Shown: positions 1 through 64,000 of the stretch, piece by piece | How the letters are laid out: every line of letters starts with the position of its first letter | Numbering within the stretch: the stretch's first letter is position 1 | Origin: a virus | Taxonomy: Duplodnaviria > Caudoviricetes | Length of the DNA: 64,000 nt | Strand: one strand, 5' to 3' | IMG/VR virus record: IMGVR_UViG_3300025012_000029 | Span: 1 to 64,000 of that record | Notes under the pieces: model-generated | Databases searched by the model: none | What the model was told of the DNA's origin: nothing | Seen by the model: the letters and a program-made list of their open reading frames with translations, nothing else | Translations under genes and position numbers: made by a program

Positions 1-153
1 TGGTATGTTGAAGGAAAGCGATGTCATGCTGTCCTTTGCTTTCGCAAAGGACAAACAATAACAAAGAAACCTATTGAATCTAAAACAGAAGCATATAAAA
101 TGATGTGCGATAACCTATCAAAAGGAATTTGTTCGTGGGTTGAACCATTGTGA
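1..153 (+). CDS. 3' end of a hypothetical protein entering from the left edge
   Basis: Frame 1 is open from base 1 to TGA at 151-153 (WYVEGKRCHAVLCFRKGQ...CSWVEPL*). Read by hand. Confidence 0.45.
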   Translation, partial: WYVEGKRCHAVLCFRKGQTITKKPIESKTEAYKMMCDNLSKGICSWVEPL

Positions 154-240
154 AATGAAAAACTATCGATAACGAGACGTTGGTTCTAAAAACACAATCC
201 TGTTAGTTAAAGTAACTCAAAATAAGGACATAATTCAACC

Positions 241-432
241 ATGACAATCAATCATAATAAAATGAAGAAAGATATAGAAACCATCAATGTGGCATATGCT
301 ACTTTGGCAAAGCTTGAAGACATTAGAAAAGAAATTAAATTTCATAAAGAAAAGATTGCTCTCCTGGATAAGGAACTTGATGAAGTTTTTCTTTCTTTGT
401 GTTCATTGACGAATACAAAGTTTGTTGAATGA
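241..432 (+). CDS. Small coiled-coil hypothetical protein
   Basis: 63-aa ORF with an AAGGA SD-like sequence upstream and heptad-like composition. Confidence 0.55.
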   Translation: MTINHNKMKKDIETINVAYATLAKLEDIRKEIKFHKEKIALLDKELDEVFLSLCSLTNTKFVE

Positions 433-552
433 TTATTTTTTTGTTCCCGCTTATGTCTCTCTCATAATGAAACATAAGGATTTTCACATAAATCGACATA
501 TGTAGGGTTTCTCACAATTGTTTATATTTCTTGTCTGTGAGATGATTGAAAC

Positions 553-765
553 ATGAAGAAGCAGACACGAAGTAAACTGGAACAATTGATGAAAAGCCAC
601 GACTGGTTCTATGAATGGTCGGATGACCATGGTGTGCGGGAACGTGGAAAACAAAGCTTCTCCATTATCAAAGGTGCGCTTGCTACATTGCCTCACGAGG
701 AAGCCAAGGAATTGTGTGGGATATGTATGGCCCCTATCGGTCTTTCTTTTCCTCGATCTCGTTGA
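553..765 (+). CDS. Hypothetical phage protein
   Basis: 70-aa ORF (HDWFYEWSDD motif), co-directional with its neighbours. Confidence 0.6.
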   Translation: MKKQTRSKLEQLMKSHDWFYEWSDDHGVRERGKQSFSIIKGALATLPHEEAKELCGICMAPIGLSFPRSR

Positions 766-780
766 AAGCTGGTTAAAGCA

Positions 781-1107
781 ATGACAACAACTCAACACGT
801 TGCCACAACTCCTAGCTGCGTTCCCAAGCGCCTCAGGCGCCCTATGCCGATGTCAACATCATCGAAGAAACAAGAAGCCAAGGGAAGCGTAAGTGCTCTC
901 TCGTCAGAGAACGTTGCTGATTTGACATCGGCATTGATAAATCTTGGTGTAGGCAAAAGAGACGCAAAGAGTAGAGTGGACGACATTATCCTACATTATC
1001 CCCAAACTGGTGTTAAATTTGAATTGCTTTTGCGTGAGTTGCTGCGTGGACTCAAGAAACCTACACAATCGCAAAAACTTGGGGATTTAAACCTTCATGC
1101 TTATTGA
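781..1107 (+). CDS. Protein with a RuvA C-terminal (domain III)-like helical domain
   Basis: DLTSALINLGVGKRDAKSRVDDI resembles the RuvA domain III pattern EAVAALVALGY.P.EA...V. Confidence 0.5.
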   Translation: MTTTQHVATTPSCVPKRLRRPMPMSTSSKKQEAKGSVSALSSENVADLTSALINLGVGKRDAKSRVDDIILHYPQTGVKFELLLRELLRGLKKPTQSQKLGDLNLHAY

Positions 1108-1225
1108 CTTGTTTAAGTGGAGACTTACCTAGAATCGAACTGTTTGCCCGACAAAGATTCGATGGTTGGGGATGTTTGGGGAAATGAAGCATATGATTCA
1201 TTGTGCCCCTAATTACTAGGGCATC

Positions 1226-1831
1226 ATGACGATGAAAACTTTATTGGAAAGGTGGAAGAAATCTATCACTGAAGCTTCGGAAGAAATTGGGATAGAGGAT
1301 ATCGAAGGTATCTCAGACAGTCCACCAGAAGGATCAAGAATTCTCCGGAGAGATGTAATAGATTTTCTTGTTGATGCTTATGCCAAAAACCCGTCTGGTC
1401 CGGTTCAACTCGCTGTTAAATATGCCAACTTCGAATCGTTCTACGACAAGAGAATGCATGATGCTGCAGCAAGCTATGACGCAAAATATAGAGCATTGTT
1501 TCTCAATTCTGACATAAAAGACTTTGATCCTAGGGATTGGATTATGGTAACGTTACATGAAATATTTCACTACAATCAACATATGTTGTGGAATAAAGAT
1601 ATGAACTATCGAAAAAGAATTGTTGGTTCTTCCAAACTGCCACCAGGGTTTACAAAGGATAATCTAAACAAATTAGATTTTGTTACACTATCTTTGTTCT
1701 GGAATAAAGAATATCCAAGCGAAAACGACGATCCAATGGAAATAGACGCATGGAATCAAACTGATAAAAACATAAATACTGCTATGCAAAAAGCTCTTCG
1801 CTACGTAAAATCTATTAAAAGAAAACGATGA
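1226..1831 (+). CDS. Zincin-like metallopeptidase
   Basis: HEIFH (HExxH) plus a downstream EIDA candidate third ligand. Confidence 0.6.
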   Translation: MTMKTLLERWKKSITEASEEIGIEDIEGISDSPPEGSRILRRDVIDFLVDAYAKNPSGPVQLAVKYANFESFYDKRMHDAAASYDAKYRALFLNSDIKDFDPRDWIMVTLHEIFHYNQHMLWNKDMNYRKRIVGSSKLPPGFTKDNLNKLDFVTLSLFWNKEYPSENDDPMEIDAWNQTDKNINTAMQKALRYVKSIKRKR

Positions 1832-1841
1832 TGGATAACTT

Positions 1842-2162
1842 ATGACGCCCGAAGAGTTTGATAAAATTTTTGAAGAAGCTGAAATTGGAGACTTGCTGGT
1901 TGATAAGAGTCTTAATTTAACTCAAAACGAAATAGATGAAGGTATAAAAGAATCCTATTTATATCTTTTTCTCTCAAAACCTGAATTTCGAACTGAAGAG
2001 TTCCCCGGTGTAGGCATGCCCAGATCCAGTTACCACAGTTATTGGGCTGCTAACTTTAAAGAACTAAATTATCCTAATTTGCGAGTAATCCAATTCTCCA
2101 AGGAAGACTCACACAAGAACAGTGAAATGAAGTTGATTAAAAGAAGGAAAAATAGGTTATAA
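1842..2162 (+). CDS. Hypothetical protein, paralog 1 of a local array
   Basis: EEFDKIFEEAEIGDLL...EMKLIK is shared with the ORF at 2349-2687. Confidence 0.6.
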   Translation: MTPEEFDKIFEEAEIGDLLVDKSLNLTQNEIDEGIKESYLYLFLSKPEFRTEEFPGVGMPRSSYHSYWAANFKELNYPNLRVIQFSKEDSHKNSEMKLIKRRKNRL

Positions 2163-2167
2163 ATGAT

Positions 2168-2401
2168 ATGGACCATATATCCGCAATAGAATTCTATAAA
2201 TTATTTTCTTCTCTTTGTCCTGGAGATTTACTCATTGAGGAACGTCCGCATTGGTGGACAAATAATGTTCCTAATGTTATTGGATGAAAAATATACAGCG
2301 CTCGGATCCGAAAATTCTGATCAATAGTGTCGATTGAACTAAAATGTATTGACGTACGCAACAATACGAGATATAATAGAAGATTCAATGATGAGAAATG
2401 A
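2168..2401 (+). pseudogene. Decayed middle paralog of the array
   Basis: ATG at 2168 gives MDHISAIEFYKLFSSLCPGDLLI, the same N-terminal pattern as its neighbours. The frame is interrupted by TGA at 2285 and a second in-frame TGA. Confidence 0.5.
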
Positions 2402-2687
2402 TGAATTTTATAGGGTCATTTCTTCTGCCGATGTTGGGGATTTAATATCTTACAAAATTCCTTACATCGACGAAACGACTAATGGCAAATTAGGTATCTA
2501 TAAAAACGTCATTCTCGTATTACGTAAACCCAGTCCTTTTGTTCACTCAAAAAGGTTTAAAACTCACTACTTCAAACTCGAAGCGATACCAATAGATGAA
2601 ATATCTTGCGGACTCAACAAGAGAGAAATGGTATTATATAATGAAGGAGAATTTAAGCTGATTAAGTGCCAGAAGAATAAGAAATAA
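2349..2687 (+). CDS. Hypothetical protein, paralog 3 of the array (likely start ATG 2388 or 2391)
   Basis: DEFYRVISSADVGDLI...EFKLIK. Confidence 0.6.
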   Translation: MTYATIRDIIEDSMMRNDEFYRVISSADVGDLISYKIPYIDETTNGKLGIYKNVILVLRKPSPFVHSKRFKTHYFKLEAIPIDEISCGLNKREMVLYNEGEFKLIKCQKNKK

Positions 2688-2692
2688 TTTGT

Positions 2693-3028
2693 CTACTTTC
2701 CTTCTCTTTTGATTCTCGCTCGCTCAACAGCTTTGAGATATTTTGCTTTGATTGTTTGTTCGTCATAATCAGTTCTTTCCTTTTCTGACTTGAGCTCTAT
2801 GCCTTTGATTTTTCCCGCTGTCATGGGCAGTCCGGCATGCTTTGATATATCAACAGCAATCTCTGACTGTGCTTTTAATATATCACTGGCAGTTACTTTT
2901 TTTACATATTCTTTTGTTAAAGAGTCTTGATGTTTCTTATTTGAGAAGAGATAACATTCATATAAAATGATTATTGCGCAGATCGATAGAACACCAATTA
3001 TAGCATATTCCAACATGATTTTTTCCAC
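2693..3028 (-). CDS. Membrane-anchored hypothetical protein
   Basis: N-terminal hydrophobic helix YAIIGVLSICAIIILY. First gene of the long - strand block, convergent with the + block. Confidence 0.6.
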   Translation of the reverse strand: MEKIMLEYAIIGVLSICAIIILYECYLFSNKKHQDSLTKEYVKKVTASDILKAQSEIAVDISKHAGLPMTAGKIKGIELKSEKERTDYDEQTIKAKYLKAVERARIKREGK

Positions 3029-3038
3029 ACCTCAAAAA

Positions 3039-3320
3039 CTACGGACTCTCATAGTCCAACCAAGCTTGTTCGTCATCATTCCATAGTGAATCCAGTTCTT
3101 CACTGCGGGTTAGATCGTTTCCAAAAAATATATCGAGATCTTTATCGTCGTCTTCATTATTACCAAAAAAAGAAGCTTCTGCCTCCAGTGATTTATTTAA
3201 CATTTCCAGCACCTCATCATAGTGTTCTTCTGGAATGGATTCTTCCATTTCTGACAAATTTTGATATGCCTCATCGATGGTCAATTTATTTCGTTTAAAA
3301 TCAAGACAGATAATACACAC
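3039..3320 (-). CDS. Acidic hypothetical protein
   Basis: 93-aa ORF with an N-terminal CxxC. Confidence 0.55.
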   Translation of the reverse strand: MCIICLDFKRNKLTIDEAYQNLSEMEESIPEEHYDEVLEMLNKSLEAEASFFGNNEDDDKDLDIFFGNDLTRSEELDSLWNDDEQAWLDYESP

Positions 3321-3355
3321 TTGTTAATCCTCCAATGTTTTCTTCCAAAGAGTTT

Positions 3356-3550
3356 TCAACTCTTTGTCTCTTCTAATTTTATTTTTACCAATTCTTCATC
3401 TTTGGTATGTTCTGCTTCAGCAAAGAGATGACGCCGGAACTCCTCGCGAAGCGCGTCAACGTTGTTCAACAACTTCTCCTGGTCCTCCCACTTTTCGTCA
3501 AAAGATTGTTCGCGGAGAAGTATGTGTTGCCATGCTCTAAATATATTCAC
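3356..3550 (-). CDS. Hypothetical protein
   Basis: 64-aa ORF overlapping the Nudix gene stop. Confidence 0.5.
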   Translation of the reverse strand: MNIFRAWQHILLREQSFDEKWEDQEKLLNNVDALREEFRRHLFAEAEHTKDEELVKIKLEETKS

Positions 3551-3938
3551 TTACAATTCTCCTAGTGATATCTTTCAATTCCGGAACACAATCATAAAAT
3601 TTAATCTCTTGAATTGTCACCCAAACATAACTAATATGCTCATCGCTAATTAGGACGTTTGAATCAGCAAAAAAATGAAATTTCTTTGCAAGGAAATAAG
3701 ACACGTCGACATCTAAATCTTTCATTGGCGATCTGTAAACCAACACTAATTCATCAGCTACTATATTTGTCTCTTCCAACAATTCCCTTTTGGCGCCTTC
3801 CAGAATAGATTCATTTTTATCAATTCTACCACCAGGAAGGCACCATTGACTTGGACACCAATAGTCATCCAATGCTCTTTGTAAAATAAGAAATTTATTA
3901 TCAGGATTGATAACCCAAACGACTGTAGCTAATCTCAT
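3537..3938 (-). CDS. Nudix hydrolase
   Basis: Canonical Nudix box GGRIDKNESILEGAKRELLEET. Confidence 0.92.
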   Translation of the reverse strand: MRLATVVWVINPDNKFLILQRALDDYWCPSQWCLPGGRIDKNESILEGAKRELLEETNIVADELVLVYRSPMKDLDVDVSYFLAKKFHFFADSNVLISDEHISYVWVTIQEIKFYDCVPELKDITRRIVSEYI

Positions 3939-4177
3939 CGATTCTTATTCTTTATCTCATTGATCGAGGTTTTGAGTGTATCAATTATTTCTAACTTATC
4001 CTCAGTGGTTCTTTTTGTCAACTGTTCCTTAATGAACTTAAAATGTGCTTCGATGTAATGCTTTGCTGTTTCGTCGCAATATGGACACGTTCTGCCGTTA
4101 TGATTTGATTTAGTTCCTAGACAAATACCGCACCTAACTCTTATATAAAGACGTTCATCCGCTAGATCGTCACTCAT
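3935..4177 (-). CDS. Small zinc-finger protein
   Basis: CGIC...CPYC, DnaJ-like CxxCxG repeats. 4-nt overlap with the Nudix start. Confidence 0.6.
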   Translation of the reverse strand: MSDDLADERLYIRVRCGICLGTKSNHNGRTCPYCDETAKHYIEAHFKFIKEQLTKRTTEDKLEIIDTLKTSINEIKNKNR

Positions 4178-4221
4178 TGTATTATAATTATGATTTTAAA
4201 ATAAAAGAAATGTAGTCTTAA

Positions 4222-4512
4222 TTAACCTTTTAAGAGTTTCTTATTGTTTCTTATTTTTTCTTCTATTTGTCCAAGAGATCCAACAACAATAGCAAACATA
4301 TTATTCCCTAAGATGATTCTTGTGAATTCTTGATCCGGATGTAGTCCCTTTAAAGCATCGGGCATATTGGTTTTACAAAGACATTTCATATTCTCGTCGG
4401 GAGACATTTTGATAATGAATTCAGGATTGATAACTATTTCACGTAATTTCCAGTCTGGCAGAACATCAAGTGAATTATCCCCCCGAAGGAATATCTCTAC
4501 AAGTTTTATCAT
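4222..4512 (-). CDS. Hypothetical phage protein
   Basis: 96-aa ORF in an operon-like context. Confidence 0.6.
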   Translation of the reverse strand: MIKLVEIFLRGDNSLDVLPDWKLREIVINPEFIIKMSPDENMKCLCKTNMPDALKGLHPDQEFTRIILGNNMFAIVVGSLGQIEEKIRNNKKLLKG

Positions 4513-4885
4513 AATTTTCTTTTTCTTTCTCCAATTCTTTTTGGAGTTGTTGCTGTACTTCTTCGTTAATCACAGAAGACTCTTTTATTTCTTTCTTAGC
4601 TAGAAAGATCTCCGATTCTGTTTTTTGTGCTTGTGCCAGTATGTAACAATAGTCTTCCAAACTGGAGTCAATTTCTGAAAGTTGCTCCCTATACTGAGAA
4701 ATGTCATCAATAATTTGAGATATATTTTCACCGTCTCTCAAACGCCGAGCCAGTGAGGATAGGCTTTGCGTATTCGAGCCAAAAGATGTGTTCCAATTAA
4801 TCGAGTTACATATTTTATCAATTAGATCCGCAATTGTGTTTGGAACATCCCTTAAATTAATTTGATAGTTTATTCGCACTTTCAC
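4475..4885 (-). CDS. Coiled-coil hypothetical protein
   Basis: 136-aa ORF. Confidence 0.6.
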   Translation of the reverse strand: MKVRINYQINLRDVPNTIADLIDKICNSINWNTSFGSNTQSLSSLARRLRDGENISQIIDDISQYREQLSEIDSSLEDYCYILAQAQKTESEIFLAKKEIKESSVINEEVQQQLQKELEKEKENYDKTCRDIPSGG

Positions 4886-5597
4886 TTACATTTTCTTCCT
4901 TTCGTTTGGGTTGTTTCTTTTTCAGAAACCGTTCTTCAACTTCGATAATACGTGTAGTCCCGAATGGGAGAACTTTGTACTTTTTCCCACCTTTCACAGC
5001 GCTGGTAACTGGAGATGAATCAGTTTGAATCACATATGCTGGTTTAAAAGCTCTAGGAACGTCTCTATCAAGCTTGTTCGTTATGTAGACGAGAGATTTT
5101 ACAGGGAACTTTGGAGTGCTCAGAGTAGCTTCTAGCACCGCTCTAGCATACTTGTTTCCCGTCATGGCATCGAACTGTTTCTCAGTTGGAATAAATGTAG
5201 GATCTTGTAGAATTTTGAGTGCATTTTGATGAAAATAAGTTGTTCCCGAGTAGTATCTTGCTGCGATGGTAAGCATTTCTCTCATGTGTAGGTCTTTAAC
5301 GTACTTATCCTGCCACTCTTTTGCTTGTTCCTTTTTTTGTGGGGAAAAGGCGGATTCAATCCTCTCAAATGCGCGTAACTGCCTCTTTGTAAGACCGTTA
5401 TGTATACTAACAAATTCCTTTAAGGATTTAAGGAAATCCCTACTGCTAGTGTTCAGTGTAGGTTCTTTCAGAATCGATTCGATCCTGTCTTTGAATGATG
5501 AATTGATAACAATTGTATTCTGCGCATACATCATAGTATTACTATACGCTGACTGAATATAAATGTCAATAGAGAATTTATGAGACAGAAAAGACAC
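4857..5597 (-). CDS. Hypothetical protein
   Basis: 246-aa ORF; no motif recognised. Confidence 0.65.
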   Translation of the reverse strand: MSFLSHKFSIDIYIQSAYSNTMMYAQNTIVINSSFKDRIESILKEPTLNTSSRDFLKSLKEFVSIHNGLTKRQLRAFERIESAFSPQKKEQAKEWQDKYVKDLHMREMLTIAARYYSGTTYFHQNALKILQDPTFIPTEKQFDAMTGNKYARAVLEATLSTPKFPVKSLVYITNKLDRDVPRAFKPAYVIQTDSSPVTSAVKGGKKYKVLPFGTTRIIEVEERFLKKKQPKRKEENVSESANKLSN

Positions 5598-5611
5598 AGG
5601 GGGGTTAACTC

Positions 5612-5947
5612 TTATCTGTTGTTGGTGCGCAAGTTGTCAAGTTTGCCCTCAATCTTACCTAACCCCATTAGCAATTGACTTTGTTGTTGTTGTAGGACAT
5701 CCAACTTCATTGATTGATCTCTGAGGTTCTCTTCTACAGTCTCGATTTTTGTTTCTAAAACTTGCCCATTGCCGCGATCATAATATTTTTCGTTTGCTCT
5801 TCCGTCGAGGTATGTTGTCACGGTAACGACCGAAACAACACCAGCAATAAATATGCCTACAACTGCTATGATAAATGTTTTAATATTAAGGAAATTTCGA
5901 ACTGTCTTGACATCAACTTCGCCGTTTGACATTAATAGACCCTCCAA
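5612..5947 (-). CDS. Single-pass membrane protein with a coiled coil (lysis role possible, unproven)
   Basis: FIIAVVGIFIAGVVSVVTV transmembrane segment followed by a coiled coil. Confidence 0.55.
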   Translation of the reverse strand: MEGLLMSNGEVDVKTVRNFLNIKTFIIAVVGIFIAGVVSVVTVTTYLDGRANEKYYDRGNGQVLETKIETVEENLRDQSMKLDVLQQQQSQLLMGLGKIEGKLDNLRTNNR

Positions 5948-6009
5948 GGAATGAGATGATTTAAAGTAACTAGGAAGAATAAAACTATTATGTCTCTGAA
6001 ATTAATTTA

Positions 6010-7599
6010 TCATACTTCAACTATCGCGACAGACGTTGAGAGTAGAGTTCCAGCAGCACTTGCGGCATTTTGTAACGAACATCGAACAACTTTAAAAGGA
6101 TCAATAATGCCCTTTTCCATCATATTACATTCTTCATTTTTTGATATATCATATCCAAAATTCCAATCATTTGGCGTATTTAATATATTTTGAAGAAGAA
6201 CGTCAGCGCTCAGTCCGGCATTGCTAGCAATTTTCATAAATGGTTCTTTGACAGCGCGGCGAATTATATCAACACCATGACGCTGAGATTCATTTTCAAT
6301 TTCTATATTATCTAAAGCTAACGAAGCACGTACTAACGCACATCCGCCACCAGAAACAATTCCTTCTTGTTGAGCCGCATTTACTGCTTCTAGCGCATCT
6401 TCAACTCTGTGCTTCTTTTCAATCATTTCAACTTCGGTAGCTCCACCAACTTTTATGACAGCTATTCCGCTCGACAACCGTGTAACTCTATCTTGTATGC
6501 GTTCACACGCTGATATGTCGCTTGTAATTTCTATTTGATGCTTTAAAGAATCGATTCTTTCTTGTATTTTATCTTCTCTCCCGGACGCTGAAGAAACAAT
6601 TGTGGTAGCAAATTTGCTGGACTCCACAATTTGTGCCGTTCCTAAATCAGCCAATTTTATTTGCTTGAGATTAATACCAGAATCTCTACTAATAAATTTT
6701 GCTCCAGTTGTTAAAGCGATATCATCTAAAATATTTCGTCTTTCTTCTCCATACCTCGGAGCTTTGATAGCGCATACTTTTATATTGCCCTTCAGCGTAT
6801 TCATAATGAGAGCGGCCAATGCCTGTCCTTCTACTTGTTCAGCAATTATCACAAAAGATTTTTCAGCTCTCGAAACAAGTTCAAGTGCTGGTAAAATCTC
6901 CTCGATTGTACTAATATTTTTGTCCGTCACCATCACGAGACAATCTTCATATCGCATTACTCCTCGGCGCTCATCAGTTATGAACGCATTGGCAATTAAA
7001 CCAGAATCAAAAGAAAAACCCTCCGACACATCTAAAATAGTTTCTGACGTTCTTCCTTCTTGAATGGTTATTGACCCGTCTTTGCCGATTTTATCAACAG
7101 CAATGCCAATCAATTCCCCTATTGCTTTGTCTCCATTTGCACTAATGGTTGCTATTTGTACTATTTGTTCAATAGATGATATTGGTTTTGAGTGTTTTTC
7201 AACTTCCTTTACAATCAATTCAACTGCTTTATCTATTCCATTTTTAAGGTCTATTGAAGAATCGCCCGCTGTGATGTAGGATTGAGCCTTCTGAAAAATA
7301 GCATTGGCAATAATAATAGAAGTTGTGGTGCCATCACCTGCTTGCGCTACCGTCGATTCGGCCGCTTGTTTGATAATTTGGACACCCAGGTTTTCAAATG
7401 GATCCTCTAATTCAATTGCCTTAGCACAAGTAACGCCATCTTTTGTTATTAACGGTTTAAAATTTTTTCCCTTGATTATGACTGTTCTACCTTTCGGACC
7501 TAAAGTGCTACCAACTGCATCAGCGAGAATATTAACCCCTCTTAAAATCTTATCGTTCAGGGTTTTATTTGAATCTATCAACTTCACAAACATCTCCAT
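6010..7599 (-). CDS. groL: Phage-encoded chaperonin GroEL (Cpn60)
   Basis: TLGPKGR, TKDGVT, AGDGTTT, VEDAL, GGG and IIDP motifs. 529 aa with no GGM tail. Confidence 0.97.
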   Translation of the reverse strand: MEMFVKLIDSNKTLNDKILRGVNILADAVGSTLGPKGRTVIIKGKNFKPLITKDGVTCAKAIELEDPFENLGVQIIKQAAESTVAQAGDGTTTSIIIANAIFQKAQSYITAGDSSIDLKNGIDKAVELIVKEVEKHSKPISSIEQIVQIATISANGDKAIGELIGIAVDKIGKDGSITIQEGRTSETILDVSEGFSFDSGLIANAFITDERRGVMRYEDCLVMVTDKNISTIEEILPALELVSRAEKSFVIIAEQVEGQALAALIMNTLKGNIKVCAIKAPRYGEERRNILDDIALTTGAKFISRDSGINLKQIKLADLGTAQIVESSKFATTIVSSASGREDKIQERIDSLKHQIEITSDISACERIQDRVTRLSSGIAVIKVGGATEVEMIEKKHRVEDALEAVNAAQQEGIVSGGGCALVRASLALDNIEIENESQRHGVDIIRRAVKEPFMKIASNAGLSADVLLQNILNTPNDWNFGYDISKNEECNMMEKGIIDPFKVVRCSLQNAASAAGTLLSTSVAIVEV

Positions 7600-8369
7600 T
7601 GCCTTTCAGGCATAATAAGAACTTCTTTAGAAGTTTTATTTTTAGACATACCATATTTCCACTCTGGTGTCAAGATTTTACATGATCCGTACATATCTCT
7701 AACAAATTCACAATCATTATAGGATAATATCCAATTGTCGCGCGTCAACAATAATTGATTCAATTTTTGATGATCAAAATCTTTGTGTAAATTTCCTTTA
7801 ATTCCGTACAAATTTGATTTTTTTAGCGCATACGGAGGATCACAATACAGCCATTTGTCGCCATGTAATGGTATTGAATCAACAAAATCCATTTTCTCCA
7901 CTGAAACGTTTCTCATATCAAAACTTCTTATTTTCTCAATAGAATTTCTCGTGAACCTTGGGTGTCCCGTCGAGGCGCCACCAGATAATGTTGTGCCCGA
8001 AAAACTACAACGATTTAATATAAAAAATAAAGCAGCAGTCGTGATGGCATGATTTTGTTTTTCTTCAAACTCAATCAACTTTTTTTGAAATGAATAGAAA
8101 TCTTCTGGACCAGAAAGTGGATAAAACATTTCAATTGTTCTAACAAGCATTTCGGGTTCATTTTTCACAGTTTTCCAAAACAAAACTAAACAGTGGAAAT
8201 TGTCATAACCCCATATTTTTACACCCCGAGAAGCTAATTCGAATTCAACGCCTCCACCGCCGAAAAATGGAGAACATAACTCTTTTAGATGAAATGGAAA
8301 ATAATCTGCTATTATTCTGGATGCGCGCGATTTACCGCCACAATATCTTAATAATGTTTTTTGCGGCAC
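7584..8369 (-). CDS. dam: D12-class (Dam-like) N6-adenine DNA methyltransferase
   Basis: YCGGKS, motif I SPFFGGG, motif IV YCDPPY. Confidence 0.92.
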   Translation of the reverse strand: MPQKTLLRYCGGKSRASRIIADYFPFHLKELCSPFFGGGGVEFELASRGVKIWGYDNFHCLVLFWKTVKNEPEMLVRTIEMFYPLSGPEDFYSFQKKLIEFEEKQNHAITTAALFFILNRCSFSGTTLSGGASTGHPRFTRNSIEKIRSFDMRNVSVEKMDFVDSIPLHGDKWLYCDPPYALKKSNLYGIKGNLHKDFDHQKLNQLLLTRDNWILSYNDCEFVRDMYGSCKILTPEWKYGMSKNKTSKEVLIMPERQWRCL

Positions 8370-8417
8370 AGTCTCTATCGTATCATTTATCTACAACTCT
8401 AGCAAGTGTTTTTCTGT

Positions 8418-9392
8418 CTATGTCTCACCTGACATTTTTATATTTGAAGCTAGTTTTTCTGACTCGAATTTAAATCTTGCCTTCATTAATCTATGTCCAT
8501 CTGCCATAAATCCAATCGAATTCGTGCCTACAGCAACAGCTTCGATTTTACCGTTGGAAATCAATTTAAATTTATCATCTTTGACCAGATCGAATACCTC
8601 AGCGTTATACAAACCGCCAACACCACGTCCAGTCACTTTAATGTAATATGGATTTATTGCTTCGGCATCGAACCATGCTGTCAAGATGTGCTTCCTCATT
8701 TCTGATTGGCTCATGGATTGATATTTTTTGAGCAATGCGTCCCGCAAAATCATTAACATTTGAGCGCCAGCTTCAGCAGTTTTGGCTTGAACTTTTGGAT
8801 TACTTCTAATAAATGATTTTCTCAATTTTATTCCAGCCGGGAGTTTATATTTCTTTATCATTTCGTTTTCTATATTTTTTACAAGAGAGCCAAAATCAAT
8901 TCCCAAAGTTTTAGATATTGTTCCAAGTCCTGGATTCTTAAATGCTATTTCGTTCGAAGCTTTAGTTGATTTCGCAGATATTCCCAAAAAAGAACCTTCA
9001 GAGAACTTAATCAAAATATCAGTTGGATTTTTTCTGGAATCTATGGGATAGCCTACGGCTGCAGCTAACGTTCCTGGCCTTGCCGTCCACCAAACATTAA
9101 CAACGTCCCCATCATATCCATTCATAGATGCCCATTCTAAAGCTTTTGATGCCATTGTTTTTGCGCGCCCATCTTGATCCTTGTATACTGCCGTACCAAC
9201 TTGTTTTTTTCTTGCTAACAGTCCAGCTTTTGCTTCTCTAGCATTACCAAATTTGCTCCAATCCCCTCCAGCAAGATACAGTCCTAGCAAAATTTCGTTG
9301 ATATCGGACGCAAAAGTGTTGGAAGCGGCAACTAAACCAGCTTCCATTAATTCATTTATTATTTTCTTAATTTTATTAATACAGTCAACCAT
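8418..9392 (-). CDS. Putative PD-(D/E)xK restriction-type endonuclease
   Basis: PTDILIKF...LGISAK matches the TD...SxK variant of the restriction-nuclease catalytic motif. Lies directly upstream of the MTase. Confidence 0.5.
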   Translation of the reverse strand: MVDCINKIKKIINELMEAGLVAASNTFASDINEILLGLYLAGGDWSKFGNAREAKAGLLARKKQVGTAVYKDQDGRAKTMASKALEWASMNGYDGDVVNVWWTARPGTLAAAVGYPIDSRKNPTDILIKFSEGSFLGISAKSTKASNEIAFKNPGLGTISKTLGIDFGSLVKNIENEMIKKYKLPAGIKLRKSFIRSNPKVQAKTAEAGAQMLMILRDALLKKYQSMSQSEMRKHILTAWFDAEAINPYYIKVTGRGVGGLYNAEVFDLVKDDKFKLISNGKIEAVAVGTNSIGFMADGHRLMKARFKFESEKLASNIKMSGET

Positions 9393-10272
9393 TTTTAATT
9401 TCTTCCATTAATTTCGTTAAGTCTAGTCCAGTGGAATCTATTTTATTTTTCGTCACTTGATAATGATGAATAATTCCTTGATACGATCCATCAACAACTT
9501 CCGCAACAACTGTTGTACTTTCAGGGGATTGAAGTTTGACACCTAATCCTCGATTTAAAGCTTTACATAATGCTTTGAGTGCTTGTATTTGGATGTCATA
9601 AAATCCCAAATGTGGATCTAATTTTTGTCCGTGAACGATAGAGTCAGATATGACTGGGCGGGGAATCAGTCCCATTTTTTCATACGAATTCTGAAATTTG
9701 GTATAAAATGCGTTGCTTATTTCAACTCCGACCGAGTTTGTGTTAACTCCAGCAGCATGCCAGGCAATATGTTGAGTGTCAAGTGTCTGATATATTGAAC
9801 CGTCATTATCGATTAAGAATGGGACAGATATTTTTCTTTGCTTAAGGACATCGAAACAGCTTTTTGAGCTTAAACAGACATCAAAATGTACCACTAACAT
9901 ATTAATATTCGTTCTGTTTGCTTTCTTATACGTCCCTTCGGGAGCAACAAAACCATTTTTATCTCTAAATGTTATTACTTTGTTCCATTCAATCGGCACT
10001 TCTTTTCCAGAACATATAATGTATTTTTGTGACGCAATTGTTTTTGCTTCTTTTTCTGTCATCAAGCGTCTATATGTGGCAGGACCAACAATACCGTCAG
10101 GTTCTAACCCATATTGTTGTTGGAATTGTTTAATTTTTGTTATTAACTCGTTATTGAAGTCTGAAGCACCAAAATCAATTGAATTCCAGCCTTCTGTTTT
10201 AGCAAACTTTCTATTCAAAGTAATTTTTTTATCTTCAAACATTGGCATACAAAAATCCTCAAATAATCTCAT
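9385..10272 (-). CDS. N-acetylmuramoyl-L-alanine amidase (Amidase_2) with an N-terminal peptidoglycan-binding domain; endolysin candidate
   Basis: FQQQYGLEPDGIVGPAT (PG_binding_1) and Zn ligands VVHFD, AWHAAG, HYQVTKNKID. Confidence 0.88.
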   Translation of the reverse strand: MRLFEDFCMPMFEDKKITLNRKFAKTEGWNSIDFGASDFNNELITKIKQFQQQYGLEPDGIVGPATYRRLMTEKEAKTIASQKYIICSGKEVPIEWNKVITFRDKNGFVAPEGTYKKANRTNINMLVVHFDVCLSSKSCFDVLKQRKISVPFLIDNDGSIYQTLDTQHIAWHAAGVNTNSVGVEISNAFYTKFQNSYEKMGLIPRPVISDSIVHGQKLDPHLGFYDIQIQALKALCKALNRGLGVKLQSPESTTVVAEVVDGSYQGIIHHYQVTKNKIDSTGLDLTKLMEEIKNG

Positions 10273-10290
10273 TCAATAATTATCCAACAA

Positions 10291-10953
10291 CTACACAATC
10301 TCATCCACTATACCGAACTTTACAGCCTCTACCGCACTGAAATAGTAGTCAATTTTCTTTTTGAAAATCGATTCTATCTTTCTTTTTGTTAGTTTTGTTA
10401 GTCCACACAGTTCCTCTATGTAGCGTTCTTGAATCCATCGCGTTTCTGATAAACTATTTTCCTGATCCTCGACATGTCCATAATTTCCACTTGTTATCTG
10501 ATGCATCATTAAACGGCAGTTTTTTCCAATTCTTCTTTTTCCTTTTGTTCCAGCGGCTAAAAGTAAAACCCCAGCACTCATAACCTTCCCCAATCCAAAT
10601 GTATGAACCTCACAGTCCTTTTGGACATCTCGCATGGCATCATACACAGCAAACATATCCATCACCAATCCACCCTCTGTAGAAATAAGGAATTTAATTG
10701 GTTCATATGAAGTTACCGACTCTTCATCTTCTTCTGTGGGTTCTTGAGTTTTTCCCAATTCCTTTAGATAATATAAGCCACTTACAACATCTTTACATTT
10801 CTCTTCATCAATGACACCATATATTCCTATGATGCGTGTATCGACACTCTCATTACCGTTCGGAGGAGGCAACATGATAATGCTGTGCGATTGTTCTTCG
10901 TTGTCGCTCTCGTCTACTGGAGTATCATCTTCGTTTATATTTTTTTTATTCAT
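10291..10953 (-). CDS. clpP: ClpP-like serine protease subunit
   Basis: STEGG, GKVMSAG (Ser), MMHQ (His), DYYFSAVEAVKFGIVDEI. Confidence 0.9.
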   Translation of the reverse strand: MNKKNINEDDTPVDESDNEEQSHSIIMLPPPNGNESVDTRIIGIYGVIDEEKCKDVVSGLYYLKELGKTQEPTEEDEESVTSYEPIKFLISTEGGLVMDMFAVYDAMRDVQKDCEVHTFGLGKVMSAGVLLLAAGTKGKRRIGKNCRLMMHQITSGNYGHVEDQENSLSETRWIQERYIEELCGLTKLTKRKIESIFKKKIDYYFSAVEAVKFGIVDEIV

Positions 10954-11255
10954 GCCGGTTTCTCTCCTACTAGTTTTTTAGCCTTGACGATACCCTCATG
11001 CCACAATAACTCAATATTACCCTGTTCGAATTCGTATAAGGCTTTGAAATATGCTGTTATATGTTTTTCATTTATTTTGCCTTTTATTTTTTCGTTGTGG
11101 CAGAAACGAAGAACAGAAGCGATTATAAATGCTTTATCACAATAAACAACATTTTCTTCATGTTCTAATAATTTTCTCGACTTGAGAAACTTTATGATGA
11201 ATTTTGCTATTTCGGTACGGTCGACTGGTAATACGGGCTGCATTTTACCGACCAC
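10950..11255 (-). CDS. Hypothetical protein
   Basis: 101-aa ORF overlapping the clpP start. Confidence 0.55.
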   Translation of the reverse strand: MVGKMQPVLPVDRTEIAKFIIKFLKSRKLLEHEENVVYCDKAFIIASVLRFCHNEKIKGKINEKHITAYFKALYEFEQGNIELLWHEGIVKAKKLVGEKPA

Positions 11256-11530
11256 ACTTTGTCATGAGAAGAAAAATACTTAAAGTTGTAAAAACACCGA
11301 TGTAGAAACCAATAGAAAATACCGACAGGTTAAATGTTTTATCTTTAAGATTCTGCCACTTCATCACTATCCTCTTCTTTTGTAAATAGTATTGGCAGTT
11401 CAAGTTGAAGTGGTGGTCGCGGACAATATGTAATTTGTAGTCCAATGTTTTTTGTGTATATCAAACCGCTTGATATCAAACGTCGTACATATTCAATATC
11501 AGAAAGTTCTTCTATTGGAGTTGTCATGAT

Positions 11531-11749
11531 TTATTTTCCAAAATCAAAATCTATTTGTATTGGTTTATTTTCGACCCCTAATGGCTTCCACACTCCCTCA
11601 GTCATTATGTACATACATTCAAATGCCTGGTTATAATATGCGTCATTTTCGTTGGCATTAGAAGGATGCGAACTTTGTGAACGAAGCCAGTTCAGACCAT
11701 TAGCGGCAACACTTTCAACGTACTCTTTTAATAAATAATCACTAGACAT
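11531..11749 (-). CDS. Hypothetical protein
   Basis: 72-aa ORF. Confidence 0.5.
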   Translation of the reverse strand: MSSDYLLKEYVESVAANGLNWLRSQSSHPSNANENDAYYNQAFECMYIMTEGVWKPLGVENKPIQIDFDFGK

Positions 11750-12227
11750 TTTCAGAAACTTCTTTCAAAAACCATTCACGAATCCATTTCTTTGGCCAAG
11801 TCCAAAAATATTCTGAACCACCAAGAGAATCAATAATTCTTTCTAATCTTTCATCAAATGAACTAGAAGGCAAATAATACAATTCGATTAATTCTGGAAG
11901 GTATGCTTTACGTTCCCAATACCAACGTCCATAAGCAAGAATAGCAGGTGGAAAGATATAACTCAAGGTAAAAATAATTCCCCATTTCTTTTGATCTTGG
12001 ATGTGAATAGATTCGTGATTGAGAATAGTACGAAGACGAGGATAATAAGATTCATCATCAATATGTTCATCAAGATACAGTGGAGCATAAACAACACCCA
12101 TGAATGTCGTCCAATAATTTGTCATGAATCTCTTATTGAATGGTTTGATGAAAAAGTTTATTATCTTCATCAAAGAAGATTCACTTTTTAGTCTTACTGG
12201 AACATTAAAGATAATGCGAGTTTTCAC
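11742..12227 (-). CDS. HExxH zincin-like protein
   Basis: NHESIHIQD and a downstream ERKA. Confidence 0.55.
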   Translation of the reverse strand: MKTRIIFNVPVRLKSESSLMKIINFFIKPFNKRFMTNYWTTFMGVVYAPLYLDEHIDDESYYPRLRTILNHESIHIQDQKKWGIIFTLSYIFPPAILAYGRWYWERKAYLPELIELYYLPSSSFDERLERIIDSLGGSEYFWTWPKKWIREWFLKEVSENV

Positions 12228-12265
12228 CCTACTAATAATTAGGATGAAAAAATGAATGAGATGTG

Positions 12266-12775
12266 TTAAATCTCTTCTTGATATTGATTGAGAAGTTCCC
12301 GGCCGACTGCCATCATTGTAGATCCAACCGTTCCTCTGGGCAAGTTAACTGGACCAAATTCTTTATTATATTTCTTTAGTCCATCTTGTGCTGCGTAGGC
12401 AAATGCTTTAACCGCTAGCTCAGGATCAAAAGCGCCCCTTGCTTTTTTGTGTTTCATGTTTTTGATTATTGGTTGGATGCGTTGGCGATAGATATCGCCA
12501 TCATTAACTGTGTAGAGAACCAATTCATCAACAAGATTTTGGTCTAGTTGAGGAGCTTCTGAAAGTTGGGAACCAGATTGATTATCGCGGACAACTTGTC
12601 CTGTACTGTTATCGATAATTTGAACTATGTAACGAGGAGCTTTATATTTTTGTATAAAGCGATTAAATCTACCCTCGGCATCTTGGTCTCCACGAACACG
12701 CTGAACGACGTTGTTATTATTGATTGTATCAATAACTTCTATGGAAGTAGAAACTTGTTCACTTATTTTTTTTTT
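12266..12775 (-). CDS. Start-less open frame, probably the C-terminal extension of the upstream acidic protein via a -1 shift
   Basis: The frame of the annotated 12266-12523 ORF stays open upstream to 12781, with no ATG, GTG or TTG before 12523. It overlaps the upstream gene at an A10 run. Confidence 0.6.
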   Translation of the reverse strand, partial: KKKISEQVSTSIEVIDTINNNNVVQRVRGDQDAEGRFNRFIQKYKAPRYIVQIIDNSTGQVVRDNQSGSQLSEAPQLDQNLVDELVLYTVNDGDIYRQRIQPIIKNMKHKKARGAFDPELAVKAFAYAAQDGLKKYNKEFGPVNLPRGTVGSTMMAVGRELLNQYQEEI

Positions 12776-13686
12776 ACTGTTTTATTCTCAGCAACTGGCA
12801 TGGTTGTTGGCTTAGCTACTACTGGTCTTGGAGCAACTCTCGTAGTAATTGCTGGTTTCACAACTCTCCGAGCAGGAACATTTGCTGGCGATGCAGCAGG
12901 AACAATTGCTTCTTTCTTCAGTTTTGCCGCTTTTACTTCTTGAAACAAACGAGCAACAAATTTCTTGTATAGTTGCTCTTCTAAGGGCTTATATTTATGA
13001 TCTGGATGTGCGCCTTCAACTTGTTTAGGTTTTTCGGCACCCTTGACGCGAACTTCGCCCTTCATTGGATCTTTGACCTTCCCTATGTCGCCTTGTGATG
13101 TCTTTTTCGGAGAAGGAGGATTATTCATGCTCGAAGAAGTTGTCTTAGCTCCAACAGGAGAAGCTTCTTCATTGAGTTGTTCATCTTTATCATTGACTTC
13201 TTCGAGATCTTCATCGGCAACTTCCATCATTTCTTCTTCACCACCCGTCTCAGGCTCTTCAGGAGCCATTTCATCGCTGCCCATATCCATCTCTTCTCCA
13301 CCTTCATCGCCCTCAGCCCCTTCAACTTCAACAGCAACACCAGTAACGTCAGTCATTGTGCTAGCAAGTGCAGCAATTAAATCTTTAACAGTAGCTTCAG
13401 TCGCAGGTTCATCACCACTTGGCGCCATTTCTGGCTCTCCCGCAGGATCCATTTCGCTACCACCCATATCATCCCCTGCCATTTCAGCATCCATTGGATT
13501 CTCATCCAAACGGTCTGGCGCTCCACCAGAACGAGATTGTTCTTTTGTTTTGACTTCATCAACTTCTTCATCGGCGTGAAATGTTTCTTTGACAAAATTC
13601 TCCGCCAAAGGACTAATACCTGCTAGTTTTCCCCATCTAAGAACTCTGGATTCCTCAAGAAGTTTCTTGTTCTGCATTTTGGTCAT
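12763..13686 (-). CDS. Acidic, low-complexity putative head scaffold or internal protein
   Basis: Probable ATG at 13686 with a GGAG SD at 13697-13700. E/D/M/G-rich, with an N-terminal RWGKLAGI. Confidence 0.65.
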   Translation of the reverse strand: MTKMQNKKLLEESRVLRWGKLAGISPLAENFVKETFHADEEVDEVKTKEQSRSGGAPDRLDENPMDAEMAGDDMGGSEMDPAGEPEMAPSGDEPATEATVKDLIAALASTMTDVTGVAVEVEGAEGDEGGEEMDMGSDEMAPEEPETGGEEEMMEVADEDLEEVNDKDEQLNEEASPVGAKTTSSSMNNPPSPKKTSQGDIGKVKDPMKGEVRVKGAEKPKQVEGAHPDHKYKPLEEQLYKKFVARLFQEVKAAKLKKEAIVPAASPANVPARRVVKPAITTRVAPRPVVAKPTTMPVAENKTVKKK

Positions 13687-13745
13687 TGTTGATAGTCTCC
13701 TGCTAAAATAAAGTTTGCTAAATGTAAATAGTACATTGTTCGACA

Positions 13746-14006
13746 TTATTCCTTGAATCTAGTAATTGCTTTGTTTTTCGAAATCTTTTTCAAAGTTTCC
13801 TGCTCAATTTGTTTGATGCGTGCTGCTGATAAATATAATCTATTGCCAATTTCTTGTAGTTTTAAGGCTCCGTGTTTTCTTATACATATGTGTGTACAGT
13901 TCAAATCTTCTTTGAAATTTATCCAATGCCTACATTCACTTTCTCCGCATGGCAAATTATTATCTAAAACTTTTAATATACATTTAAAATCAGATTTCAA
14001 ATTCAT
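13746..14006 (-). CDS. Sigma-70 region 4-like HTH protein with a Cys-rich N-terminus
   Basis: LKLQEIGNRLYLSAARIKQIEQETLKKI matches the region 4.2 pattern TL.EIG....LSRERVRQIE..AL.KL. Confidence 0.75.
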   Translation of the reverse strand: MNLKSDFKCILKVLDNNLPCGESECRHWINFKEDLNCTHICIRKHGALKLQEIGNRLYLSAARIKQIEQETLKKISKNKAITRFKE

Positions 14007-14319
14007 CTAAATCCTCTTCTGTTTTCTCTCCCAATGGCAGCAATTCATAAGAGCAAATCTTAATGTCTTTGATGAAAAGATATTCTTTTCTAGGATGTAT
14101 CGATTTTTTGTCGGCGAGATGATATGAAAAAAATTCATCCCATCTTCTTTTTGCTCGCATTGATTCTGTGTTTTTACGTTCATGGACTGCCTTAAAGCTC
14201 TTATACATTTTAGCAGATCTGAGTTTAGAAGTCCAGTAATATCCTTGCCAGTACATGATAGTGCCAAGATGTCCGGTACCGGCAAGCACAAATACAATCT
14301 CATTTATTGAAGATGTCAT
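13990..14319 (-). CDS. Hypothetical protein
   Basis: 109-aa ORF coupled to its neighbours. Confidence 0.55.
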   Translation of the reverse strand: MTSSINEIVFVLAGTGHLGTIMYWQGYYWTSKLRSAKMYKSFKAVHERKNTESMRAKRRWDEFFSYHLADKKSIHPRKEYLFIKDIKICSYELLPLGEKTEEDLDEFEI

Positions 14320-14669
14320 ATATCGGGATGCTCTTCCTCAATTAAATCAAAGATATTTTCTACTTCATTTTCATCCAGAGCAAAAGCAACTTCAACAGCT
14401 TTTTCTTCTTTTCTCTCTTGACGAACGGTATTGATATCCCTTTTACTAATTGGAGGTTTAGTAATACCTTTCATTTTATCTATTAACACCATCATGTCAG
14501 GATCTTTACTCAAAAAAAGAGATACACATTCGCGAAGGAACTTTGACATTTTAAGTCCCTCGTACTGAAGTTGGATTTTTAACTCAGCGTGACGTTTAGG
14601 AGTTTCTCTGAATATGATTTCTTTTTTCTCTAGTCCATACTCTTCATTGTTGCGTGTTTCTTCTGTCAT
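14316..14669 (-). CDS. Hypothetical protein
   Basis: 117-aa ORF with 4-nt overlaps at both ends. Confidence 0.6.
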   Translation of the reverse strand: MTEETRNNEEYGLEKKEIIFRETPKRHAELKIQLQYEGLKMSKFLRECVSLFLSKDPDMMVLIDKMKGITKPPISKRDINTVRQERKEEKAVEVAFALDENEVENIFDLIEEEHPDI

Positions 14670-15733
14670 TTTATTCTCCCACCAGCATGGACGATATGTG
14701 TTGAACTCTCTATTTGTCCGGCATGAGTTTGTTTAACAAACATTGCTTTCCTTTGGAATTCGGCAATTGTTCTCGCCCCAGAGTAGGACAAAGCTGATGC
14801 TAAATTTGTTTTAATATTATCTAAAACATCAACAACTGAACCCTTATGTGGAATCATGGCAGAAACTCCTTCTCTTGATGACACACGTCCACGCCAAGCT
14901 ATTTGGGATTCCTCTGAAGCCATACCTCTATATGTTTTATATATTTTATTATCCACTTCAATATCCTCACCAGGGGATTGTGATGTTCCTGCCAACATGC
15001 TCCCGAGCATAACAAAATCAGCACCAATAGCAATACTTTTAGCGATATCCCCAGATGTTCTAAATCCTCCATCTGCTACCAATATTATATTTTCAAATTC
15101 ATTTTTTATATCTACACAATCCATTATGGATTGGAATGTAGCTATGCCGTGTCCTGTTTGAATTTTCGTTGAGCAAATTGATCCTCCTCCAATTCCTATT
15201 CTGATAGAATCAGCGCCCCAGCGTGCTAATGCCAACGCTCCTTCATAAGTCGCAACGTTACCTACCATTATATGAACTCGCTTGTCAAATTCTAATTTGA
15301 GTTTATCAATTGCTTTTTCAACAAGTTTATGATGTCCGTGAGCAACGTCAACACATAGTAATTGGCACTCGAAACCATAAACAAGCTCTTTCGCTCTCTC
15401 AAAGAAATCCCCAGTTGTTCCAATGGCTGCGCTCTTCCTCATAAGGTGAGCGTTACCTTGAGCATTCAGTCGGCCAAAAAGATGTCGAAGTTGATTACAC
15501 TGTTCTTCAATAGAATTATATCTATGTATTATCCCGATTCCGCCATTCTCGCACATAGCTGCAGCCATTTGCCATTCAGTAACTGTATCCATTGGAGAAG
15601 AAATAATAGGAAGAGTTAAATGTAATTCATCGCTTAGGCGAGATGACAAGTTTACTTCTTTTCGAGTTTCAATATCTGAATATTGTGGAACTAACAAAAC
15701 GTCATCAAAACTTAAACATTCACGTATTTTCAT
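14666..15733 (-). CDS. IMP dehydrogenase / GMP reductase family protein without CBS domains
   Basis: SFDDVLLVP, SSPMDTVT, VDVAHGH, GNVAT, GIGGGSICST (catalytic Cys), ADGG, YRGMAS. GuaB and GuaC cannot be told apart by eye. Confidence 0.93.
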   Translation of the reverse strand: MKIRECLSFDDVLLVPQYSDIETRKEVNLSSRLSDELHLTLPIISSPMDTVTEWQMAAAMCENGGIGIIHRYNSIEEQCNQLRHLFGRLNAQGNAHLMRKSAAIGTTGDFFERAKELVYGFECQLLCVDVAHGHHKLVEKAIDKLKLEFDKRVHIMVGNVATYEGALALARWGADSIRIGIGGGSICSTKIQTGHGIATFQSIMDCVDIKNEFENIILVADGGFRTSGDIAKSIAIGADFVMLGSMLAGTSQSPGEDIEVDNKIYKTYRGMASEESQIAWRGRVSSREGVSAMIPHKGSVVDVLDNIKTNLASALSYSGARTIAEFQRKAMFVKQTHAGQIESSTHIVHAGGRIK

Positions 15734-16103
15734 TCATGCCCTCTGCTTCTGAATTTATTATGATAACTTTTTCATTTCCTAAATGTTTTTTGGACAGTTG
15801 AATCATATTCTCTGTTCCACGACCTCCAGGAAAAGCAATCACAAAATCTAATTCATCCTTCTCTTTTGTGATCATTTCATAATTTCTTATTGGTCCAGCA
15901 CCCTTACCAAATTTATCCCATCTGGCTGGATATGCTCTTTGTGCTTTATGATTTTTGTATGCCCAAATACTAGCTAGAGTATCGGTACCTCTAGCAAATC
16001 CATGTATTACTATTTCTGGATTGTAAAAATCTAAAATGCTAAATAATACTTTCTCGTCGTTATAATTTCTGCCACCACATACTAGAATTTTATAAGTTTT
16101 CAT
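15720..16103 (-). CDS. SLOG-superfamily (YspA/DUF2493-like) protein
   Basis: VCGGRNY, IHGFARGTD, AGPIRN, AFPGGRGT. Confidence 0.82.
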   Translation of the reverse strand: MKTYKILVCGGRNYNDEKVLFSILDFYNPEIVIHGFARGTDTLASIWAYKNHKAQRAYPARWDKFGKGAGPIRNYEMITKEKDELDFVIAFPGGRGTENMIQLSKKHLGNEKVIIINSEAEGMNENT

Positions 16104-16633
16104 GGTTTATTGTCCATTGTGCTTATTGGTGAAAAGGGAAGCGCCCAGTCATCCGGATGGAAAACAACGATAATGCTTGGGAAAGGAGGAGAATTTGTGC
16201 CCCTTTTCTTAATTTGAGTTTCACATCCCAAGTCACTTTGTTCCGTTAATTCAAATTTTATTCTACCTTTGATAAAAATTAATCTTTGAGCTTTAAGGCA
16301 ATAATCATGGAAATATTTCGTTTCTACCCGCGCGGGAATCAAAAGAACAATTAAGGTATTTTCTTTTTGTCCTTCTTCAAAACATTTTTTGGCCCATTCT
16401 TTTGCTTGCGAATAAGGAGGATTAACAAAAACATTATGTCCACCCCAATTTTGAACTAGACCATTATCCTGCTCTGTGAAATATTTTTGACATTTGGTAT
16501 TTCCATAGGAGGCACACGGATCTAAATTGAATTCAACCGCTAGTATCTTTTCTAGCTTTTTGACAAACCACTGCGGAGTTGCCCAGTTATCACTTTTATG
16601 AGACATCATTGTTTTTATTGTCTTCTTATCCAT
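16100..16633 (-). CDS. Phage N6-adenine DNA methyltransferase
   Basis: WATPQW, LDPCAS, VFVNPPY, LLIPAR, FIKGRIKF. Confidence 0.9.
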   Translation of the reverse strand: MDKKTIKTMMSHKSDNWATPQWFVKKLEKILAVEFNLDPCASYGNTKCQKYFTEQDNGLVQNWGGHNVFVNPPYSQAKEWAKKCFEEGQKENTLIVLLIPARVETKYFHDYCLKAQRLIFIKGRIKFELTEQSDLGCETQIKKRGTNSPPFPSIIVVFHPDDWALPFSPISTMDNKP

Positions 16634-16638
16634 TTTAT

Positions 16639-17109
16639 CTACTGTCCTGTACTGCCGAAGCCGCCTGTGCCGCGATCAGTTATAGTTAATTTTTTAACCT
16701 CTACGAATATTGCTCTGTTCACGGAGATTTCACCACGTCCTGAGGGATAAGTTCTATATCCCAACGCAACCATCTGAGCGATACGATCTCCAACATTTAT
16801 CTTAAATGTTTCATTCCCATGATTGATCAATATCACTTTAACTTCTCCAGTGAAATCAGAATCTATTGTCGCAGGAGAATTCAAAACAGTTATTCCATGT
16901 TTTGCTGCCAATCCAGAACGTGGACGAATTTGAATATCACAAAATTCTTGCGGCTGTACAGAAATTCCAGTTCCAACTAAGACGTGACATTTAGATGGTA
17001 TTTCAAGATCTTCTGTAGAAAATAAATCAGCTCCAGTTGATTTTGAAGTTGCGTAAAATGGTAATTTAGCATCTTCATTTAGTTTTTTTACATTTACAAT
17101 AAGACTCAT
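16639..17109 (-). CDS. dut: Trimeric dUTPase
   Basis: All five motifs: GADL, RSGLA, TIDSDFTGE, RIAQ, RGTGGFGSTG. Confidence 0.97.
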   Translation of the reverse strand: MSLIVNVKKLNEDAKLPFYATSKSTGADLFSTEDLEIPSKCHVLVGTGISVQPQEFCDIQIRPRSGLAAKHGITVLNSPATIDSDFTGEVKVILINHGNETFKINVGDRIAQMVALGYRTYPSGRGEISVNRAIFVEVKKLTITDRGTGGFGSTGQ

Positions 17110-17735
17110 TTTTCCTCCAATAATTTTATTAATTCAACGTCATTTCGTTGATAAAGTGGATGAACAGGTCGTCCATCTTTTGTTTTACGGAGACAGTATA
17201 GCTTATCTGGGTGCCACATTGTCAAGAACTTTAATACCTTTGTTTCTCTTTCTTTTGACCATTTCATTGCTCCCCATGCACAAATTATTTTGTCCGCTTC
17301 GGATGATAATTTCGTTATCCATAAATCATTTTCCGGAAGTCCAATTATATCAATACCTATTTTCTCAGCATTTAACATATCTTTTGGATTTGTTGCTCTA
17401 TACGCATAAATGTTGGCAACCTTCACGACATTAAATCCCCAACGAACGGCATAACCAAAACATCTTCTCACAGTTGGATCAAAAACGTTTTCGTCAGCGG
17501 TACTAGGATTGAGCATTATGAATAATACAGTCTTCTTTTCCTCATCAGGAAGACTCCAGTCCCTCGATAACACATAACGATATGTTTTATTTGGGCTAAA
17601 TTCAGCAGTTCCCTTCATATGAGGAGGAATAATATTATTTTTTTCGCCAGATAACTGGATATTCAAATTCGAGGTACTGTCTGTTTCCATGAATAAACCA
17701 CCACACTTTCCATTTATTTTTCCTATATCCTTCAA
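17106..17735 (-). CDS. DUF1643-family protein (true start probably near 17690)
   Basis: YRYVLSRDW, FIMLNPSTAD, HPLY. Confidence 0.82.
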   Translation of the reverse strand: MKDIGKINGKCGGLFMETDSTSNLNIQLSGEKNNIIPPHMKGTAEFSPNKTYRYVLSRDWSLPDEEKKTVLFIMLNPSTADENVFDPTVRRCFGYAVRWGFNVVKVANIYAYRATNPKDMLNAEKIGIDIIGLPENDLWITKLSSEADKIICAWGAMKWSKERETKVLKFLTMWHPDKLYCLRKTKDGRPVHPLYQRNDVELIKLLEEK

Positions 17736-17895
17736 TAATGTTTGGCATTTGCTCTATCCATTCTGGGAAAATATCTATTAGTTTTCCATTGGACATTTCT
17801 TTCGAAGACCATTTTAATGGTGTAGAAATAGAATCGTTTATCAACTTATAAATTTCTCCATCATTCATGACATAAGATTTTATATTATTTTCCAT
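17635..17895 (-). CDS. Hypothetical protein
   Basis: 86-aa ORF. Confidence 0.45.
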   Translation of the reverse strand: MENNIKSYVMNDGEIYKLINDSISTPLKWSSKEMSNGKLIDIFPEWIEQMPNIIEGYRKNKWKVWWFIHGNRQYLEFEYPVIWRKK

Positions 17896-17899
17896 ATCT

Positions 17900-18895
17900 T
17901 CATCCTATTAGTTGTAGATTTTTATTTGGCCAATTTACAGAAAAACCATATTTCTCATCGAATTCAAGACGAGAAACGTACGGCCTGTTAAATAAAACAG
18001 TATCATTTTCTCTCGGACTCCAACATTTAATTTTAATATCTTTTGATGAAGCTCCATCGGTTACAAATAATTCCCAGTACATTCGATTTGTTTTAGTCAT
18101 TTTTTTGTCAATTCGCCTAGGAACAAACCAAACCAATGGACGTTCTGGATTAAATTCAGAAATAGGAGGAATGTTCTTGGCTTCTAATTTAGTCATCACC
18201 TTCTCATCGATAAATAATGAGATTGGAAACATGCTGGTAAGTTCAGCCATAATTAAAACTTTTTCTTCGTCTGTGAAATCTGGTTCATTCTTATATTGTT
18301 CTATCTTCGCATACATTTCTAGTCTGGATTTAGGTCTGTCAAAGACAGTGCTCATCCAAAAATGGCGAAGATGATTGAAGTTGTTGTTCATTAATTTGTT
18401 ACAGGCTCCACTACGAATCAGAACGTCCAAACATTTTTTGTTCAATTTTTGATATTTGACTTTAGGATTGAATAACAAATCTTCAACTGTTTTGAAAGGA
18501 CGATTTTCAATTATCTGTTCTGTTGCCTTAGAACCAAAACCCTTAATTGATGTCAATGGCTGGATGAGCGTTTTACCAGTTTTGGCCGGAAGCCATTCTG
18601 TTCCAGAAGTATTTACATCTACATCGGCAATCTTATATCCTATATTCTTAACCATACTCATAGCAGCGGCTCTTGTTTTTTCTGGTTCTTCGTTGAGATA
18701 AGAACATAACCACTCAGAGGGATGATAAGTTAAAAGATGGGCACATTGGAAAGAAATGATGCTGTAAGAGATAGCATGACTATTCGAAACAGAAATGTCG
18801 TTGGCAAAAAACGAATGTTCTTCGTGTTCTACTTCAATGTCATAAGTCTCATCTTCTCCAACAGGTATTACTTCAATAATGTCTTCTTCTCGCAT
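17900..18895 (-). CDS. dnaE: DNA polymerase III alpha, fragment 3 (split-intein C half plus HhH/OB region)
   Basis: 38-aa IntC ending ...FFANDISVSN, then extein SHAISYS and HhH LTSIKGFG. Confidence 0.92.
   Translation of the reverse strand: MREEDIIEVIPVGEDETYDIEVEHEEHSFFANDISVSNSHAISYSIISFQCAHLLTYHPSEWLCSYLNEEPEKTRAAAMSMVKNIGYKIADVDVNTSGTEWLPAKTGKTLIQPLTSIKGFGSKATEQIIENRPFKTVEDLLFNPKVKYQKLNKKCLDVLIRSGACNKLMNNNFNHLRHFWMSTVFDRPKSRLEMYAKIEQYKNEPDFTDEEKVLIMAELTSMFPISLFIDEKVMTKLEAKNIPPISEFNPERPLVWFVPRRIDKKMTKTNRMYWELFVTDGASSKDIKIKCWSPRENDTVLFNRPYVSRLEFDEKYGFSVNWPNKNLQLIG
18782..18895 (-). mobile_element. Split intein C half (DnaE junction 2)
   Basis: TYDIEV...SFFAN..VSN|S: blocks F and G, penultimate Ser, terminal Asn, +1 Ser. 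Confidence 0.9.
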
Positions 18896-19860
18896 AAATG
18901 TTCTTTTACTTTCTCAATGACTTTCTCAATGTCTCTTTCTATTTCAGAAACCCAAATACGTAAATAACTCCAACCATTTTTCAATAAAAATACATTTTTA
19001 TTTTTATCATTTACAGCATTCCTTTTCTGGCAGGGGAACTTTAGAGAAAAACCTTCCTCTTTGTTAGAATGCCAGAAATCTCCATCAACCTCAACAGCAA
19101 TCTTCCATTCTGGAAAGGTAATGTCTATTGTATAAAAACCAAATAAAAACTGACTAACTATTTCTTCTTCTGGAAAATGTTGTTGTAATAAAGAAAACAA
19201 CAATAGTTCTGGTTTAGAAGTTTTACATCTATTATTTGCTATGTGTTCGGCAGTTTTTCTACGCAACAAGTTTTTTGTTTCTTCTGTGTGGTTGTGTCCT
19301 TTGTGCGGTTTTCCTGTTTTACACCACTGTGAGTTTATTTCTTTTATTTCTTTTGCCTTTTCTTCTCCATAAAGTTCAACAAGAGTTTTTCCACGACATC
19401 GCAAAGCATTTTTTTCCCATGCTCCACTTTTTTCAACATTATCTAACCACTTCTTTTTCTTCTCTGGATCATTTAGAACTTTATGAATGGGGTTATTTTT
19501 TCCTATTCTTCCGTCTGCTATTCGTTTCATAGACTCGCTAGTATTTTTTGTAAGTCCCTTGTTCCAAATGGCAGGGAAACATTTATTTGAACAAAACTTT
19601 TTATCACACCTAGTTTTTACTTTTATTCCAACTATTTCAAATAGGATGGCGTTTATCAGTCTCCTAGAATCTATTTTCATCTCCTTACCACAAGTAACAC
19701 AATTAGTATTCAAGTTATTTATAAATACTTTTTTTCTATTTTCCACTTCATCAATAAGTTCTTGATGTTTGGCATAGTCATAAACATGTCTTTTGAAAAC
19801 AGACGCAGAATATTCATTACTACAAATAGGACACAAAACTTTTGTTCTACATTTGGGCAT
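18868..19860 (-). CDS. Free-standing Vsr/DUF559-like homing endonuclease with a NUMOD3-like motif
   Basis: HKGHNHTEETK, TSKPE, YTIDITF...AVEVDGDFWH. Lies between the split-intein halves. Confidence 0.82.
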   Translation of the reverse strand: MPKCRTKVLCPICSNEYSASVFKRHVYDYAKHQELIDEVENRKKVFINNLNTNCVTCGKEMKIDSRRLINAILFEIVGIKVKTRCDKKFCSNKCFPAIWNKGLTKNTSESMKRIADGRIGKNNPIHKVLNDPEKKKKWLDNVEKSGAWEKNALRCRGKTLVELYGEEKAKEIKEINSQWCKTGKPHKGHNHTEETKNLLRRKTAEHIANNRCKTSKPELLLFSLLQQHFPEEEIVSQFLFGFYTIDITFPEWKIAVEVDGDFWHSNKEEGFSLKFPCQKRNAVNDKNKNVFLLKNGWSYLRIWVSEIERDIEKVIEKVKEHLCEKKTLLK

Positions 19861-19892
19861 ACAATAAATAGTTCTGTGTGATAGAATAAAAC

Positions 19893-20159
19893 CTAGTTTT
19901 TTACCACAACTTTCAACTTTCTGCTTATTATCTCTTCCAAAGTTTTCATTCCTTCACAAGTTTGTAGTTTGTGATCAAGCGTGCAAGTCAAGGTTTTCCC
20001 AGAAGCAGTTTTTATTTTGTAAAGTTTTTTCTTGCCATTTTGGTAGACGCTCTTTATTTTCACAAAACCATTTACACTATTGACTTCTTCTCCAATTTTT
20101 ACATCTTTTATTTCTTTTTTACCCTCTCTGGTTTCTACTAAACTGCTTCCGTGAATACA
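19893..20159 (-). mobile_element. Split intein N half (DnaE junction 2)
   Basis: 88 aa starting at Cys1 (CIHGSSLVET), with block B TCTLDH. Confidence 0.92.
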
Positions 20160-21440
20160 CTTGTTAAACGCGTAGCCGTTAAATGCCACCATATCTTGCC
20201 ACCATTTTTCGGCGTCATCCTTTGTCATCCCTTTTTCTGCACATCCATCAATAAATTTATTATGCAATCTATTTTTTACTTCTGCTTCTTTACCAGTTCC
20301 TTTTTTTGTCAACACTTTTCTCAACAAATTGGCATCATTTAGAGAAATATCTTTTCCAAGACTGTGCACCAAAGATGCTAACTGTTCTTGGAAAATAAGC
20401 AATCCGTAAGTTTTCTTTAAACATTTTTCCAAAATATCATTTTCAAACACTATTTTTTCAGGAAATTCCTTAAGAGAAAGATATCTTTTATCGACTTGCG
20501 CGCTCAAACAACCAGGTCTCCACACACTGGTTAAAACAGACAAATCGATCAAGCTCCTAGGTTTTGCCTGCTTTGTAAAATGCTGCATGCCTTTTGATGC
20601 GTCAAATTGAAAAATTCCTGCCCATTTTCCCTTATGAAAGACATTTTCATATACTTTTTGATCGTCAAAATCGATAACATTCGGGTGAAGCTTTGTATTA
20701 TAGAATTCTTTGATGTCAACGAAAGTAGGATTATCTTTTCCTTCTTTTTTCAAAATGAGTTTGATACAGTTTTCAAACATCCTTAAGGTTCCGAGTCCTA
20801 AAATATCAAATTTAATAAAACCCATTGGCTCTAAGTGTCTTACGTTTTGTCCTTCCGACCAAGGAGACTGTCTCACTCCTCCACTATAAATAAGAGGCAT
20901 ATGAGAAGGAAGATCTTCGCCTACAAGCAAACCTCCAGCATGTCTGCCACATGATCTAACTTGTCTGAAAAGATTCGCAACATGCTCTTCTATTTGTGGG
21001 TATTTTCCTAGAAATTTCCTAAATGACTCACTATATTTTAACACTTGCTCAAATGTTGGAGAAGTTGGAAGTACGCCAGATTTAATCCCCAACTCTTTTT
21101 TAATTTCTGGAACTGATTCCAAAAACATTATTGTTGTAATATCGTTAACTTCCTTGTATGGAATACCATAAAACTTTGAAATATCTTTAATGAGAGATTT
21201 CAATTGTAATGTATTCCAATTGGAAATGGAAACAACATTATCTTCTCCCCACATTTCAACAATGGTTCTCTTTACTTCATCGTTGTTGCCAACGTCAAAG
21301 TCAATATCTGGCATATCAGCAGATTTATCATTTCTAACATAGAAAGAAATGTTTTTATTTCTTACGATAGTTTGGGTTTGCGTAGGGATTGTTTGAATGA
21401 CAAACTTTCCTTCAATAGTTTCAACTTTTTTTATTAGCAT
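19893..21440 (-). CDS. dnaE: DNA polymerase III alpha, fragment 2 (palm/fingers) flanked by a degenerate IntC and a canonical IntN
   Basis: MPDIDFD, GRHAGG, KFDILGL, GIFQF, YGLLIFQEQ, YAFNK|CIHGSS. Confidence 0.94.
   Translation of the reverse strand: MLIKKVETIEGKFVIQTIPTQTQTIVRNKNISFYVRNDKSADMPDIDFDVGNNDEVKRTIVEMWGEDNVVSISNWNTLQLKSLIKDISKFYGIPYKEVNDITTIMFLESVPEIKKELGIKSGVLPTSPTFEQVLKYSESFRKFLGKYPQIEEHVANLFRQVRSCGRHAGGLLVGEDLPSHMPLIYSGGVRQSPWSEGQNVRHLEPMGFIKFDILGLGTLRMFENCIKLILKKEGKDNPTFVDIKEFYNTKLHPNVIDFDDQKVYENVFHKGKWAGIFQFDASKGMQHFTKQAKPRSLIDLSVLTSVWRPGCLSAQVDKRYLSLKEFPEKIVFENDILEKCLKKTYGLLIFQEQLASLVHSLGKDISLNDANLLRKVLTKKGTGKEAEVKNRLHNKFIDGCAEKGMTKDDAEKWWQDMVAFNGYAFNKCIHGSSLVETREGKKEIKDVKIGEEVNSVNGFVKIKSVYQNGKKKLYKIKTASGKTLTCTLDHKLQTCEGMKTLEEIISRKLKVVVKN
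21330..21440 (-). mobile_element. Degenerate IntC-like segment (DnaE junction 1)
   Basis: 37 aa ending ...TIPT...IVRNKN..FYVRN, followed by Asp rather than Cys/Ser/Thr. Confidence 0.6.
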
Positions 21441-22368
21441 TCTCTTCTCTTATTTTTGTTGTTCTATTTTTTACAGATGAAAATGTCCTGTAAGGAAAAA
21501 GCGTCTCTTGTATTTGTCTTACGGACATTTTACCATAATAAGTTCTCAATAGCAAGTCTTCTTCTTTTTCCCATTTTACTTCAAAATGCTTTTTCAGTCC
21601 TAATAAGTGTATTCTTTTTTCTATTCCTTCGTAAGTTCTGTAAGGTAAAAAAGTTTCCATTATTTTTCTACAAGACATTTTACTATGATTTTGTTTTAGA
21701 ATGTCTAGTTCTTCTGGAGTCCATTCCAAATAAGTTCCATAATCTTGTCTTATGGTTTTTACTTTATCCCATTTTCTATTCAGTTTTGGAACTTCTATTT
21801 TATTCAAGTGTTCTAATAACAAAAATGCTTTTCTTTTATTACAATAAAAAGTATAAACTGATTTTGTTTTTCTTAGATGTCCTATTTTTTCATTTAGTAT
21901 TTCTTCAAACCTTTTTATTATCCACTCAAGAAAAACTTTTGTTCCAACAATAGACAAATCAATGGAGTTTGTTTTTTTGTTAGAATAAAGACATCCATCA
22001 CCATCTATGTATCCCACAATAAAGGCATCAATAAAATCTCTATTTGTTATTGGCGGGAAAGCACAAAGAAATGTTTTGTTCGGAATAATGTTGTACTTCT
22101 GTTCAAGATCAAAACATACTTCTTTTGAAGAAAATGAAACAGACGAATAAAGGTACCCATCTTTATTCTCAAATATCCTAACAGGACAAGATAGTTCCAC
22201 AAACTTGGCAAATGATTCTAAGTGAGAATGGTCTTTTCGAGATAGACTCATAGAGAAACCACCCTTTCCAGAAACAGACCCATCAGCAGTAATAAAACCA
22301 GCCCAATAACAAGATACAATGTCAACTTCCGAAAAACAGTTTTCGTTCACAAAATACTTTTTTACCAT
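21421..22368 (-). CDS. Free-standing LAGLIDADG homing endonuclease with C-terminal Myb/SANT-like repeats
   Basis: YWAGFITADG and FIVGYIDGDG motifs, plus two W..EE..LL...RT...I..R repeats. Confidence 0.88.
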   Translation of the reverse strand: MVKKYFVNENCFSEVDIVSCYWAGFITADGSVSGKGGFSMSLSRKDHSHLESFAKFVELSCPVRIFENKDGYLYSSVSFSSKEVCFDLEQKYNIIPNKTFLCAFPPITNRDFIDAFIVGYIDGDGCLYSNKKTNSIDLSIVGTKVFLEWIIKRFEEILNEKIGHLRKTKSVYTFYCNKRKAFLLLEHLNKIEVPKLNRKWDKVKTIRQDYGTYLEWTPEELDILKQNHSKMSCRKIMETFLPYRTYEGIEKRIHLLGLKKHFEVKWEKEEDLLLRTYYGKMSVRQIQETLFPYRTFSSVKNRTTKIREENANKKS

Positions 22369-22375
22369 AACATAA

Positions 22376-23974
22376 CTAGTCTTTGTCTGGAGAAACTATT
22401 TCATCGTTTTCTAAAACGTTTGACGCTTTTTCCCACTGTTTTGTTCCATTTCTGCGTATTTTACATTGCGTATTGGGAGTTAGTAAAATCACTTTGCCAT
22501 CAGTGGTTTCTATTTTTATCATTTTACTTATTTTCGAAAAACTATTTGATTCTCCTAACGAATATCCTACATCATCTTCGGCATCGGAACGAAGGAATCT
22601 CTCAAACATCAAACCCCATTTTATTGGATTGACTTGGGTGATTCCAAGAACATAACTGACAAGGGAACCGGCGCCCGAACCTCTCCCACAGCCGGTAATC
22701 TGTAATGAATTTGCTTTATCAGCGATGGACTTCATTGTCAAAAAGTATCTGCTGAATCCTCTTCCTTGAATGACTTTGAGTTCTGTTTGAAGTTTCTTCT
22801 CGTATTCAGGTCTCTCTGTTGGGGACAAAGATAGTTTTTTTAGTCCCTCTTCTGCCATTTGTGTTAGAGCACTGTCATCAGTCATTCCATCAGGAACAAC
22901 AAAAGAAGGAAGACGAATAGTATTATCAGGCATAAAATCTTCAATCATGTTAAAAGCGATATGGTGTGCATTTGTAATAGATTTTAGGATCAAGTCAGAG
23001 TCATATTTTATACCATTCATAGAAGAATATTTTTCATATGCCTCCATCATTTGATCGCCATTCTTGGGATAAAGTTCATATCCAACTTCATCGATCGAAT
23101 CGGGCAAACTCTTTTGTTCTTTTTTGTTGAATCCTGGACGGAGGTTCTTATATAAGATTCTGTCTTTCCAAAGTTCAGGACGCGGATAATGACTATCTGC
23201 TGTTGATATTAATGGTAAATCATATTCTTTGGATAGTTGAATGATGTATTGATTGATATCGTGTTGTGCTGGAATATTATTCCATTGTAGTTCTCCAAAC
23301 CATCTGTCATTAAAGATCTTTTGCATTCGTTCTGTGGTATTGCGCATCGCATTAAGAATGATATCAGAGCCTTTTTCTAGATTTTCCCAATAATCTTGGG
23401 CATAAACTCCACCAAGGCAAGCACTGCTAGCAATTACTCCTTCATTATGTTTCTGTAAAAGTTCGTAATCAATTCGTGGAAACTTATAGAAACATGAAGG
23501 TTTAAAACTTTCAGAAATAAGACTGAAAATATTATTTAGCCCTATTTGGTTTTGGGCAAGAAGAATCAAATGTGCGCGAGCATTAAGAGGATTTTTCTTT
23601 TTCTTCGATGCTTCTTCGTCTTCAACAACTGTACCACCTTGTTCATCTTCTTCTTTTACTTTATCTTTGTTTTGTTTTTCTAGAGCTTTTGCTGATTTAA
23701 GCTCGCGCCAGTCTGCAAGAGATGGAATGAAGTATGCTTCAACTCCATATATAGGCTTAAAATTCTTGCCATCTGCTTTTAGTTTCTTAGAGTACAGGAT
23801 CTGATAAGCCGTGCCGTTCATATTCCCATGATCACTTAATGCCAGAGAATTCATTCCGTTATCTATTGCATAATCAATTGATTCGTTTGGATATCCAATA
23901 GCATCGAATGGACTTCCACATGTGGAATGAGCGTGAAGTCCGACAAAAGGAATTTTACTTTCTTTTTTTGACAT
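22376..23974 (-). CDS. dnaE: DNA polymerase III alpha, fragment 1 (PHP domain to FERFL) with a degenerate IntN-like tail
   Basis: LHAHS, SDHG, GVEAY, HLILLA, TADSHY, GRGSGAGSLV.Y.LGIT, FERFL. Confidence 0.94.
   Translation of the reverse strand: MSKKESKIPFVGLHAHSTCGSPFDAIGYPNESIDYAIDNGMNSLALSDHGNMNGTAYQILYSKKLKADGKNFKPIYGVEAYFIPSLADWRELKSAKALEKQNKDKVKEEDEQGGTVVEDEEASKKKKNPLNARAHLILLAQNQIGLNNIFSLISESFKPSCFYKFPRIDYELLQKHNEGVIASSACLGGVYAQDYWENLEKGSDIILNAMRNTTERMQKIFNDRWFGELQWNNIPAQHDINQYIIQLSKEYDLPLISTADSHYPRPELWKDRILYKNLRPGFNKKEQKSLPDSIDEVGYELYPKNGDQMMEAYEKYSSMNGIKYDSDLILKSITNAHHIAFNMIEDFMPDNTIRLPSFVVPDGMTDDSALTQMAEEGLKKLSLSPTERPEYEKKLQTELKVIQGRGFSRYFLTMKSIADKANSLQITGCGRGSGAGSLVSYVLGITQVNPIKWGLMFERFLRSDAEDDVGYSLGESNSFSKISKMIKIETTDGKVILLTPNTQCKIRRNGTKQWEKASNVLENDEIVSPDKD
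22379..22588 (-). mobile_element. Degenerate IntN-like segment (DnaE junction 1)
   Basis: 70 aa after FERFLR containing MIKIETTDGKVILLTPNT...WEKASNVLENDEIV. Block B-like, with His replaced by Thr and block A truncated. Confidence 0.6.
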
Positions 23975-24224
23975 TAATGTTCTTTGCTTTCTTATCTCCC
24001 TCTAAGATAGAGGGCTCAATTGTTTGAAGAGTCTTCGAATTGGAGAAACCAGGTATGGAGTAAATTTGTGAATCCCAGAAATAATCACAGCTAAATTGTT
24101 TTAATACTAAACAATAGGGCGGATCGACAAAAAATGATTGAAGTCTTCCGGGTTTCGCTATATGTCTATAGCATATATCTTTTTTGGGACAATTATTGCC
24201 AGGGCACATGGTAATATCAGGCAC
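23955..24224 (-). CDS. Small Cys-rich phage protein
   Basis: DITMC....CP....CYR pattern. Confidence 0.6.
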   Translation of the reverse strand: MPDITMCPGNNCPKKDICYRHIAKPGRLQSFFVDPPYCLVLKQFSCDYFWDSQIYSIPGFSNSKTLQTIEPSILEGDKKAKNINVKKRK

Positions 24225-24261
24225 AAGACAACACTACATTAAGAACGGACAATTGTCAAAA

Positions 24262-24519
24262 TTAAACGTCCATTTCTTTGCTAAAATATCGCTCCAGTGT
24301 TCGTAAGCGCTGTATACATACAAACGTACTATAAGCAGACACCAATCCAATCGATAATGATAAAAATCCCAAGGAAATATCAATAATTGGCATCATTGTC
24401 CACGGAACCAACCTAGATTTTTCTATAATTGAACCCACCTCATATCCACACAGCCACAATACAATTGAAGATGTTAGTAAATTATCGATAAATATAAATA
24501 AATTTTTCATCTGCTTCAC
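24262..24519 (-). CDS. Small membrane protein
   Basis: Two hydrophobic segments. Confidence 0.5.
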   Translation of the reverse strand: MKQMKNLFIFIDNLLTSSIVLWLCGYEVGSIIEKSRLVPWTMMPIIDISLGFLSLSIGLVSAYSTFVCIQRLRTLERYFSKEMDV

Positions 24520-24764
24520 GATTTCAAATATAAATTCAAATGTCTGACTGCGTTTTGTAAGGCTGCTCTTTCGTAATATTTGTCATAATCCTCACGTAAT
24601 TTCTCCAAAATTTCAATACAATCTTGAATTGTTCTAAAATTTGTTTCTTCTGTGTATTCGAGCCATTCACGAGTGAGCTTATCGTGAGTAGTGTATTCTG
24701 CTTGCCTTCGCGCTCTATATCGCTTTCGATCTCCCAGCAATATACTATTCGATTGTTTCGTCAT
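24516..24764 (-). CDS. Hypothetical protein
   Basis: 82-aa ORF. Confidence 0.5.
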   Translation of the reverse strand: MTKQSNSILLGDRKRYRARRQAEYTTHDKLTREWLEYTEETNFRTIQDCIEILEKLREDYDKYYERAALQNAVRHLNLYLKS

Positions 24765-25698
24765 TGCCGTAGGCTCCTATTCCGTTCCAATAACTTTCCG
24801 GTCTCAGTCTCAATAAAGCTGTCTTTGGACGATGCATTTTATGTCTGTCCTCTGAACCTAAATATTCGCACAATCCATTCCAAGATGAAATATTGTGATA
24901 CCATGGAACGCTCATACAATAACTTTCGTCCATATTGAGTTTACTAAAAATATCACCAACGGTTAAAAATCTCCCTGAATATCTTTCTTCAAATGGTAAA
25001 TTTTTTAGTTTGATAGCATGAGTCGACTTTGGATCTATACCGTCTTCAAGTGGCGCTCGAATTCCTGTTGCTTGCTGTCTGAATTCTTTTCTAAGAATTT
25101 TAATATCTTCTTCTCCAAGAGAGCAGGAAAGAAATTCTCCGTCGCGAATTGTTTTTCCATTAAACGAAACAAAAAAACGTTTCTCGTATGCTACTTTATG
25201 CCTGTATTTTACAAGATACTGTGATGGAAAAACCCCATATGGAAACGCAATATAATATTTGGCAGGCACCATCCATTTACTCAATCGAACGCTTATATTT
25301 CTAGCAATTTTGGCGCCATATAATATACTCCAAACTAAAGAATCTCTTTTATCTTTGTCTTTGGGATGGGCAGGAACATAGTAAATGGGAACATATTTTC
25401 TTCCTTCAACCTTATACTTTTTAATTCTCAACGATCGACCATAAAAATATGGATCCAAAACATATTCGCCAATTCTATGTTTTAGTAGAGGTTGAATATT
25501 GGCTGGACAGATTATCCATATAGTTTTACATCCAGCAGTAGCGCATTCTAAAACTGCCCGTTCGACTGCTAAAAAATCCTGGGCAATTGGCTGCATGGAA
25601 TCATGCCAGGGAAATTCAAAATCCAATGGAATTCCAGCAATGGGAATAATGCCAGGAATATGGATAGAATTTATGAGCTTACTTATTGGTCTTTTCAT
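24745..25698 (-). CDS. Divergent nucleotidyltransferase (GT-A fold)-like protein
   Basis: N-terminal GIIPIAG and a P...QPI pattern resembling sugar-phosphate NTP transferases. The GxGTR loop is not intact. Confidence 0.45.
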   Translation of the reverse strand: MKRPISKLINSIHIPGIIPIAGIPLDFEFPWHDSMQPIAQDFLAVERAVLECATAGCKTIWIICPANIQPLLKHRIGEYVLDPYFYGRSLRIKKYKVEGRKYVPIYYVPAHPKDKDKRDSLVWSILYGAKIARNISVRLSKWMVPAKYYIAFPYGVFPSQYLVKYRHKVAYEKRFFVSFNGKTIRDGEFLSCSLGEEDIKILRKEFRQQATGIRAPLEDGIDPKSTHAIKLKNLPFEERYSGRFLTVGDIFSKLNMDESYCMSVPWYHNISSWNGLCEYLGSEDRHKMHRPKTALLRLRPESYWNGIGAYGNDETIE

Positions 25699-26590
25699 CT
25701 AAGAATTTTCTATGAAGTTTTGAAACACTTGTTTCTTTTACATCTAGCTCTTTAATTAAATTCTCTTCTTTATCATATCTTATTTCAACATTCCCTGCAA
25801 CAAGAAAATTGCCTTCACGTATTTCTATAAATTCTCTCTTCATGTGTTCGAGTTTAATGGCATAATATTTAAAACGGGTTGGACACAAGGTGTCCCTTCC
25901 ATTTCTTGTTCCACGAATCCCGGATGCCCTCATGAGATTTTTTGTTTGGAATGTAATGCCGGTATCTGAAAAATCAAACTGCTGTAATTGTTCTGCTGAA
26001 ATTGTGGAAACAGACACAATATCTCTAAAACTTCCATTCAAAAATCTTCCAGAACTGTAGAAATAAATTATTTGTTGAACAAATTGATCCACTGATTCAA
26101 TGATGTCAAGTTGGTGGTTCATTCCAGAATGTACATTAATCCAATCAAATACTTTAAATTGTTTAGTCGATTGAGATTGTATTCCCAATATTTCTTCTTC
26201 ACCAAAGACAACGAGTTTATCAAATGAAAATACACTCAATGTTGCGTTGGGAGTTATTGTTTTAATAATATTATCCTCTACCGTAATAGAGGCAGGACGA
26301 ACAGGCATTAAATTCTTTGAAGAAATTGTCAAAAGAAAATGTAGCTTGTGCCAAAGGATTGGCTTACTCATCCCCAGTTTAATAATACCGTTGAGCGATC
26401 TTAGGCTGTTTACTTTATTCCTAGTAAGGAATTTAGATAGATCGAGATTTACGTCAAAATATTCAAAACGATGAGGAATTACGGTTTTAGAGCAAATAAA
26501 CGGATATCCATTACAGTAAGCATATATCAATGCCGGAAGTGAAGATCCAAGAACAATTACGTCTTCATGAATTGGAGTAATCGGCATCAA
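25679..26590 (-). CDS. Hypothetical protein with a Rossmann-like N-terminus
   Basis: DVIVLGSSLPAL resembles a degenerate dinucleotide-binding beta-alpha start. Confidence 0.45.
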   Translation of the reverse strand: MMPITPIHEDVIVLGSSLPALIYAYCNGYPFICSKTVIPHRFEYFDVNLDLSKFLTRNKVNSLRSLNGIIKLGMSKPILWHKLHFLLTISSKNLMPVRPASITVEDNIIKTITPNATLSVFSFDKLVVFGEEEILGIQSQSTKQFKVFDWINVHSGMNHQLDIIESVDQFVQQIIYFYSSGRFLNGSFRDIVSVSTISAEQLQQFDFSDTGITFQTKNLMRASGIRGTRNGRDTLCPTRFKYYAIKLEHMKREFIEIREGNFLVAGNVEIRYDKEENLIKELDVKETSVSKLHRKFLDEKTNK

Positions 26591-26916
26591 ATCTTAACAT
26601 ACTTCATGGTTTTTGTATTAACAACTGTGAGAGAAGTTGGTTGATCGACAACCGGCTCATAAAAAGAAATACAATCAAACTTTTCCAATTGAACTGTAAA
26701 ATTCTCTTCTAAGCGTGAAAGATAACTTTGAACCACTTCTGGTTTATTTTCAAGACCGCGAACATTTATTTTCCAATATAGAATATAATTTATATCTGTA
26801 CCTGTTTGCGCTTGTGGATTGTCTTTTATGTGTTCCAAAAGTTCCTTGGCTAATTCCTCTTGAGAAGGATACCCTTCAGGAATATTTTCTTCTGTTAATT
26901 TTTCATCAAATGTCAT
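26587..26916 (-). CDS. Hypothetical protein
   Basis: 109-aa ORF. Confidence 0.55.
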   Translation of the reverse strand: MTFDEKLTEENIPEGYPSQEELAKELLEHIKDNPQAQTGTDINYILYWKINVRGLENKPEVVQSYLSRLEENFTVQLEKFDCISFYEPVVDQPTSLTVVNTKTMKYVKI

Positions 26917-27640
26917 TGTTTTCTCCTTGTTTTACAATTTCATTGAAAGCTGTTATCGCTTCTGGAAATAAATCTTTGGCTATTTCCTTACACGCCTGAG
27001 CAACAACTTGAATTTCCCATTGAGCATGTTTGCTATCGCGAAGTACAATAAATTTCATTAAGTTGTTTAAATTGACCGTCCCGTAGTAGTTTGTGTACAT
27101 GCTTTGTGGCAATACCATTCTCGCTTGTTCGCGACAAATACCTGCGCCAAGCAAATCGTGATAAAGATTAAACATATCTGAATTTGCTTCTACAATAGCC
27201 AATGAAACATTTCTTTCCTGCCCACAATAAATTACTGTAGGATTTATTTTATCGTTATTGCTTGCTTGATGGTTTTTTATATGTTGCGTGCGAAATGTTT
27301 TTGGTTCATAAAATTGAATATTTTTTTCCGTAAATCTGCGGCTTTCCTCGTTAAAACTCCAAACGCGGTGTCTGTGATGTTGTCCTCGTACAAACAAGGG
27401 TACAGTAAATTTAAACGTTATTCCACAACATTCAAAAACACTTGTATGTTTATTTTTTAACAGATATTTTATTAATTTGACATCACGTTCGTCAAGTGGT
27501 GAAACATTATCTCTACCATAAGATACACGTGCAGAGTTGACAATCATTTTGTCATTGCCGTAATGTTGAATGTATTGAACTTTGCCAATGCCATCGTCGT
27601 ACAAATCGATTGTTTTTTCATAATTCATATTCAAAACCAT
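26906..27640 (-). CDS. thyX: FAD-dependent thymidylate synthase
   Basis: SARVSY, HTSVFE and the RHR..SFNEESRR ThyX motif. Confidence 0.95.
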   Translation of the reverse strand: MVLNMNYEKTIDLYDDGIGKVQYIQHYGNDKMIVNSARVSYGRDNVSPLDERDVKLIKYLLKNKHTSVFECCGITFKFTVPLFVRGQHHRHRVWSFNEESRRFTEKNIQFYEPKTFRTQHIKNHQASNNDKINPTVIYCGQERNVSLAIVEANSDMFNLYHDLLGAGICREQARMVLPQSMYTNYYGTVNLNNLMKFIVLRDSKHAQWEIQVVAQACKEIAKDLFPEAITAFNEIVKQGENNDI

Positions 27641-27650
27641 CCTCTAGAAG

Positions 27651-28184
27651 TTATGGTTTTCCTTTTGCGCAACCATCACATTGGGTCACATACCACGTAT
27701 CACCTCTAAGCTTACCAGGCGCGCCACAACCTTCGCAAATATGAGCAGATTTGTTTTCATACTCGCGAATTAAATCATACATTTCATCAGTTGCTGATGT
27801 CATATAAAATCTAAGCAACCCAAATTTTTCTTTCACTTGCGAAGCGCAAGGATAATCAGCTTCATAACCATTTGGACTATGGCATACGTAATGCTTTGAT
27901 ATACCATCGTCTTCCCATTTTGCTTCGCTCCACCATCCTTGTTCGTGAGTGTCTTTTTCAACAGAACACCACCTACAAGGCAAATTTGGATTGTCGTTGA
28001 TATATTTTTGAATTAAAATTTCAAGTTTGGACGAAAGCTCTTCGACGAGTTGAGTCCAGCCTTGATTAATATCAAAACCCCAACACATGCAAGTTGCTTG
28101 CATGCTTGCATTTCTATCTCTATAAAGAAGTGGGTAATTTTTACACATTTTTTCATCAAACTCTTCTTTGCTCATGTTTTCCAT
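27651..28184 (-). CDS. Conserved phage hypothetical protein
   Basis: QVKEKFG.LRFY and a C-terminal CEGCG zinc ribbon. Confidence 0.65.
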   Translation of the reverse strand: MENMSKEEFDEKMCKNYPLLYRDRNASMQATCMCWGFDINQGWTQLVEELSSKLEILIQKYINDNPNLPCRWCSVEKDTHEQGWWSEAKWEDDGISKHYVCHSPNGYEADYPCASQVKEKFGLLRFYMTSATDEMYDLIREYENKSAHICEGCGAPGKLRGDTWYVTQCDGCAKGKP

Positions 28185-28270
28185 ATTAATTTCCTTTAAT
28201 TATTGTCACAACACTAAGCACAAAAACATAAACCATTGCAAACGGGAACGGCATTACATTTATGACATTT

Positions 28271-28531
28271 TCACTTAGAATTTGCTTTATCATATTTCTT
28301 TTCAAGAAGTTTTAGTCCATTTTCCAACCTGGATAAAATCCACTTTTCAAATCGCTTTGGGCTCCAGCGCTTGAGTTTTTCTCGTTTTGCAAATTTTATC
28401 TTAAAATCGCTATCGATATCAAAATTCATCAATAAATTTCCATTTGTATCTTCTTCAACAGATGCTAAAAACAATCCTTCTTCTATTCTTGAATTCATAA
28501 CGTCTGTTTTTATTATTTTAGCCATTCTCAT
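28271..28531 (-). CDS. Hypothetical protein
   Basis: 86-aa ORF. Confidence 0.55.
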   Translation of the reverse strand: MRMAKIIKTDVMNSRIEEGLFLASVEEDTNGNLLMNFDIDSDFKIKFAKREKLKRWSPKRFEKWILSRLENGLKLLEKKYDKANSK

Positions 28532-28554
28532 TGTTTCCTCTTAATCTTCTTCTT

Positions 28555-29118
28555 TCATTTCTTTATAAACTCCCAATCATTTTCTTTTGCTCTGACACGA
28601 GGCCAAATGTTTTCAAATTTGTTTGTGTGAGTCTCATATAAAAGACCATAACATTTATGAGGCGTCCATCGTCTTTTCCACTCTAGCACATTTGAAGGCT
28701 TATCGTCAATAAAAAGATCTCCATAGATAACATCTTTTCTAGCAGTGATAATAATGTCTTCTCTCCCCTTGGCGCCAAAATGTTTTATGAGCCACTCTCG
28801 GCGAGCTAGATCCCATTCTTTACATCCTGTCCATGGGGCTGTACAAAATATTACTTCATTATCATCTTCTCTCATTACATTAACAATTTTTTGAGAAAGA
28901 TCGCGTGGCTTCAGATTGTACCAGAACTGAACGTCTTCCAAAATATTATGAGTTTCTATTAACTGTTCTTCATTTAATATCTTGAATACGTCCCAATCCC
29001 TCAAATCTTCAAGTTCTTGGAACGTTGTACCAGGACGAACAAGTTCCAATATTTGTTCATCAAATGCTGTTAAAGGTCCATCTACATCTAAAACTATTAT
29101 TTTATTTTTATTAATCAT
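28555..29118 (-). CDS. HAD-family 5'(3')-deoxyribonucleotidase-like phosphatase
   Basis: VLDVDG (DxD), FCTAPW, LFIDDKP. Confidence 0.85.
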   Translation of the reverse strand: MINKNKIIVLDVDGPLTAFDEQILELVRPGTTFQELEDLRDWDVFKILNEEQLIETHNILEDVQFWYNLKPRDLSQKIVNVMREDDNEVIFCTAPWTGCKEWDLARREWLIKHFGAKGREDIIITARKDVIYGDLFIDDKPSNVLEWKRRWTPHKCYGLLYETHTNKFENIWPRVRAKENDWEFIKK

Positions 29119-29660
29119 TTATTCTTTTCTGCAAGTTTACTAAAACTCATCCATCCGTTCGTTCCCATAAAACCAAAATCACGCTTTTTCGGACCCACAA
29201 AATATAAAGCCCATGTTGGATTAAATCCTTCTTCACAAATTCTACGCAATTGTTCTGCTTTTGTGTGATGAAAAGAAAATGGTTTCCATATTTTTTTAAC
29301 TGTTTCATCACCATGCATCCACAAATTAATTGTTTTTCCATTTGATTCAATAGAAGAAAGTCCTTCAATTCCAGCAGTTATTGGAATTTCCTCAGTGTAC
29401 CCTCCAGTTAATATAAGAACTTTAAAATCGCACGGGAAGTCGTGAAGATACTCATAACCATGTGGAATTCTAATATGCTGTAAGGAAATTCCTTCTATTT
29501 TGCCTTTGGTAAGTTTTCTAAGCAAATAACTACGATTGACAAAAGTTATTACTCTAGACGAAAGCACTTCTTTACCAGCAATTGTTCGAACGATATCGGT
29601 TTTCCGAAACAAAGTTATCAAAATATGTTCAAACAATCCCAATATACGATTCAAAATCAT
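29115..29660 (-). CDS. Cupin-like phage protein
   Basis: LHDFP..F..LIL.GGY.EE pattern. Confidence 0.5.
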   Translation of the reverse strand: MILNRILGLFEHILITLFRKTDIVRTIAGKEVLSSRVITFVNRSYLLRKLTKGKIEGISLQHIRIPHGYEYLHDFPCDFKVLILTGGYTEEIPITAGIEGLSSIESNGKTINLWMHGDETVKKIWKPFSFHHTKAEQLRRICEEGFNPTWALYFVGPKKRDFGFMGTNGWMSFSKLAEKNK

Positions 29661-30388
29661 TTATCCATCCTTATGAATATTTCGCCATAACGAGATTGGG
29701 CTTCCTGTAATCCACTTGGTGGTTTTGGAATCCAAATCGAATTCAATCCATCTTCTGTGAACGTAAAACGTTTACTTTTGTGTTTGCGAAGTTGAGTAAA
29801 ATACGTCTGAGCCAAATCATTTAACTTTACAGCTCCAGTGAAGGTATGTGTGATATTCCCTTTTCCGTCCACGTAATAGGCATTTTTATCTTCTGCTTGA
29901 GGAGGTTTATACAAAAAACTTTCTTGTTTGTATTTTTGTGCCAACGTCATCCCAAGCTGTCTAAGTTTTTCTGGTTCTATTTGTCTGTTTCCACTATCTC
30001 TCGCAACAACGATATATGCTCTTTCAGGAGATGGTGCGTCGACTTTTATCTTTTTTCCTGTTTCTGGGTCTTTTATCTCTTCTTTATATCCTCCAAGAAC
30101 TGGAATATATCCAAAACCAAAATGCTTTAGATCTTGTTTCAATTCTTTATCATGGAGGTTATTTTGTTTTAGTTGTTCTAATTCTTCATGGGTATCACAG
30201 TCAATGCCTTTTTCTGCAGCGCAAGTTCTAAAAGCAGAAATTATTATGAAACCAAAATTTCTATAGTCTTTTAAAAACCTATGCAGGCCAACTTCAGAGA
30301 TCCTTTGATGGGTTCTTTCAAAATGAGATCTTGTTATTGAACGCTCCAATAGAAGCCGAAGCATATCATTATCAATCAACTCGTCCAT
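29657..30388 (-). CDS. DUF3293-like hypothetical protein
   Basis: GFIIISAFR, GYIPVLGGYKE, LAQKYKQESFL. Confidence 0.5.
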   Translation of the reverse strand: MDELIDNDMLRLLLERSITRSHFERTHQRISEVGLHRFLKDYRNFGFIIISAFRTCAAEKGIDCDTHEELEQLKQNNLHDKELKQDLKHFGFGYIPVLGGYKEEIKDPETGKKIKVDAPSPERAYIVVARDSGNRQIEPEKLRQLGMTLAQKYKQESFLYKPPQAEDKNAYYVDGKGNITHTFTGAVKLNDLAQTYFTQLRKHKSKRFTFTEDGLNSIWIPKPPSGLQEAQSRYGEIFIRMDK

Positions 30389-30663
30389 TAGTCCTCCAAG
30401 ATACCAACAACAAAATTTTCTGATACGATATGAAATGTATCCCTAAACATTTTAACTTGCTCAATACCGTTCGTTTGAACAACTAATCGAATACCATGAG
30501 GATCTCCTTGAGGGGAAATCTTTTCACAATCATCTGCTATATCTAGAATTTTAACGACCGTAAATGGACTCAAATTGTCCCTAAATTCTTCAGGGACAAG
30601 ATGTGACACTTGATCTTCTTGTTTTTCTACAAGAAGATGTTTATTAACTGGTATGAATTTCAT
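30388..30663 (-). CDS. GroES-like co-chaperonin
   Basis: 91 aa. N-terminal FIPVNKHLLVEK (compare PL.DRVLV) and C-terminal IVSENFVVGILE (compare L.E.DILA). Divergent mobile loop. Confidence 0.6.
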   Translation of the reverse strand: MKFIPVNKHLLVEKQEDQVSHLVPEEFRDNLSPFTVVKILDIADDCEKISPQGDPHGIRLVVQTNGIEQVKMFRDTFHIVSENFVVGILED

Positions 30664-30914
30664 TCTGATACTTCCTTTTTAACAATGTCGTATATTGTAG
30701 TTAAATCATCCATATCTGTCTTCCGTTTCAAAAGATTAAAAGATTTCTTTACCAAATCAAATTCTTCTTTCGAGAGCCATCCTTGTTCAATATAGCTTGT
30801 CCGAAGTTCCTTCCGTTGTTCTTGATATGGAAGAATACATGATTCAAGTTCTTTGAGACTTTTAATCAATTTTTCAATTCTTTCTGTTTTTTCCTTATTA
30901 ATTTCTATAGCCAC
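30660..30914 (-). CDS. Small helical, possibly DNA-binding protein (DsbA/GapR-like)
   Basis: Coiled-coil plus short-helix pattern; weak resemblance only. Confidence 0.35.
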   Translation of the reverse strand: MAIEINKEKTERIEKLIKSLKELESCILPYQEQRKELRTSYIEQGWLSKEEFDLVKKSFNLLKRKTDMDDLTTIYDIVKKEVSE

Positions 30915-30916
30915 GT

Positions 30917-31138
30917 TTATTCTTCTTTCTTAGAATTTGTATTTAATTTCATTGAACCATCCATGATTGCACACGTAAAAGAACAATATTGTTTCTTTTC
31001 GAATGGATAATCGTCTGGAACCTCAACATATTGAATTCCCCTAGCTGTGTCTTGGCGCTCGTAATGAGCGCGGCGAAAACTACATTCTTTATAACTGCAT
31101 GGGCGTTTCATTGATTTTAGTAATTGTAGCAGATTCAC
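30917..31138 (-). CDS. Small Cys-containing protein
   Basis: CSYKEC...YCSFTC. Confidence 0.5.
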   Translation of the reverse strand: MNLLQLLKSMKRPCSYKECSFRRAHYERQDTARGIQYVEVPDDYPFEKKQYCSFTCAIMDGSMKLNTNSKKEE

Positions 31139-31162
31139 TGAATGCGGTCAAATGATTTTCGT

Positions 31163-32071
31163 TTACTTGCTACTGGAAAATTGTTTATTTAACAATTGTT
31201 CTTTATAATACTCCGGTAACCCTCTGATAGATCCTCTCAAAATGTGAGATTTTGCCCAAAGCCAGAGTTTTTGCTTAATTTCTTGTTCACATTCTTCTTC
31301 TATATCCTTTTGAACTTCTTTGATGAGAATACCAATATCTCCTGGACTATCTGTAATCTGTCCTTTTTCTTGAAGATGAATTATAGATTTTTGCCATCTT
31401 GCCTTATTTCTGTATTCTTCCATAAGCGCTGAAAGAACGTCTTTATTGGATGGATTCTCTTTCTTCCATTCGACCTTATTTACTTCCTTGAAGCTCTCCG
31501 AAACATATTTGCCCATCATTGCTTTGCCATCGGGCGTAAATCGTTGATAATTCTTAACAACAAATCCTTCGATTTTAGCACCACCAAGAACTGATATTCT
31601 ATCCATCATGTCTTTTAGTTTCTCCGCAGACATTTGACTGCCGTCTCCATGATAAATCAAAGGAACAACTTCTAATCCGAGTCTTGCTGCTTCTGTTGTT
31701 TTATCTTCATAAGACATGTATTGTTCTTGTCCAATATTGATATCATAAAGCATTATGTGATTATTAGGAATTCTGTCATAAGCAAGCGCATTATGCTTTG
31801 GTTTTCTAAGATATTCAGCTCGATATATCCATCCAGGATGCAAATTAGGCGCTAACTCCTTAATAACCTCTATTGCTTCATTAAACATCTTTTGGGGTGC
31901 GTCAATAATGAGCTGTGCTCCCTTGCTGCGAGCCATTAATTCTCCGTCCCGAATTGAGACGGAAAACTGGCTACCGTCAATCTTTTCCTCGATTGTTATT
32001 TCACCATCAAATAGTTGAGCAATTTGTGCATGCCCAATCGAAAATATTTTAGGATAAGAACCTATTGTCAT
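31163..32071 (-). CDS. ATP-dependent RNA ligase (Rnl2-like)
   Basis: Motif I EEKIDG, III RAEY, IIIa LYDI, IV EGFVVK, V GKYV. Confidence 0.85.
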   Translation of the reverse strand: MTIGSYPKIFSIGHAQIAQLFDGEITIEEKIDGSQFSVSIRDGELMARSKGAQLIIDAPQKMFNEAIEVIKELAPNLHPGWIYRAEYLRKPKHNALAYDRIPNNHIMLYDINIGQEQYMSYEDKTTEAARLGLEVVPLIYHGDGSQMSAEKLKDMMDRISVLGGAKIEGFVVKNYQRFTPDGKAMMGKYVSESFKEVNKVEWKKENPSNKDVLSALMEEYRNKARWQKSIIHLQEKGQITDSPGDIGILIKEVQKDIEEECEQEIKQKLWLWAKSHILRGSIRGLPEYYKEQLLNKQFSSSK

Positions 32072-32081
32072 CGATCACCTC

Positions 32082-32372
32082 CTAGAATCCCTTAGATGAA
32101 ATTCTAGCATTAATAGAAAGAGCTTCCTCACAGTCTTTCGGACGCACCGAAACAACTACCTGCCATGCTACATTACCTTCACGAAGAATGTCAAGTTTTA
32201 TTTCATATCTTTCCTTTTCATAATCGAGACGACTAATAGTCGTCTCAAGCATTAATTTTGCTCTACTAATATTTTCAAACAATACCATTTTGTCTATATC
32301 TTTTGATATAACATTAAGAATATTTCTTCGAATATATTCTTTTTCTGATTCATCCATAAACTCTCTAATCAT
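32082..32372 (-). CDS. Hypothetical protein
   Basis: 96-aa ORF. Confidence 0.55.
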   Translation of the reverse strand: MIREFMDESEKEYIRRNILNVISKDIDKMVLFENISRAKLMLETTISRLDYEKERYEIKLDILREGNVAWQVVVSVRPKDCEEALSINARISSKGF

Positions 32373-32420
32373 ATAATATTCCTTTCATTTTAACTCATTT
32401 GTGTCTCTTATTCATATAAT

Positions 32421-35400
32421 TTAAGATCCACATGAACCTCCTTTATTCATAGCGCATGCGTCTCCATATTCTAAATATGTTTCTCCAACATGCTTCATAG
32501 CAAGAGAATATTTTACTGGGGTAAGAGGCTGTCCACCACGAGCACCATCTGGGTAACAGGTAATTCCTCTCAATTTTGGAAGATAATTTATTAAAATATC
32601 TCCAAATTTTCTAACAGTATCTTCATTGTTATCAGCAGAACCCCATGGAGGAAGGTTGATAGTGGAACTGATCCCATGGTCAACAAATCGTTGTACCCAA
32701 GCTTGGAATTCTATTCTTCGTTCAACGTTCTTTGCTAAATCATACGCATCTTCTATTGAATCTGGATCGAGGTTATTTTTTTCTATTAGACGTTTTGCAG
32801 TAGGATCCAACACATATTGATATTCAATCAATTCTGGTCCTTTTTTATAACGTCTTTTATAACTAACGCAGAAAATTGGCTCAATGCCCGTTGTAGTTTC
32901 CGACACAATTCCTATAGTTCCATTTGGAGCAATTGCTCTAGTTTTAATCGGACTAGTTAATTCCCACTTTTCAGCATATTCATGAGCAATTTCTGTACTA
33001 GTGCTGTAAATTTTCAAATACTGTTCTAGTTCTGGGTCGGGTCCGTACTTTTTTCCTCTCATAAGCAACCATTCATGAATGCCCATTAATCCGAGTCCTA
33101 GGCGCCTATTCTTCGAACGAACTTGATCTACTTTGGCATAAGGAACGTCTGAATAGACAGTGCCAGCCAACAAAAAACAAGTCCCTAATTCTACTAGGTC
33201 TTTCATTTCTTCTAGCGAAGATACTCTGGCAAGATTAATACTGCCAAGATTGCAAATATCTGAATCATCGCGCGATGTTACCTCAGTGCATTGACCAGTC
33301 AAAACACCATCAAAAACTCCAGTATGATTTTTAGGTTCATTAAAACAATAAACATTTTCTTCTATACCTCCTTCAGAAACTGATACTACAAAAACAAATT
33401 GACTAGCGTCTCTGTTTGGAGATTTGTCAAACGACAAACGTTCACATTTTAAACCCAATTCTTTCAAATTTTGTATTTGTTGCGCGCCGATTAGCAATCT
33501 ATAAAGATCTTTACAATAATATTCTTTTAGTCCTCCTTCCGCATCGGGAAGCATTCTAAATCCAGCTTTGTGTCCTAATGTTACTTTACTATTTATTCCT
33601 ATCGTAGAAAGCATCTTCTGAGCATCTAAAAGAAAATTTTTATCAACGGAGCCTATTTGGCATCCGCCTTCTTTTAATTCAGTTCCATCTCCATCTATCA
33701 ATCCAGCCAACCAATTTAATTTTCCATTCAAGTTCCACTCAAGTGGAACAAAAGATTTCAAATATTTTTCAAAATCTGGTCTAACAGTCGTTTTACTATT
33801 GCTGCTGTGAAAATTTTTATTTTCTTTTATCGAAAGGCGACTCAAACAGCAATATTTTGTGTCGTACACTGAAAAGAAATTGTAATCGTCCATTCCTTCG
33901 GCAGAAAGGAAGCCTTGTGTGTACGCTTCTTTTGCATCAACATCCTCTCCTTCTTTTATTATTGGAAATGTCCCTTTAATCAATTTCATTCCTGGCTGAA
34001 GATTGTAGGCTTCCACTTTTTCAGAAGCTCCATGATAATCTTTTGAAATAATAAATTTATGATATTCAGTGCATCTCAACACCCTTCCGTCACTTAATAC
34101 AACATCAACCATTGGTTGCATTCGTCCAGTTAGTTTTATTTCAACATTTGACCATTCGAACCCGTTCCATACGTCAATTGACTGGTTAACCAATGATGAA
34201 ATTGGTCGATAACCATTTTTAGTTAGAATTTCCGTTTCGCCCGAAACACATGCATTCCTCAGGGTTTCACCGGAATTATCACCAATATCTACTGAAAATC
34301 CTGGCTCACCAGTTTCTAGCATATTTCTGACGACCAACCAATAAATTGCTTGAGAATGGGAATGTTGTGGATGTTTCTCGTCATAGAAGGCTTTAAAAAA
34401 AACATCATCTAATAGAACAGAAATATTCGTCATATCCAATGGAGCGGGAAAATTAAAATCCTTCTTTTTTAAAGATTTGACATCCTCAGTCCAATCTTTG
34501 AGTTTAACAAATTTATATATGTCGGCATGGCTCCAATTTAGTCCAGACCAAATTGCCGAGTTATGCACAAGATATCCATTGCAGAAAAATTGATTTTTGT
34601 TTTCTACTTCAATATCATATGTTTCAACGATTCTTCCTTCCTCGATTCCTAAAATTTTAATAGGGGTAAAATTTAAATCTTTTTTAATAACACGTTCTAT
34701 CATTTCAATACTAACGGCAACATTTTTGTCATGATGAAGATTTCTAGGTCTTTTTTCAAATGATGCATTAATCAAACTGCCATCAAAAGAATAAGAAAAT
34801 TGTTCTTTCGTTCCAGAATTTTCATAAATGTCCCCTTTCAAAATAAAAGATCCAATTAGTTTTTTAAGTTTTAGAAGTTGCTTGGTATTACAAACATTTA
34901 ATTGATATAAAGATTTCCATTTTCCAATTTCTTTTCTTACAAGTTTAATTCTGGAAACAATTCCCAATGACGCCAATAGTGATTGTAATTGATTTAAGAA
35001 TTCTGGATAAATCGACGATGCAATATTTATTGGGCGAGACGATAAACTTCCATCTGAATCAACAATTCCAGCAATGTATGCACACCTAATTTCTGGCCTC
35101 GCACACATTATACATTCTGGTACGTCAATTGAAACATTTGGTTTTTTAAACCACGATTGCAAATAAGTAGCCAACTGCACAGACGAGCATTTAACATTCC
35201 ATAGTTTTCCATCACCTGGTGATGATATAACGTTTACTCCAAATCTTTCCAATTGTTTTATAGCTTTATCTTTAATTTCTGGGTAATCAAAAGAACAAGC
35301 AATACTCACTCGGCCGTGAAGTTTGTTTTGTTTATCTTTGCCCAAATAAGCATAGCCATCTCCGTGAATCAACCCCAACAACCAAGCTATACCAGAGTCT

Positions 35401-36248
35401 AGTTCGGGAATTTTTATATCTATTATAGACGTGCAATGAATTGATTTTTCATACGAAAAATTTGGTAATTTTGTAGGACCGAATTCCAGCAATTTTCCAT
35501 TAAAAATCAATCTATCTTGGTTCGAAAGGTCTTTGGCTTTTTTCCACTCAAATTCTCCGAAACAATTAGTCAACACAGCCACTCTGTGATTTTCAGTGCA
35601 TTCAAAAAATCCAGTTTGAGTTTTAATTTTTATAGTTTTTTGCTGTCCTTGATCAAATATGTTCAACACTTTTTCAAATCCATCAAATGTTTGAACCAAA
35701 TCTTCAGTTGTTATATCTTCTATCTTTTTTAACCCATACAAAGTATGAACTAGAGAGCCTTTCGGGAGACACCTTCTCGATCCTCCCTGCATAACTCCTC
35801 TACCAACTTCATTAATCATCTGCATAAGTGCCGTTGGTCCGGTTGCCTTGCCTCCGGTTTTTCTAATTGGTTTCCCTTCCGGTCTTATTTTTGAATAATC
35901 AACTCCAATTCCTGCCCCTGTCATTAAAGCCATCGACGACTTATGTAATAAATCCGACCAACCTTCACGAGAATCTTCTACACTCAGCATAAGACAATTT
36001 TGAGTTTGGTGATATGGGCGCCCAGAGGCATATAGGTATCGTCCTCCAGGAATGAATTTTCTATCTCTTATTGCTATATGAACTCTTTCAGATAGAGACT
36101 TTGAAGCGTTAACTGACTTCATAACATGTTTTGCCACTCTGTAGGATATGTTATCCCAATTTTCCAAAGTTCCATCTTTTAATGGATGTGCATATCGCTG
36201 CTCTGTTATTGTTTTCGCAAAAACACTCATATCGTTTTCAAAATTCAT
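32421..36248 (-). CDS. nrdJ: Class II (B12-dependent) ribonucleotide reductase with two cis inteins
   Basis: PGGRYLY, QNC, GEPG, NA|CTE, CNLGSIN, LGLGLMG, IAPNGT, GIEP, ISSTINLP. About 551 aa after removing the inteins. No small subunit in the window. Confidence 0.9.
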   Translation of the reverse strand: MNFENDMSVFAKTITEQRYAHPLKDGTLENWDNISYRVAKHVMKSVNASKSLSERVHIAIRDRKFIPGGRYLYASGRPYHQTQNCLMLSVEDSREGWSDLLHKSSMALMTGAGIGVDYSKIRPEGKPIRKTGGKATGPTALMQMINEVGRGVMQGGSRRCLPKGSLVHTLYGLKKIEDITTEDLVQTFDGFEKVLNIFDQGQQKTIKIKTQTGFFECTENHRVAVLTNCFGEFEWKKAKDLSNQDRLIFNGKLLEFGPTKLPNFSYEKSIHCTSIIDIKIPELDSGIAWLLGLIHGDGYAYLGKDKQNKLHGRVSIACSFDYPEIKDKAIKQLERFGVNVISSPGDGKLWNVKCSSVQLATYLQSWFKKPNVSIDVPECIMCARPEIRCAYIAGIVDSDGSLSSRPINIASSIYPEFLNQLQSLLASLGIVSRIKLVRKEIGKWKSLYQLNVCNTKQLLKLKKLIGSFILKGDIYENSGTKEQFSYSFDGSLINASFEKRPRNLHHDKNVAVSIEMIERVIKKDLNFTPIKILGIEEGRIVETYDIEVENKNQFFCNGYLVHNSAIWSGLNWSHADIYKFVKLKDWTEDVKSLKKKDFNFPAPLDMTNISVLLDDVFFKAFYDEKHPQHSHSQAIYWLVVRNMLETGEPGFSVDIGDNSGETLRNACVSGETEILTKNGYRPISSLVNQSIDVWNGFEWSNVEIKLTGRMQPMVDVVLSDGRVLRCTEYHKFIISKDYHGASEKVEAYNLQPGMKLIKGTFPIIKEGEDVDAKEAYTQGFLSAEGMDDYNFFSVYDTKYCCLSRLSIKENKNFHSSNSKTTVRPDFEKYLKSFVPLEWNLNGKLNWLAGLIDGDGTELKEGGCQIGSVDKNFLLDAQKMLSTIGINSKVTLGHKAGFRMLPDAEGGLKEYYCKDLYRLLIGAQQIQNLKELGLKCERLSFDKSPNRDASQFVFVVSVSEGGIEENVYCFNEPKNHTGVFDGVLTGQCTEVTSRDDSDICNLGSINLARVSSLEEMKDLVELGTCFLLAGTVYSDVPYAKVDQVRSKNRRLGLGLMGIHEWLLMRGKKYGPDPELEQYLKIYSTSTEIAHEYAEKWELTSPIKTRAIAPNGTIGIVSETTTGIEPIFCVSYKRRYKKGPELIEYQYVLDPTAKRLIEKNNLDPDSIEDAYDLAKNVERRIEFQAWVQRFVDHGISSTINLPPWGSADNNEDTVRKFGDILINYLPKLRGITCYPDGARGGQPLTPVKYSLAMKHVGETYLEYGDACAMNKGGSCGS
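33291..34250 (-). mobile_element. RNR intein 2 (320 aa, LAGLIDADG, C-terminal Gln)
   Basis: CVSGET...LAGLIDGDG...GVLTGQ|C. Confidence 0.92.
34560..35771 (-). mobile_element. RNR intein 1 (404 aa, LAGLIDADG)
   Basis: CLPKGS...CTENH...LGLIHGDG...AGIVDSDG...YLVHN|S. Confidence 0.93.
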
Positions 36249-36709
36249 TAAACAATTCCTCCATTATTTTCTTTATATTTCTTGTATTTTGCTCTCATGC
36301 GGCGTTTTTGCTCTTCCACGTCCACTAACGATGAAATATCTTTACGAGGATCAAAATCTCCCAAAATACGTATATCTACATTTGATGGATCCATAAAAAT
36401 ATTAAATGTCATTCCATCTGGACCATTTCTATTTTTGCAGACAGACAATCTTCCTGTATTTTTGTTTTTATCTTCTTGCGTTCTCGCAAGTCCAAGAGTA
36501 AGGTATGAGCCAAAATTTTTATTTAGTGCTTCTGATGTTTGTTCCATTTGTACGGTATTTGAACTCAAACCTGAATTATGGGAATATATATCATTTGCAA
36601 AAAAATAGTGATGCTTTTCCAAACATATATCGATTGTATCTTCTTCGTCACATTCTTCAATGTTTGTTATTTCCATCAAATCAAAATCGTTTAAATTAAG
36701 TTTATCCAT
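36248..36709 (-). CDS. dnaB: Replicative helicase, C-terminal fragment with a 45-aa split-intein C half
   Basis: IntC ...FFANDIYSHN|SGLSS, then helicase KNRNGPDG. Confidence 0.9.
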   Translation of the reverse strand: MDKLNLNDFDLMEITNIEECDEEDTIDICLEKHHYFFANDIYSHNSGLSSNTVQMEQTSEALNKNFGSYLTLGLARTQEDKNKNTGRLSVCKNRNGPDGMTFNIFMDPSNVDIRILGDFDPRKDISSLVDVEEQKRRMRAKYKKYKENNGGIV

Positions 36710-37727
36710 TTAAAAACTCTACTATCTTATCAATTGTACCGTAAGGATCTTTTTTGTAATTTTTATCGTTAATCCTTAGTGTTGAAAATCCTCTTTTTGT
36801 TAATATTTCATCTCTTTCCTTATCCTTGTCTTCGTTGTTTTTATGCCAATAATTTCCGTCAAATTCAATAATTTTATTTTCATATAAAAAATCTAATGAA
36901 TAAAACTTAATATATTTTCCATCTTTATATATTTTAATTATTTTTTCCCCGTTACATTCTTTAAAAAATGTCATCTCTTTCTTCAAATCTAACCTTTGCA
37001 CAACGTCCCAAAATAATTTCTGAGAAATTTTCGAAAACCCAACACTATCTCGATTAGATGCTGCCTTCTCAGAAAGAGTACGCATTTTGTCTTTGTACTG
37101 ATCCCATTTTTCCTTTCCTAATGTCTCGCCAAAATCTTTCACAAATTTTTCAAGGGAAAAAGCATATTTTTGTTTTTCTGATTTTTTATTCCATCTAATT
37201 AAAGCTTCTTCTTTGCCGTGCTTTATAAACAAACTTTCATGAGAAAGTCCATTATCCCATTTTCTGTCAAGTTTTCTTTTTTCAATAGAACTTTTCCATT
37301 TTTCTAAATAAGAAGAATGTTTTTCTTTTGCCGCATCCTCTCCTATTCTTTCTGAAAGATTCTGCAAATTGTGCCAATTTTTTTGTTTTATTAAATTTTC
37401 ATAATATTCGATACCGTGTTTTTTAATAATAATTTCTTTATTATTCTTACGCTTGTTTGTCTGCGAATTCAAGATTTCTTCCCATCTGTCGCCATAACGT
37501 ATTTTGTATACTTCTTCTGTCATACAATTTCTTCCAAATTTTCTAGATGCTTCAATTCTCTCTAGCCAATCCCCATCGACATCATATTTTGTAAAATTTA
37601 ATATCAAGAATTTCTTATTTTTAAAATCTTTTCTTGACAAATTTTCATAGATTTTTTTTATTTGAAAAATTTGCTCATCGCTTAATGACAAATCTCGCAA
37701 CCATAAATAATTTTTTATAAAGTTCAT
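36702..37727 (-). CDS. Free-standing Vsr/DUF559-like homing endonuclease with helical K.G.E repeats
   Basis: SLDF...IIEFDGNYWH...KERD...LRI. TAATG overlap upstream and an 8-nt overlap downstream. Confidence 0.82.
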   Translation of the reverse strand: MNFIKNYLWLRDLSLSDEQIFQIKKIYENLSRKDFKNKKFLILNFTKYDVDGDWLERIEASRKFGRNCMTEEVYKIRYGDRWEEILNSQTNKRKNNKEIIIKKHGIEYYENLIKQKNWHNLQNLSERIGEDAAKEKHSSYLEKWKSSIEKRKLDRKWDNGLSHESLFIKHGKEEALIRWNKKSEKQKYAFSLEKFVKDFGETLGKEKWDQYKDKMRTLSEKAASNRDSVGFSKISQKLFWDVVQRLDLKKEMTFFKECNGEKIIKIYKDGKYIKFYSLDFLYENKIIEFDGNYWHKNNEDKDKERDEILTKRGFSTLRINDKNYKKDPYGTIDKIVEFLNG

Positions 37728-39058
37728 TATTTTTTTATCAAAAATTTATCCCCAATTTTTAATCCAGACTCTAAAGACTTATCCCCACTATCCGTTGGAA
37801 AAATATGTTTTTTAGAAACTTTCACAGACAATCCGTTTTTTAGCGTTATTTTATAGACTTTTTGGCGAGAGGAAAAAATATCAATAATTTTTTCGTAACC
37901 ATAAACAGTTTTTGTCATCATGCCTATCTTAGATTGTCCGATTTCAATTGTATGTTCTTTTTGATCTTCTCCTAATATATAAATAGGAGTATCAACAGAA
38001 AAACACCTATTTGTTTGCGAAGCGGTCCAGCCAACTATTTGATCTTCTTGACAAACTGCTTCAAACTCATCATAAGTTTCACCTATTTCATAACGTAATT
38101 CTTTTCTTATAGAAGAAGATTTGAGGAGATCGAGATAGTCTAGTTCGATCATATCCGGGATAAATCCTTGACTTTTAAGACGAGAAAGATGATTTTTTAC
38201 TGTCATCATCGATGCGCTCTTTTTTGGATACTGTTTGATTATTAATTGACCAGTGATTTTAGTCAACTCTTCTAAAACTTTTTCTTTGTGGTTGCGCAAT
38301 TCATCGATAGGTATTCCAGTCAAACAAGAATCAAATCTAAGTCCAATTACTTCTGCCGATAATTCAAGGGTGTAATAAACAACATTTTGTCCTCGTTTTA
38401 GTGCTTGTACGCCCAAATGAACGAGGCATAAACTTTTACCTGCGCCTGTCGGCGCTAAAATCAAACCATATTCGCCTCGACCTAAGCCACCGCTTGTAAG
38501 TTCATCAAGTCGATCCCACCCCGTCGGAATGGGATTACGAACATTTTCAACGTAACGTTTTTCGAAATCTTTGATAAAATCATGCCCAGTGTCAATTTCT
38601 CCTCCAGCTTTTAGAGCAGTATTGATAACTTTGCTAATTTCGTCAAACGAATTCGTTTTGAGGAGAGAAGCAGATTTAATCATAGCTTCGTGCAACTTTT
38701 GTTTTCTGCAGAAATCTAACGCTTCATTCTGAATGAAATTTCCATCCTCAATATGATCGGAAGCTAACATGCGGGCATAAAAGTCTCTTACTTGTTTTTG
38801 AAGAATTTCATTCTCTTTTTCTAAGGATGTCCGAAGAATTATCTCCATTGTATCTCTACTAGGATGAACTTTATATTGTTTTTTATAATCAAAAATTCTT
38901 GAAACAAATCCTTGGAGATATCTTGATTCAAAATATTCAACATTTAATACTTCAATCATTCTATCGGCAAAGACTCTATCATCCAATATTAAAAAAGCAA
39001 GTCTCTCTTGAAATGAGCGGCCGAAGGTTGAAAAAGTCGGAGCATCAACTATATTCAT
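37727..39058 (-). CDS. dnaB: Replicative helicase (DnaB/gp41-like), N-terminal fragment with a 92-aa split-intein N half
   Basis: Walker A APTGAGKS, YYTLE, LDYLD, ASQTNR|CFSVDT, block B VSKKH. Confidence 0.93.
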   Translation of the reverse strand: MNIVDAPTFSTFGRSFQERLAFLILDDRVFADRMIEVLNVEYFESRYLQGFVSRIFDYKKQYKVHPSRDTMEIILRTSLEKENEILQKQVRDFYARMLASDHIEDGNFIQNEALDFCRKQKLHEAMIKSASLLKTNSFDEISKVINTALKAGGEIDTGHDFIKDFEKRYVENVRNPIPTGWDRLDELTSGGLGRGEYGLILAPTGAGKSLCLVHLGVQALKRGQNVVYYTLELSAEVIGLRFDSCLTGIPIDELRNHKEKVLEELTKITGQLIIKQYPKKSASMMTVKNHLSRLKSQGFIPDMIELDYLDLLKSSSIRKELRYEIGETYDEFEAVCQEDQIVGWTASQTNRCFSVDTPIYILGEDQKEHTIEIGQSKIGMMTKTVYGYEKIIDIFSSRQKVYKITLKNGLSVKVSKKHIFPTDSGDKSLESGLKIGDKFLIKK

Positions 39059-39079
39059 TATTTTCTCGATGGACGTAAA

Positions 39080-39108
39080 ATACTACCCTAAGTGAGAATT
39101 GAAGTCAA
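39080..39108 (-). promoter_or_regulatory. Sigma-70-type promoter upstream of the helicase
   Basis: On the - strand: TTGACT, 17-nt spacer, TAGTAT, in the 74-bp intergenic gap. Confidence 0.65.
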
Positions 39109-39132
39109 TTATTTACCCTGAGTAGAAAGTAA

Positions 39133-40122
39133 TTAGTTCTCAACTCTTTTGGACTCTGCAACTATAAATCTAAAAGTTTGGAAAAGAGAGTCCCAGTTAT
39201 AATCAGTAAAGCCGTCGATGACCATCTTGTGAGTAATCTGGGTTTGACTAAACATTGGTTCAAAATTTTGTATTGTTTCTTTGATTGCCTTTGAAACAGT
39301 TGGTGACATATTGGGGACATAAAGTTGCATCAATTTATAATTCATTTTAATAATTTCCTTAGACGCAACAATGTCGTTATATATTTTGAGTTCCCCTTTG
39401 TGCTCTTCACAATGAGAAATAACATCGTCAATTGTAAATGATTTACTATCTTGCAGGAATGGAATTCTTTTAGCTATTGTGGCTAAACCTACGCCACGTA
39501 CGCCTTCTAAATTATCTGATTTATCTCCTGCAATGGCTCTTGCTAAAGCAAAATTTTGTGGATGGATGCCATATTCTTTTACAATTCTACTTTCATTTAA
39601 GATTTCTTTCTGAACTGGACGCAATAATATTGTTTCTTTGTTGCACAATTGAATGAAATCTTTATCACTTGAAACTATTATTTTGATATTGTTTTTGAGA
39701 GATTGAAGATTACATATTCGCGCGATAACATCATCAGCCTCTACATTTTCGAAAACAAACTGTATCAGTGGCATTAAGTTCAAATAATCTGCTAAACGAA
39801 CAAATTGATTTATCTTATTTAATTTTTCTTCTTCCTCCGAAAGATTATGAACACTTCTATTCAATTTGATGGGAGCGCGACCTTCTTTATATTCGGAATT
39901 TATTTTTCTCTTTCTTAATGAACCTCCAGATCCATCCCAAACAACAATTATTTTATGAATTGGACCAGACTCTCTGCTAACCTTCTGCAAGGATTTTAAA
40001 AATCCTTTATTGCCGCCACATGGATTCCCATCTGCACAAATACTGGGGTCTGCTACATAATTTCTTATAAATAAATTATAAGCGTCAACAATTAGAATCC
40101 TATTCTTTTTTATAGACATCAA
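39133..40122 (-). CDS. 5'-3' exonuclease / flap endonuclease (Pol I N-terminal domain or T4 RNase H-like)
   Basis: IVDAYN, EADDVI, SSDKDF, GDKSDN..GV.GVG. Confidence 0.92.
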   Translation of the reverse strand: MMSIKKNRILIVDAYNLFIRNYVADPSICADGNPCGGNKGFLKSLQKVSRESGPIHKIIVVWDGSGGSLRKRKINSEYKEGRAPIKLNRSVHNLSEEEEKLNKINQFVRLADYLNLMPLIQFVFENVEADDVIARICNLQSLKNNIKIIVSSDKDFIQLCNKETILLRPVQKEILNESRIVKEYGIHPQNFALARAIAGDKSDNLEGVRGVGLATIAKRIPFLQDSKSFTIDDVISHCEEHKGELKIYNDIVASKEIIKMNYKLMQLYVPNMSPTVSKAIKETIQNFEPMFSQTQITHKMVIDGFTDYNWDSLFQTFRFIVAESKRVEN

Positions 40123-40128
40123 AACACT

Positions 40129-41253
40129 CTATGAATCTATTGAATAGTGCGCATCGGCATTACCAGTTTTATCATTAAATTTTTGATGTCTATCCACATC
40201 CATCACATTAAGGACAGTTTCCCTAAACATCGGATCCTTCATTTTTTCCATCCAAGAAGTTCCTTGAAACTTCATAATAGTTCCATCTTTAGCAGTAATA
40301 GATTTCCATGCTCCTGCGGTTTGGATTGCTCCTGTTAATTCCAATGCTTCTTGCCAACTTTCTTCATCCCTAATTCCAATTGGATCCTCGCCCCAAACTA
40401 TTTTAAAACCCGCTTCGCGACCCTCAGTTCCAAACCTAGATTTCTTGAGTTTAGCTTTTAACTCGGAACCGATTCTATATCCTTTGTCGTTATTTAAATA
40501 ACTGTCTTTAGCTTTTCGTCCCGTCAGCCAAATGCGTAAACTGTAAGCGTATATAAGGGCCTTCCCACCAGGAGTCATCCAGGGATCTATTTTCATAGAT
40601 GATGGATCACTGGTGTTGAGATTTGTTCTCAATTGATTTAAAACTAAAAATGTAGAATTCGCATTTGCGATTGGAAGAGTGAGTTTCTGCATTGCCAACG
40701 AAGCGATTCGTGCTTTTCGTGCCATAGAAGAACTCGGATCAAAATTAGGATCTTCCATGTCTGCTTTACATGGCGTATTAGCAAAAGAATCTAAAATATA
40801 AAGAACATTCTGTTGAGATAGCAGTGTTTCAATAGTTTCAAATACAAATTCAACAGATTGAGCCTGTACGTATGTAAATGTTCCAGAATCTAAATTTATA
40901 CCCAGTTTTTCAATAAACTCCGGATCAACAGCAGATTCAGAATCGAACCAAACAACGGACATTCCCATTTTCTGAGCGTTAGCGGCAATAAGGGCAGCAA
41001 GATAAGATTTTCCGCTGGCCTCTAAACCAGCAATTTCTACAATTTTACCTACAGGAATTCCAGCGGGCTTGCCTTTACAAATAATAGAATCCAACCATCG
41101 TGATCCAGTTGGAATCCAGGATTTAACTTCAGAAGGGTTTTCATCCTTTAAGGAAAAGGCAATATCAAATCCAGCCTTTTTATTCAAAATGCCTCTAATA
41201 TCTTCGCCAGATAAATGTCCTGTAATTTTTTCTTTTTTTGATTTAGGTATCAT
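40129..41253 (-). CDS. recA: RecA/UvsX recombinase
   Basis: IPTGS, GLEASGKS, FDSE, LNQLR, TPGG. Confidence 0.92.
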   Translation of the reverse strand: MIPKSKKEKITGHLSGEDIRGILNKKAGFDIAFSLKDENPSEVKSWIPTGSRWLDSIICKGKPAGIPVGKIVEIAGLEASGKSYLAALIAANAQKMGMSVVWFDSESAVDPEFIEKLGINLDSGTFTYVQAQSVEFVFETIETLLSQQNVLYILDSFANTPCKADMEDPNFDPSSSMARKARIASLAMQKLTLPIANANSTFLVLNQLRTNLNTSDPSSMKIDPWMTPGGKALIYAYSLRIWLTGRKAKDSYLNNDKGYRIGSELKAKLKKSRFGTEGREAGFKIVWGEDPIGIRDEESWQEALELTGAIQTAGAWKSITAKDGTIMKFQGTSWMEKMKDPMFRETVLNVMDVDRHQKFNDKTGNADAHYSIDS

Positions 41254-41267
41254 AATTTACTTTCTAT

Positions 41268-41310
41268 AAAAAACAGTAGGAGAGATCCCAACATAGAACC
41301 TCTCCTACTG
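41268..41310 (-). terminator. Intrinsic terminator downstream of ssb
   Basis: 11-bp perfect stem cagtaggagag/ctctcctactg followed by T6 on the - strand. Confidence 0.8.
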
Positions 41311-41328
41311 CTATTCTCATTTTGTTTC

Positions 41329-42117
41329 TTAGTCGTCAGTACCAGTACCATCAATTTCGAGTTCATCGATAGCGGCATCAACATCTTTAATGACAGTGGA
41401 AGACGAACTTTCCTTTGTGGAATTGCTGGAATTGTTACCATACTTTTTTTGTCCATCATTATCGAATGGATCAGCTAAAAAGTGTTCGAGAATTAATGCC
41501 ACTTCTGGAGGCGTCTTTCGCTCGAAGAAAGAATCTACTGGTCTAACCTTGTCGAGAATTTCTTTGATTTCCTTTTTAGTCTTGGCAAGCGGCTTTGTTA
41601 CTGGTTTAACCGTAATATCGGAAGACGGAAATGATGCTCCTCCGCCCTTTTCATACATAAGCTTTACATCGCGCCCATTATCAATATCCGTAATATCGCC
41701 ATAATCTGGGTCAATAACTACCTTGATTAACTTTTTATAAAGTTCTTTACCATACCCGTAAGGTTTAGGACCTTCAGATTCTTTACCTCTAACAACAACA
41801 TTAGAAAAGAATCGTTGACGCGCAAATAAATCCTTTGCCATTTTCTTCCCCTCATCTGTACCTTCTTGCCACAAAGAAGAAGCGTAATCACAAATTGGAC
41901 ACTTCTCTCCAAAGTTTCGCTTCGGACACATAACACTAGTACCTACATTATAGTGGAACCAATATTCCTTGAATGGATCTCCATCGTCGGATGGAAGAAA
42001 ACGAATTTCCTGTTCGCCAATTTCTGGCTTGAAAAAATCATTATTTTTTGAACTCTTTTTTCCTCTGTTATCTATATTCTCTAGTTTTTCTCTCATTTTA
42101 TCTACATTAATAACCAT
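41329..42117 (-). CDS. gp32-like single-stranded DNA-binding protein
   Basis: IRFLP, CPICD, DYGDITDIDNGRD and an acidic C-terminal tail. Sits next to the recombinase. Confidence 0.85.
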   Translation of the reverse strand: MVINVDKMREKLENIDNRGKKSSKNNDFFKPEIGEQEIRFLPSDDGDPFKEYWFHYNVGTSVMCPKRNFGEKCPICDYASSLWQEGTDEGKKMAKDLFARQRFFSNVVVRGKESEGPKPYGYGKELYKKLIKVVIDPDYGDITDIDNGRDVKLMYEKGGGASFPSSDITVKPVTKPLAKTKKEIKEILDKVRPVDSFFERKTPPEVALILEHFLADPFDNDGQKKYGNNSSNSTKESSSSTVIKDVDAAIDELEIDGTGTDD

Positions 42118-42171
42118 TTTATTTCTCCTTTTGGACTATAGTCCTTATAGTTGTATGACAAATCTCTCATA

Positions 42172-43035
42172 CTACTGATCTTTATTGATTTGAATTTCAG
42201 ATGTGTATTTTAGACAATACACGATGTCGTACTCGTAATTAGTTGCGTATATGCCGTACGAAATACGGTTTATTTCACTTGGCATTTTACTCTTAACTAT
42301 ATTCTTTACGCTACTCAAAATACTTGGATCATTCTTCAAACTTTTTTCAGAGTACCCAAAATAATACACGGCATCGGTGCTTCTGTCAAGATCAAAAAAC
42401 ATTTTTTCTTCATTTTCTTTTGGATCAAGAATGCCAAATGTAGCGATGCGCGCTGCAATGGGTGGAACATGAAATGTATTAAAAACTGGCTTAATTTCTT
42501 GTAACTTACATATTGTGTTGAATGTAGATGCGATTGTATCATTAATTTTTTCATTGTAAGAAAGTAATGGCAAACGTCCAAGACACTTATCAATTTCTTC
42601 ATTAGAAGCTAAATACAACATTTCAAATAAACCAGATCTGGCAGATTCTTGAAAAACACCAAACACCGTTCGTTGTTTGATCGCATTAACTCCAACTATC
42701 ATATCTAATGCTGGCTGAATATATAAAACATATATTTTAAAATTGTTTTGAAGTTGACCTAGTAGGTTGAGCGAACAAAAAGAAAGATTACCTCCCCCTG
42801 AAGTTATTAGCAATAAATTTCCTTTGAGTCCTTTGAAATGTTTTTTAACTGATGGGAACTTTTCATCATAATCTTCAAGATGTTCAAATTTAGGAACTTG
42901 AATGTGTTTGAAATTGTCATAGGAACATTTTTCACAGTCTATCGAAAAAAATTTAGATTTCATTTTCAGTAGCGAAAGAAGATGAGCAATGCGATGCCCC
43001 GTGCCTCCAAGTCCTATGGCAACATCAAAAATCAT
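42172..43035 (-). CDS. Divergent tubulin/FtsZ-superfamily protein
   Basis: T1-like AIGLGGTGHRIA, degenerate T4 loop TSGGGNLS, YIQP, SNEEI. Confidence 0.6.
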   Translation of the reverse strand: MIFDVAIGLGGTGHRIAHLLSLLKMKSKFFSIDCEKCSYDNFKHIQVPKFEHLEDYDEKFPSVKKHFKGLKGNLLLITSGGGNLSFCSLNLLGQLQNNFKIYVLYIQPALDMIVGVNAIKQRTVFGVFQESARSGLFEMLYLASNEEIDKCLGRLPLLSYNEKINDTIASTFNTICKLQEIKPVFNTFHVPPIAARIATFGILDPKENEEKMFFDLDRSTDAVYYFGYSEKSLKNDPSILSSVKNIVKSKMPSEINRISYGIYATNYEYDIVYCLKYTSEIQINKDQ

Positions 43036-44224
43036 ATTTGATATAATCCTCCATTTCGCCTAAGTTTCTTCCTATTTTACATGTCACTCTAAAGATTCCA
43101 AATTCTGTATTTCCAAACATTTTAGCAATTGTGTTAACCATTTCTTTCTCTGGAGCGTATAAATCAATAATGACGCTATCATGAAGCAAAGCAACAATTT
43201 TAGATTTATACTTATTGCGGGACATAAACTGATCAATTTCTATGACTTTCCGCGAAAATATATCCCATGTGGTGCTCTGAATTAAATAACTCAAAGCATG
43301 TCGTTCGTCACTTTCAATTTCTCTTCCATATGGATTATGAATTTTATGTCCATCCCAATATTCTGATAAAACATTCTTTTTATTGTATGCTACATCTATT
43401 TTTGGAACTCCAGAAGAAAGATTATTGTCTCCATTATAAAACCACGCAAAAAATTTCTTCTTGACATCTTCTCTACTCAATCCTTGTTCAAAAAATGTCG
43501 AATGCCAATCATGTAAATCAATTTCAGGCTGCTCTTGTTTATTCAAACTAAGGAATGTACGAACTTCGGCTGCGTTGTAATCTATTTCAACAAATAAATG
43601 ATTATTTGGAACCAAATATTTACGCATTTTCTTATCGAGAGTCAGAATAGGAAAAGAATTCTTTTTAGTGGAAAGCCTGCCCGTGATTGTACCAAAATTT
43701 TTGTATTTAATTGTTTTTAAACCATTTTTGAGTTTATTCCTAAATCTTCTAACTCTGTCGTCAAATATATTTTTATCCATTTCAACAAAATCAACATTAA
43801 CAGTTTGTTTAGCTATTTTGGCAATTAATGTCTCCAAATCAACCAGATAATCATAATTTTTTGGACGCTCATAGGAAGAAATAACGTGAGATGTTATTTC
43901 GTTTTTAACGTTGAAGAAATTATGAATAAAATATTCCGGAAGTAAATTATAAAAATTATCTCCTATGTCGGACATTTTTGCTTCTTTGAAAGATTTCTGA
44001 AATGAATGATGTAATTTCTTCAGTCCAATCCATTTGGAATTCAAAAATTCTGGGCAAATATCATCTAATGTTTTACCGCCACAATATAATTGTGCGTACT
44101 CAATATTCAATCCATCAAGCATTGGATTATATGCCCAAGTATGAGTAAGCAAAGAACCATTGGCAGTAGGTTTCAATTGTCCGTCAATGTAAATATTTTT
44201 ACCACCAGCAACTTGAAATAACAT
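43025..44224 (-). CDS. Compact family-A DNA polymerase (polymerase domain, no recognisable exonuclease)
   Basis: TITGRLS, motif A IDYNAAEVR, motif B REDVKKKFFAWFY, IQST, motif C LHDS. Confidence 0.85.
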   Translation of the reverse strand: MLFQVAGGKNIYIDGQLKPTANGSLLTHTWAYNPMLDGLNIEYAQLYCGGKTLDDICPEFLNSKWIGLKKLHHSFQKSFKEAKMSDIGDNFYNLLPEYFIHNFFNVKNEITSHVISSYERPKNYDYLVDLETLIAKIAKQTVNVDFVEMDKNIFDDRVRRFRNKLKNGLKTIKYKNFGTITGRLSTKKNSFPILTLDKKMRKYLVPNNHLFVEIDYNAAEVRTFLSLNKQEQPEIDLHDWHSTFFEQGLSREDVKKKFFAWFYNGDNNLSSGVPKIDVAYNKKNVLSEYWDGHKIHNPYGREIESDERHALSYLIQSTTWDIFSRKVIEIDQFMSRNKYKSKIVALLHDSVIIDLYAPEKEMVNTIAKMFGNTEFGIFRVTCKIGRNLGEMEDYIKYDF

Positions 44225-44232
44225 TCAAACCC

Positions 44233-45438
44233 CTAGAATGAAAAATCAGTATGTTTTGATATAGTACCAGATATCTTTTCGCGTGAAAATTCTATTTTTT
44301 CATCAACGCTAAAAAGATGGGATTTGTTCAGATGTCTTTCAACATATTCTAATGCTTTTACTTTGTCAAGATTTTTTAAGATTTCTTGCGCATTTAACAC
44401 TAATCTATCAAAATTTCCTTGAGACAAAGACGTTCCGGTTTCACGACATCTAATATAACAATGCAGTTTTATCCAAAATAAATCATCAAATTGATCAGGC
44501 TTGATTGTTTTTCTTTCTAATCGTTCTGTTATTATTCTAGTTGTGGCAGATTGTTTAGTAATTTCAACAAATGGTTCTGCCGATACGAAAGAATTATAAA
44601 ACTCCGAAACATAGACTTTCAAAACATCAAGTTCTGTTCTTTGGGATTCATAATAAAAATTTCCAAACAAGTTCTTTGCAGAAATGCCATATTTTTCCAT
44701 ATAAGGAACCATGGCAGGCGATGCGATATCAGCAACTAATCTCCATGGAGCGTTTTTATCTATCATAAAGCCGTGTTGTCTAGCAACCTTTGTATAGAAT
44801 TCAAAATTCTTATCTAATATGAAATTTTCATATTTCTTTTGATCAATCGCGTGATTAGTATTCCGTAACTGTATCACTAATCCGGTGCTTTCCATAGAAC
44901 AAAATTTTGTAGTAATAAATGCCGTTCTAGTGAACGGATAGGCAGGATTTAAAATATCGATATATTCTAAAAAGACTTTGAGAAAACTATTGAAATCTAA
45001 TATCTTTATATCTCTACTAAATTCTTTAACAAAAGTATCTCTAAAAACTTCAAAAAGAACTGCGACGTGAGATTGATAAATGGAATGAACGCTTTCCCAG
45101 GCCACTTTTGGTTCCACATCTTCAAATTCGCTTTCATTAACATCTATTTTTGCTTGTTTTTTTGATCTTTCGAAAAAAGTTCTAAAATCACTAAAGGCAT
45201 CAACAACAAAATTTAATGCCATTAATATCTTTTTTTCTTTTACTTTTATTTGTTTTAGAGCAGCTTCTGATACAAATACAGCTCTATCAAGAGAGTTGAG
45301 TTTCCCATACAAAGGTTTCCCATACCACAGATCTATTGGAATCGGTAATGAATCGGGATATATTTTATCTTTGTATAAGGTTCGTTGTGTAAAGATGCCC
45401 AAGGAGTTGAGGACATTGTTTCCTCTTGGAATTGACAT
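44233..45438 (-). CDS. Hypothetical protein at the end of the baseplate module
   Basis: 401-aa ORF; positional inference only. Confidence 0.65.
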   Translation of the reverse strand: MSIPRGNNVLNSLGIFTQRTLYKDKIYPDSLPIPIDLWYGKPLYGKLNSLDRAVFVSEAALKQIKVKEKKILMALNFVVDAFSDFRTFFERSKKQAKIDVNESEFEDVEPKVAWESVHSIYQSHVAVLFEVFRDTFVKEFSRDIKILDFNSFLKVFLEYIDILNPAYPFTRTAFITTKFCSMESTGLVIQLRNTNHAIDQKKYENFILDKNFEFYTKVARQHGFMIDKNAPWRLVADIASPAMVPYMEKYGISAKNLFGNFYYESQRTELDVLKVYVSEFYNSFVSAEPFVEITKQSATTRIITERLERKTIKPDQFDDLFWIKLHCYIRCRETGTSLSQGNFDRLVLNAQEILKNLDKVKALEYVERHLNKSHLFSVDEKIEFSREKISGTISKHTDFSF

Positions 45439-45448
45439 ATTCTAACTA

Positions 45449-47914
45449 TCATGGTAAAACATTATTAGAGTCTATTGGCACTGACTCGTCTGGGGATGTT
45501 CCTGCTACAGTTGTATGTCCGGACGTATCCAATTCAGCATCTCCAAATGCCTCAAAATTAGCATCTACATTTGTTTCAAATTTTCCTGCCTCTATCTTTG
45601 AAAAAACTTTAGTGATAGTATAGTATCCTCCAATTGGAATTGCTTCCCTCTTCGGAATTCCTTCAGGGAATCCAACCGAAGCAGGATCAACATATATCAT
45701 CATTCCCGGTTTAAAATGAGGAGTTCCTATTAAATTCAACTTAGCATTATACGGTTCACTAAAAAACGCATCACCCTTCTTAACTTGATCTGAATTTACA
45801 ATTCTACTTTCCGCAATATACTGCATATTGACTTTTTCAAACTCTATATTTTTTACCAATCCTCTATCGGCACCAATATAAAAATGAGGAATACCATAAT
45901 TCTTTAGATCATCTTCTCTATTCCCTCTTAGCCGACGAGAAGGAAGTCCACTAATATACAGCATCAAATACTGAAACGTGTTTTCTGGTTTAATATGGAA
46001 TGACTTTAAATTGTTCTGTTCGATTTTTTCAATATCTACTCTATTGTTACCTCTTATTTCCTGTGATCTATGAAGAGGATTGGCTCCATCTTTTCTCAAA
46101 CTAAAAACGGAGAAACTTACTTTATTACGTTTTGCTTTAGAAAATGTTCCCATTCCGGAAGGAGATAGGGCTTTAACAATTAACTCCGAACATATATCAC
46201 GAAGAAAATCTCTTAGGAGATATTTTTCCTTTGCCGGTTCTATAACTTTTTTGAGAAACCATATATTAAATAAATTAAGAGAAATTGGAATATCACATAA
46301 AGAAACTGTAGCAGGTTCATCTTTATCAAAATCGTGTATTTCTGCTGTTCCAAGTAAAAATCTAAAATTCTCAATACTAGCTCTTTTATATGCTGTAATT
46401 GCGGGATCGATATTGTGTTGTGGTTCGTCAACTAATCTATAAAGAGACTGTAAAGCAGCATCCACTAAATCTCCAAAATAAACAAAATTTATTCTATGTG
46501 TCTTAGATGACTGAGGTACTGATGCTTCAGAAAATTTCTTTTTCGGTTCTTCCAAAGCTTTGGCATTATCTTCCTTACTTTTTCCAACAACACCACCCGC
46601 AATATCATCAGATTTAAGAAAAGCTGAATCAATTGTGCTCTGGTTTGCGCCAAGTGCAGACGCTTTAACGGCTTTAAATTGTTGCCTATAGTTTTTGTAT
46701 GTTTCAATTTTTTCTCTTTGAAGTTCGGCTGGTTCCAGATCTGGATCAAATTCTTTACTTTTCAACTCATTAAATCTTTGAACATCTGCTTCATCAACAT
46801 CAATAGCAAATAATCTAGAACGACTTTGAATGAGTCGTAATAAATTACTGTAGCTTTGAAGTTTATTTTCTCTTACGATAGAATCTCTCGATTCGGTATC
46901 TTCAGCAACCTGTTTTTCAACTCTTTCTTGTTGTTCTTGTAATTCTTTAACGTCGTGTGAGTCAGTCAATCGATTTTTTTGTTCACGTTCCAAGCGATTT
47001 TTTGTGTATTTGAGTAATGATTTCTTTCTTTTTAGTGAATTTTTGATATTATTTAATCGAGTTTCAAAATCACTACCAACATACAAAATGTCAGTTTCTG
47101 GTGAAAGCATTTTACCCTCAATAGCGCCAATGTAGTTAGCAGTAATAACAACCGTACCTTCCTGGCTTATTTTGATATTATGGCTAACTAACGTAAGCGA
47201 AAGAGTAATGAATGAATTTTCTAATGCTTCTAGCATTTCTTTATTTATAATAGGATTGCTTCCATTTTCTTTTGGCACCTGCCATCCTATCTGCGCTTTT
47301 ATTCTAAAAGAAGCATCATTAAATAAAGTTTGAATACTTCCATTTGAGGCATTATCTTCTCGACTGCTTGGAGAAAATCTGATTAAATCAGCATACGATG
47401 CGTCTGGATCAAATTTTCTGTAAATATCTCTTATTGAAGCAAACACCATTACTAAAGTTGTTGAAAAAGCCTTGCCAGTTTCGCCGGGGTTTTGTCCAGT
47501 ATCCTCCCACTCACAACTTTTTAAACCAATTCCAGCACCTTTTCCTTTGTTGGATTTAAGAACATTTTCAAGCTCCCTATTATCTAATGTTTCATTGAAA
47601 GGAATTTCAACATCAGTTTCTTTCCCGCTTTTATTTATAATTGTCTTAAACAATCTCAATCTGGGATGTAATAAAGAAAGTTGCGCAGGAGTTATAGAAA
47701 AAAAAGCATCAACTCCGGTCCCTAAGAGCTTACTCAATAAGATGGAAGGATGTCCAATTAGCTGGACAAAGTTTTTATAATTCTTATTTAAGTTGGATTT
47801 AATGAGTGATTCATGTTGATAAAGAAGATATGCTTGCTCATTAAATTTTTCTTCCGTAACAGCATCTTTATTGGAGCTTTCAACTGTCGCATTATCATTC
47901 TTTGTGTCAGACAT
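45449..47914 (-). CDS. Baseplate hub (gp27/VgrG-like) protein
   Basis: Position after the LysM/gp53-like gene. C-terminal LIGTPHFKPGMMIYV...GGYYTITKV is typical of hub proteins. Confidence 0.6.
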   Translation of the reverse strand: MSDTKNDNATVESSNKDAVTEEKFNEQAYLLYQHESLIKSNLNKNYKNFVQLIGHPSILLSKLLGTGVDAFFSITPAQLSLLHPRLRLFKTIINKSGKETDVEIPFNETLDNRELENVLKSNKGKGAGIGLKSCEWEDTGQNPGETGKAFSTTLVMVFASIRDIYRKFDPDASYADLIRFSPSSREDNASNGSIQTLFNDASFRIKAQIGWQVPKENGSNPIINKEMLEALENSFITLSLTLVSHNIKISQEGTVVITANYIGAIEGKMLSPETDILYVGSDFETRLNNIKNSLKRKKSLLKYTKNRLEREQKNRLTDSHDVKELQEQQERVEKQVAEDTESRDSIVRENKLQSYSNLLRLIQSRSRLFAIDVDEADVQRFNELKSKEFDPDLEPAELQREKIETYKNYRQQFKAVKASALGANQSTIDSAFLKSDDIAGGVVGKSKEDNAKALEEPKKKFSEASVPQSSKTHRINFVYFGDLVDAALQSLYRLVDEPQHNIDPAITAYKRASIENFRFLLGTAEIHDFDKDEPATVSLCDIPISLNLFNIWFLKKVIEPAKEKYLLRDFLRDICSELIVKALSPSGMGTFSKAKRNKVSFSVFSLRKDGANPLHRSQEIRGNNRVDIEKIEQNNLKSFHIKPENTFQYLMLYISGLPSRRLRGNREDDLKNYGIPHFYIGADRGLVKNIEFEKVNMQYIAESRIVNSDQVKKGDAFFSEPYNAKLNLIGTPHFKPGMMIYVDPASVGFPEGIPKREAIPIGGYYTITKVFSKIEAGKFETNVDANFEAFGDAELDTSGHTTVAGTSPDESVPIDSNNVLP

Positions 47915-47917
47915 ATA

Positions 47918-48256
47918 TTAAATGTTTAGAAATTTTAGAACCAGTTCCAAAGGCAAGGGAATATCTATTACATTTCCTATTTCCAGATGCGCATCGGTTG
48001 GCTTTTGATTATAGTGGGCAATTATCCACCAGAGTTTTGAATCATTATAGTATCGACTTGCCAATTTAAAATATCTATCACCAACTCTCCATTCGTGTCG
48101 TATTATTTGAAGCTGCGCAATTTCCTCATTTGTTGGATGTCTCAAATTTGGTGTGAAATATTGTCGTATTTGCTTAATAGCGCGAGCGTCAAACAGCTCT
48201 TCGTACTGAGTTGTTTGATTAATGCCAATTTTTCTGCCATCATATCGAGAAACCAT
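47918..48256 (-). CDS. Baseplate wedge / LysM-like (gp53-like) protein
   Basis: GDRYFKLASRYYNDSKLWWIIA...IDIP. Confidence 0.72.
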   Translation of the reverse strand: MVSRYDGRKIGINQTTQYEELFDARAIKQIRQYFTPNLRHPTNEEIAQLQIIRHEWRVGDRYFKLASRYYNDSKLWWIIAHYNQKPTDAHLEIGNVIDIPLPLELVLKFLNI

Positions 48257-48268
48257 TTATTAACTTCC

Positions 48269-49069
48269 TTATATCAAAGTACCTTTGTTTTTTAGTATCA
48301 CATTTTCAATTGACTTACTTGTTCGTTCTTCAGGCATGGACGAATCCGTAATTGCGTCATTTTCAGAAATATTTCTTCTAGTCTGAATAACTGTTGGTGC
48401 AGGTGTAGGAATTTCTGTGTTAACGTCCGTCGAATATGGAAATTTATTAAAATCCGTTCTATGATTTCCATCTTCATCCCATCCCAAAGCATTTTGATGA
48501 AGCACTTTAAAATTACAAGAGAATTTAACAAGCTTAGGAAACAATGCCAGAGGACTAGCAACATCAAAAACACCCACTTCAAAGTCAGGCTCATAATTAA
48601 ATCCATCAACATATCCCAATAAACCCGAATCTGCTGCCAGTGAACCAGCGCTTATATGGTTAGCTGCTAAATTCATAAATTTCATCTTAAAAACAGGTGC
48701 TGAGTTGATTAAATTAACATTTGTACCAACACCAATACTTTTATATGATGGATAAAGCATAGACATTAATAAAGAACTTTTTCTCAAATTTTCTTGAGCT
48801 TCTTCAAATGATGCCGCTGGAACATCCCACGCAATCGCAATCGTTCTTCTGGTTCGCTTGAATGTTGGAATTGGATCCATACGTCCATACGCATCCTCTT
48901 CGTTCCACTCAGATTGATATCCGTCAGAAAATTTAGTTATGAATGCTTTAAATAAAACAGATTTGCCAGAAGGAAGATGAAAAAATTCCAAATGTTGAAC
49001 ATTGGCTAGTCCATCAGTATAGTCACTAATGCCGCCATACCTGAATTGATTTTCTGTCTCTCTTGGCAT
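48269..49069 (-). CDS. Tail tube initiator / baseplate (gp48/gp54-like) protein
   Basis: FKAFITKFSD.Y..EW....YGRMDPI..F..T.R pattern, downstream of the tape measure gene. Confidence 0.6.
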   Translation of the reverse strand: MPRETENQFRYGGISDYTDGLANVQHLEFFHLPSGKSVLFKAFITKFSDGYQSEWNEEDAYGRMDPIPTFKRTRRTIAIAWDVPAASFEEAQENLRKSSLLMSMLYPSYKSIGVGTNVNLINSAPVFKMKFMNLAANHISAGSLAADSGLLGYVDGFNYEPDFEVGVFDVASPLALFPKLVKFSCNFKVLHQNALGWDEDGNHRTDFNKFPYSTDVNTEIPTPAPTVIQTRRNISENDAITDSSMPEERTSKSIENVILKNKGTLI

Positions 49070-49174
49070 AAATCTATATCCCTACCCAAATTTTATTTCT
49101 TATTATGGCACTAATATTTACTTGGCACACTCCATACATATTAGCCAATTCTGTTTGTGTAATGTTCATGTCAT

Positions 49175-52132
49175 TTAAACCATATTCAATTTCATGTTTC
49201 TGTCAAAAACATTAATTACGGCACGACCAAATTCTCTACCATCTATTTGTAATATGACTGGAACCTGTGAAAAGGAGCCTTGTTTATTGCTACCAACCAT
49301 TTCAGATTGTTTTGTTTCAGAAATCTTTTTAACTATCTCTTCTTGTCTTGATAAATGTTCTACTCTGGCAGTTTGCAAACCAGATGCTGTTGCAGCAAGA
49401 CTACGAGCTGGCTCATTGACCATTGCAGCACCAATTGGTGCAGCAAGACTACGAGCTGGCTCATTGACCATTGCAGCACCAACTGCAGTTGTTTTTTGGA
49501 TGACATTTATTGTCTTATCTATTTCTTCATTTGAAAGAGCACCAATAGATTTTATAGAAGCACCTAGAGTTTTAAATGCTTCTGCAACACTCAAAATATT
49601 ATCTCCATTCATTCTTTCTATTGATGCTGTCATGCTAGCCAATGCTTGCAAGTCTGATGTTTTTACCAAAAGCAGAGCACCACTTAAAGCAAGAATTCCG
49701 AGCGTAAGAGCACCAAATGCCATTGCAATAAATGGAAATCCAATTGAAGACATAGCAAGTGCACCCATAGCAAACGATAGACTCGTTATTCCCAAAGCAA
49801 CGGAAGGAATTGCATCAATGTTATCAACAATTGTCTGGATGAGAAAAGTAAATGCTTTTACAAACAAAGCCATTCCACTTGCTGCAAGTGCCACACCAGC
49901 ACCAATCATTAAAAATGATAAACCAAATGCTAGCAACGGAATAGCTGCTGCTGCACCAGCACTTACCATAATTGCAGCTAGTGCTATTAATGTTAATGAA
50001 AATACACCCAACGCAGCAACTACACCCCAGATTTGTTCTGGTTTGAGTTCAACGAAAGCACCAACAAATTGTGCCATACCTAATGCTGCAATTGCAATAC
50101 CAGCCCCAACCATAAGAAACGCAAAACCAAATGCTAAAATAACTGGAACTGCAGCTTTACCTTTTTTACCTATATCTGCTAAAGCATTTGCTATTCCACC
50201 AGAACTTTTTGCTGATGTTGCTGCAGCTACAGAATGTGCTTTTTCAGCAGCGGCTAGTGAATTTGTTGCAACCGTTTCTGCTACTTTTTTCCCTGTCACA
50301 AAAGTTGTTATGGCAGCATATGCAGCCTTGAGATTTGTGCCGGCTGCCATAATTACATTCCATGCAAGTTTAGCTTTGGATAAAGCATATATTGCTCCAG
50401 TAATTCCAATCAGCGCGGGTCCTAAAACACCACGAGCCATATCATTTAATTTTAGAAACTTTTCTATTACCCATGTTATCGCATTTAATAGCGGCATAGC
50501 AGCTCCAGACAAACTTTCTATTATTTTTGTTAGTTTTTCTTGAGCACTTGTCGCGCTTTGAGCATATTTTGTAATTGTTTGAGTAGACAAAGCATAAGCG
50601 TCAGCAGATTCTTTAGCTTCTTCAAAAGATTCAGCCGAAGTTCCGAAAAGTCTGCTAGCTTCGTCCATATCTTTGATACCGGCAGCAGAAGCAATTGCCA
50701 TTCTTTCAAATTTGCCCAACTCATTAAAATTTCTTCCAGAAAGAGAGATTGAGTCCCTGAGCATATCAATTCTTTCAGACTCTGATGCGCTCAATAAATC
50801 TACAGAGTTCAATAAATTTCCACCTAGCATGGCATTTAATTTTCCAGCGGCAGTGGCGGCGCCTTCAAAAGTGTCAAATTGTTGAGAAATTCCTATTAAG
50901 CTTTGAACAGAAATGCCTGTAGCTTTAGATTGAGCTGCCAATTCTTTGAATATTTGAATAGATTGTTTTCCATATTGCGCTAATTGAGGTATTGAAGACG
51001 TAAATTGATCCGCCAACATACCAGGGCTCAATCCCAATTCAGTGGCAGTAGCAGCAATTTCTTTTTGAGCATTAACAGCTTCATCAATATTCATTCCTAA
51101 TGATTTTGTGGATATATCTAAATTTTTTGCTGTGCTTTGTGACGATATACCCATTCGGTCTAACATTGCTGTTGTTTTTGAAAGTTCAATTTGAGATTCT
51201 TTGCTCATTTGGTTGAAGCTTGATAGATTCGTAAATAATGCTTCAACTGCTTCTGCTGATTCTTGAAGTCCAACGCCAGCAGACAATGAACCAAAGCGAA
51301 CATCATCTATGACATCATTAAATTTACCACCTGCCCCTGTAGTCTTGTTGAATGAAGCTAAAGTTGAATCCATTTGAAAAGCTACATCACGAGTAGCAGT
51401 CCAAACATGATCGAAAGCATTAGAAAACAAATTTGTTGGATTAACAAAATCTTTAATTGTTTTTCCAACATTTGAAAGAGTTAAACCTATGCTTTGAAAA
51501 GATGATAAAGTCTGTTCTGCTTGGCCAAGCCAGGTTTCATTTTTATCTGCTGTTAATCCTAGAGATTGAATTATTCCTTTAAAAGAATCTAACTGAAGAT
51601 CAGTTATATTGGCTTCTTTTTCTCTTGTCTCTAGTTCTTCTTCACGAGCAACAGATATTTCTTCAGTTAATTTTAAAAGTCTAGTAAGGTTGCCATGTTC
51701 CCTTGCGTCTAAAACTTCCTGCTTTTCAAGTTCCTTAATTCTATCTTTGATAGAATCTCTTAATTTTAAAGCACTTTTTAATTCAGCAGCCGATTGTTCA
51801 ACAAGGGCTTTTTTTTTAACTCTTTGCTCTTCTGTAGCGGTTGCACTTAATCTTTCAAATTTAGCTGTTTTTTTCTGTATATCTTCTAAGTCTTCTTCAA
51901 TAGCTATTTGATCACGCAGTTCCTTAGTTTTACCTCTAAGTGATTCTAAGTGTTCTTTGGCATTTTTAACTTGAGACTCGCCAAAGTCAACGGCTTTTTC
52001 TCCTAAATCATTTGTTTCTTTTAAATGTTGCTTAATGAGTTTGAGAATTTCTTCTCTGGCTTGTTCATCGGATAAAACCTGTTTGAGAATATTTTGATAT
52101 TCTTTTAATTGTTCTGGAGTTAAATTAGCCAT
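49175..52132 (-). CDS. Tail tape measure protein
   Basis: 985 aa, Ala-rich and helical, with hydrophobic repeats, in the canonical position. Confidence 0.88.
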   Translation of the reverse strand: MANLTPEQLKEYQNILKQVLSDEQAREEILKLIKQHLKETNDLGEKAVDFGESQVKNAKEHLESLRGKTKELRDQIAIEEDLEDIQKKTAKFERLSATATEEQRVKKKALVEQSAAELKSALKLRDSIKDRIKELEKQEVLDAREHGNLTRLLKLTEEISVAREEELETREKEANITDLQLDSFKGIIQSLGLTADKNETWLGQAEQTLSSFQSIGLTLSNVGKTIKDFVNPTNLFSNAFDHVWTATRDVAFQMDSTLASFNKTTGAGGKFNDVIDDVRFGSLSAGVGLQESAEAVEALFTNLSSFNQMSKESQIELSKTTAMLDRMGISSQSTAKNLDISTKSLGMNIDEAVNAQKEIAATATELGLSPGMLADQFTSSIPQLAQYGKQSIQIFKELAAQSKATGISVQSLIGISQQFDTFEGAATAAGKLNAMLGGNLLNSVDLLSASESERIDMLRDSISLSGRNFNELGKFERMAIASAAGIKDMDEASRLFGTSAESFEEAKESADAYALSTQTITKYAQSATSAQEKLTKIIESLSGAAMPLLNAITWVIEKFLKLNDMARGVLGPALIGITGAIYALSKAKLAWNVIMAAGTNLKAAYAAITTFVTGKKVAETVATNSLAAAEKAHSVAAATSAKSSGGIANALADIGKKGKAAVPVILAFGFAFLMVGAGIAIAALGMAQFVGAFVELKPEQIWGVVAALGVFSLTLIALAAIMVSAGAAAAIPLLAFGLSFLMIGAGVALAASGMALFVKAFTFLIQTIVDNIDAIPSVALGITSLSFAMGALAMSSIGFPFIAMAFGALTLGILALSGALLLVKTSDLQALASMTASIERMNGDNILSVAEAFKTLGASIKSIGALSNEEIDKTINVIQKTTAVGAAMVNEPARSLAAPIGAAMVNEPARSLAATASGLQTARVEHLSRQEEIVKKISETKQSEMVGSNKQGSFSQVPVILQIDGREFGRAVINVFDRNMKLNMV
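49391..49482. repeat. Two perfect 44-bp direct repeats with a 48-nt period inside the tape measure gene
   Basis: tgcagcaagactacgagctggctcattgaccattgcagcaccaa at 49391-49434 and 49439-49482, encoding GAAMVNEPARSLAA twice. Confidence 0.95.
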
Positions 52133-52136
52133 TCAA

Positions 52137-52463
52137 TTACCTCAGTGGCCACTTTATACCTGTTGCTCTCTCGAATTCTGAAATAGATTTATTTAGTTTT
52201 AATTTATTTCTATATGTTGATGGGTTATTTAACCCTAATTCTCTAAAAGAGTCCATATATCGCTTTTCTTTGCCAAGAACATCAGCAAAAGATGCTATTT
52301 GACTTTTATTTCCTTTGACAGAAAGGGGAATATTATAATTTCCAAACATTGCTTTTAGAATGCTTTGAATATAATTTCCAAACATTCTATACCAAAAAAC
52401 TTCATTCAGAGTTTTTTTTTGAGAAGATAAATCAATTACAATAGACTTTTCCATTAGACACAT
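52137..52463 (-). CDS. Conserved hypothetical protein upstream of the tape measure gene
   Basis: 108-aa ORF ending FERATGIKWP. Confidence 0.6.
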   Translation of the reverse strand: MCLMEKSIVIDLSSQKKTLNEVFWYRMFGNYIQSILKAMFGNYNIPLSVKGNKSQIASFADVLGKEKRYMDSFRELGLNNPSTYRNKLKLNKSISEFERATGIKWPLR

Positions 52464-52494
52464 GCCCTCTGTGAATAAGTAGTGTTTTTATGAA

Positions 52495-52686
52495 TTACTT
52501 TCTGTTTTTGCTTTTAGCTTTTTCCATTGCCTCTTTTTCTTTTTCAAGCTTCTTTACAACTTCCCCAGTCCAATAGTTGCGAAGCCCAATGGGCAAATTC
52601 CAGCTTTCAAAAACAGAAAAACCGGCATGATACTTCAAATCTAAAACTTGATCGTATACTGATTTTATATATTTGTCATTGAGGCC
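52495..52686 (-). CDS. Frameshift extension (T-like part) of the tail assembly chaperone
   Basis: The frame becomes protein-like only from FFGLN at the U7 run, and the upstream GTG-initiated part lies inside the chaperone gene. Confidence 0.6.
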   Translation of the reverse strand, partial: GLNDKYIKSVYDQVLDLKYHAGFSVFESWNLPIGLRNYWTGEVVKKLEKEKEAMEKAKSKNRK

Positions 52687-53524
52687 AAAAAAACTCGGCT
52701 CTAAAGGGAATCGCAACGCGAGAAAACGTGCCGCAAGCTTCACACTCAAAATCTTGTCTTAAATCAAGATTCGGTATTATTCTTGCGTATTCCTCCCTAA
52801 CGAATTTTGAATGCTTTGCCAGCATCTCTTTATCAACATATTTTTCTATTGTTTCTCTATTTTTATCACCATCGATAGAGACAATGATAGCCTTGAGCTG
52901 ATCCCTCAAGGGAGATTCTGGTAAATTATGTTTTTTCTTATTCTCTGCTCTCATCTGAAGAGAGCGTTCGTCATTGCCAGTAAGCATTTTCAATTCGAGT
53001 TTAATGTCAGTATTTGGTAAAGTTATTTCAAATGTTCCATCACCTGAAATTAAAATATCTTCAGCTACCTCTTTTGGCTTAACTTCTCTGAGATCAAATT
53101 CGTGAGGTGCTCTTGTTCCGCACGCAGGACAGACTACATTTGTTTTATAAATTGGATCATATCCAATCATTCTAGCTGACATGACGACGGCATTTTTATC
53201 GCCAACAAACATTTCATCTACTTTAATTCTTTTATCAATAAGAAGACCTTGAATCATTCGTTCTAAAGCAATGCCCTTTTGAAGCAACGTTTTTGATGTT
53301 AAAATTTCCTCATCAGCGGCCGTCATGTGGCGAATTTCAACAAATTCAATATTATGAAGAGGATGATCTAATGAGTAAAATTTACCTTTCGTCGGCAGAT
53401 CTACTGCTTCTATGGGACTTGGAAATGATAAATTTGAGTTTATTTTTGGATCAATTTCTGGATCTGAAATTATTTTTTTGTTTTCATTTAATTCTTGACC
53501 CATACGATCAGTGTTACGTGACAT
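52676..53524 (-). CDS. Tail assembly chaperone / gp26-like baseplate hub assembly protein
   Basis: VDLPTKGKFY, MTAADEEIL, two CxxC motifs and a C-terminal FFWP. Lies between the tube and tape measure genes. Confidence 0.75.
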   Translation of the reverse strand: MSRNTDRMGQELNENKKIISDPEIDPKINSNLSFPSPIEAVDLPTKGKFYSLDHPLHNIEFVEIRHMTAADEEILTSKTLLQKGIALERMIQGLLIDKRIKVDEMFVGDKNAVVMSARMIGYDPIYKTNVVCPACGTRAPHEFDLREVKPKEVAEDILISGDGTFEITLPNTDIKLELKMLTGNDERSLQMRAENKKKHNLPESPLRDQLKAIIVSIDGDKNRETIEKYVDKEMLAKHSKFVREEYARIIPNLDLRQDFECEACGTFSRVAIPFRAEFFWPQ

Positions 53525-53580
53525 TCAATATACCTCTTTTGGTATTGTAGAACAAAAGAAGAAAATTTTTAAGAAAAAAA

Positions 53581-54174
53581 TTAAATGTTGCCTTCTGGCA
53601 AGGTTACGCCACCTTCTTGTTTAAAGGTACAGTCAGCAAAATCATATACCAAAGTAACATCCAATGCCATCATATCTTCGGAATCATAATCAAGTTCACC
53701 GAATTCTATATCTTTTATCCAGCATCCATGTAATCGCCATGTTTCTACTGAATCTCCATTATGATCGAGTTGATGAATTCTAGGTGTTCCCAATGCTCTA
53801 ACAGACGCACTTTTTGACATTGTTCGTGCTGTTCCATCCGATGAATCGATTGGACCAGTTGGCAACTGATATCCACTTTCTTGTAAGATCTTCAAGAAAA
53901 TGTTTGTAGTGTTGGGAGAAATAACATCTGCTACAGAAAAAGTAACTTCCTTCCATTTAATTTTTCCTGGGTAACTGAAAGTATGGTTTAAAAACTTATG
54001 CTCGGTCACCGACACTTCAAATCCTGGCTTTTTGACTTTTTTGATGAGATATTCTTGTATATCGAGAGCGGCCGTTTCGTCATCATTATCGACTTCTCCA
54101 CCAATAGAGAGAATAAATGTAAATTTCCTCTTGGGTTCCAACCCACCTTCTGAATAGTCTGACCAAAAAGCCAT
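53581..54174 (-). CDS. gp19: Tail tube protein (gp19-like)
   Basis: YPGKIKW..VT, W.L.GCWIKDIEFGELDY, VTLVYD. Follows the sheath gene. Confidence 0.85.
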   Translation of the reverse strand: MAFWSDYSEGGLEPKRKFTFILSIGGEVDNDDETAALDIQEYLIKKVKKPGFEVSVTEHKFLNHTFSYPGKIKWKEVTFSVADVISPNTTNIFLKILQESGYQLPTGPIDSSDGTARTMSKSASVRALGTPRIHQLDHNGDSVETWRLHGCWIKDIEFGELDYDSEDMMALDVTLVYDFADCTFKQEGGVTLPEGNI

Positions 54175-54217
54175 AATTGTTATCTCCTATAATTTAGATA
54201 GTTACTAACTGTATTTT

Positions 54218-57067
54218 CTAGTCCTCAAAAGCACTTCCAGCACTAGTAATTACAAAATCCATCGCAATAAACTCAATTGCTCTAGCAGGCTTCAAATAAA
54301 TCTTGGCATACAAAATATTTCTATCTCTCAAATCTGCTGTAGTCGTAGTCTCATCAAGTATCACTTTATACTCTTCTAATCCAAATCGTGCCTTGACTCC
54401 ATCAAGGAACGGCTCAACTCGATTCAAGAATCTATCCCAAGTCGACTGAACATTTTGATCAAACAAAATAGTTGCTGCCATCCTAGAAATTTCAACCTTC
54501 AAATGGTTCATCAATAAACGAACATTAATCCTGTCTACTGCTGATGGAACAACTTGAAGTGTCTTTTGTCCAAATACAACAATTCCTTCTGCTGGGAAAG
54601 CAGCAATTGGATTAATATTAACTTCATAAAGTTTATCTCTCTCGCGAGAAGAAAGACGTTGCTTAATTCCTGTAACTGAAATTCCAGCAGCTCCCTGAGT
54701 TAGACCGCCACGAGTGAATCCAGCCGGAGCAAACCATAATTCTGATTTATTTTCAGTATTTGAAAGAACACCAAGGGCAATGACTGAAGGTGGCACCCAA
54801 ATACCAGCACCTGTTTCAGTATCTCTAATTTGAACCCATGGATAATAAGCAGAACCATAGCTATTATTTATAGCCCTATTTTTGAGATTAGATACCGTTG
54901 TATCAACATCTCCACGATTTGCTGTTGAGGCATCGCCACTGATATTCTCTGTTGTTGGAACATACCCGCCTTCAAGATCAATGATAGCCATAGCATCTCT
55001 ACGGTTTTCAGCGACGTTGAGAATGTGATCTGTAATCCCCGTATTTGTAATTCCAGGAGCAACAATCTTATTACATTCTACAACCTCTGGATCTGCTACT
55101 GTATCGATAGCGCGTTTTACGCTATTGAACTCATAGCTGGTTGTCTGTGTTTGTCCGGACATAACTCTATTATTGAATGGTTCTTTTTCAACAACATCAA
55201 CGCCATCAAAACCTCCAACAAGAGGCATTGTAAATCTATCAAATCCAGCGTCGAGCACAGCAACATAAGAACCAGTTTCAGCCGTGAATGATGTTCCAGC
55301 TCCACGGGAACCGGATGTCCATTGCGCATCTACAGTTCCAAGACGTTTTACATCATCAAGAGTAAAAACAAATGCGTGTTCTAGGCTTGAATTGGAATCT
55401 GGATCGTCTTCGAGTCCTTCTGGTAATTTACGAAGCACATCTCCATAACTATTTTCAAATCTAATGCTATTCTTTCGTCCTGAATCAATTCCGAAATACG
55501 CTTCTCTCGGAGTTGAAACTGTTCCTTCTCTCGTTGTAGAGCGAAGGGGAAGGGTTGGAAATACGAACGAACCAGTGAATGGAACACTGCCAACATTCAT
55601 AAATACAGAGGCATTGGCTTTTGAATTTACAACATCAGCATTTCCTGCCGCAAAGACACCAGTGAAATCATTTCCAGAAGTGGTTGAACCAAATGTTTGA
55701 GCTTCGGAAGCACCAGATACAATTGTATATCCTTTAAAACGAACTGGTCCCAAGAAACCAAATGGAAGAAGTTCTTTATGTGTTGCGCCAGCATTTACAT
55801 CTGGATTTACATCAACATAAACATATCGAGATTGATTTGGATAATCTCCAAATTCTCTAAATCTTCTTTCTACATCATCCCACTGCATAAATTTATCGCC
55901 AATCTTTTTGGCAATATATCCCGGAGAGAATGGATTGAGATTACATCCTGTAAACCTCTCAACAACTTGAGGAGCATTATCATTATCTTTAGCTGTTCTA
56001 ATGACAACTGTAAACGTTCCATATGGATCTTCTTGATTCAAAGAAGATTTAATGTCTGCGATAGAAATCTTTAGATTTTTATGTTCCCACTCTCCTGAAT
56101 CGTGCGATTTGAGTCGAAAGAGTTTGGTCATATTCAGAGGATTAAAAGAAGGTCCTGCGGCATTCAAATCTTGAGAAATAACCCAACCAGTTTTGGCAGG
56201 AGACATATCCATCTCTTGATCATTTTGATTTATTGTTCCACTTTGAAGTGAAAGAATCACACCATATTGTCCGCCCGAAGAACTTCCAGATATAAGATCG
56301 GCAATTGAACGATCAAATGTTTCGCCCAAGAAATATTTCTTTCTTTGACTTGTTTGTGTAATAGATGAGTTGAGAAGTGTTGGATTTGTATTAAACACGC
56401 TTCTAATATATTTCTTTGAACTTGTATTGAAGTTAAAAGAAACTGTATCAGTTGTTGTGCCAGAAGAATTTTTAACCAATGCCTTGAGTTCTTTATCTGT
56501 TCCTTGGCTCGCAATCAAAACGGCTGTCCCTGTTACAGCTTGATTATTGCGATTACTTCCTGAAAGTTCAATTGAACCTTCAGAAAGATAAAAAATAGCA
56601 GCTAATGAACCAGTATTGGCAGACGTAGCAGATCCAGAATCAATTAAGAATAAACCAAATGCGCCACCTGTCCCAAGCGTAGCGTCATGAGATGAACCAA
56701 CTGCCCAACCAGCAGCACCAGCGGCAGTGGCATCAGGATGTTCAGCACCTAACAAACGGATAAATGTTAAAACATTGCTATTTTTCAAATGTGCTTGTGC
56801 AGCATATGCAGCATAAGTTGGAGCTAAACGATTTCCATCTCTCCATACATCTCCACCATTACCACCAGCAATAGGATTACCAAATATTTCAACAAATTCT
56901 GAAAATGAACCCACCGTTACTGGTCGAAGCGCTGGTCCTCTTTCAGTACGTCCAATGACAACAGGTCCTATACCTTTTCGGACACCTGGAAGGCGCGAAT
57001 TGTCTACTTCTGCTATTTGAATTCCTGGTGAAACGAATTTAAACTTTGTAAAGTTGCTGCCGGCCAT
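54218..57067 (-). CDS. gp18: Tail sheath protein (gp18-like)
   Basis: SPGIQIAE.D, YYPWV, WFAPAGF.RG, INPIA, VFGQKT, RINVR.L, P....EFI. 949 aa. Confidence 0.95.
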   Translation of the reverse strand: MAGSNFTKFKFVSPGIQIAEVDNSRLPGVRKGIGPVVIGRTERGPALRPVTVGSFSEFVEIFGNPIAGGNGGDVWRDGNRLAPTYAAYAAQAHLKNSNVLTFIRLLGAEHPDATAAGAAGWAVGSSHDATLGTGGAFGLFLIDSGSATSANTGSLAAIFYLSEGSIELSGSNRNNQAVTGTAVLIASQGTDKELKALVKNSSGTTTDTVSFNFNTSSKKYIRSVFNTNPTLLNSSITQTSQRKKYFLGETFDRSIADLISGSSSGGQYGVILSLQSGTINQNDQEMDMSPAKTGWVISQDLNAAGPSFNPLNMTKLFRLKSHDSGEWEHKNLKISIADIKSSLNQEDPYGTFTVVIRTAKDNDNAPQVVERFTGCNLNPFSPGYIAKKIGDKFMQWDDVERRFREFGDYPNQSRYVYVDVNPDVNAGATHKELLPFGFLGPVRFKGYTIVSGASEAQTFGSTTSGNDFTGVFAAGNADVVNSKANASVFMNVGSVPFTGSFVFPTLPLRSTTREGTVSTPREAYFGIDSGRKNSIRFENSYGDVLRKLPEGLEDDPDSNSSLEHAFVFTLDDVKRLGTVDAQWTSGSRGAGTSFTAETGSYVAVLDAGFDRFTMPLVGGFDGVDVVEKEPFNNRVMSGQTQTTSYEFNSVKRAIDTVADPEVVECNKIVAPGITNTGITDHILNVAENRRDAMAIIDLEGGYVPTTENISGDASTANRGDVDTTVSNLKNRAINNSYGSAYYPWVQIRDTETGAGIWVPPSVIALGVLSNTENKSELWFAPAGFTRGGLTQGAAGISVTGIKQRLSSRERDKLYEVNINPIAAFPAEGIVVFGQKTLQVVPSAVDRINVRLLMNHLKVEISRMAATILFDQNVQSTWDRFLNRVEPFLDGVKARFGLEEYKVILDETTTTADLRDRNILYAKIYLKPARAIEFIAMDFVITSAGSAFED

Positions 57068-57198
57068 TGTTGAATTCTCCTTCAGTAAGATAAAATAATG
57101 CTAATTATTAAAATCTTCTTATTTAAATAGTACAAAAAACAACGAACGGAACGCTTTCTATTAAAATAGACCTAATGGTATGTTATGATTAAAAAATA

Positions 57199-57362
57199 AT
57201 GAAAAAATGCTCTAAATGTAAAGTTGAAAAAATCTGAATGAATTCCACAACAGAAACGATAGAAAAAGTGGCAAATGTTCAAAATGCAAAAAATGTGCTT
57301 TGAAATATAGAAAAGAGTATTACAGTAAACCCGAAAAAAGAAAACATAAGAAAGGGCAATAG
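57199..57362 (+). pseudogene. Frameshifted remnant of a homing-endonuclease N-terminal zinc finger
   Basis: MKKCSKCKVEK, then after a shift in an A6 run, NLNEFHNRNDRKSGKCSKCKKC. No nuclease domain follows. Confidence 0.55.
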
Positions 57363-57367
57363 GATAA

Positions 57368-58195
57368 TCACGGTTTATATTTTCCATAACCTGGAAAAAT
57401 AGGATTATCTCCCAATATTACTTTTTCTCTTGGAAATTTTATTTCTACAGCATTTTCTCTTACTGTTACATATGGATATTTTTCATTATCCCCAGCAGAT
57501 ATTAAATAACCAAAAACTTTAATCGAAATAGTCGTTTCAAATTTTCGTGACTCTTCAGTCATATCATCTAAATTATTTTCTTGTTTAAATTCTTCCTGAA
57601 TAAATGCTTCGTATTTATGTCCGTCTCTTTCCAACATAACTCTATGAACAGAACCAGGCATAGTGATAAATGGCTGTAAAATAGTATTCATTTGTTGTTG
57701 ATATTCTGTTATTATTTTAACTTCATACATAATTTCGTTGTATACTGGCTGTGGAATGCTATAAATTTCGTAAACTATTTTTTCATTTTTCTTCGAAGAC
57801 GGAAAGTTTATTTTCCCCACTTTTCTGAACGCGTCAGCATTCGCAAAATTAGCTGTTTTATCCTGCTTGATTCTTTTGGCAATTGTTATAGAACCACCTT
57901 TGTAGTCGTTGATTTTGGGAATATTGGCAAAAAATTTGCCCTTACTTTCGTTATTCTTTGTAATAGATTCTCGTTTGATACTAATAATTGGATATAATAA
58001 AGTTCCTGCTAGATCACGCTCAGTTGCGTTATCTTTGGATTGCTTATATCTCTCATTTCCTGCCCAAACAACAGGAACCTTTTCCCATCCTTTATGAGTT
58101 TCACAAAAAGAATTCATTTTATCATTTATGAAATCATAAACAGAGAAATCTATAGTTTCTAATGTAGATGGCAGTATTTGTATACGTTTTTCCAT
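57368..58195 (-). CDS. Tail terminator / sheath stabiliser (gp15-like)
   Basis: KVPVVWA..ER, YPIISI, PQPVY.EI.YEV.I....Q.QMN.IL. Positional support. Confidence 0.7.
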   Translation of the reverse strand: MEKRIQILPSTLETIDFSVYDFINDKMNSFCETHKGWEKVPVVWAGNERYKQSKDNATERDLAGTLLYPIISIKRESITKNNESKGKFFANIPKINDYKGGSITIAKRIKQDKTANFANADAFRKVGKINFPSSKKNEKIVYEIYSIPQPVYNEIMYEVKIITEYQQQMNTILQPFITMPGSVHRVMLERDGHKYEAFIQEEFKQENNLDDMTEESRKFETTISIKVFGYLISAGDNEKYPYVTVRENAVEIKFPREKVILGDNPIFPGYGKYKP

Positions 58196-58198
58196 TTA

Positions 58199-58915
58199 TT
58201 ATACAAACTCCGCATTGTGCATCTGATCAAATAGATGTCCACTTACTTTTGTCAAAAACTGTTCAAAATCTGCTCTCCCGTCAAATCCTGCTTGTAATGT
58301 TTTATCTTCTATTGCCGCTGATAAATCTTTATGATTTTTTGTAAGTTTTTCCATCAATGATTTCATCTTGCTAATTTCATCTGGGTTTAAATAATATGCT
58401 TTATTTATTGTATTTTTACTTACATAACAATCATCTTCTTCTGGTGGTGTTTTTGGACTCCCAATATCGTCAAAATCTTTAGACGTTGCTGGCAATCTGT
58501 CATATACTTTTTGTGCTAATTTACTTGTTCCGCCTCTATCTCCTGTCGTAGGTTGTGGAGCAGAATATGCCATTATCATTTTATAAAGTAGAGTTCCATA
58601 TCCTTTATTTCGATACATTTTATTTACTGCTGAAAGTCCTATCTCTTTTGCTCCATAGCAATTACCTTTGTCTGAAAAAATAGGTTCACTCTTTATCATT
58701 CCAATGGCAATACCTTCATTAACAAAGTGGTATACTGTATTTTGAACAGATTTGGTTATATACTCATCTATGCTATCAACAAGCATTTTTCCATCATACA
58801 ATAGAAAATAAACATATTTTCCGTCACCTTTAGCTCTAATTTGTAAACACCAACCCTGTGACTCAGATATGTCTTCTTTCAGATACTTTCGGAAGTTTTC
58901 GAATAATAGATACAT
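58199..58915 (-). CDS. GNAT-family acetyltransferase
   Basis: Motif A AVNKMYRNKGYGTLLY. Confidence 0.65.
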   Translation of the reverse strand: MYLLFENFRKYLKEDISESQGWCLQIRAKGDGKYVYFLLYDGKMLVDSIDEYITKSVQNTVYHFVNEGIAIGMIKSEPIFSDKGNCYGAKEIGLSAVNKMYRNKGYGTLLYKMIMAYSAPQPTTGDRGGTSKLAQKVYDRLPATSKDFDDIGSPKTPPEEDDCYVSKNTINKAYYLNPDEISKMKSLMEKLTKNHKDLSAAIEDKTLQAGFDGRADFEQFLTKVSGHLFDQMHNAEFV

Positions 58916-58984
58916 TATTGTTCACTCCAAGATTCGCCTCTGATAATTCTATAAATTAGGTTAGTTATTTTATATATTCCGCTT

Positions 58985-59473
58985 TTATTGTCCATTGAAA
59001 ATATCCTTCCTAGCTTGCAAACACTTCGCTGAAATCTCTACTTTATTATTTACTTGTCCAAACATTTCTCTTGGTTCTATGAGGTTCAAAATTTCATAAT
59101 AGTTACATCCATAGGCAATGAAGTCTCCTTCTCTCACAAAAAGATTTTGGTCCTCTGTCAATCTTCTTTTATGAAAATGAACAATGAGATTTGCTAAATG
59201 GTCTACTCCATAGTTTGTAGTTGTAGATGGATTATCTTTCCACTCAATTAGAACATGAACATGAACAGGAGGAAGAAATGTTTTTTTGATCGATTCTCCA
59301 TAGAGAGAATGATAATTTGTGTGTTCTAAAGAAATTGGATAATATAAGATTTGTTGTCCTATAATTTTCTCTAATAATTCATCATTGACTTGCTTTACGA
59401 AGTCTCTTTCTTTCTGTCCCACATAGAGAGGTGAAGGAGGAGCATCTAATACATCCCATTTATTTTCAGACAT
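58985..59473 (-). CDS. Head closure / neck protein (gp14-like)
   Basis: IIGQQILYY, LYGES..K.F, EGDFI.Y...YYEI. Confidence 0.75.
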   Translation of the reverse strand: MSENKWDVLDAPPSPLYVGQKERDFVKQVNDELLEKIIGQQILYYPISLEHTNYHSLYGESIKKTFLPPVHVHVLIEWKDNPSTTTNYGVDHLANLIVHFHKRRLTEDQNLFVREGDFIAYGCNYYEILNLIEPREMFGQVNNKVEISAKCLQARKDIFNGQ

Positions 59474-59476
59474 AAG

Positions 59477-60211
59477 TTATTCTTCCTTAACATCCGAAGT
59501 GGATAATTTTTCTAAATATCTGGATATAATCTTTATTCCGTCTTTCGATAACGATACTTTATTTCCGGTAGATAGTTGTCCTAAATAATACATTTTAACC
59601 GGCTGCACTGACCATAATTCTTGTGTTTCTTTGGCATCTGGAACACATCCATAAAATTGATTTCTCCATTTAGGTGGAAGCAGTGATGGCGCGATGAAAT
59701 TATAATCGAAACTCCTAGCTAGGCTGGGTGGTTGTTCTTCTAACCAATCTCTAATATTAAAATTCCCTCCATATGGAGAAGCATTTGTTCGAGGGCATTT
59801 TTTAATGTGCGCTTTCAAAGAAATTGTTGGAATATCGTCATCTGATATCTCAACAAAATCTACTGCATAAACATACAATATGGTTTTTTGATGTGACGAC
59901 AACTGTAAAGCTTCTAGTGCTTTTTCTACAGAAGGAGCTAATGAAACTCTATTTGTAAAATCATCTTCAATAACATTTCCCTCAGCATCGGAATACGGAA
60001 TAGCAGGTGTCCTTGGAGTGAATCTAAAAGGTTTATTTCCGTTTAAACGCTCTGAAGATAAATGAAAATACTTAAAAATCTTTTTTAATGTCATAGAAGA
60101 GATAGTATTATCGCTTTTAGCGTCTTTTTTGATAACTGCTTCCATCAGTGGCTTGTCAAGATAGTTCCTAAAATTTTCAAATAATATATAAAGCATATTT
60201 CTTATATCCAA
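59477..60211 (-). CDS. Putative ADP-ribosyltransferase-fold protein
   Basis: YFHLS, FTPRTP, ED...RVSLAPS and QELW give an H...S...E pattern at ART-like spacing. Confidence 0.4.
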   Translation of the reverse strand: MDIRNMLYILFENFRNYLDKPLMEAVIKKDAKSDNTISSMTLKKIFKYFHLSSERLNGNKPFRFTPRTPAIPYSDAEGNVIEDDFTNRVSLAPSVEKALEALQLSSHQKTILYVYAVDFVEISDDDIPTISLKAHIKKCPRTNASPYGGNFNIRDWLEEQPPSLARSFDYNFIAPSLLPPKWRNQFYGCVPDAKETQELWSVQPVKMYYLGQLSTGNKVSLSKDGIKIISRYLEKLSTSDVKEE

Positions 60212-60254
60212 ATTTTATTGATTATTTTATAAATTCCACTTTTCATATCATTTC

Positions 60255-61559
60255 TTAACCAACAAATATTGAACGTGGGACATAAGTTTGAACTCTACCA
60301 GCCTGCTCAACAATGTTCGCTTCCTTTTCTGCCAACTTATCATAAGTTGTCTCTTCCAACTGAAGTTTTAATTCTTCTCTCAACGCTTCCATTTCTTCTT
60401 TTGCTTGTGCAGCAAGTTCGGCATAATTCAATGTTATATCATTTCCTGGAATTGGAATTGTTGTCATTTTTCCTCTGGCATGAGAAAGCATCTCTTTAGC
60501 AATTGCCAAAGAAAATCTCCTTATCCACTGTTTGCCCATGCTGTTAATAGAATCATATGGAATGTTTTCAAATGGAAGATTATTGAGATTATTGACTCCT
60601 CCGATGCCAGCACTACCTCCAAGAGAATTTCCCATTGAATCCACATACTCGGTTAATGGATTTGGATCAATTGAAAAATCAAACCAAATCTTTTTTGGAG
60701 ACAACCCGGACGGAACTGGGAAAAGTCTCAATTTGTTATTTTTGAGTTCATAAGTATAATGAGAAGCTCTTGTATAAAGATTCATTTCGTATGTCATTGC
60801 TTGTAGTTTATTTTGCCAAGCAGGAACAACATCAAATGTTGAATCATCGGCATATTGTCCGTATGTGTTGAGATTTCCTACGACTGTCAAACCACCATAA
60901 TATCCAAAGAATCTCCACATAGCGTGTGGCGATTTATACCAAACTTTATTTATTCTTATCCTTGCTCCATTGGCACTATTGACATAAGAAGTATAATCAA
61001 CGCTTCCTATTGCTGCCGATGATGATACAATAGCTTGTAAATCATAATCTTGTATTCCATCAATAATATCAATTGAAGCAGAAAAATAAGGAACAGTTCC
61101 TCCAATACCAGCTTCATAAGCTAATTCATCTCCAACCCTTCTAGCATATGCCACTGTAAATCGTGGAAATTTTAGAGCAGCATTTGAACCGCTCATTGCA
61201 GAACCAGAAACTATTTGTCCATCTGAGTTAAATGAGCCCGTGGGAGAACCCAAAAAGCTTGATAAAGAGCTTTTAGCTTGGTATAAATTAATAATATATG
61301 AATATTCTAATACAGCGCGCTCATAAGCAGCATAAATATTACAGTCCGTTAATTCTATATCAAGAATATCGCCAGCAAGCATCTTGAATGTGAAAGATAC
61401 TTGGTCGTAAGCTCCGGAAATGAAGTTGGAAGAATTAGCATAAATTCCAATTGGAAGGGAGTCTACGATATTATCATATGATCCGGTTCTTGGAAGTGTA
61501 ATCCTAGACGTTATTGAACGTGGAGTTAAATCTGGTGGAGTTTGACAAGTTGACATCAA
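60255..61559 (-). CDS. Neck / head-tail adaptor protein (gp13-like)
   Basis: LAGDILDIELT, QWIRRFSLA..KE.L...RGK...IPIPG..ITLN..EL. Confidence 0.8.
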   Translation of the reverse strand: MMSTCQTPPDLTPRSITSRITLPRTGSYDNIVDSLPIGIYANSSNFISGAYDQVSFTFKMLAGDILDIELTDCNIYAAYERAVLEYSYIINLYQAKSSLSSFLGSPTGSFNSDGQIVSGSAMSGSNAALKFPRFTVAYARRVGDELAYEAGIGGTVPYFSASIDIIDGIQDYDLQAIVSSSAAIGSVDYTSYVNSANGARIRINKVWYKSPHAMWRFFGYYGGLTVVGNLNTYGQYADDSTFDVVPAWQNKLQAMTYEMNLYTRASHYTYELKNNKLRLFPVPSGLSPKKIWFDFSIDPNPLTEYVDSMGNSLGGSAGIGGVNNLNNLPFENIPYDSINSMGKQWIRRFSLAIAKEMLSHARGKMTTIPIPGNDITLNYAELAAQAKEEMEALREELKLQLEETTYDKLAEKEANIVEQAGRVQTYVPRSIFVG

Positions 61560-61561
61560 TA

Positions 61562-61571
61562 ATAAATAGTT
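61562..61571 (-). promoter_or_regulatory. Candidate late promoter AACTATTTAT
   Basis: Lies just after the major capsid terminator and 5 nt before the neck-gene ATG. An identical 10-mer occurs at 19864-19873. Confidence 0.5.
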
Positions 61572-61624
61572 TAAGTTATCTTATTGTGCTTTTTCTCATT
61601 GTCTTCTACTAATACAAAGGCAAT

Positions 61625-61656
61625 AAAAAAGGGATGGTAGGCCGCCCTACCATCCC
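61625..61656 (-). terminator. Intrinsic terminator after the major capsid gene
   Basis: 11-bp stem gggatggtagg/cctaccatccc, 4-nt loop, T6 tail on the - strand. Confidence 0.9.
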
Positions 61657-61681
61657 AATTAATTGAAAATTAAATTAACGA

Positions 61682-63367
61682 TCAGCCTACAAGGTCTTGT
61701 ACAACTACAAGGCCAAAGAAATCTGGTCTCACCATTTTGCGTCCAAATCGAGTCATGACAATCTTCCTTGGCACACCATCTTCTTGTCCGAACATGGTTG
61801 GTGTAACTTGAAGTGGAACATACGGAGCGAACACATACCCACTTTCTAAGAAACTATTACCATTTCTTCCCAAAAGAATCAAATTCCTAATGAAATATGG
61901 ATCCACGTAGATATCCCATTTCTTGTTTATAGTACCAAGCTTGACTGTTCCAGCTTCACCACGATCTTCATCATGGGTTACGCTAGCACGGAATCCAGCC
62001 GTAGCCTCAAGGATGTTGGCAACTTCTGGTCCACAAACCATAAAGTTGGCACCACCACGTAGAGTCTTGCGATGAATTTGTGCCGAAATTTCATTGACTG
62101 TTTCCATCAAGCTTTCATACCACTCAGAGATATTGCCAGTAAAGTCAGCACCAAGTAAATTCTCGTTGCTGCCATTGGTAATCGGAAGACCAGTGTATCG
62201 GTCAACAAATTTACCAGGGCGTCTGCTCCAGTATCCAACTCCACCTGTAGCACCCTTAATCAAATCTTCAAGAATTTCTTGATCGATTTCAAGAGCGATG
62301 TGCTCAGAAAGAAGTGAAGTCAATTCAACTTCGGCATCCAAGTTTTGATAAGCTTGAATGTCTTGTTGAAGTTCTGGAGTCCACTTTGCCTTGAGTTTCT
62401 TTGTTTCTGCTGTAATATTAATGGAATTAACTTTAATATCAATTTCAGGAATATTTGGATTATTCTCAAATCCCCAAACCGTAGTTCCAACAATCGAACC
62501 CAAAGCTCCACCAGCAACACGGTTGTCAGTGATTGGGAATGTTGTTGTAATTGCTGGTGCCCATGCTCCACCAAGAGCAACTGTTGATTCGGAAGCAGTT
62601 GCTGCCAAAACAAACATTAGATTTCCTGGATTGGTTGGATCAACAACTGTCAAACGTCGATGAACCCGCCCCGGTGCAGGAGTTGGAACTGCTGCAACAA
62701 GATTCTTCATGTCAATTTGAGTCAACGCAGAAATTGGCGTAGTTGCGATTGCGACGTTCGATCCAGAAAGATCGGCATCGTAACGAACAAGTCTGTCACC
62801 AAGCGTTGTATAAGCTGCTGTACCAGTGTAAAGTCCTGATCCGGCAGTTCCAGATGCTACAAGTGTAAATGTTGCTGAAACAGAACCTGTTGGAGACGAA
62901 TAGCCATTTGAAAGATTATAGAAACCTTTTTCAATGCTAGCTCCAGTAAGGCTAACGCCACCAGTCAATTGATTGGCAACAACGCCACCACCATAAACTG
63001 ATTCATTGGCAACATGTCCAAGTCGGGTTCTGTCGTGTTCAAAATCGAGGAAGAAGATAAGTCCTGTTGGTAGGTTCATTGGTTGAACCGAAACAAGATC
63101 GTTAGCAATCAATCCACCGAAAACACGTCGAACTAGTGGAAATGCTACAGCGGCAAAGCCTTCGACATCTCCACCTGACATTGTGGAAGCTTCTTTAAGA
63201 AGTTCCTTTGCTTGATTTTCAAGCAATAAAGCAATATTATTTACAGTGCGATCAGACTTGAGTCCTTCCAAAAGTCCTGTTTCGCGCCATTTGGCAACCA
63301 TCGCAGCACCTTCTTTTTGAAGATCACGTTGCGCGACGCCCTCTGTTAATCTTTGTACGATACTCAT
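61682..63367 (-). CDS. gp23: Major capsid protein (T4 gp23-like)
   Basis: LVSVQPM..PTGLIF, RKLKA.WT.EL.QD-like KKLKAKWTPELQQD, EIDQEI, GYVFAPYVPL, MTRFG. Confidence 0.96.
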   Translation of the reverse strand: MSIVQRLTEGVAQRDLQKEGAAMVAKWRETGLLEGLKSDRTVNNIALLLENQAKELLKEASTMSGGDVEGFAAVAFPLVRRVFGGLIANDLVSVQPMNLPTGLIFFLDFEHDRTRLGHVANESVYGGGVVANQLTGGVSLTGASIEKGFYNLSNGYSSPTGSVSATFTLVASGTAGSGLYTGTAAYTTLGDRLVRYDADLSGSNVAIATTPISALTQIDMKNLVAAVPTPAPGRVHRRLTVVDPTNPGNLMFVLAATASESTVALGGAWAPAITTTFPITDNRVAGGALGSIVGTTVWGFENNPNIPEIDIKVNSINITAETKKLKAKWTPELQQDIQAYQNLDAEVELTSLLSEHIALEIDQEILEDLIKGATGGVGYWSRRPGKFVDRYTGLPITNGSNENLLGADFTGNISEWYESLMETVNEISAQIHRKTLRGGANFMVCGPEVANILEATAGFRASVTHDEDRGEAGTVKLGTINKKWDIYVDPYFIRNLILLGRNGNSFLESGYVFAPYVPLQVTPTMFGQEDGVPRKIVMTRFGRKMVRPDFFGLVVVQDLVG

Positions 63368-63388
63368 AAAATTATTCTCCTTGAATAG

Positions 63389-64000
63389 TTATTGTTTTTT
63401 TGAAATTCCAGCTAATATCTGCATTCTTTCCTTTTGTGGATTAATGCTTTCTGTAAGTGATTCCCTCGGTCTAATAGAATTGAAATTATTTTTACTAATT
63501 GCTTCATTTAGTGTTTTAGGCAATGGACGACCATCAACCTTAGACGTAAATGATTTAAACAATGTTTCAAAAACAACTTTCACTTCGTTAACAGAGTTAA
63601 TCTTTGAAATAGCTTCGACAATTTTTTGTTTTTGTCGCTCATTCAAGGAGACGCTTTCCAAAACACGATTTTTATACATTAATTGTGCATTTTGTATATT
63701 GAGTTCTTCGAGTTTCTTCGAAGCACCCATAGCAATACCTTTAATCTTATTATATTCAAGAATAATGGATTTTACTTGCTTTTTAAGAGATTGGTTTTGT
63801 TCCTGTAATGCCTCAACAGCTTTTTTTAGTTCGGCATTTTCTTCTGCAACTTCTGTATCTTGAACGTGAGCCAATTCAATTTCTCCAGATTGAATTCTTT
63901 CTGCATCAGTTGCGTGTCCTGGATGTCCATGAGGAACTGTATGAACATCTACTTGTAGCATTTCCATTAAATCATTTAATGATTCTTCTGAAAGTTCTTC
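63389..64000 (-). CDS. Prohead core / scaffold protein (gp22-like), 5' end beyond the window
   Basis: Frame is open to base 64000. Coiled coil with LNE/LTE motifs and a C-terminal RMQILAGI, directly upstream of the capsid gene. Confidence 0.75.
   Translation of the reverse strand, partial: EELSEESLNDLMEMLQVDVHTVPHGHPGHATDAERIQSGEIELAHVQDTEVAEENAELKKAVEALQEQNQSLKKQVKSIILEYNKIKGIAMGASKKLEELNIQNAQLMYKNRVLESVSLNERQKQKIVEAISKINSVNEVKVVFETLFKSFTSKVDGRPLPKTLNEAISKNNFNSIRPRESLTESINPQKERMQILAGISKKQ

Follow-up and report, generated by a model that had tools for sequence, protein, structure and literature searches.

How a phage can build a replicase from a gene that has been broken twice is the question raised by a DNA polymerase III alpha (dnaE) locus in a groundwater phage with a genome of 201,144 bp, of which the window, the whole stretch of DNA analysed here, comprises 64,000 nucleotides. 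Five minus-strand ORFs occupy positions 17900-23974 in the ORF list: dnaE-1 (22376-23974, P0001, 532 aa), a LAGLIDADG-Myb endonuclease gene (21421-22368, P0002, 315 aa), dnaE-2 (19893-21440, P0003, 515 aa), a Vsr-like endonuclease gene (18868-19860, P0004, 330 aa) and dnaE-3 (17900-18895, P0005, 331 aa). From dnaE-1 to dnaE-3, gaps of 7 and then 32 nt alternate with overlaps of 20 and then 28 nt, which is exactly the tightly packed arrangement described in an earlier note on this DNA. That note proposed a full-length replicase encoded in three pieces, with Hint-like sequences at both ends of the middle piece and a three-chain assembly.

Organisation of the locus

The three extein segments, all on the minus strand, together make up one complete polymerase. 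The dnaE-1 extein (22583..23974, residues 1-464 of P0001, ending in FERFLRSD) contains the PHP domain and the first part of the palm, with Pfam matches to PHP and to positions 2-97 of the 260 of DNA_pol3_alpha. The dnaE-2 extein (20160..21329, residues 38-427 of P0003, ending in YAFNK) continues with the catalytic PDIDFD motif, the rest of the palm and the fingers, matching DNA_pol3_alpha 96-260 and DNA_pol3_finger, while the dnaE-3 extein (17903..18781, residues 39-331 of P0005, stop codon at 17900-17902) starts with SHAISY and holds the HhH (HHH_6 in Pfam) and the C-terminal region. The coordinates of the PHROGs family phrog_405 run on across the three pieces (39-435, 440-793 and 793-989). 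The full-length gene in three pieces is thus borne out, with an extein total of 1147 aa (464+390+293) in place of the 1145 aa (462+390+293) given earlier.

This is further highlighted by the related IMG/VR loci, in about 74 of 80 of which the same three segments form one uninterrupted frame, the dnaE-1 extein being collinear with its unbroken relatives. The identical five-gene block, with all five ORFs intact, is found on 10 contigs from at least four separate groundwater assemblies, and both junctions are bridged by contigs from two samples. Together with the unbroken relatives, this rules out chance or misassembly, which had been a worry. A search of the whole 201,144-bp genome for a second PF07733 match found none, so that the fractured gene is the sole dnaE and no intact copy stands behind it. 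The genome contains in addition a gene for a family-A polymerase of 399 aa, and DnaE therefore need not be the only replicative enzyme.

Junction 2

The junction between dnaE-2 and dnaE-3 is a canonical gp41-1-like class-1 split intein in which, judged by sequence, every catalytic residue is present, and which would be expected to splice. The N-intein (19896..20159, minus strand, residues 428-515 of P0003, 88 aa, stop codon at 19893-19895) begins with Cys428 as Cys1 after Lys427 and has the block B residues T487-L-D-H490; it matches Intein_splicing and Hint in Pfam, and in the PDB it is matched best by the gp41-1 intein (E 1.3e-8). The C-intein (18782..18895, minus strand, residues 1-38 of P0005) contains block F YDIEVEHEEHSFFAN and block G ISVSN and ends in Asn38, followed by Ser39 at +1. 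All six of its PDB matches are inteins (DnaX, PolB16, NrdJ-1 and gp41-1 among them; E 0.07-0.9). The boundaries thus read FNK|C...VSN|SH, with Ser37 in place of the penultimate His, just as had been proposed. In unbroken relatives the matches to P0003 up to 427/428 and to P0005 from residue 39 abut in one frame without gain or loss, for example at 7218/7216. The same site and intein occur in the related loci L030, L172, L173 and L174, and the ending TSN|SH or VSN|SH with its penultimate Ser is common to L030, L172 and L174.

[quoted passage not shown] It matches DUF559 (PF04480) with 28.2 bits against a cut-off of 20.6, whereas MTES_1575 (PF18741) and Vsr (PF03852) score below their cut-offs; the PHROGs matches are phrog_559 and phrog_3339, and a sequence search of the PDB gave no match. 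The protein has Cys-rich N-terminal motifs and the core E257-V-D-G-D-F-W-H, and shares 32% identity over 81 aa with the helicase-locus Vsr-like ORF. L174 has an orthologue with 58% identity in this position and L173 a truncated copy with 96% identity, and a co-occurring variant of the locus itself has 19202-19866 deleted.

Junction 1

The break between dnaE-1 and dnaE-2 separates ERFLRSD from MPDIDFD and falls immediately ahead of the catalytic aspartates. It is flanked by a 68-aa tail on dnaE-1 (22379..22582, minus strand, residues 465-532 of P0001, stop codon at 22376-22378) and a 37-aa head on dnaE-2 (21330..21440, minus strand, residues 1-37 of P0003, ending in Asn37 before Asp38). Unbroken homologues have neither of these additions, and when compared with a profile of the flanking dnaE the tails give HMM scores no better than those of shuffled sequences, so the tails are not derived from dnaE. 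The tail is a Hint relic originating from the second half of an N-intein. This is shown by its profile matches in the PDB, 8 of 13 of which are inteins or hedgehog Hint domains, all aligned at block B; by an hhalign match to an N-intein profile (probability 87%, E 3.7e-6), restricted to columns 43-87, which likewise places the motif at block B; and by its structural neighbours in the Atlas, almost all of them intein-bearing proteins (TM 0.63-0.70). Roughly half the N-intein has been lost, block A with it. The head resembles a C-intein in length and ending, and showed no significant similarity to C-intein profiles; of the two Hint-like ends proposed for the middle fragment, profile comparison supports only the C-terminal one, the gp41-1-like N-intein.

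In this phage block B of the tail reads TPNT instead of TxxH, and Val-Gly stands where Cys1 would be. To our knowledge, all known splicing classes require Cys, Ser or Thr at +1, a position taken here by Asp38. Because the junction has no Cys or Ser at position 1, no block-B His and an Asp at +1, canonical trans-splicing is excluded, and a working split intein is not supported here.

Assembly of the polymerase

The account favoured here, and on balance a reasonably likely one, is that homing-endonuclease cassettes invaded the sole dnaE gene on two occasions and that the two junctions were repaired differently, junction 2 being live and junction 1 dead. The N-intein of dnaE-2 and the C-intein of dnaE-3 would associate after translation and trans-splice, giving a ...YAFNK-SHAISY... 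chain of about 720 aa. Junction 1 would be a split-intein fossil, with half an N-intein on one side of the LAGLIDADG-Myb gene and the 37-aa head on the other; as it has neither nucleophiles nor the block-B His, no ligation would take place and the 532-aa dnaE-1 would stay apart from the spliced dnaE-2/3. The mature enzyme would probably consist of these two chains, assembled non-covalently, with the relic tail and head probably aiding assembly as a β-strand clasp, similar to the element-derived tails of the mobE-split NrdA of phage Aeh1. With one junction live and the other dead, a two-chain enzyme is more likely than a single ligated chain or the three-chain assembly that had been envisaged.

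All of the roughly 10 lineages with the junction-1 break keep a tail, among them those that have lost the endonuclease gene, and in two pairs of related loci the divergence of the relic points to constraint: between L089 and L090 the tail has pN 0.30 and pS 0.77 and the head pN 0.21 and pS 0.96, close to the extein values, and between L087 and L088 the head has a dN/dS of about 0.25. A tail-head complex predicted with ESMFold2 scored 0.38, with 0.01 for the best of three controls; at least 66% of contacts are shared between runs, and partner pLDDT is at least 52. This was graded as weak support. Of 78 solved complexes 51 reached the mark applied to such scores, as did 2 of 108 mismatched pairs; in the range up to 0.60 the mark was reached by only 5 of the 78 solved complexes and by all 4 passing mismatches. 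By contrast, tail and head could be inert leftovers, with the fragments held together by the native PHP and palm-finger interfaces of DnaE alone. This would fit the fast divergence in this phage's own lineage (pN 0.49-0.51 and pS 0.60-0.66 for tail and head against L084), to which the constraint seen in the two pairs may not extend, and also the head without C-intein similarity, which is reduced to about 18 aa in Cellulophaga phages. The NrdA tails of Aeh1 are moreover reported not to be needed for heterodimer formation itself (PMC3045599). The retention of the tail even after loss of the endonuclease gene, the excess of pS over pN in the two pairs, and a complex score that is weak yet well above its controls make inert leftovers unlikely.

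Asn37 is the only invariant residue in the heads of the eight homologous loci. It could act in Asn cyclisation, or it could be the polymerase's own Asn, since the Asn in the FLNPER motif of bacteria likewise precedes PDID by exactly seven residues. Were it to cyclise after assembly of the relic, the 37-aa head would be cut off dnaE-2 without ligation, and the relic would be a removable assembly chaperone near the active site. Intein mutants and bacterial intein-like domains are known to show uncoupled C-terminal cleavage, which provides a precedent; the assisting His of blocks F and G, on the other hand, is not conserved, as the penultimate head residues are R/S/R/Q/H/R/R/R, and with the alternative origin of the Asn in the FLN motif this makes such a cleavage improbable.

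It is still harder to maintain that both junctions are working split inteins whose two trans-splicings yield one full-length DnaE chain. The Hint origin of the tail, the invariant terminal Asn of the heads (NGLLVHN in L087) and the Cys directly before the invariant Gly in L084 and L171 would speak for it. Across the seven homologous tails, however, that residue is V/E/C/V/F/E/I, without a conserved nucleophile column at position 1, and block B reads TPNT/TPNV/SPET/TENV/SPNL/TPGL/SPEV, with His in none of the seven. The +1 residues of the eight heads are D (this phage)/P/P/I/R/R/P/T, so that D, P, I or R stands there in seven of eight, and block A and the rest of the first half of the N-intein are gone. 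Two working inteins are thus a very improbable outcome.

The remaining gene, P0002, encodes a free-standing two-motif LAGLIDADG homing endonuclease, with matches to PF14528 (LAGLIDADG_3, E 3.8e-7), phrog_4645 and phrog_323, the motifs YWAGFITADG and VGYIDGDG, and two C-terminal Myb/SANT-like repeats. It has 310 homologues; D29, G30 and D122-G125, the acidic and Gly residues of both motifs, are invariant in 30 of them, and in L083-L090 homologues occupy this very position in dnaE. LAGLIDADG genes are typical passengers of introns, and the dnaE of Bacillus phage 0305phi8-36 contains a related one with the annotation of mobile intron protein, but a group I intron whose splicing restores the dnaE-1/2 frame, or a dead or misassembled locus, is barely credible given that no Rfam family matches in 17800-24100 at E up to 1, that constraint at the codon level and a Hint-like fold are seen in the flanking tail and head, that the two Cellulophaga dnaE genes are 1 nt apart, and that the intact ORFs recur across assemblies with both junctions bridged.

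Distribution and significance

The junction-1 break is also found in the cultured Cellulophaga phages phi13:1, phiST and phi19:2, in which dnaE consists of two adjacent genes cut between ERFL and PDID. The N-fragment bears a tail homologous to the junction-1 tail, and both genes (gp038 and gp039) are annotated only as DNA polymerase III alpha subunit. Therefore, the break is compatible with a working replicase. Unlike the phage described here, the Cellulophaga phages have a 1-nt spacer without an endonuclease gene, a shorter head and no second fracture.

No report of a naturally doubly fractured gene was found in the literature searched, which agrees with the view that such a gene is unusual; yet the survey of relatives found that L172 and L174 are doubly fractured as well, at junction 2 and at a third site, QVRS|CGRHAGG. 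As this is another combination of sites, double fracture recurs in this phage group, across which the three junctions occur in different combinations. The pairing of a dead with a live junction is seen only in this phage among these relatives. L172 would carry two live split inteins in one protein, which would have to be orthogonal in vivo. A wider, more tentative proposal, held at slightly less than even confidence, is that tail and head are an exapted "post-intein", a split Hint without splicing chemistry that is kept as a non-covalent clasp (or Asn-cleavable assembly aid) at the DnaE active site in groundwater, marine and Cellulophaga phages, with the group as a reservoir of multiply fractured replicases.

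Split inteins of fractured phage genes such as gp41-1, NrdJ-1 and IMPDH-1 are standard tools of protein engineering. The locus and its relatives extend this set by a gp41-1-like intein inserted at a new position in DnaE, and relatives with natural proteins made from three gene pieces imply pairs of inteins that share a cell without cross-reacting. Junction 1 is an apparent evolutionary endpoint that is not described in the literature searched: a split intein without catalysis whose remnants are still carried by the two parts of an essential enzyme. Should the relic work as a clasp, it would be a small natural heterodimerisation module and would show how a gene can remain split for good once the selfish element responsible for the break has decayed. 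The cultured Cellulophaga phages make this idea directly testable.

Comparison with known systems

The cyanobacterial split DnaE intein (Ssp and Npu DnaE) interrupts the polymerase at FAEY|CFNKSH, with its halves at distant loci. [quoted passage not shown] It is in this respect a "fractured gene" as defined by Dassa, London, Stoddard and Pietrokovski in 2009, in which split intein halves surround a free-standing homing endonuclease gene (PMC2677866). Their set includes three GOS DnaE loci and the Vsr-like endonuclease family later known as EDxHD (I-Bth0305I), with one fracture per locus, although the DnaE-1 locus contains, in addition, an incomplete in-frame intein. Junction 2 follows the same order of N-extein and N-intein, short spacer (32 nt, against 27-51 nt in that study), same-strand Vsr-like ORF, and C-intein and C-extein, and its intein, with all catalytic residues, is closest to gp41-1 of the same data set. 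What sets this phage apart is the second fracture 1.2 kb upstream, with a LAGLIDADG endonuclease, a term that does not occur in the text of that paper, and a non-functional intein.

Junction 1 is closer to the nrdA gene of the Aeromonas phage Aeh1, which is split by the homing endonuclease gene mobE and for which element-derived C- and N-terminal tails are reported to assemble NrdA without splicing (Crona et al., PMC3045599). In both cases an essential gene of DNA metabolism is cut by a free-standing endonuclease gene, and the fragments carry an extra tail and head without a counterpart in unbroken homologues and without splicing chemistry, the non-covalent assembly being for DnaE a matter of inference. 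In contrast to Aeh1, the junction-1 tail is a recognisable Hint fragment with a putative function, and the break and its tail are common to many divergent phages, some of which have the endonuclease gene and some of which lack it.

Organization of the dnaE locus

The dnaE gene of this phage is fractured twice with two endonuclease genes lying between the pieces, as the earlier note had claimed: five ORFs fill positions 17900-23974 of the minus strand in the ORF list, and their Pfam and PHROGs domains are those expected. P0001 (dnaE-1; 22376-23974, minus strand, 532 aa) carries the PHP domain and the first 97 positions of the pol3-alpha domain, P0003 (dnaE-2; 19893-21440, minus strand, 515 aa) carries pol3-alpha positions 96-260 and the finger domain, and P0005 (dnaE-3; 17900-18895, minus strand, 331 aa) carries HHH_6. 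These are collinear pieces of one DnaE, as their matches to phrog_405 cover positions 39-435, 440-793 and 793-989, respectively. Junction 1, the break between dnaE-1 and dnaE-2, holds P0002 (21421-22368, minus strand, 315 aa), a LAGLIDADG enzyme with two motifs and two Myb-like repeats, while junction 2, the break between dnaE-2 and dnaE-3, holds P0004 (18868-19860, minus strand, 330 aa), a nuclease of the DUF559/Vsr type without a match in the PDB by sequence. Going from P0001 to P0005, neighbouring ORFs are separated by 7 nt, overlap by 20 nt, are separated by 32 nt and overlap by 28 nt.

Misassembly of the locus is very unlikely because four assemblies agree and contigs span both junctions. 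An identical P0003 is found on 10 contigs; the places listed are in four assemblies of groundwater metagenomes that were produced by different assemblers, and in these the neighbouring genes are unchanged to the end of each contig. The stretch 17000-25000 is bridged without gaps by contigs from two samples, and a 28-kb contig spans junction 1. None of the sequencing runs listed with the locus is an RNA run. The window forms the initial 64 kb of a record of 201,144 bp that is complete by CheckV, and a PF07733 search of the whole genome gave no further match, and thus no intact dnaE elsewhere. A megablast of the dnaE region against GenBank phages gave no match.

A split intein at junction 2

P0003 ends with YAFNK427/C428 followed by IHGSS and has a block B of T487-L-D-H490, and P0005 starts with 38 aa containing YDIEVEHEEHSFFAN and ISVSN38, followed by S39-HAISY. 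The best solved relative of the N-intein is the gp41-1 intein (E 1.3e-8, PDB), the six solved matches of the C-intein are inteins without exception, and the exteins adjoin exactly in unbroken relatives. The reading as a near-canonical split intein is thereby supported. The Ser that replaces the penultimate His is a family trait rather than a defect, as the same site and the ending (T/V)SN/SH are common to three related loci (L030, L172 and L174). Judged by these residues, junction 2 would be expected to trans-splice.

In relatives the endonuclease gene of this junction is undergoing decay, as expected from the homing cycle. Contigs of a co-occurring variant lack 19202-19866 (665 bp), which is most of P0004. 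This deletion variant is present in all four of the sequencing runs compared and in one of them (X1) makes up about a quarter of the depth at the contig joint (18.5 compared with ~60-66 for the full-length form). A 113-aa remnant at L173:6187-6528, in another related locus, shares 96% identity with the C-terminus of P0004 and matches the deletion variant.

The genome as a whole is unusually rich in inteins, with nine matches to the Intein_splicing HMM in six reading frames, among them those of the helicase and the ribonucleotide reductase described next. The replicative helicase (36248-39058, minus strand) is likewise fractured into an N-part of 443 aa ending in SQTNR/CFSVDT with an N-intein, a Vsr-like endonuclease (36702-37727, 341 aa) that shares 32% identity with P0004 across 81 aa, and a C-part of 153 aa, which opens with a C-intein ending in YSHN/SGLSS, so that two apparently live gp41-type split inteins would coexist in one genome. 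A ribonucleotide-reductase-like ORF of 1275 aa (32421-36248, minus strand) contains two contiguous inteins, CLPKGSLV...LVHN/S with a LAGLIDADG-like middle and CVSGETEI..., which ends in Gln. Outside the window, frames of 1204 aa and 843 aa at ~80.8-82.9 kb and ~157.2-158.3 kb of the same genome (G000:C1) have two Intein_splicing matches each. A 399-aa frame at 43112-43753 on the minus strand has a match to PF00476, family-A DNA polymerase (51 bits summed); therefore, DnaE is not the phage's only polymerase gene.

A probable splicing-dead Hint relic at junction 1

P0001 runs for 68 aa beyond FERFLRSD464, here called the tail, and P0003 has 37 aa ahead of N37-DKSAD-MPDIDFD, called the head. The tail is a putative Hint fragment according to three lines of evidence. 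In a comparison of its profile with the PDB, 8 of 13 matches belong to inteins or hedgehog Hint domains, every one aligned at the block-B region. Against a profile of six N-inteins the tail has an hhalign probability of 87% (E 3.7e-6), with tail columns 20-66 aligned to N-intein columns 43-87, i.e. the second half of the N-intein. In structure, the ESM Atlas model of residues 465-531 resembles intein-bearing proteins almost exclusively (TM 0.63-0.70), its top neighbour being a cluster in the Atlas of 131 DnaE N-fragments of ~478 aa, most of them viral.

A working split intein at junction 1 is contradicted by the lack of a conserved nucleophile, a block-B His, block A and a Cys, Ser or Thr at position +1, which is Asp in the window. 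At the start of the 7 tails there is no conserved Cys, Ser or Thr, the invariant Gly being preceded by V/E/C/V/F/E/I; the block-B His is absent from all seven, and the first ~40 columns of the N-intein profile, block A included, have no detectable counterpart in the tail. Among 8 heads Asn37 is the sole invariant residue and is followed by D/P/P/I/R/R/P/T. It lies seven residues ahead of PDID, and as this spacing equals that of the Asn in the bacterial FLNPER-x-SMPDID, it may belong to the polymerase and not to the relic. Some heads are block-G-like (NGLLVHN in L087, HNGFMLQN in L086), but the head profile has a non-significant hhalign probability of 4% against C-inteins. Of the claim that P0003 carries Hint-like tags at both ends, the N-intein at junction 2 is supported and the head is not.

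An intron at junction 1 is unlikely because an Rfam scan of 17800-24100 gave no match and the flanks are under codon-level constraint. A partial duplication of dnaE, suspected from overlapping BLAST and MAFFT alignments of tail and head with the adjoining dnaE in relatives, was rejected because their scores against the flanking-dnaE HMM are no better than those of shuffles, which reached the observed score in 526 of 2000 cases for the tail and 2000 of 2000 for the head; the one exception is a short RSD/RND similarity, which is ambiguous.

Junction 1 is best described as a splicing-dead Hint relic at a recurrent and viable break point.

Junction 1 in related phages

The tail alone had no match in Pfam, nothing in the PDB beyond matches to the RadA intein at E=1, only itself among 5.8 billion proteins, and two repeat-protein false positives but no relative among 1.84 billion representatives. 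A related-locus search with the tail, P0002, P0004 and P0005:1-120 as single sequences gave nothing; the homologous loci were obtained by an alignment query and protein look-ups.

LAGLIDADG homologues of 33-54% identity lead to seven further loci (L083, L084/L085, L086, L087, L088, L089 and L090) with the gene at exactly the junction 1 site. Their downstream dnaE fragment is unbroken (~716 aa), and their tails and heads can be aligned with those of the window. In the cultured Cellulophaga phages phi13:1, phiST and phi19:2, dnaE consists of gp038 and gp039, which lie 1 nt apart. The cut is at the same site, the tail is homologous and the head is short, and an endonuclease gene is absent; no report of this split was found in the searchable literature, the coverage of which is incomplete. 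L171:3190-8766 (MT835494.1), a human faecal phage contig, has dnaE cut at the same ERFL/PDID site, the insert comprising genes for a DNA methyltransferase and an HNH endonuclease; its tail starts with Cys (FLVPER/CGLSW) and has CTDAR as block B. The Cellulophaga split, the L171 split and the Atlas cluster of 131 DnaE N-fragments show that a break at junction 1 is compatible with function.

As synonymous sites are saturated in most pairs, pN and pS are quoted rather than dN/dS. Between L089 and L090 these are 0.30 and 0.77 for the tail and 0.21 and 0.96 for the head, near the extein values, and the head of L087 and L088 has a dN/dS of ~0.25. The constraint on the relic varies, with faster evolution in the window's own lineage. 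An ESMFold2 model of the tail and head complex scored 0.38 against 0.01 for the best control, with contact agreement of at least 66% and partner pLDDT of at least 52. Of 78 solved complexes 51 passed the mark for the complex score, as did 2 of 108 mismatched pairs; the model is rated as weak support, scores up to 0.60 comprising just 5 of the 78 solved complexes but all 4 passing mismatches.

Multiply fractured relatives

A scan of IMG/VR gave 518 related dnaE loci, and in ~74 of the best 80 the three dnaE segments lie in one uninterrupted frame. In L030, L032, L034 and L065 the sole break is at junction 2. L065:4633-9198 encodes the N-part (959 aa) and a Vsr-like gene (295 aa) with no dnaE-3 fragment in the ~5 kb downstream within the locus; its C-fragment may thus be encoded in another part of the genome. 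Two other loci have dnaE interrupted differently: in L124:3112-4500, 1389 bp are inserted in frame near residue 186 of dnaE-1 and may represent a contiguous intein, and in L040:2480-2686 the frame changes inside dnaE-3 at about residues 72-78.

Small dnaE-3-like proteins pointed to two further loci with more than one fracture, L172 and L174, both broken at junction 2 and at a third site, J3. The groundwater phage locus L172 (3066-7499), the closest dnaE-3 relative (65% identity), is intact at junction 1, where unbroken alleles of the L172/L173 type read ERFLRAD/ATDWPDID. Its dnaE is encoded in three ORFs (691, 397 and 332 aa), and canonical split inteins lie at both J3 (QVRS/CGRHAGG) and junction 2 (FNK/SH). 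Both endonuclease genes are gone, with a 24-aa remnant of one. Its DnaE is a natural three-piece protein that requires two orthogonal trans-splicing reactions. L174 (1-4384), a contig that stops short of junction 1, has a Vsr-like endonuclease gene of 271 aa at J3 and another of 326 aa, with 58% identity to P0004, at junction 2.

The combinations among the loci examined are junction 1 alone, junction 2 alone, J3 with junction 2, and junction 1 with junction 2, the last in the window's phage only; therefore, at least three fracture sites exist in the group. In a tree built on the middle extein, L084/L085, which are split at junction 1, form the sister group of the window (support 100/95). Genes split at junction 1 are scattered over the tree, the rooting of which is unsafe with its long outgroup branches. 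A doubly fractured replicase was held to be unusual; the searchable literature (coverage incomplete) yielded no description of a gene fractured twice in nature, although L172 and L174 show that the window is not alone. The distinctive feature of the window among the loci examined is that a single replicase gene combines a splicing-dead relic at junction 1 with an apparently live split intein.

Proposed mechanism and comparison with known systems

We infer a mechanism in which junction 2 would trans-splice while junction 1 would stay unspliced, giving a DnaE of two chains, 532 aa and ~720 aa, the architecture of the phages split at junction 1 only. Splicing at junction 2 would create the joint YAFNK-SHAISY and release intein halves of 88 aa and 38 aa. 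The Hint relic would then probably act as a clasp beside the catalytic aspartates.

Junction 2 resembles in its arrangement the fractured genes described by Dassa et al. 2009 (PMC2677866), who list three DnaE loci at different sites, one of them with a Vsr-like endonuclease, and by its sequence it can be regarded as a fresh example of this already known type. For the putative clasp at junction 1, the nearest precedent is NrdA of phage Aeh1, split by mobE, in which the element-derived tails are essential for activity (PMC3045599).

What the first reader, a model, noticed from the sequence alone, without database searches (positions are those of the whole stretch)
21330..22588. Splicing-dead split Hint pair at the DnaE active-site junction: a possible non-covalent clasp
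Seen: fragment 1 ends FERFLR plus 70 aa, and fragment 2 starts with 37 aa before DKSADMPDIDFD. Both tails look intein-derived: MIKI...LLTPNT...WEKA resembles block B (TPNH type), and GKFVIQTIPT...IVRNKN..VRN resembles the GKVYCVTVP...VVRRNG...N class of IntC. However, block A is mostly missing, the block B His is Thr, the penultimate residue is Arg, and the +1 residue is Asp. Removing both tails gives FERFL-RDKSADM-PDID, the same 7-residue spacing as E. coli DnaE FERFL-NPERVSM-PDFD. Established: standard splicing needs a +1 Cys/Ser/Thr, and a homing endonuclease can split an enzyme into two non-spliced subunits (phage Aeh1 NrdA/mobE). Inference: a former split intein may have been domesticated into a heterodimerisation module holding the PHP and palm halves together next to the catalytic Asp motif, or it uses non-standard chemistry.
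Basis: partly seen in the sequence, partly recalled or inferred. Interest (0 to 1): 0.9.

Follow-up and report, generated by a model that had tools for sequence, protein, structure and literature searches.

The report
Two-piece DnaE with dead half-intein tails
A groundwater phage encodes its replicative DNA polymerase in pieces, and at one break the two ends carry the shrunken, catalytically dead remains of a split intein, which cannot splice and most likely only dock the halves together next to the active site.

Summary
DnaE fragment 1 ends with a 70-aa tail, a two-motif LAGLIDADG endonuclease gene follows, and fragment 2 opens with a 37-aa head before DKSADM-PDIDFD.

The tail is Hint-derived. 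Its family profile hits canonical inteins at block B (E 6e-10 in 1.8 billion proteins; 1.9e-5 against PDB). Its fold model matches only inteins and hedgehog, weakly.

The roughly 70-residue N-lobe with block A is absent. The block-B His is never His in 23 tails. The +1 residue is mostly P/R/E/D in 18 heads, and Asp here. Splicing is therefore effectively excluded for the family.

Head-to-IntC homology is only circumstantial.

Tail and head always occur together. They persist in a relative without any endonuclease gene (+1 Pro), are under purifying selection (dN/dS about 0.3), and are more alike than the surrounding polymerase, so they behave as a mobile cassette. Complex prediction gives weak support (0.55 against 0.02 for the best control).

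An intron and an assembly error are both rejected.

Closest known are the Aeh1 NrdA/mobE tails and 'fractured genes'. This scan has already noted similar dead-intein DnaE splits in two other genomes.

The docking function is inferred, not shown.

The parts
22376..23974 (-). DnaE fragment 1 (532 aa): PHP domain plus the first part of the palm, ending in FERFL, a linker copy and the tail
   Evidence: ORF. Pfam PHP and DNA_pol3_alpha positions 2-97. Aligns to E. coli Pol III alpha residues 289-395.
22562..22591 (-). First copy of the FERFL-to-PDID linker (R462-Y471, RSDAEDDVGY), retained on fragment 1
   Evidence: Matches RSDATDY / RADATDW of uninterrupted relatives. A G-[FYIL] end is conserved in 13 of 14 tails.
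22526..22561 (-). Variable polar spacer (S472-S483)
   Evidence: Not conserved in the family alignments. pLDDT below 50 in the tail model.
22379..22525 (-). Hint block-B-like domain of the tail (K484-D532), equivalent to the second half of an IntN. It has TPNT in place of TxxH.
   Evidence: Profile against PDB hits inteins at chain residues about 70-120. Profile against 1.84 billion representatives gives 107 canonical inteins among the 150 best hits. AF2 model pLDDT 76 with five strands. Foldseek and VIA top rows are inteins or hedgehog.
21421..22368 (-). Free-standing two-motif LAGLIDADG homing endonuclease gene (315 aa) with two C-terminal Myb/SANT-like repeats. Its 3' end overlaps the start of fragment 2 by 20 nt.
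   Evidence: Pfam LAGLIDADG_3 E 3.8e-7, with weak Myb hits. Homologous 317-321 aa genes sit at the same place in L001, L004 and L008.
21330..21440 (-). Head of fragment 2 (M1-N37): IntC-sized beta module ending in an invariant Asn
   Evidence: 18-member alignment with N37 invariant. AF2 head-only model has pLDDT 89 and a terminal hairpin. The first strand matches the strand before block F of canonical inteins in 10 of 20 best local hits, against a 4.3% background. There is no significant sequence or fold match to IntC.
21312..21329 (-). Second linker copy (D38-M43, DKSADM), attached to the catalytic strand. D38 is the '+1' residue.
   Evidence: Aligns with PERVSM of E. coli and Taq DnaE. The +1 residue varies across the family as P/R/E/D/G/K/S/T.
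21294..21311 (-). PDIDFD, the motif with two catalytic Asp residues of the DnaE palm
   Evidence: Invariant P44, D45, D47, D49. Aligns to PDFDVD of E. coli.
19893..21440 (-). DnaE fragment 2 (515 aa): head, rest of palm, thumb and fingers, plus a canonical IntN at its C-terminus (19896-20159)
   Evidence: Pfam DNA_pol3_alpha 96-260, finger domain, Intein_splicing and Hint. CIHGSS...TLDH is visible.
18868..19860 (-). Vsr/DUF559-like free-standing endonuclease gene in the second, canonical fracture
   Evidence: Pfam DUF559, MTES_1575 and Vsr. This is the arrangement described by Dassa et al. 2009.
17900..18895 (-). DnaE fragment 3 (331 aa), which starts with a canonical IntC (18782-18895, ...SVSN|SHAISY)
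   Evidence: HHH_6. Serves as an internal control for an intact split intein in the same gene.

Best explanation
The phage DnaE is broken just before its catalytic PDIDFD strand by a mobile cassette made of three parts: a C-terminal tail on fragment 1, a LAGLIDADG homing endonuclease gene, and an N-terminal head on fragment 2.

The tail is the second half of a split-intein N-piece (the block-B lobe). The head occupies the place, and has the size, of an intein C-piece. The first lobe of the Hint fold, with block A and the Cys/Ser1 nucleophile, is missing. The block-B His and the +1 nucleophile are also missing.

No peptide bond can therefore be made, and the polymerase works as separate polypeptides. 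The surviving half-Hint pieces are kept by selection. They most likely pair with each other as a beta-rich heterodimerisation module that holds the two palm halves in register at the active site.

Shown: the anatomy, the Hint ancestry of the tail, the loss of catalytic residues across the family, the co-inheritance of tail and head, purifying selection, and cassette-like transfer.

Inferred: the IntC ancestry of the head, tail-head binding, and a need for that binding for polymerase activity.
For: Tail is Hint-derived:
- The family profile hits the fused Aes123 PolB1 intein (9hth, E 1.9e-5) and then KlbA, RadA, PolC, VMA, CDC21, TFIIB and hedgehog, always at block B.
- Against 1.84 billion representatives there are 205 hits at E <= 1e-3. 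Of the 150 best, 107 carry the canonical block-B His and 18 are DnaE tails without it.
- 5 of 14 tails hit Pfam Intein_splicing.
- The tail model (pLDDT 76) superposes on inteins at 1.4-1.6 A over about 40 residues, and the top 24 VIA rows are all Hint proteins.

Splicing is lost:
- Only about 10 residues separate the native linker from the block-B match, against about 70 in real inteins.
- There is no conserved Cys/Ser/Thr at the tail start.
- The His position is never His in 23 tails.
- The +1 residue is D,P,R,S,R,R,P,E,R,P,G,P,E,D,R,K,R,T.

The pieces are maintained and function-linked:
- Tail and head co-occur in all 6 loci examined, and neither is present in uninterrupted relatives.
- L007 keeps both, with only an 82-nt gap carrying a promoter-like TATAAATA and an RBS, no endonuclease gene, and +1 Pro.
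- Other relatives have a different gene in the gap.
- L001 against L007: tail dN 0.17 / dS 0.66 and head dN 0.20 / dS 0.60, while the core dS is saturated. Nucleotide identity peaks at 0.83-0.89 in tail and head against 0.5-0.7 in the flanks.

Binding:
- ESMFold2 complex ipSAE 0.55 against 0.02 for the best of 3 controls. Runs agree in at least 80% of contacts and partner pLDDT is at least 69. The tool's verdict is 'weak support'; the mark was reached by 58 of 80 solved complexes and 2 of 110 mismatched pairs.

Precedent:
- The Aeh1 NrdA-a/NrdA-b tails created by mobE are unprocessed and essential for activity (PMC3045599).
Against: - Head-to-IntC homology is not demonstrable. The head profile finds no intein in PDB, hhalign against canonical IntC gives 4% probability, and the head-only fold finds nothing.
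- The complex score falls in the band the tool calls weak, and could partly reflect memory of split-intein complexes.
- Foldseek E-values for the tail are all above 0.1 and VIA Z values are only 3-5.6.
- Tail and head charges are not complementary here (+1 and +4), unlike classic split inteins.
- In the Aeh1 precedent the tails were not needed for heterodimer formation, only for higher assembly and activity. 'Docking' may therefore be the wrong description of what the tails do.
- The invariant Asn can be read as the native Asn393 of DnaE rather than an intein terminal Asn.
- Some contiguous inteins among the hits also have Thr at the block-B His position, so that single substitution proves nothing on its own.
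- There is no expression or protein data.
Confidence: 0.62

Rival explanations
1. Tolerated remnant. Tail and head are decayed intein leftovers that travel with the endonuclease cassette and are harmless. The two DnaE halves assemble through the large native palm interface, and the tails contribute nothing essential, or serve something other than docking, such as folding, solubility or translational coupling of the downstream gene.
For: - The split lies inside one folded domain, so a large native interface already exists.
- Tails evolve faster than the core (mean 32% against 57% identity).
- There is no charge complementarity.
- The Aeh1 tails were not needed for heterodimerisation.
- The complex score is only 'weak support'.
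Against: - dN/dS is about 0.26-0.33 on both tail and head.
- The beta pattern is conserved, with an invariant Arg and near-invariant Gly and Asp across 23 tails, and the Asn is invariant in 18 heads.
- Both pieces are retained after loss of the endonuclease gene in L007. Neutral remnants in an AT-rich phage would be expected to be truncated by stop codons.
Confidence: 0.22
2. Protein trans-splicing still happens through non-canonical chemistry. Candidates are Ser463 or Ser472 as nucleophile, a class-3-like route, or an unusual acceptor at Asp+1.
For: - In this window a Ser follows FERFLR, and another follows the GY of the linker.
- The terminal Asn is invariant.
- Two relatives have Ser or Thr at +1, and one (L004) also has Cys after the linker.
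- Some apparently intact contiguous inteins also have Thr at the block-B His position.
Against: - The whole N-lobe of the Hint fold, which carries block A and positions the scissile bond, is absent.
- The +1 residue is Pro, Arg, Glu, Asp, Gly or Lys in 16 of 18 heads, and Asp here.
- No nucleophile is conserved at the tail start.
- There is no penultimate His and no block-F Asp/His.
- Splicing would leave a duplicated or missing linker.
Confidence: 0.05
3. C-terminal cleavage only. The invariant Asn cyclises and cuts the head off fragment 2 after assembly, leaving DKSADM-PDIDFD with a free N-terminus.
For: Asn is invariant in 18 of 18 heads despite a variable +1 residue. Asn cyclisation needs no +1 nucleophile (established intein chemistry).
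Against: - The residues that assist cyclisation (penultimate His, block-F His/Asp) are absent.
- The Asn aligns with the native Asn393 of E. coli and Asn455 of Taq DnaE, which explains its conservation without any chemistry.
- Pro at +1 in several members disfavours succinimide formation.
Confidence: 0.05
4. The interval is an intron (group I or II) carrying the LAGLIDADG ORF, and the exons are joined at the RNA level. Alternatively, the split is an assembly or sequencing artefact.
For: LAGLIDADG genes are common in group I introns. A U|...G| join in frame is formally possible (FERFL-NDKSADM-PDID, read).
Against: - There is no Rfam intron match at E <= 10, either here or in the endonuclease-free junction of L007.
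- The L007 junction folds no better than shuffled sequence (z -0.17).
- Tail and head are open, conserved protein sequences with significant Hint homology.
- Fragment 2 has its own RBS and start codon.
- Two samples give identical contigs at 60x and 22x.
Confidence: 0.02

Closest known systems
Aeromonas phage Aeh1 NrdA-a/NrdA-b 'genes in pieces' made by the mobE endonuclease (Friedrich 2007; Crona et al. 2010, PMC3045599)
   Same: A free-standing homing endonuclease gene splits an essential nucleotide-metabolism or replication enzyme at its active site. The two products carry extra C- and N-terminal tails that are not removed, and the enzyme works unspliced. The authors speculated that the tails might be a degenerate intein.
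   Different: - The Aeh1 tails are short (about 18 aa), had no detectable homologues, and are charge-complementary.
- Here the tail is 70 aa with statistically supported Hint homology.
- It belongs to a family found in many phages, is associated with LAGLIDADG rather than HNH endonucleases, and shows no charge complementarity.
- The function of the Aeh1 tails was tested. Here it was not.
'Fractured genes': split intein halves flanking a free-standing homing endonuclease gene (Dassa et al. 2009, PMC2677866)
   Same: The gene order is the same: host fragment with IntN, endonuclease gene, then IntC with host fragment, on one strand in environmental phage-like DNA, and it includes DnaE. The second break of this very gene (Vsr-like endonuclease, 17900-21440) is a textbook example.
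   Different: Fractured-gene inteins keep all six Hint motifs and the five catalytic residues, with IntN of 88-105 aa. The break studied here has a roughly 50-aa half-IntN, no block A, no TxxH His and no +1 nucleophile. It uses a LAGLIDADG endonuclease, a family not mentioned in that paper (0 occurrences).
Canonical naturally split inteins (cyanobacterial DnaE, gp41-1, Aes123 PolB1)
   Same: The tail aligns in sequence and fold with their block-B region. The Aes123 PolB1 intein 9hth is the best PDB hit. The head has IntC length and position. The IntN second half plus IntC is the part that first associates in the 'capture and collapse' model (recalled knowledge; the phrase is in the literature found).
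   Different: There is no splicing chemistry and half of the fold is missing. The insertion point lies in front of PDID, where no Cys/Ser/Thr is available.

Membership tests
Hint / intein superfamily (homology) | Sequence and fold similarity to the Hint domain | tested here: met
   Met for the N-tail only. Profile E 1.9e-5 against PDB inteins and 6e-10 to canonical inteins in 1.84 billion proteins. Pfam PF14890 in 5 of 14 tails. Fold hits are exclusively Hint proteins, with weak scores.
Hint / intein superfamily (homology) | C-terminal piece homologous to blocks F/G (IntC) | tested here: inconclusive
   No PDB profile hit, hhalign probability 4%, and no fold match. However, the first strand maps in front of block F in 10 of 20 local hits against a 4.3% background, and length, position and the terminal hairpin plus Asn all fit.
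Active (splicing) intein | Block A with Cys/Ser/Thr at intein position 1, within an N-terminal Hint lobe | tested here: not met
   About 10 residues lie between the native linker and the block-B match, against about 70 in solved inteins. No nucleophile is conserved in 14 tails.
Active (splicing) intein | Block B TxxH histidine | tested here: not met
   The position is Thr here and never His in 23 family tails. It is His in 107 of 150 profile hits outside the family.
Active (splicing) intein | Cys/Ser/Thr at +1 of the C-extein | tested here: not met
   Asp here. Only 2 of 18 family heads have Ser or Thr, and 5 have Pro.
Active (splicing) intein | Terminal Asn (or Gln/Asp) preceded by His | tested here: inconclusive
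   Asn is invariant, but the penultimate residue is Arg/Lys/Tyr/Leu, and the Asn also aligns with the native DnaE Asn393.
Active (splicing) intein | Formation of a ligated extein product | not testable with these tools
   Needs co-expression and MS or SDS-PAGE.
Fractured gene (Dassa 2009) | Adjacent co-oriented gene halves separated by a free-standing homing endonuclease gene | tested here: met
   The same layout occurs in L001, L004 and L008.
Fractured gene (Dassa 2009) | Complete split intein with all catalytic residues | tested here: not met
   See the rows above. The second break of the same gene does meet this feature.
Endonuclease-made genes-in-pieces with assembly tails (Aeh1 NrdA type) | Unique, unprocessed tails at the break that are required for enzyme activity | not testable with these tools
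   The tails are present and conserved. Processing and requirement both need biochemistry.
LAGLIDADG homing endonuclease | Two LAGLIDADG motifs with acidic catalytic residues in one chain | tested here: met
   YWAGFITADGSV and VGYIDGDGCL. Pfam LAGLIDADG_3 E 3.8e-7 with two stretches. Cleavage activity was not tested.
Group I / II intron | Match to the intron covariance models, or a structured RNA core | tested here: not met
   No hit at E <= 10 in the window or in the endonuclease-free L007 junction. Folding z -0.17.

The most novel reading that the evidence does not exclude
The tail-endonuclease-head unit is a self-sufficient 'break-and-clasp' mobile element. It is a homing endonuclease that carries its own catalytically dead half-Hint heterodimerisation module. 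This lets it invade essential genes at sites with no Cys/Ser/Thr available, here directly in front of the catalytic PDID strand, and remain phenotypically neutral without any splicing.

The same dead block-B tail on a family-B polymerase fragment (P0272 in L009) hints that the module is used beyond DnaE. This would be a third route, besides introns and inteins, by which homing elements neutralise their own insertion, and a natural source of small orthogonal protein-docking pairs.
Probability: 0.4. Interest if true: 0.8.

Novelty: new variant of a known kind. Interest (0 to 1): 0.62.

Why it matters
It would be a documented end-point of intein evolution: protein splicing decaying into plain non-covalent assembly while the element stays mobile. 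Crona et al. raised this idea for the Aeh1 NrdA tails, but could not support it because those tails have no detectable homologues.

It shows that a replicative polymerase can be split one residue-stretch away from its catalytic aspartates and still be maintained across many phage lineages.

The family of about 50-aa plus 35-aa pieces could provide compact, naturally evolved heterodimerisation tags. It would also be a test bed for which half of a split intein carries the binding energy.

Tried and rejected
- **Group I/II intron.** Rfam E-value scans of the window interval and of the endonuclease-free L007 junction found nothing. RNA folding of the L007 junction is unremarkable.
- **Close relatives in curated collections.** tblastn of GenBank phages found only DnaE at about 30% identity without the cassette. 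A viral-contig scan found no relative.
- **Head as IntC by sequence or fold.** The PDB profile search, hhalign against 7 canonical IntC sequences, and Foldseek of the head-only model all gave nothing usable.
- **hhalign of the tail against this gene's own canonical IntN family.** It gave only 13% probability, although it aligned the right region.
- **A contiguous (unsplit) version of the dead module to fold as one chain.** None was found among 380 collected proteins.
- **Charge complementarity of tail and head.** Not seen.
- **RNA evidence.** No RNA runs hold this DNA.
- **Complex prediction.** The tool's verdict was 'weak support' only: 0.55 against 0.02 for the best control. The mark was reached by 58 of 80 solved complexes and 2 of 110 mismatched pairs. 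No interface was reported.
- **Sequencing error.** Rejected.

Full report
**Anatomy**

All genes in 17900-23974 are on the minus strand. DnaE is encoded in three pieces.
- Fragment 1 (22376-23974, 532 aa) carries the PHP domain and the first 97 positions of the Pfam DNA_pol3_alpha profile.
- Fragment 2 (19893-21440, 515 aa) resumes at profile position 96 from its residue 38. It continues through the finger domain and ends in a canonical IntN (CIHGSS...TLDH).
- Fragment 3 (17900-18895) starts with a canonical IntC (...SVSN|SHAISY).

A Vsr/DUF559-like endonuclease gene lies in the second break. This is the 'fractured gene' arrangement of Dassa et al. 2009, who described exactly such DnaE loci.

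The finding concerns the first break. After FERFL-R462, fragment 1 runs on for 70 residues (22379-22588). A 315-aa two-motif LAGLIDADG gene follows (21421-22368). Fragment 2 then begins with 37 residues (21330-21440) before DKSADM-PDIDFD.

**Reality of the sequence**

Contigs from two groundwater samples, at about 60x and 22x, match 21216-22700 with no differences, indels or joints. The identical fragment-1 protein is recorded on 8 contigs.

**What an intact gene looks like**

Relatives at 55-66% identity that are uninterrupted at this site read FERFL-(R/T)xxxxx(Y/F/W)-PDIDYD, which is seven residues between the two motifs. E. coli Pol III alpha aligns to fragment 1 up to residue 395 (FLNPE) and to fragment 2 from Asn393 (NPERVSM-PDFD).

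Fragment 1 of the window keeps a recognisable copy of the relatives' linker (RSDAEDD..GY against RSDATDY). Fragment 2 has its own copy (N-DKSADM against N-PERVSM). The linker is therefore duplicated rather than divided, and the extra modules hang off the two copies.

**A conserved family, not a one-off**

About 14 relatives among the first 120 hits end in a comparable tail. About 18 fragment-2 relatives begin with a comparable head.

- Tails share the pattern h-x-h-x-T-x-dG-x-x-h-x-h-TP-x-h-x-h-K-h-x-R-x-g...A-k-x-L-x-x-GDE-h. Across 23 tails there is an invariant Arg and near-invariant Gly and Asp.
- Heads share M-K-I-x-K-I-x-x-L...h-x-h-x-N, with the Asn invariant.

In every locus where DNA was available (the window, L001, L004, L006, L007, L008), a tail on fragment 1 is accompanied by a head on fragment 2. 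Uninterrupted genes have neither.

**Hint ancestry of the tail**

- A profile of the tails alone, searched against PDB sequences, returns the fused Aes123 PolB1 split intein (E 1.9e-5). It is followed by KlbA, RadA, PolC, VMA, CDC21, TFIIB, PI-PkoII, hedgehog and gp41-1, always over chain residues about 70-120, the block-B region.
- Against 1.84 billion representative proteins the profile finds 205 proteins at E <= 1e-3. Among the best 150, 107 have the canonical block-B His (many with a visible Cys1 upstream), 18 are DnaE tails lacking it, and 25 are other sequences lacking it.
- Five of 14 tails hit Pfam Intein_splicing individually, with a best E of 8.8e-4. The window's own tail does not.
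- An AlphaFold2 model of the tail (pLDDT 76, five strands) superposes on intein structures at 1.4-1.6 A over about 40 residues. The Foldseek E-values are poor (all above 0.1). The top 24 VIA rows are all inteins or hedgehog Hint, at Z 3.2-5.6.

I regard Hint ancestry of the tail as established, mainly by the sequence statistics.

**Ancestry of the head**

This is weaker.
- The 34-column head profile finds no intein in PDB.
- hhalign against seven canonical IntC sequences gives 4% probability.
- The head-only model (pLDDT 89, terminal hairpin) has no meaningful fold match.

The positive evidence is circumstantial.
- Length is 34-41 aa and the position is that of an IntC.
- The head ends in a hairpin with an invariant Asn.
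- In a crude test, 10 of the 20 best local matches of its first strand within canonical intein-containing proteins fall directly before a block-F-like hY[DN]h motif, against 4.3% for random positions.

The invariant Asn is ambiguous, because it aligns with the native Asn393 of E. coli and Asn455 of Taq DnaE.

**Splicing is lost**

- In solved inteins the matched segment begins about 70 residues after Cys1. In fragment 1 only about 10 variable polar residues separate the native linker from it. The whole N-lobe with block A is therefore absent.
- No Cys/Ser/Thr is conserved at the start of the tails.
- The block-B His position is T/L/V/M/I/A/Q/R and never His.
- The +1 residue in 18 heads is D,P,R,S,R,R,P,E,R,P,G,P,E,D,R,K,R,T.
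- Thr at the His position also occurs in some apparently intact contiguous inteins, so that substitution alone would not be decisive. The combination is.

**Mobility and selection**

The gap between tail and head holds different things in different loci.
- A homologous LAGLIDADG gene in the window, L001, L004 and L008 (30-45% identity).
- An endonuclease-I-like gene in another contig.
- A 116-aa ORF in L006.
- Nothing in L007, where 82 nt with a TATAAATA motif and a purine-rich RBS separate the stop of fragment 1 from the start of fragment 2, and +1 is Pro.

Comparison of L001 with L007:

| Region | Nucleotide identity | dN | dS |
|---|---|---|---|
| Polymerase core | 60% | 0.36-0.38 | saturated |
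| Tail | 78% | 0.17 | 0.66 |
| Head | 77% | 0.20 | 0.60 |

Identity peaks at 0.83-0.89 exactly over the Hint-like part and the head. Two conclusions follow.
- Tail and head share a more recent ancestor than the genes they sit in, so the cassette transfers between hosts.
- Both are under purifying selection as proteins (dN/dS about 0.26-0.33, on only 59 and 34 codons).

They also survive loss of the endonuclease gene.

**Do they bind each other?**

Runs agreed in at least 80% of contacts and partner pLDDT was at least 69. The mark was reached by 58 of 80 solved complexes and 2 of 110 mismatched pairs, but the tool classes a pass at 0.60 or below as weak, and it may draw on memory of split-intein complexes. 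No interface was reported. Charges are not complementary here (tail +1, head +4).

**Interpretation**

The surviving pieces correspond to the second half of IntN plus IntC, which together form one pseudo-symmetric lobe of the Hint fold. From recalled knowledge of the 'capture and collapse' model of split-intein assembly (literature located), this is the part that first associates.

The most economical reading is that a split intein, or an intein fractured by its endonuclease, lost its catalytic lobe and residues but kept its association lobe. That lobe now docks two polymerase fragments whose junction lies directly in front of the catalytic PDIDFD strand.

The experimental precedent is phage Aeh1 NrdA. 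There, tails created by the mobE insertion are unprocessed and essential for activity, and the authors speculated about a degenerate intein without being able to show homology. In that system the tails were not needed for heterodimerisation itself, which is a caution against assuming simple 'glue'.

**Rivals**

- Neutral remnant: about 0.2.
- Non-canonical splicing: about 0.05.
- Asn-mediated cleavage of the head only: about 0.05.
- Intron or artefact: about 0.02. This is rejected and by the protein-level conservation.

**Novelty**

Neither the fractured-genes paper (no LAGLIDADG, all catalytic residues present) nor my literature searches describe a Hint-derived, non-splicing tail pair.

This scan has, however, noted the same kind of thing in two other genomes: e1-5346578, a marine phage, and e1-1964328, a phage-plasmid with an HNH endonuclease. 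I did not re-examine either.

I class the feature as a new variant of a known kind: endonuclease-made genes in pieces with assembly tails, here with demonstrable intein ancestry.

Noticed in passing
17900-21440 (minus strand): The second break of the same DnaE is a textbook fractured gene. It has a canonical IntN (19896-20159; C1, TLDH), a Vsr/DUF559-like endonuclease gene (18868-19860), and a canonical IntC (18782-18895, SVSN|S). The penultimate residue is Ser rather than His.
   Followed up: partly
L009:4001-4555 (protein P0272): A 184-aa family-B DNA polymerase fragment (Pfam DNA_pol_B E 4.8e-15) ends in the same kind of block-B tail without His (LTENRKVKVNRNG...). A GIY-YIG/NUMOD3 gene and a further PolB fragment follow. 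The downstream fragment has no obvious IntC-like head. The dead-tail phenomenon may not be limited to DnaE.
   Followed up: partly
Proteins P0233 and P0236 (129 aa each): In some relatives DnaE is broken even more finely. A 129-aa middle piece consists of a canonical IntC (...VHN|SAAGS), only about 37 residues of DnaE, and then the dead tail. One short polypeptide therefore carries a live intein half and a dead one.
   Followed up: no
L006:6500-6850: A relative with a shortened tail (47 aa after FERFM) has a 116-aa ORF of unknown family in the gap instead of a LAGLIDADG gene. Another contig (P0093) has a 304-aa endonuclease-I-like gene there. The gap occupant turns over while tail and head stay.
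   Followed up: partly
21200-21262: In both groundwater samples the assembly graph branches here. Short lower-depth contigs (about 12-14x against 60x) match 21216-21262 with 1-2 differences and then continue with unlike sequence towards the PDIDFD side. This suggests a co-occurring related strain whose DnaE differs upstream of this point. Whether that strain lacks the cassette is unknown.
   Followed up: no
L007:3436-3517 and L001:7582-7680: The intergenic spacers next to the tails contain TATAAATA-type (T4 late-promoter-like) motifs within short inverted repeats. Dassa et al. and the Aeh1 work described similar elements upstream of gene-fracturing endonucleases.
   Followed up: no
Proteins P0245, P0256, P0261 and others: Several long proteins with contiguous, Cys1-bearing inteins have TPET or TANT in place of the block-B TxxH. 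This resembles the window's TPNT and may point to the intein lineage from which the dead tails descend.
   Followed up: no
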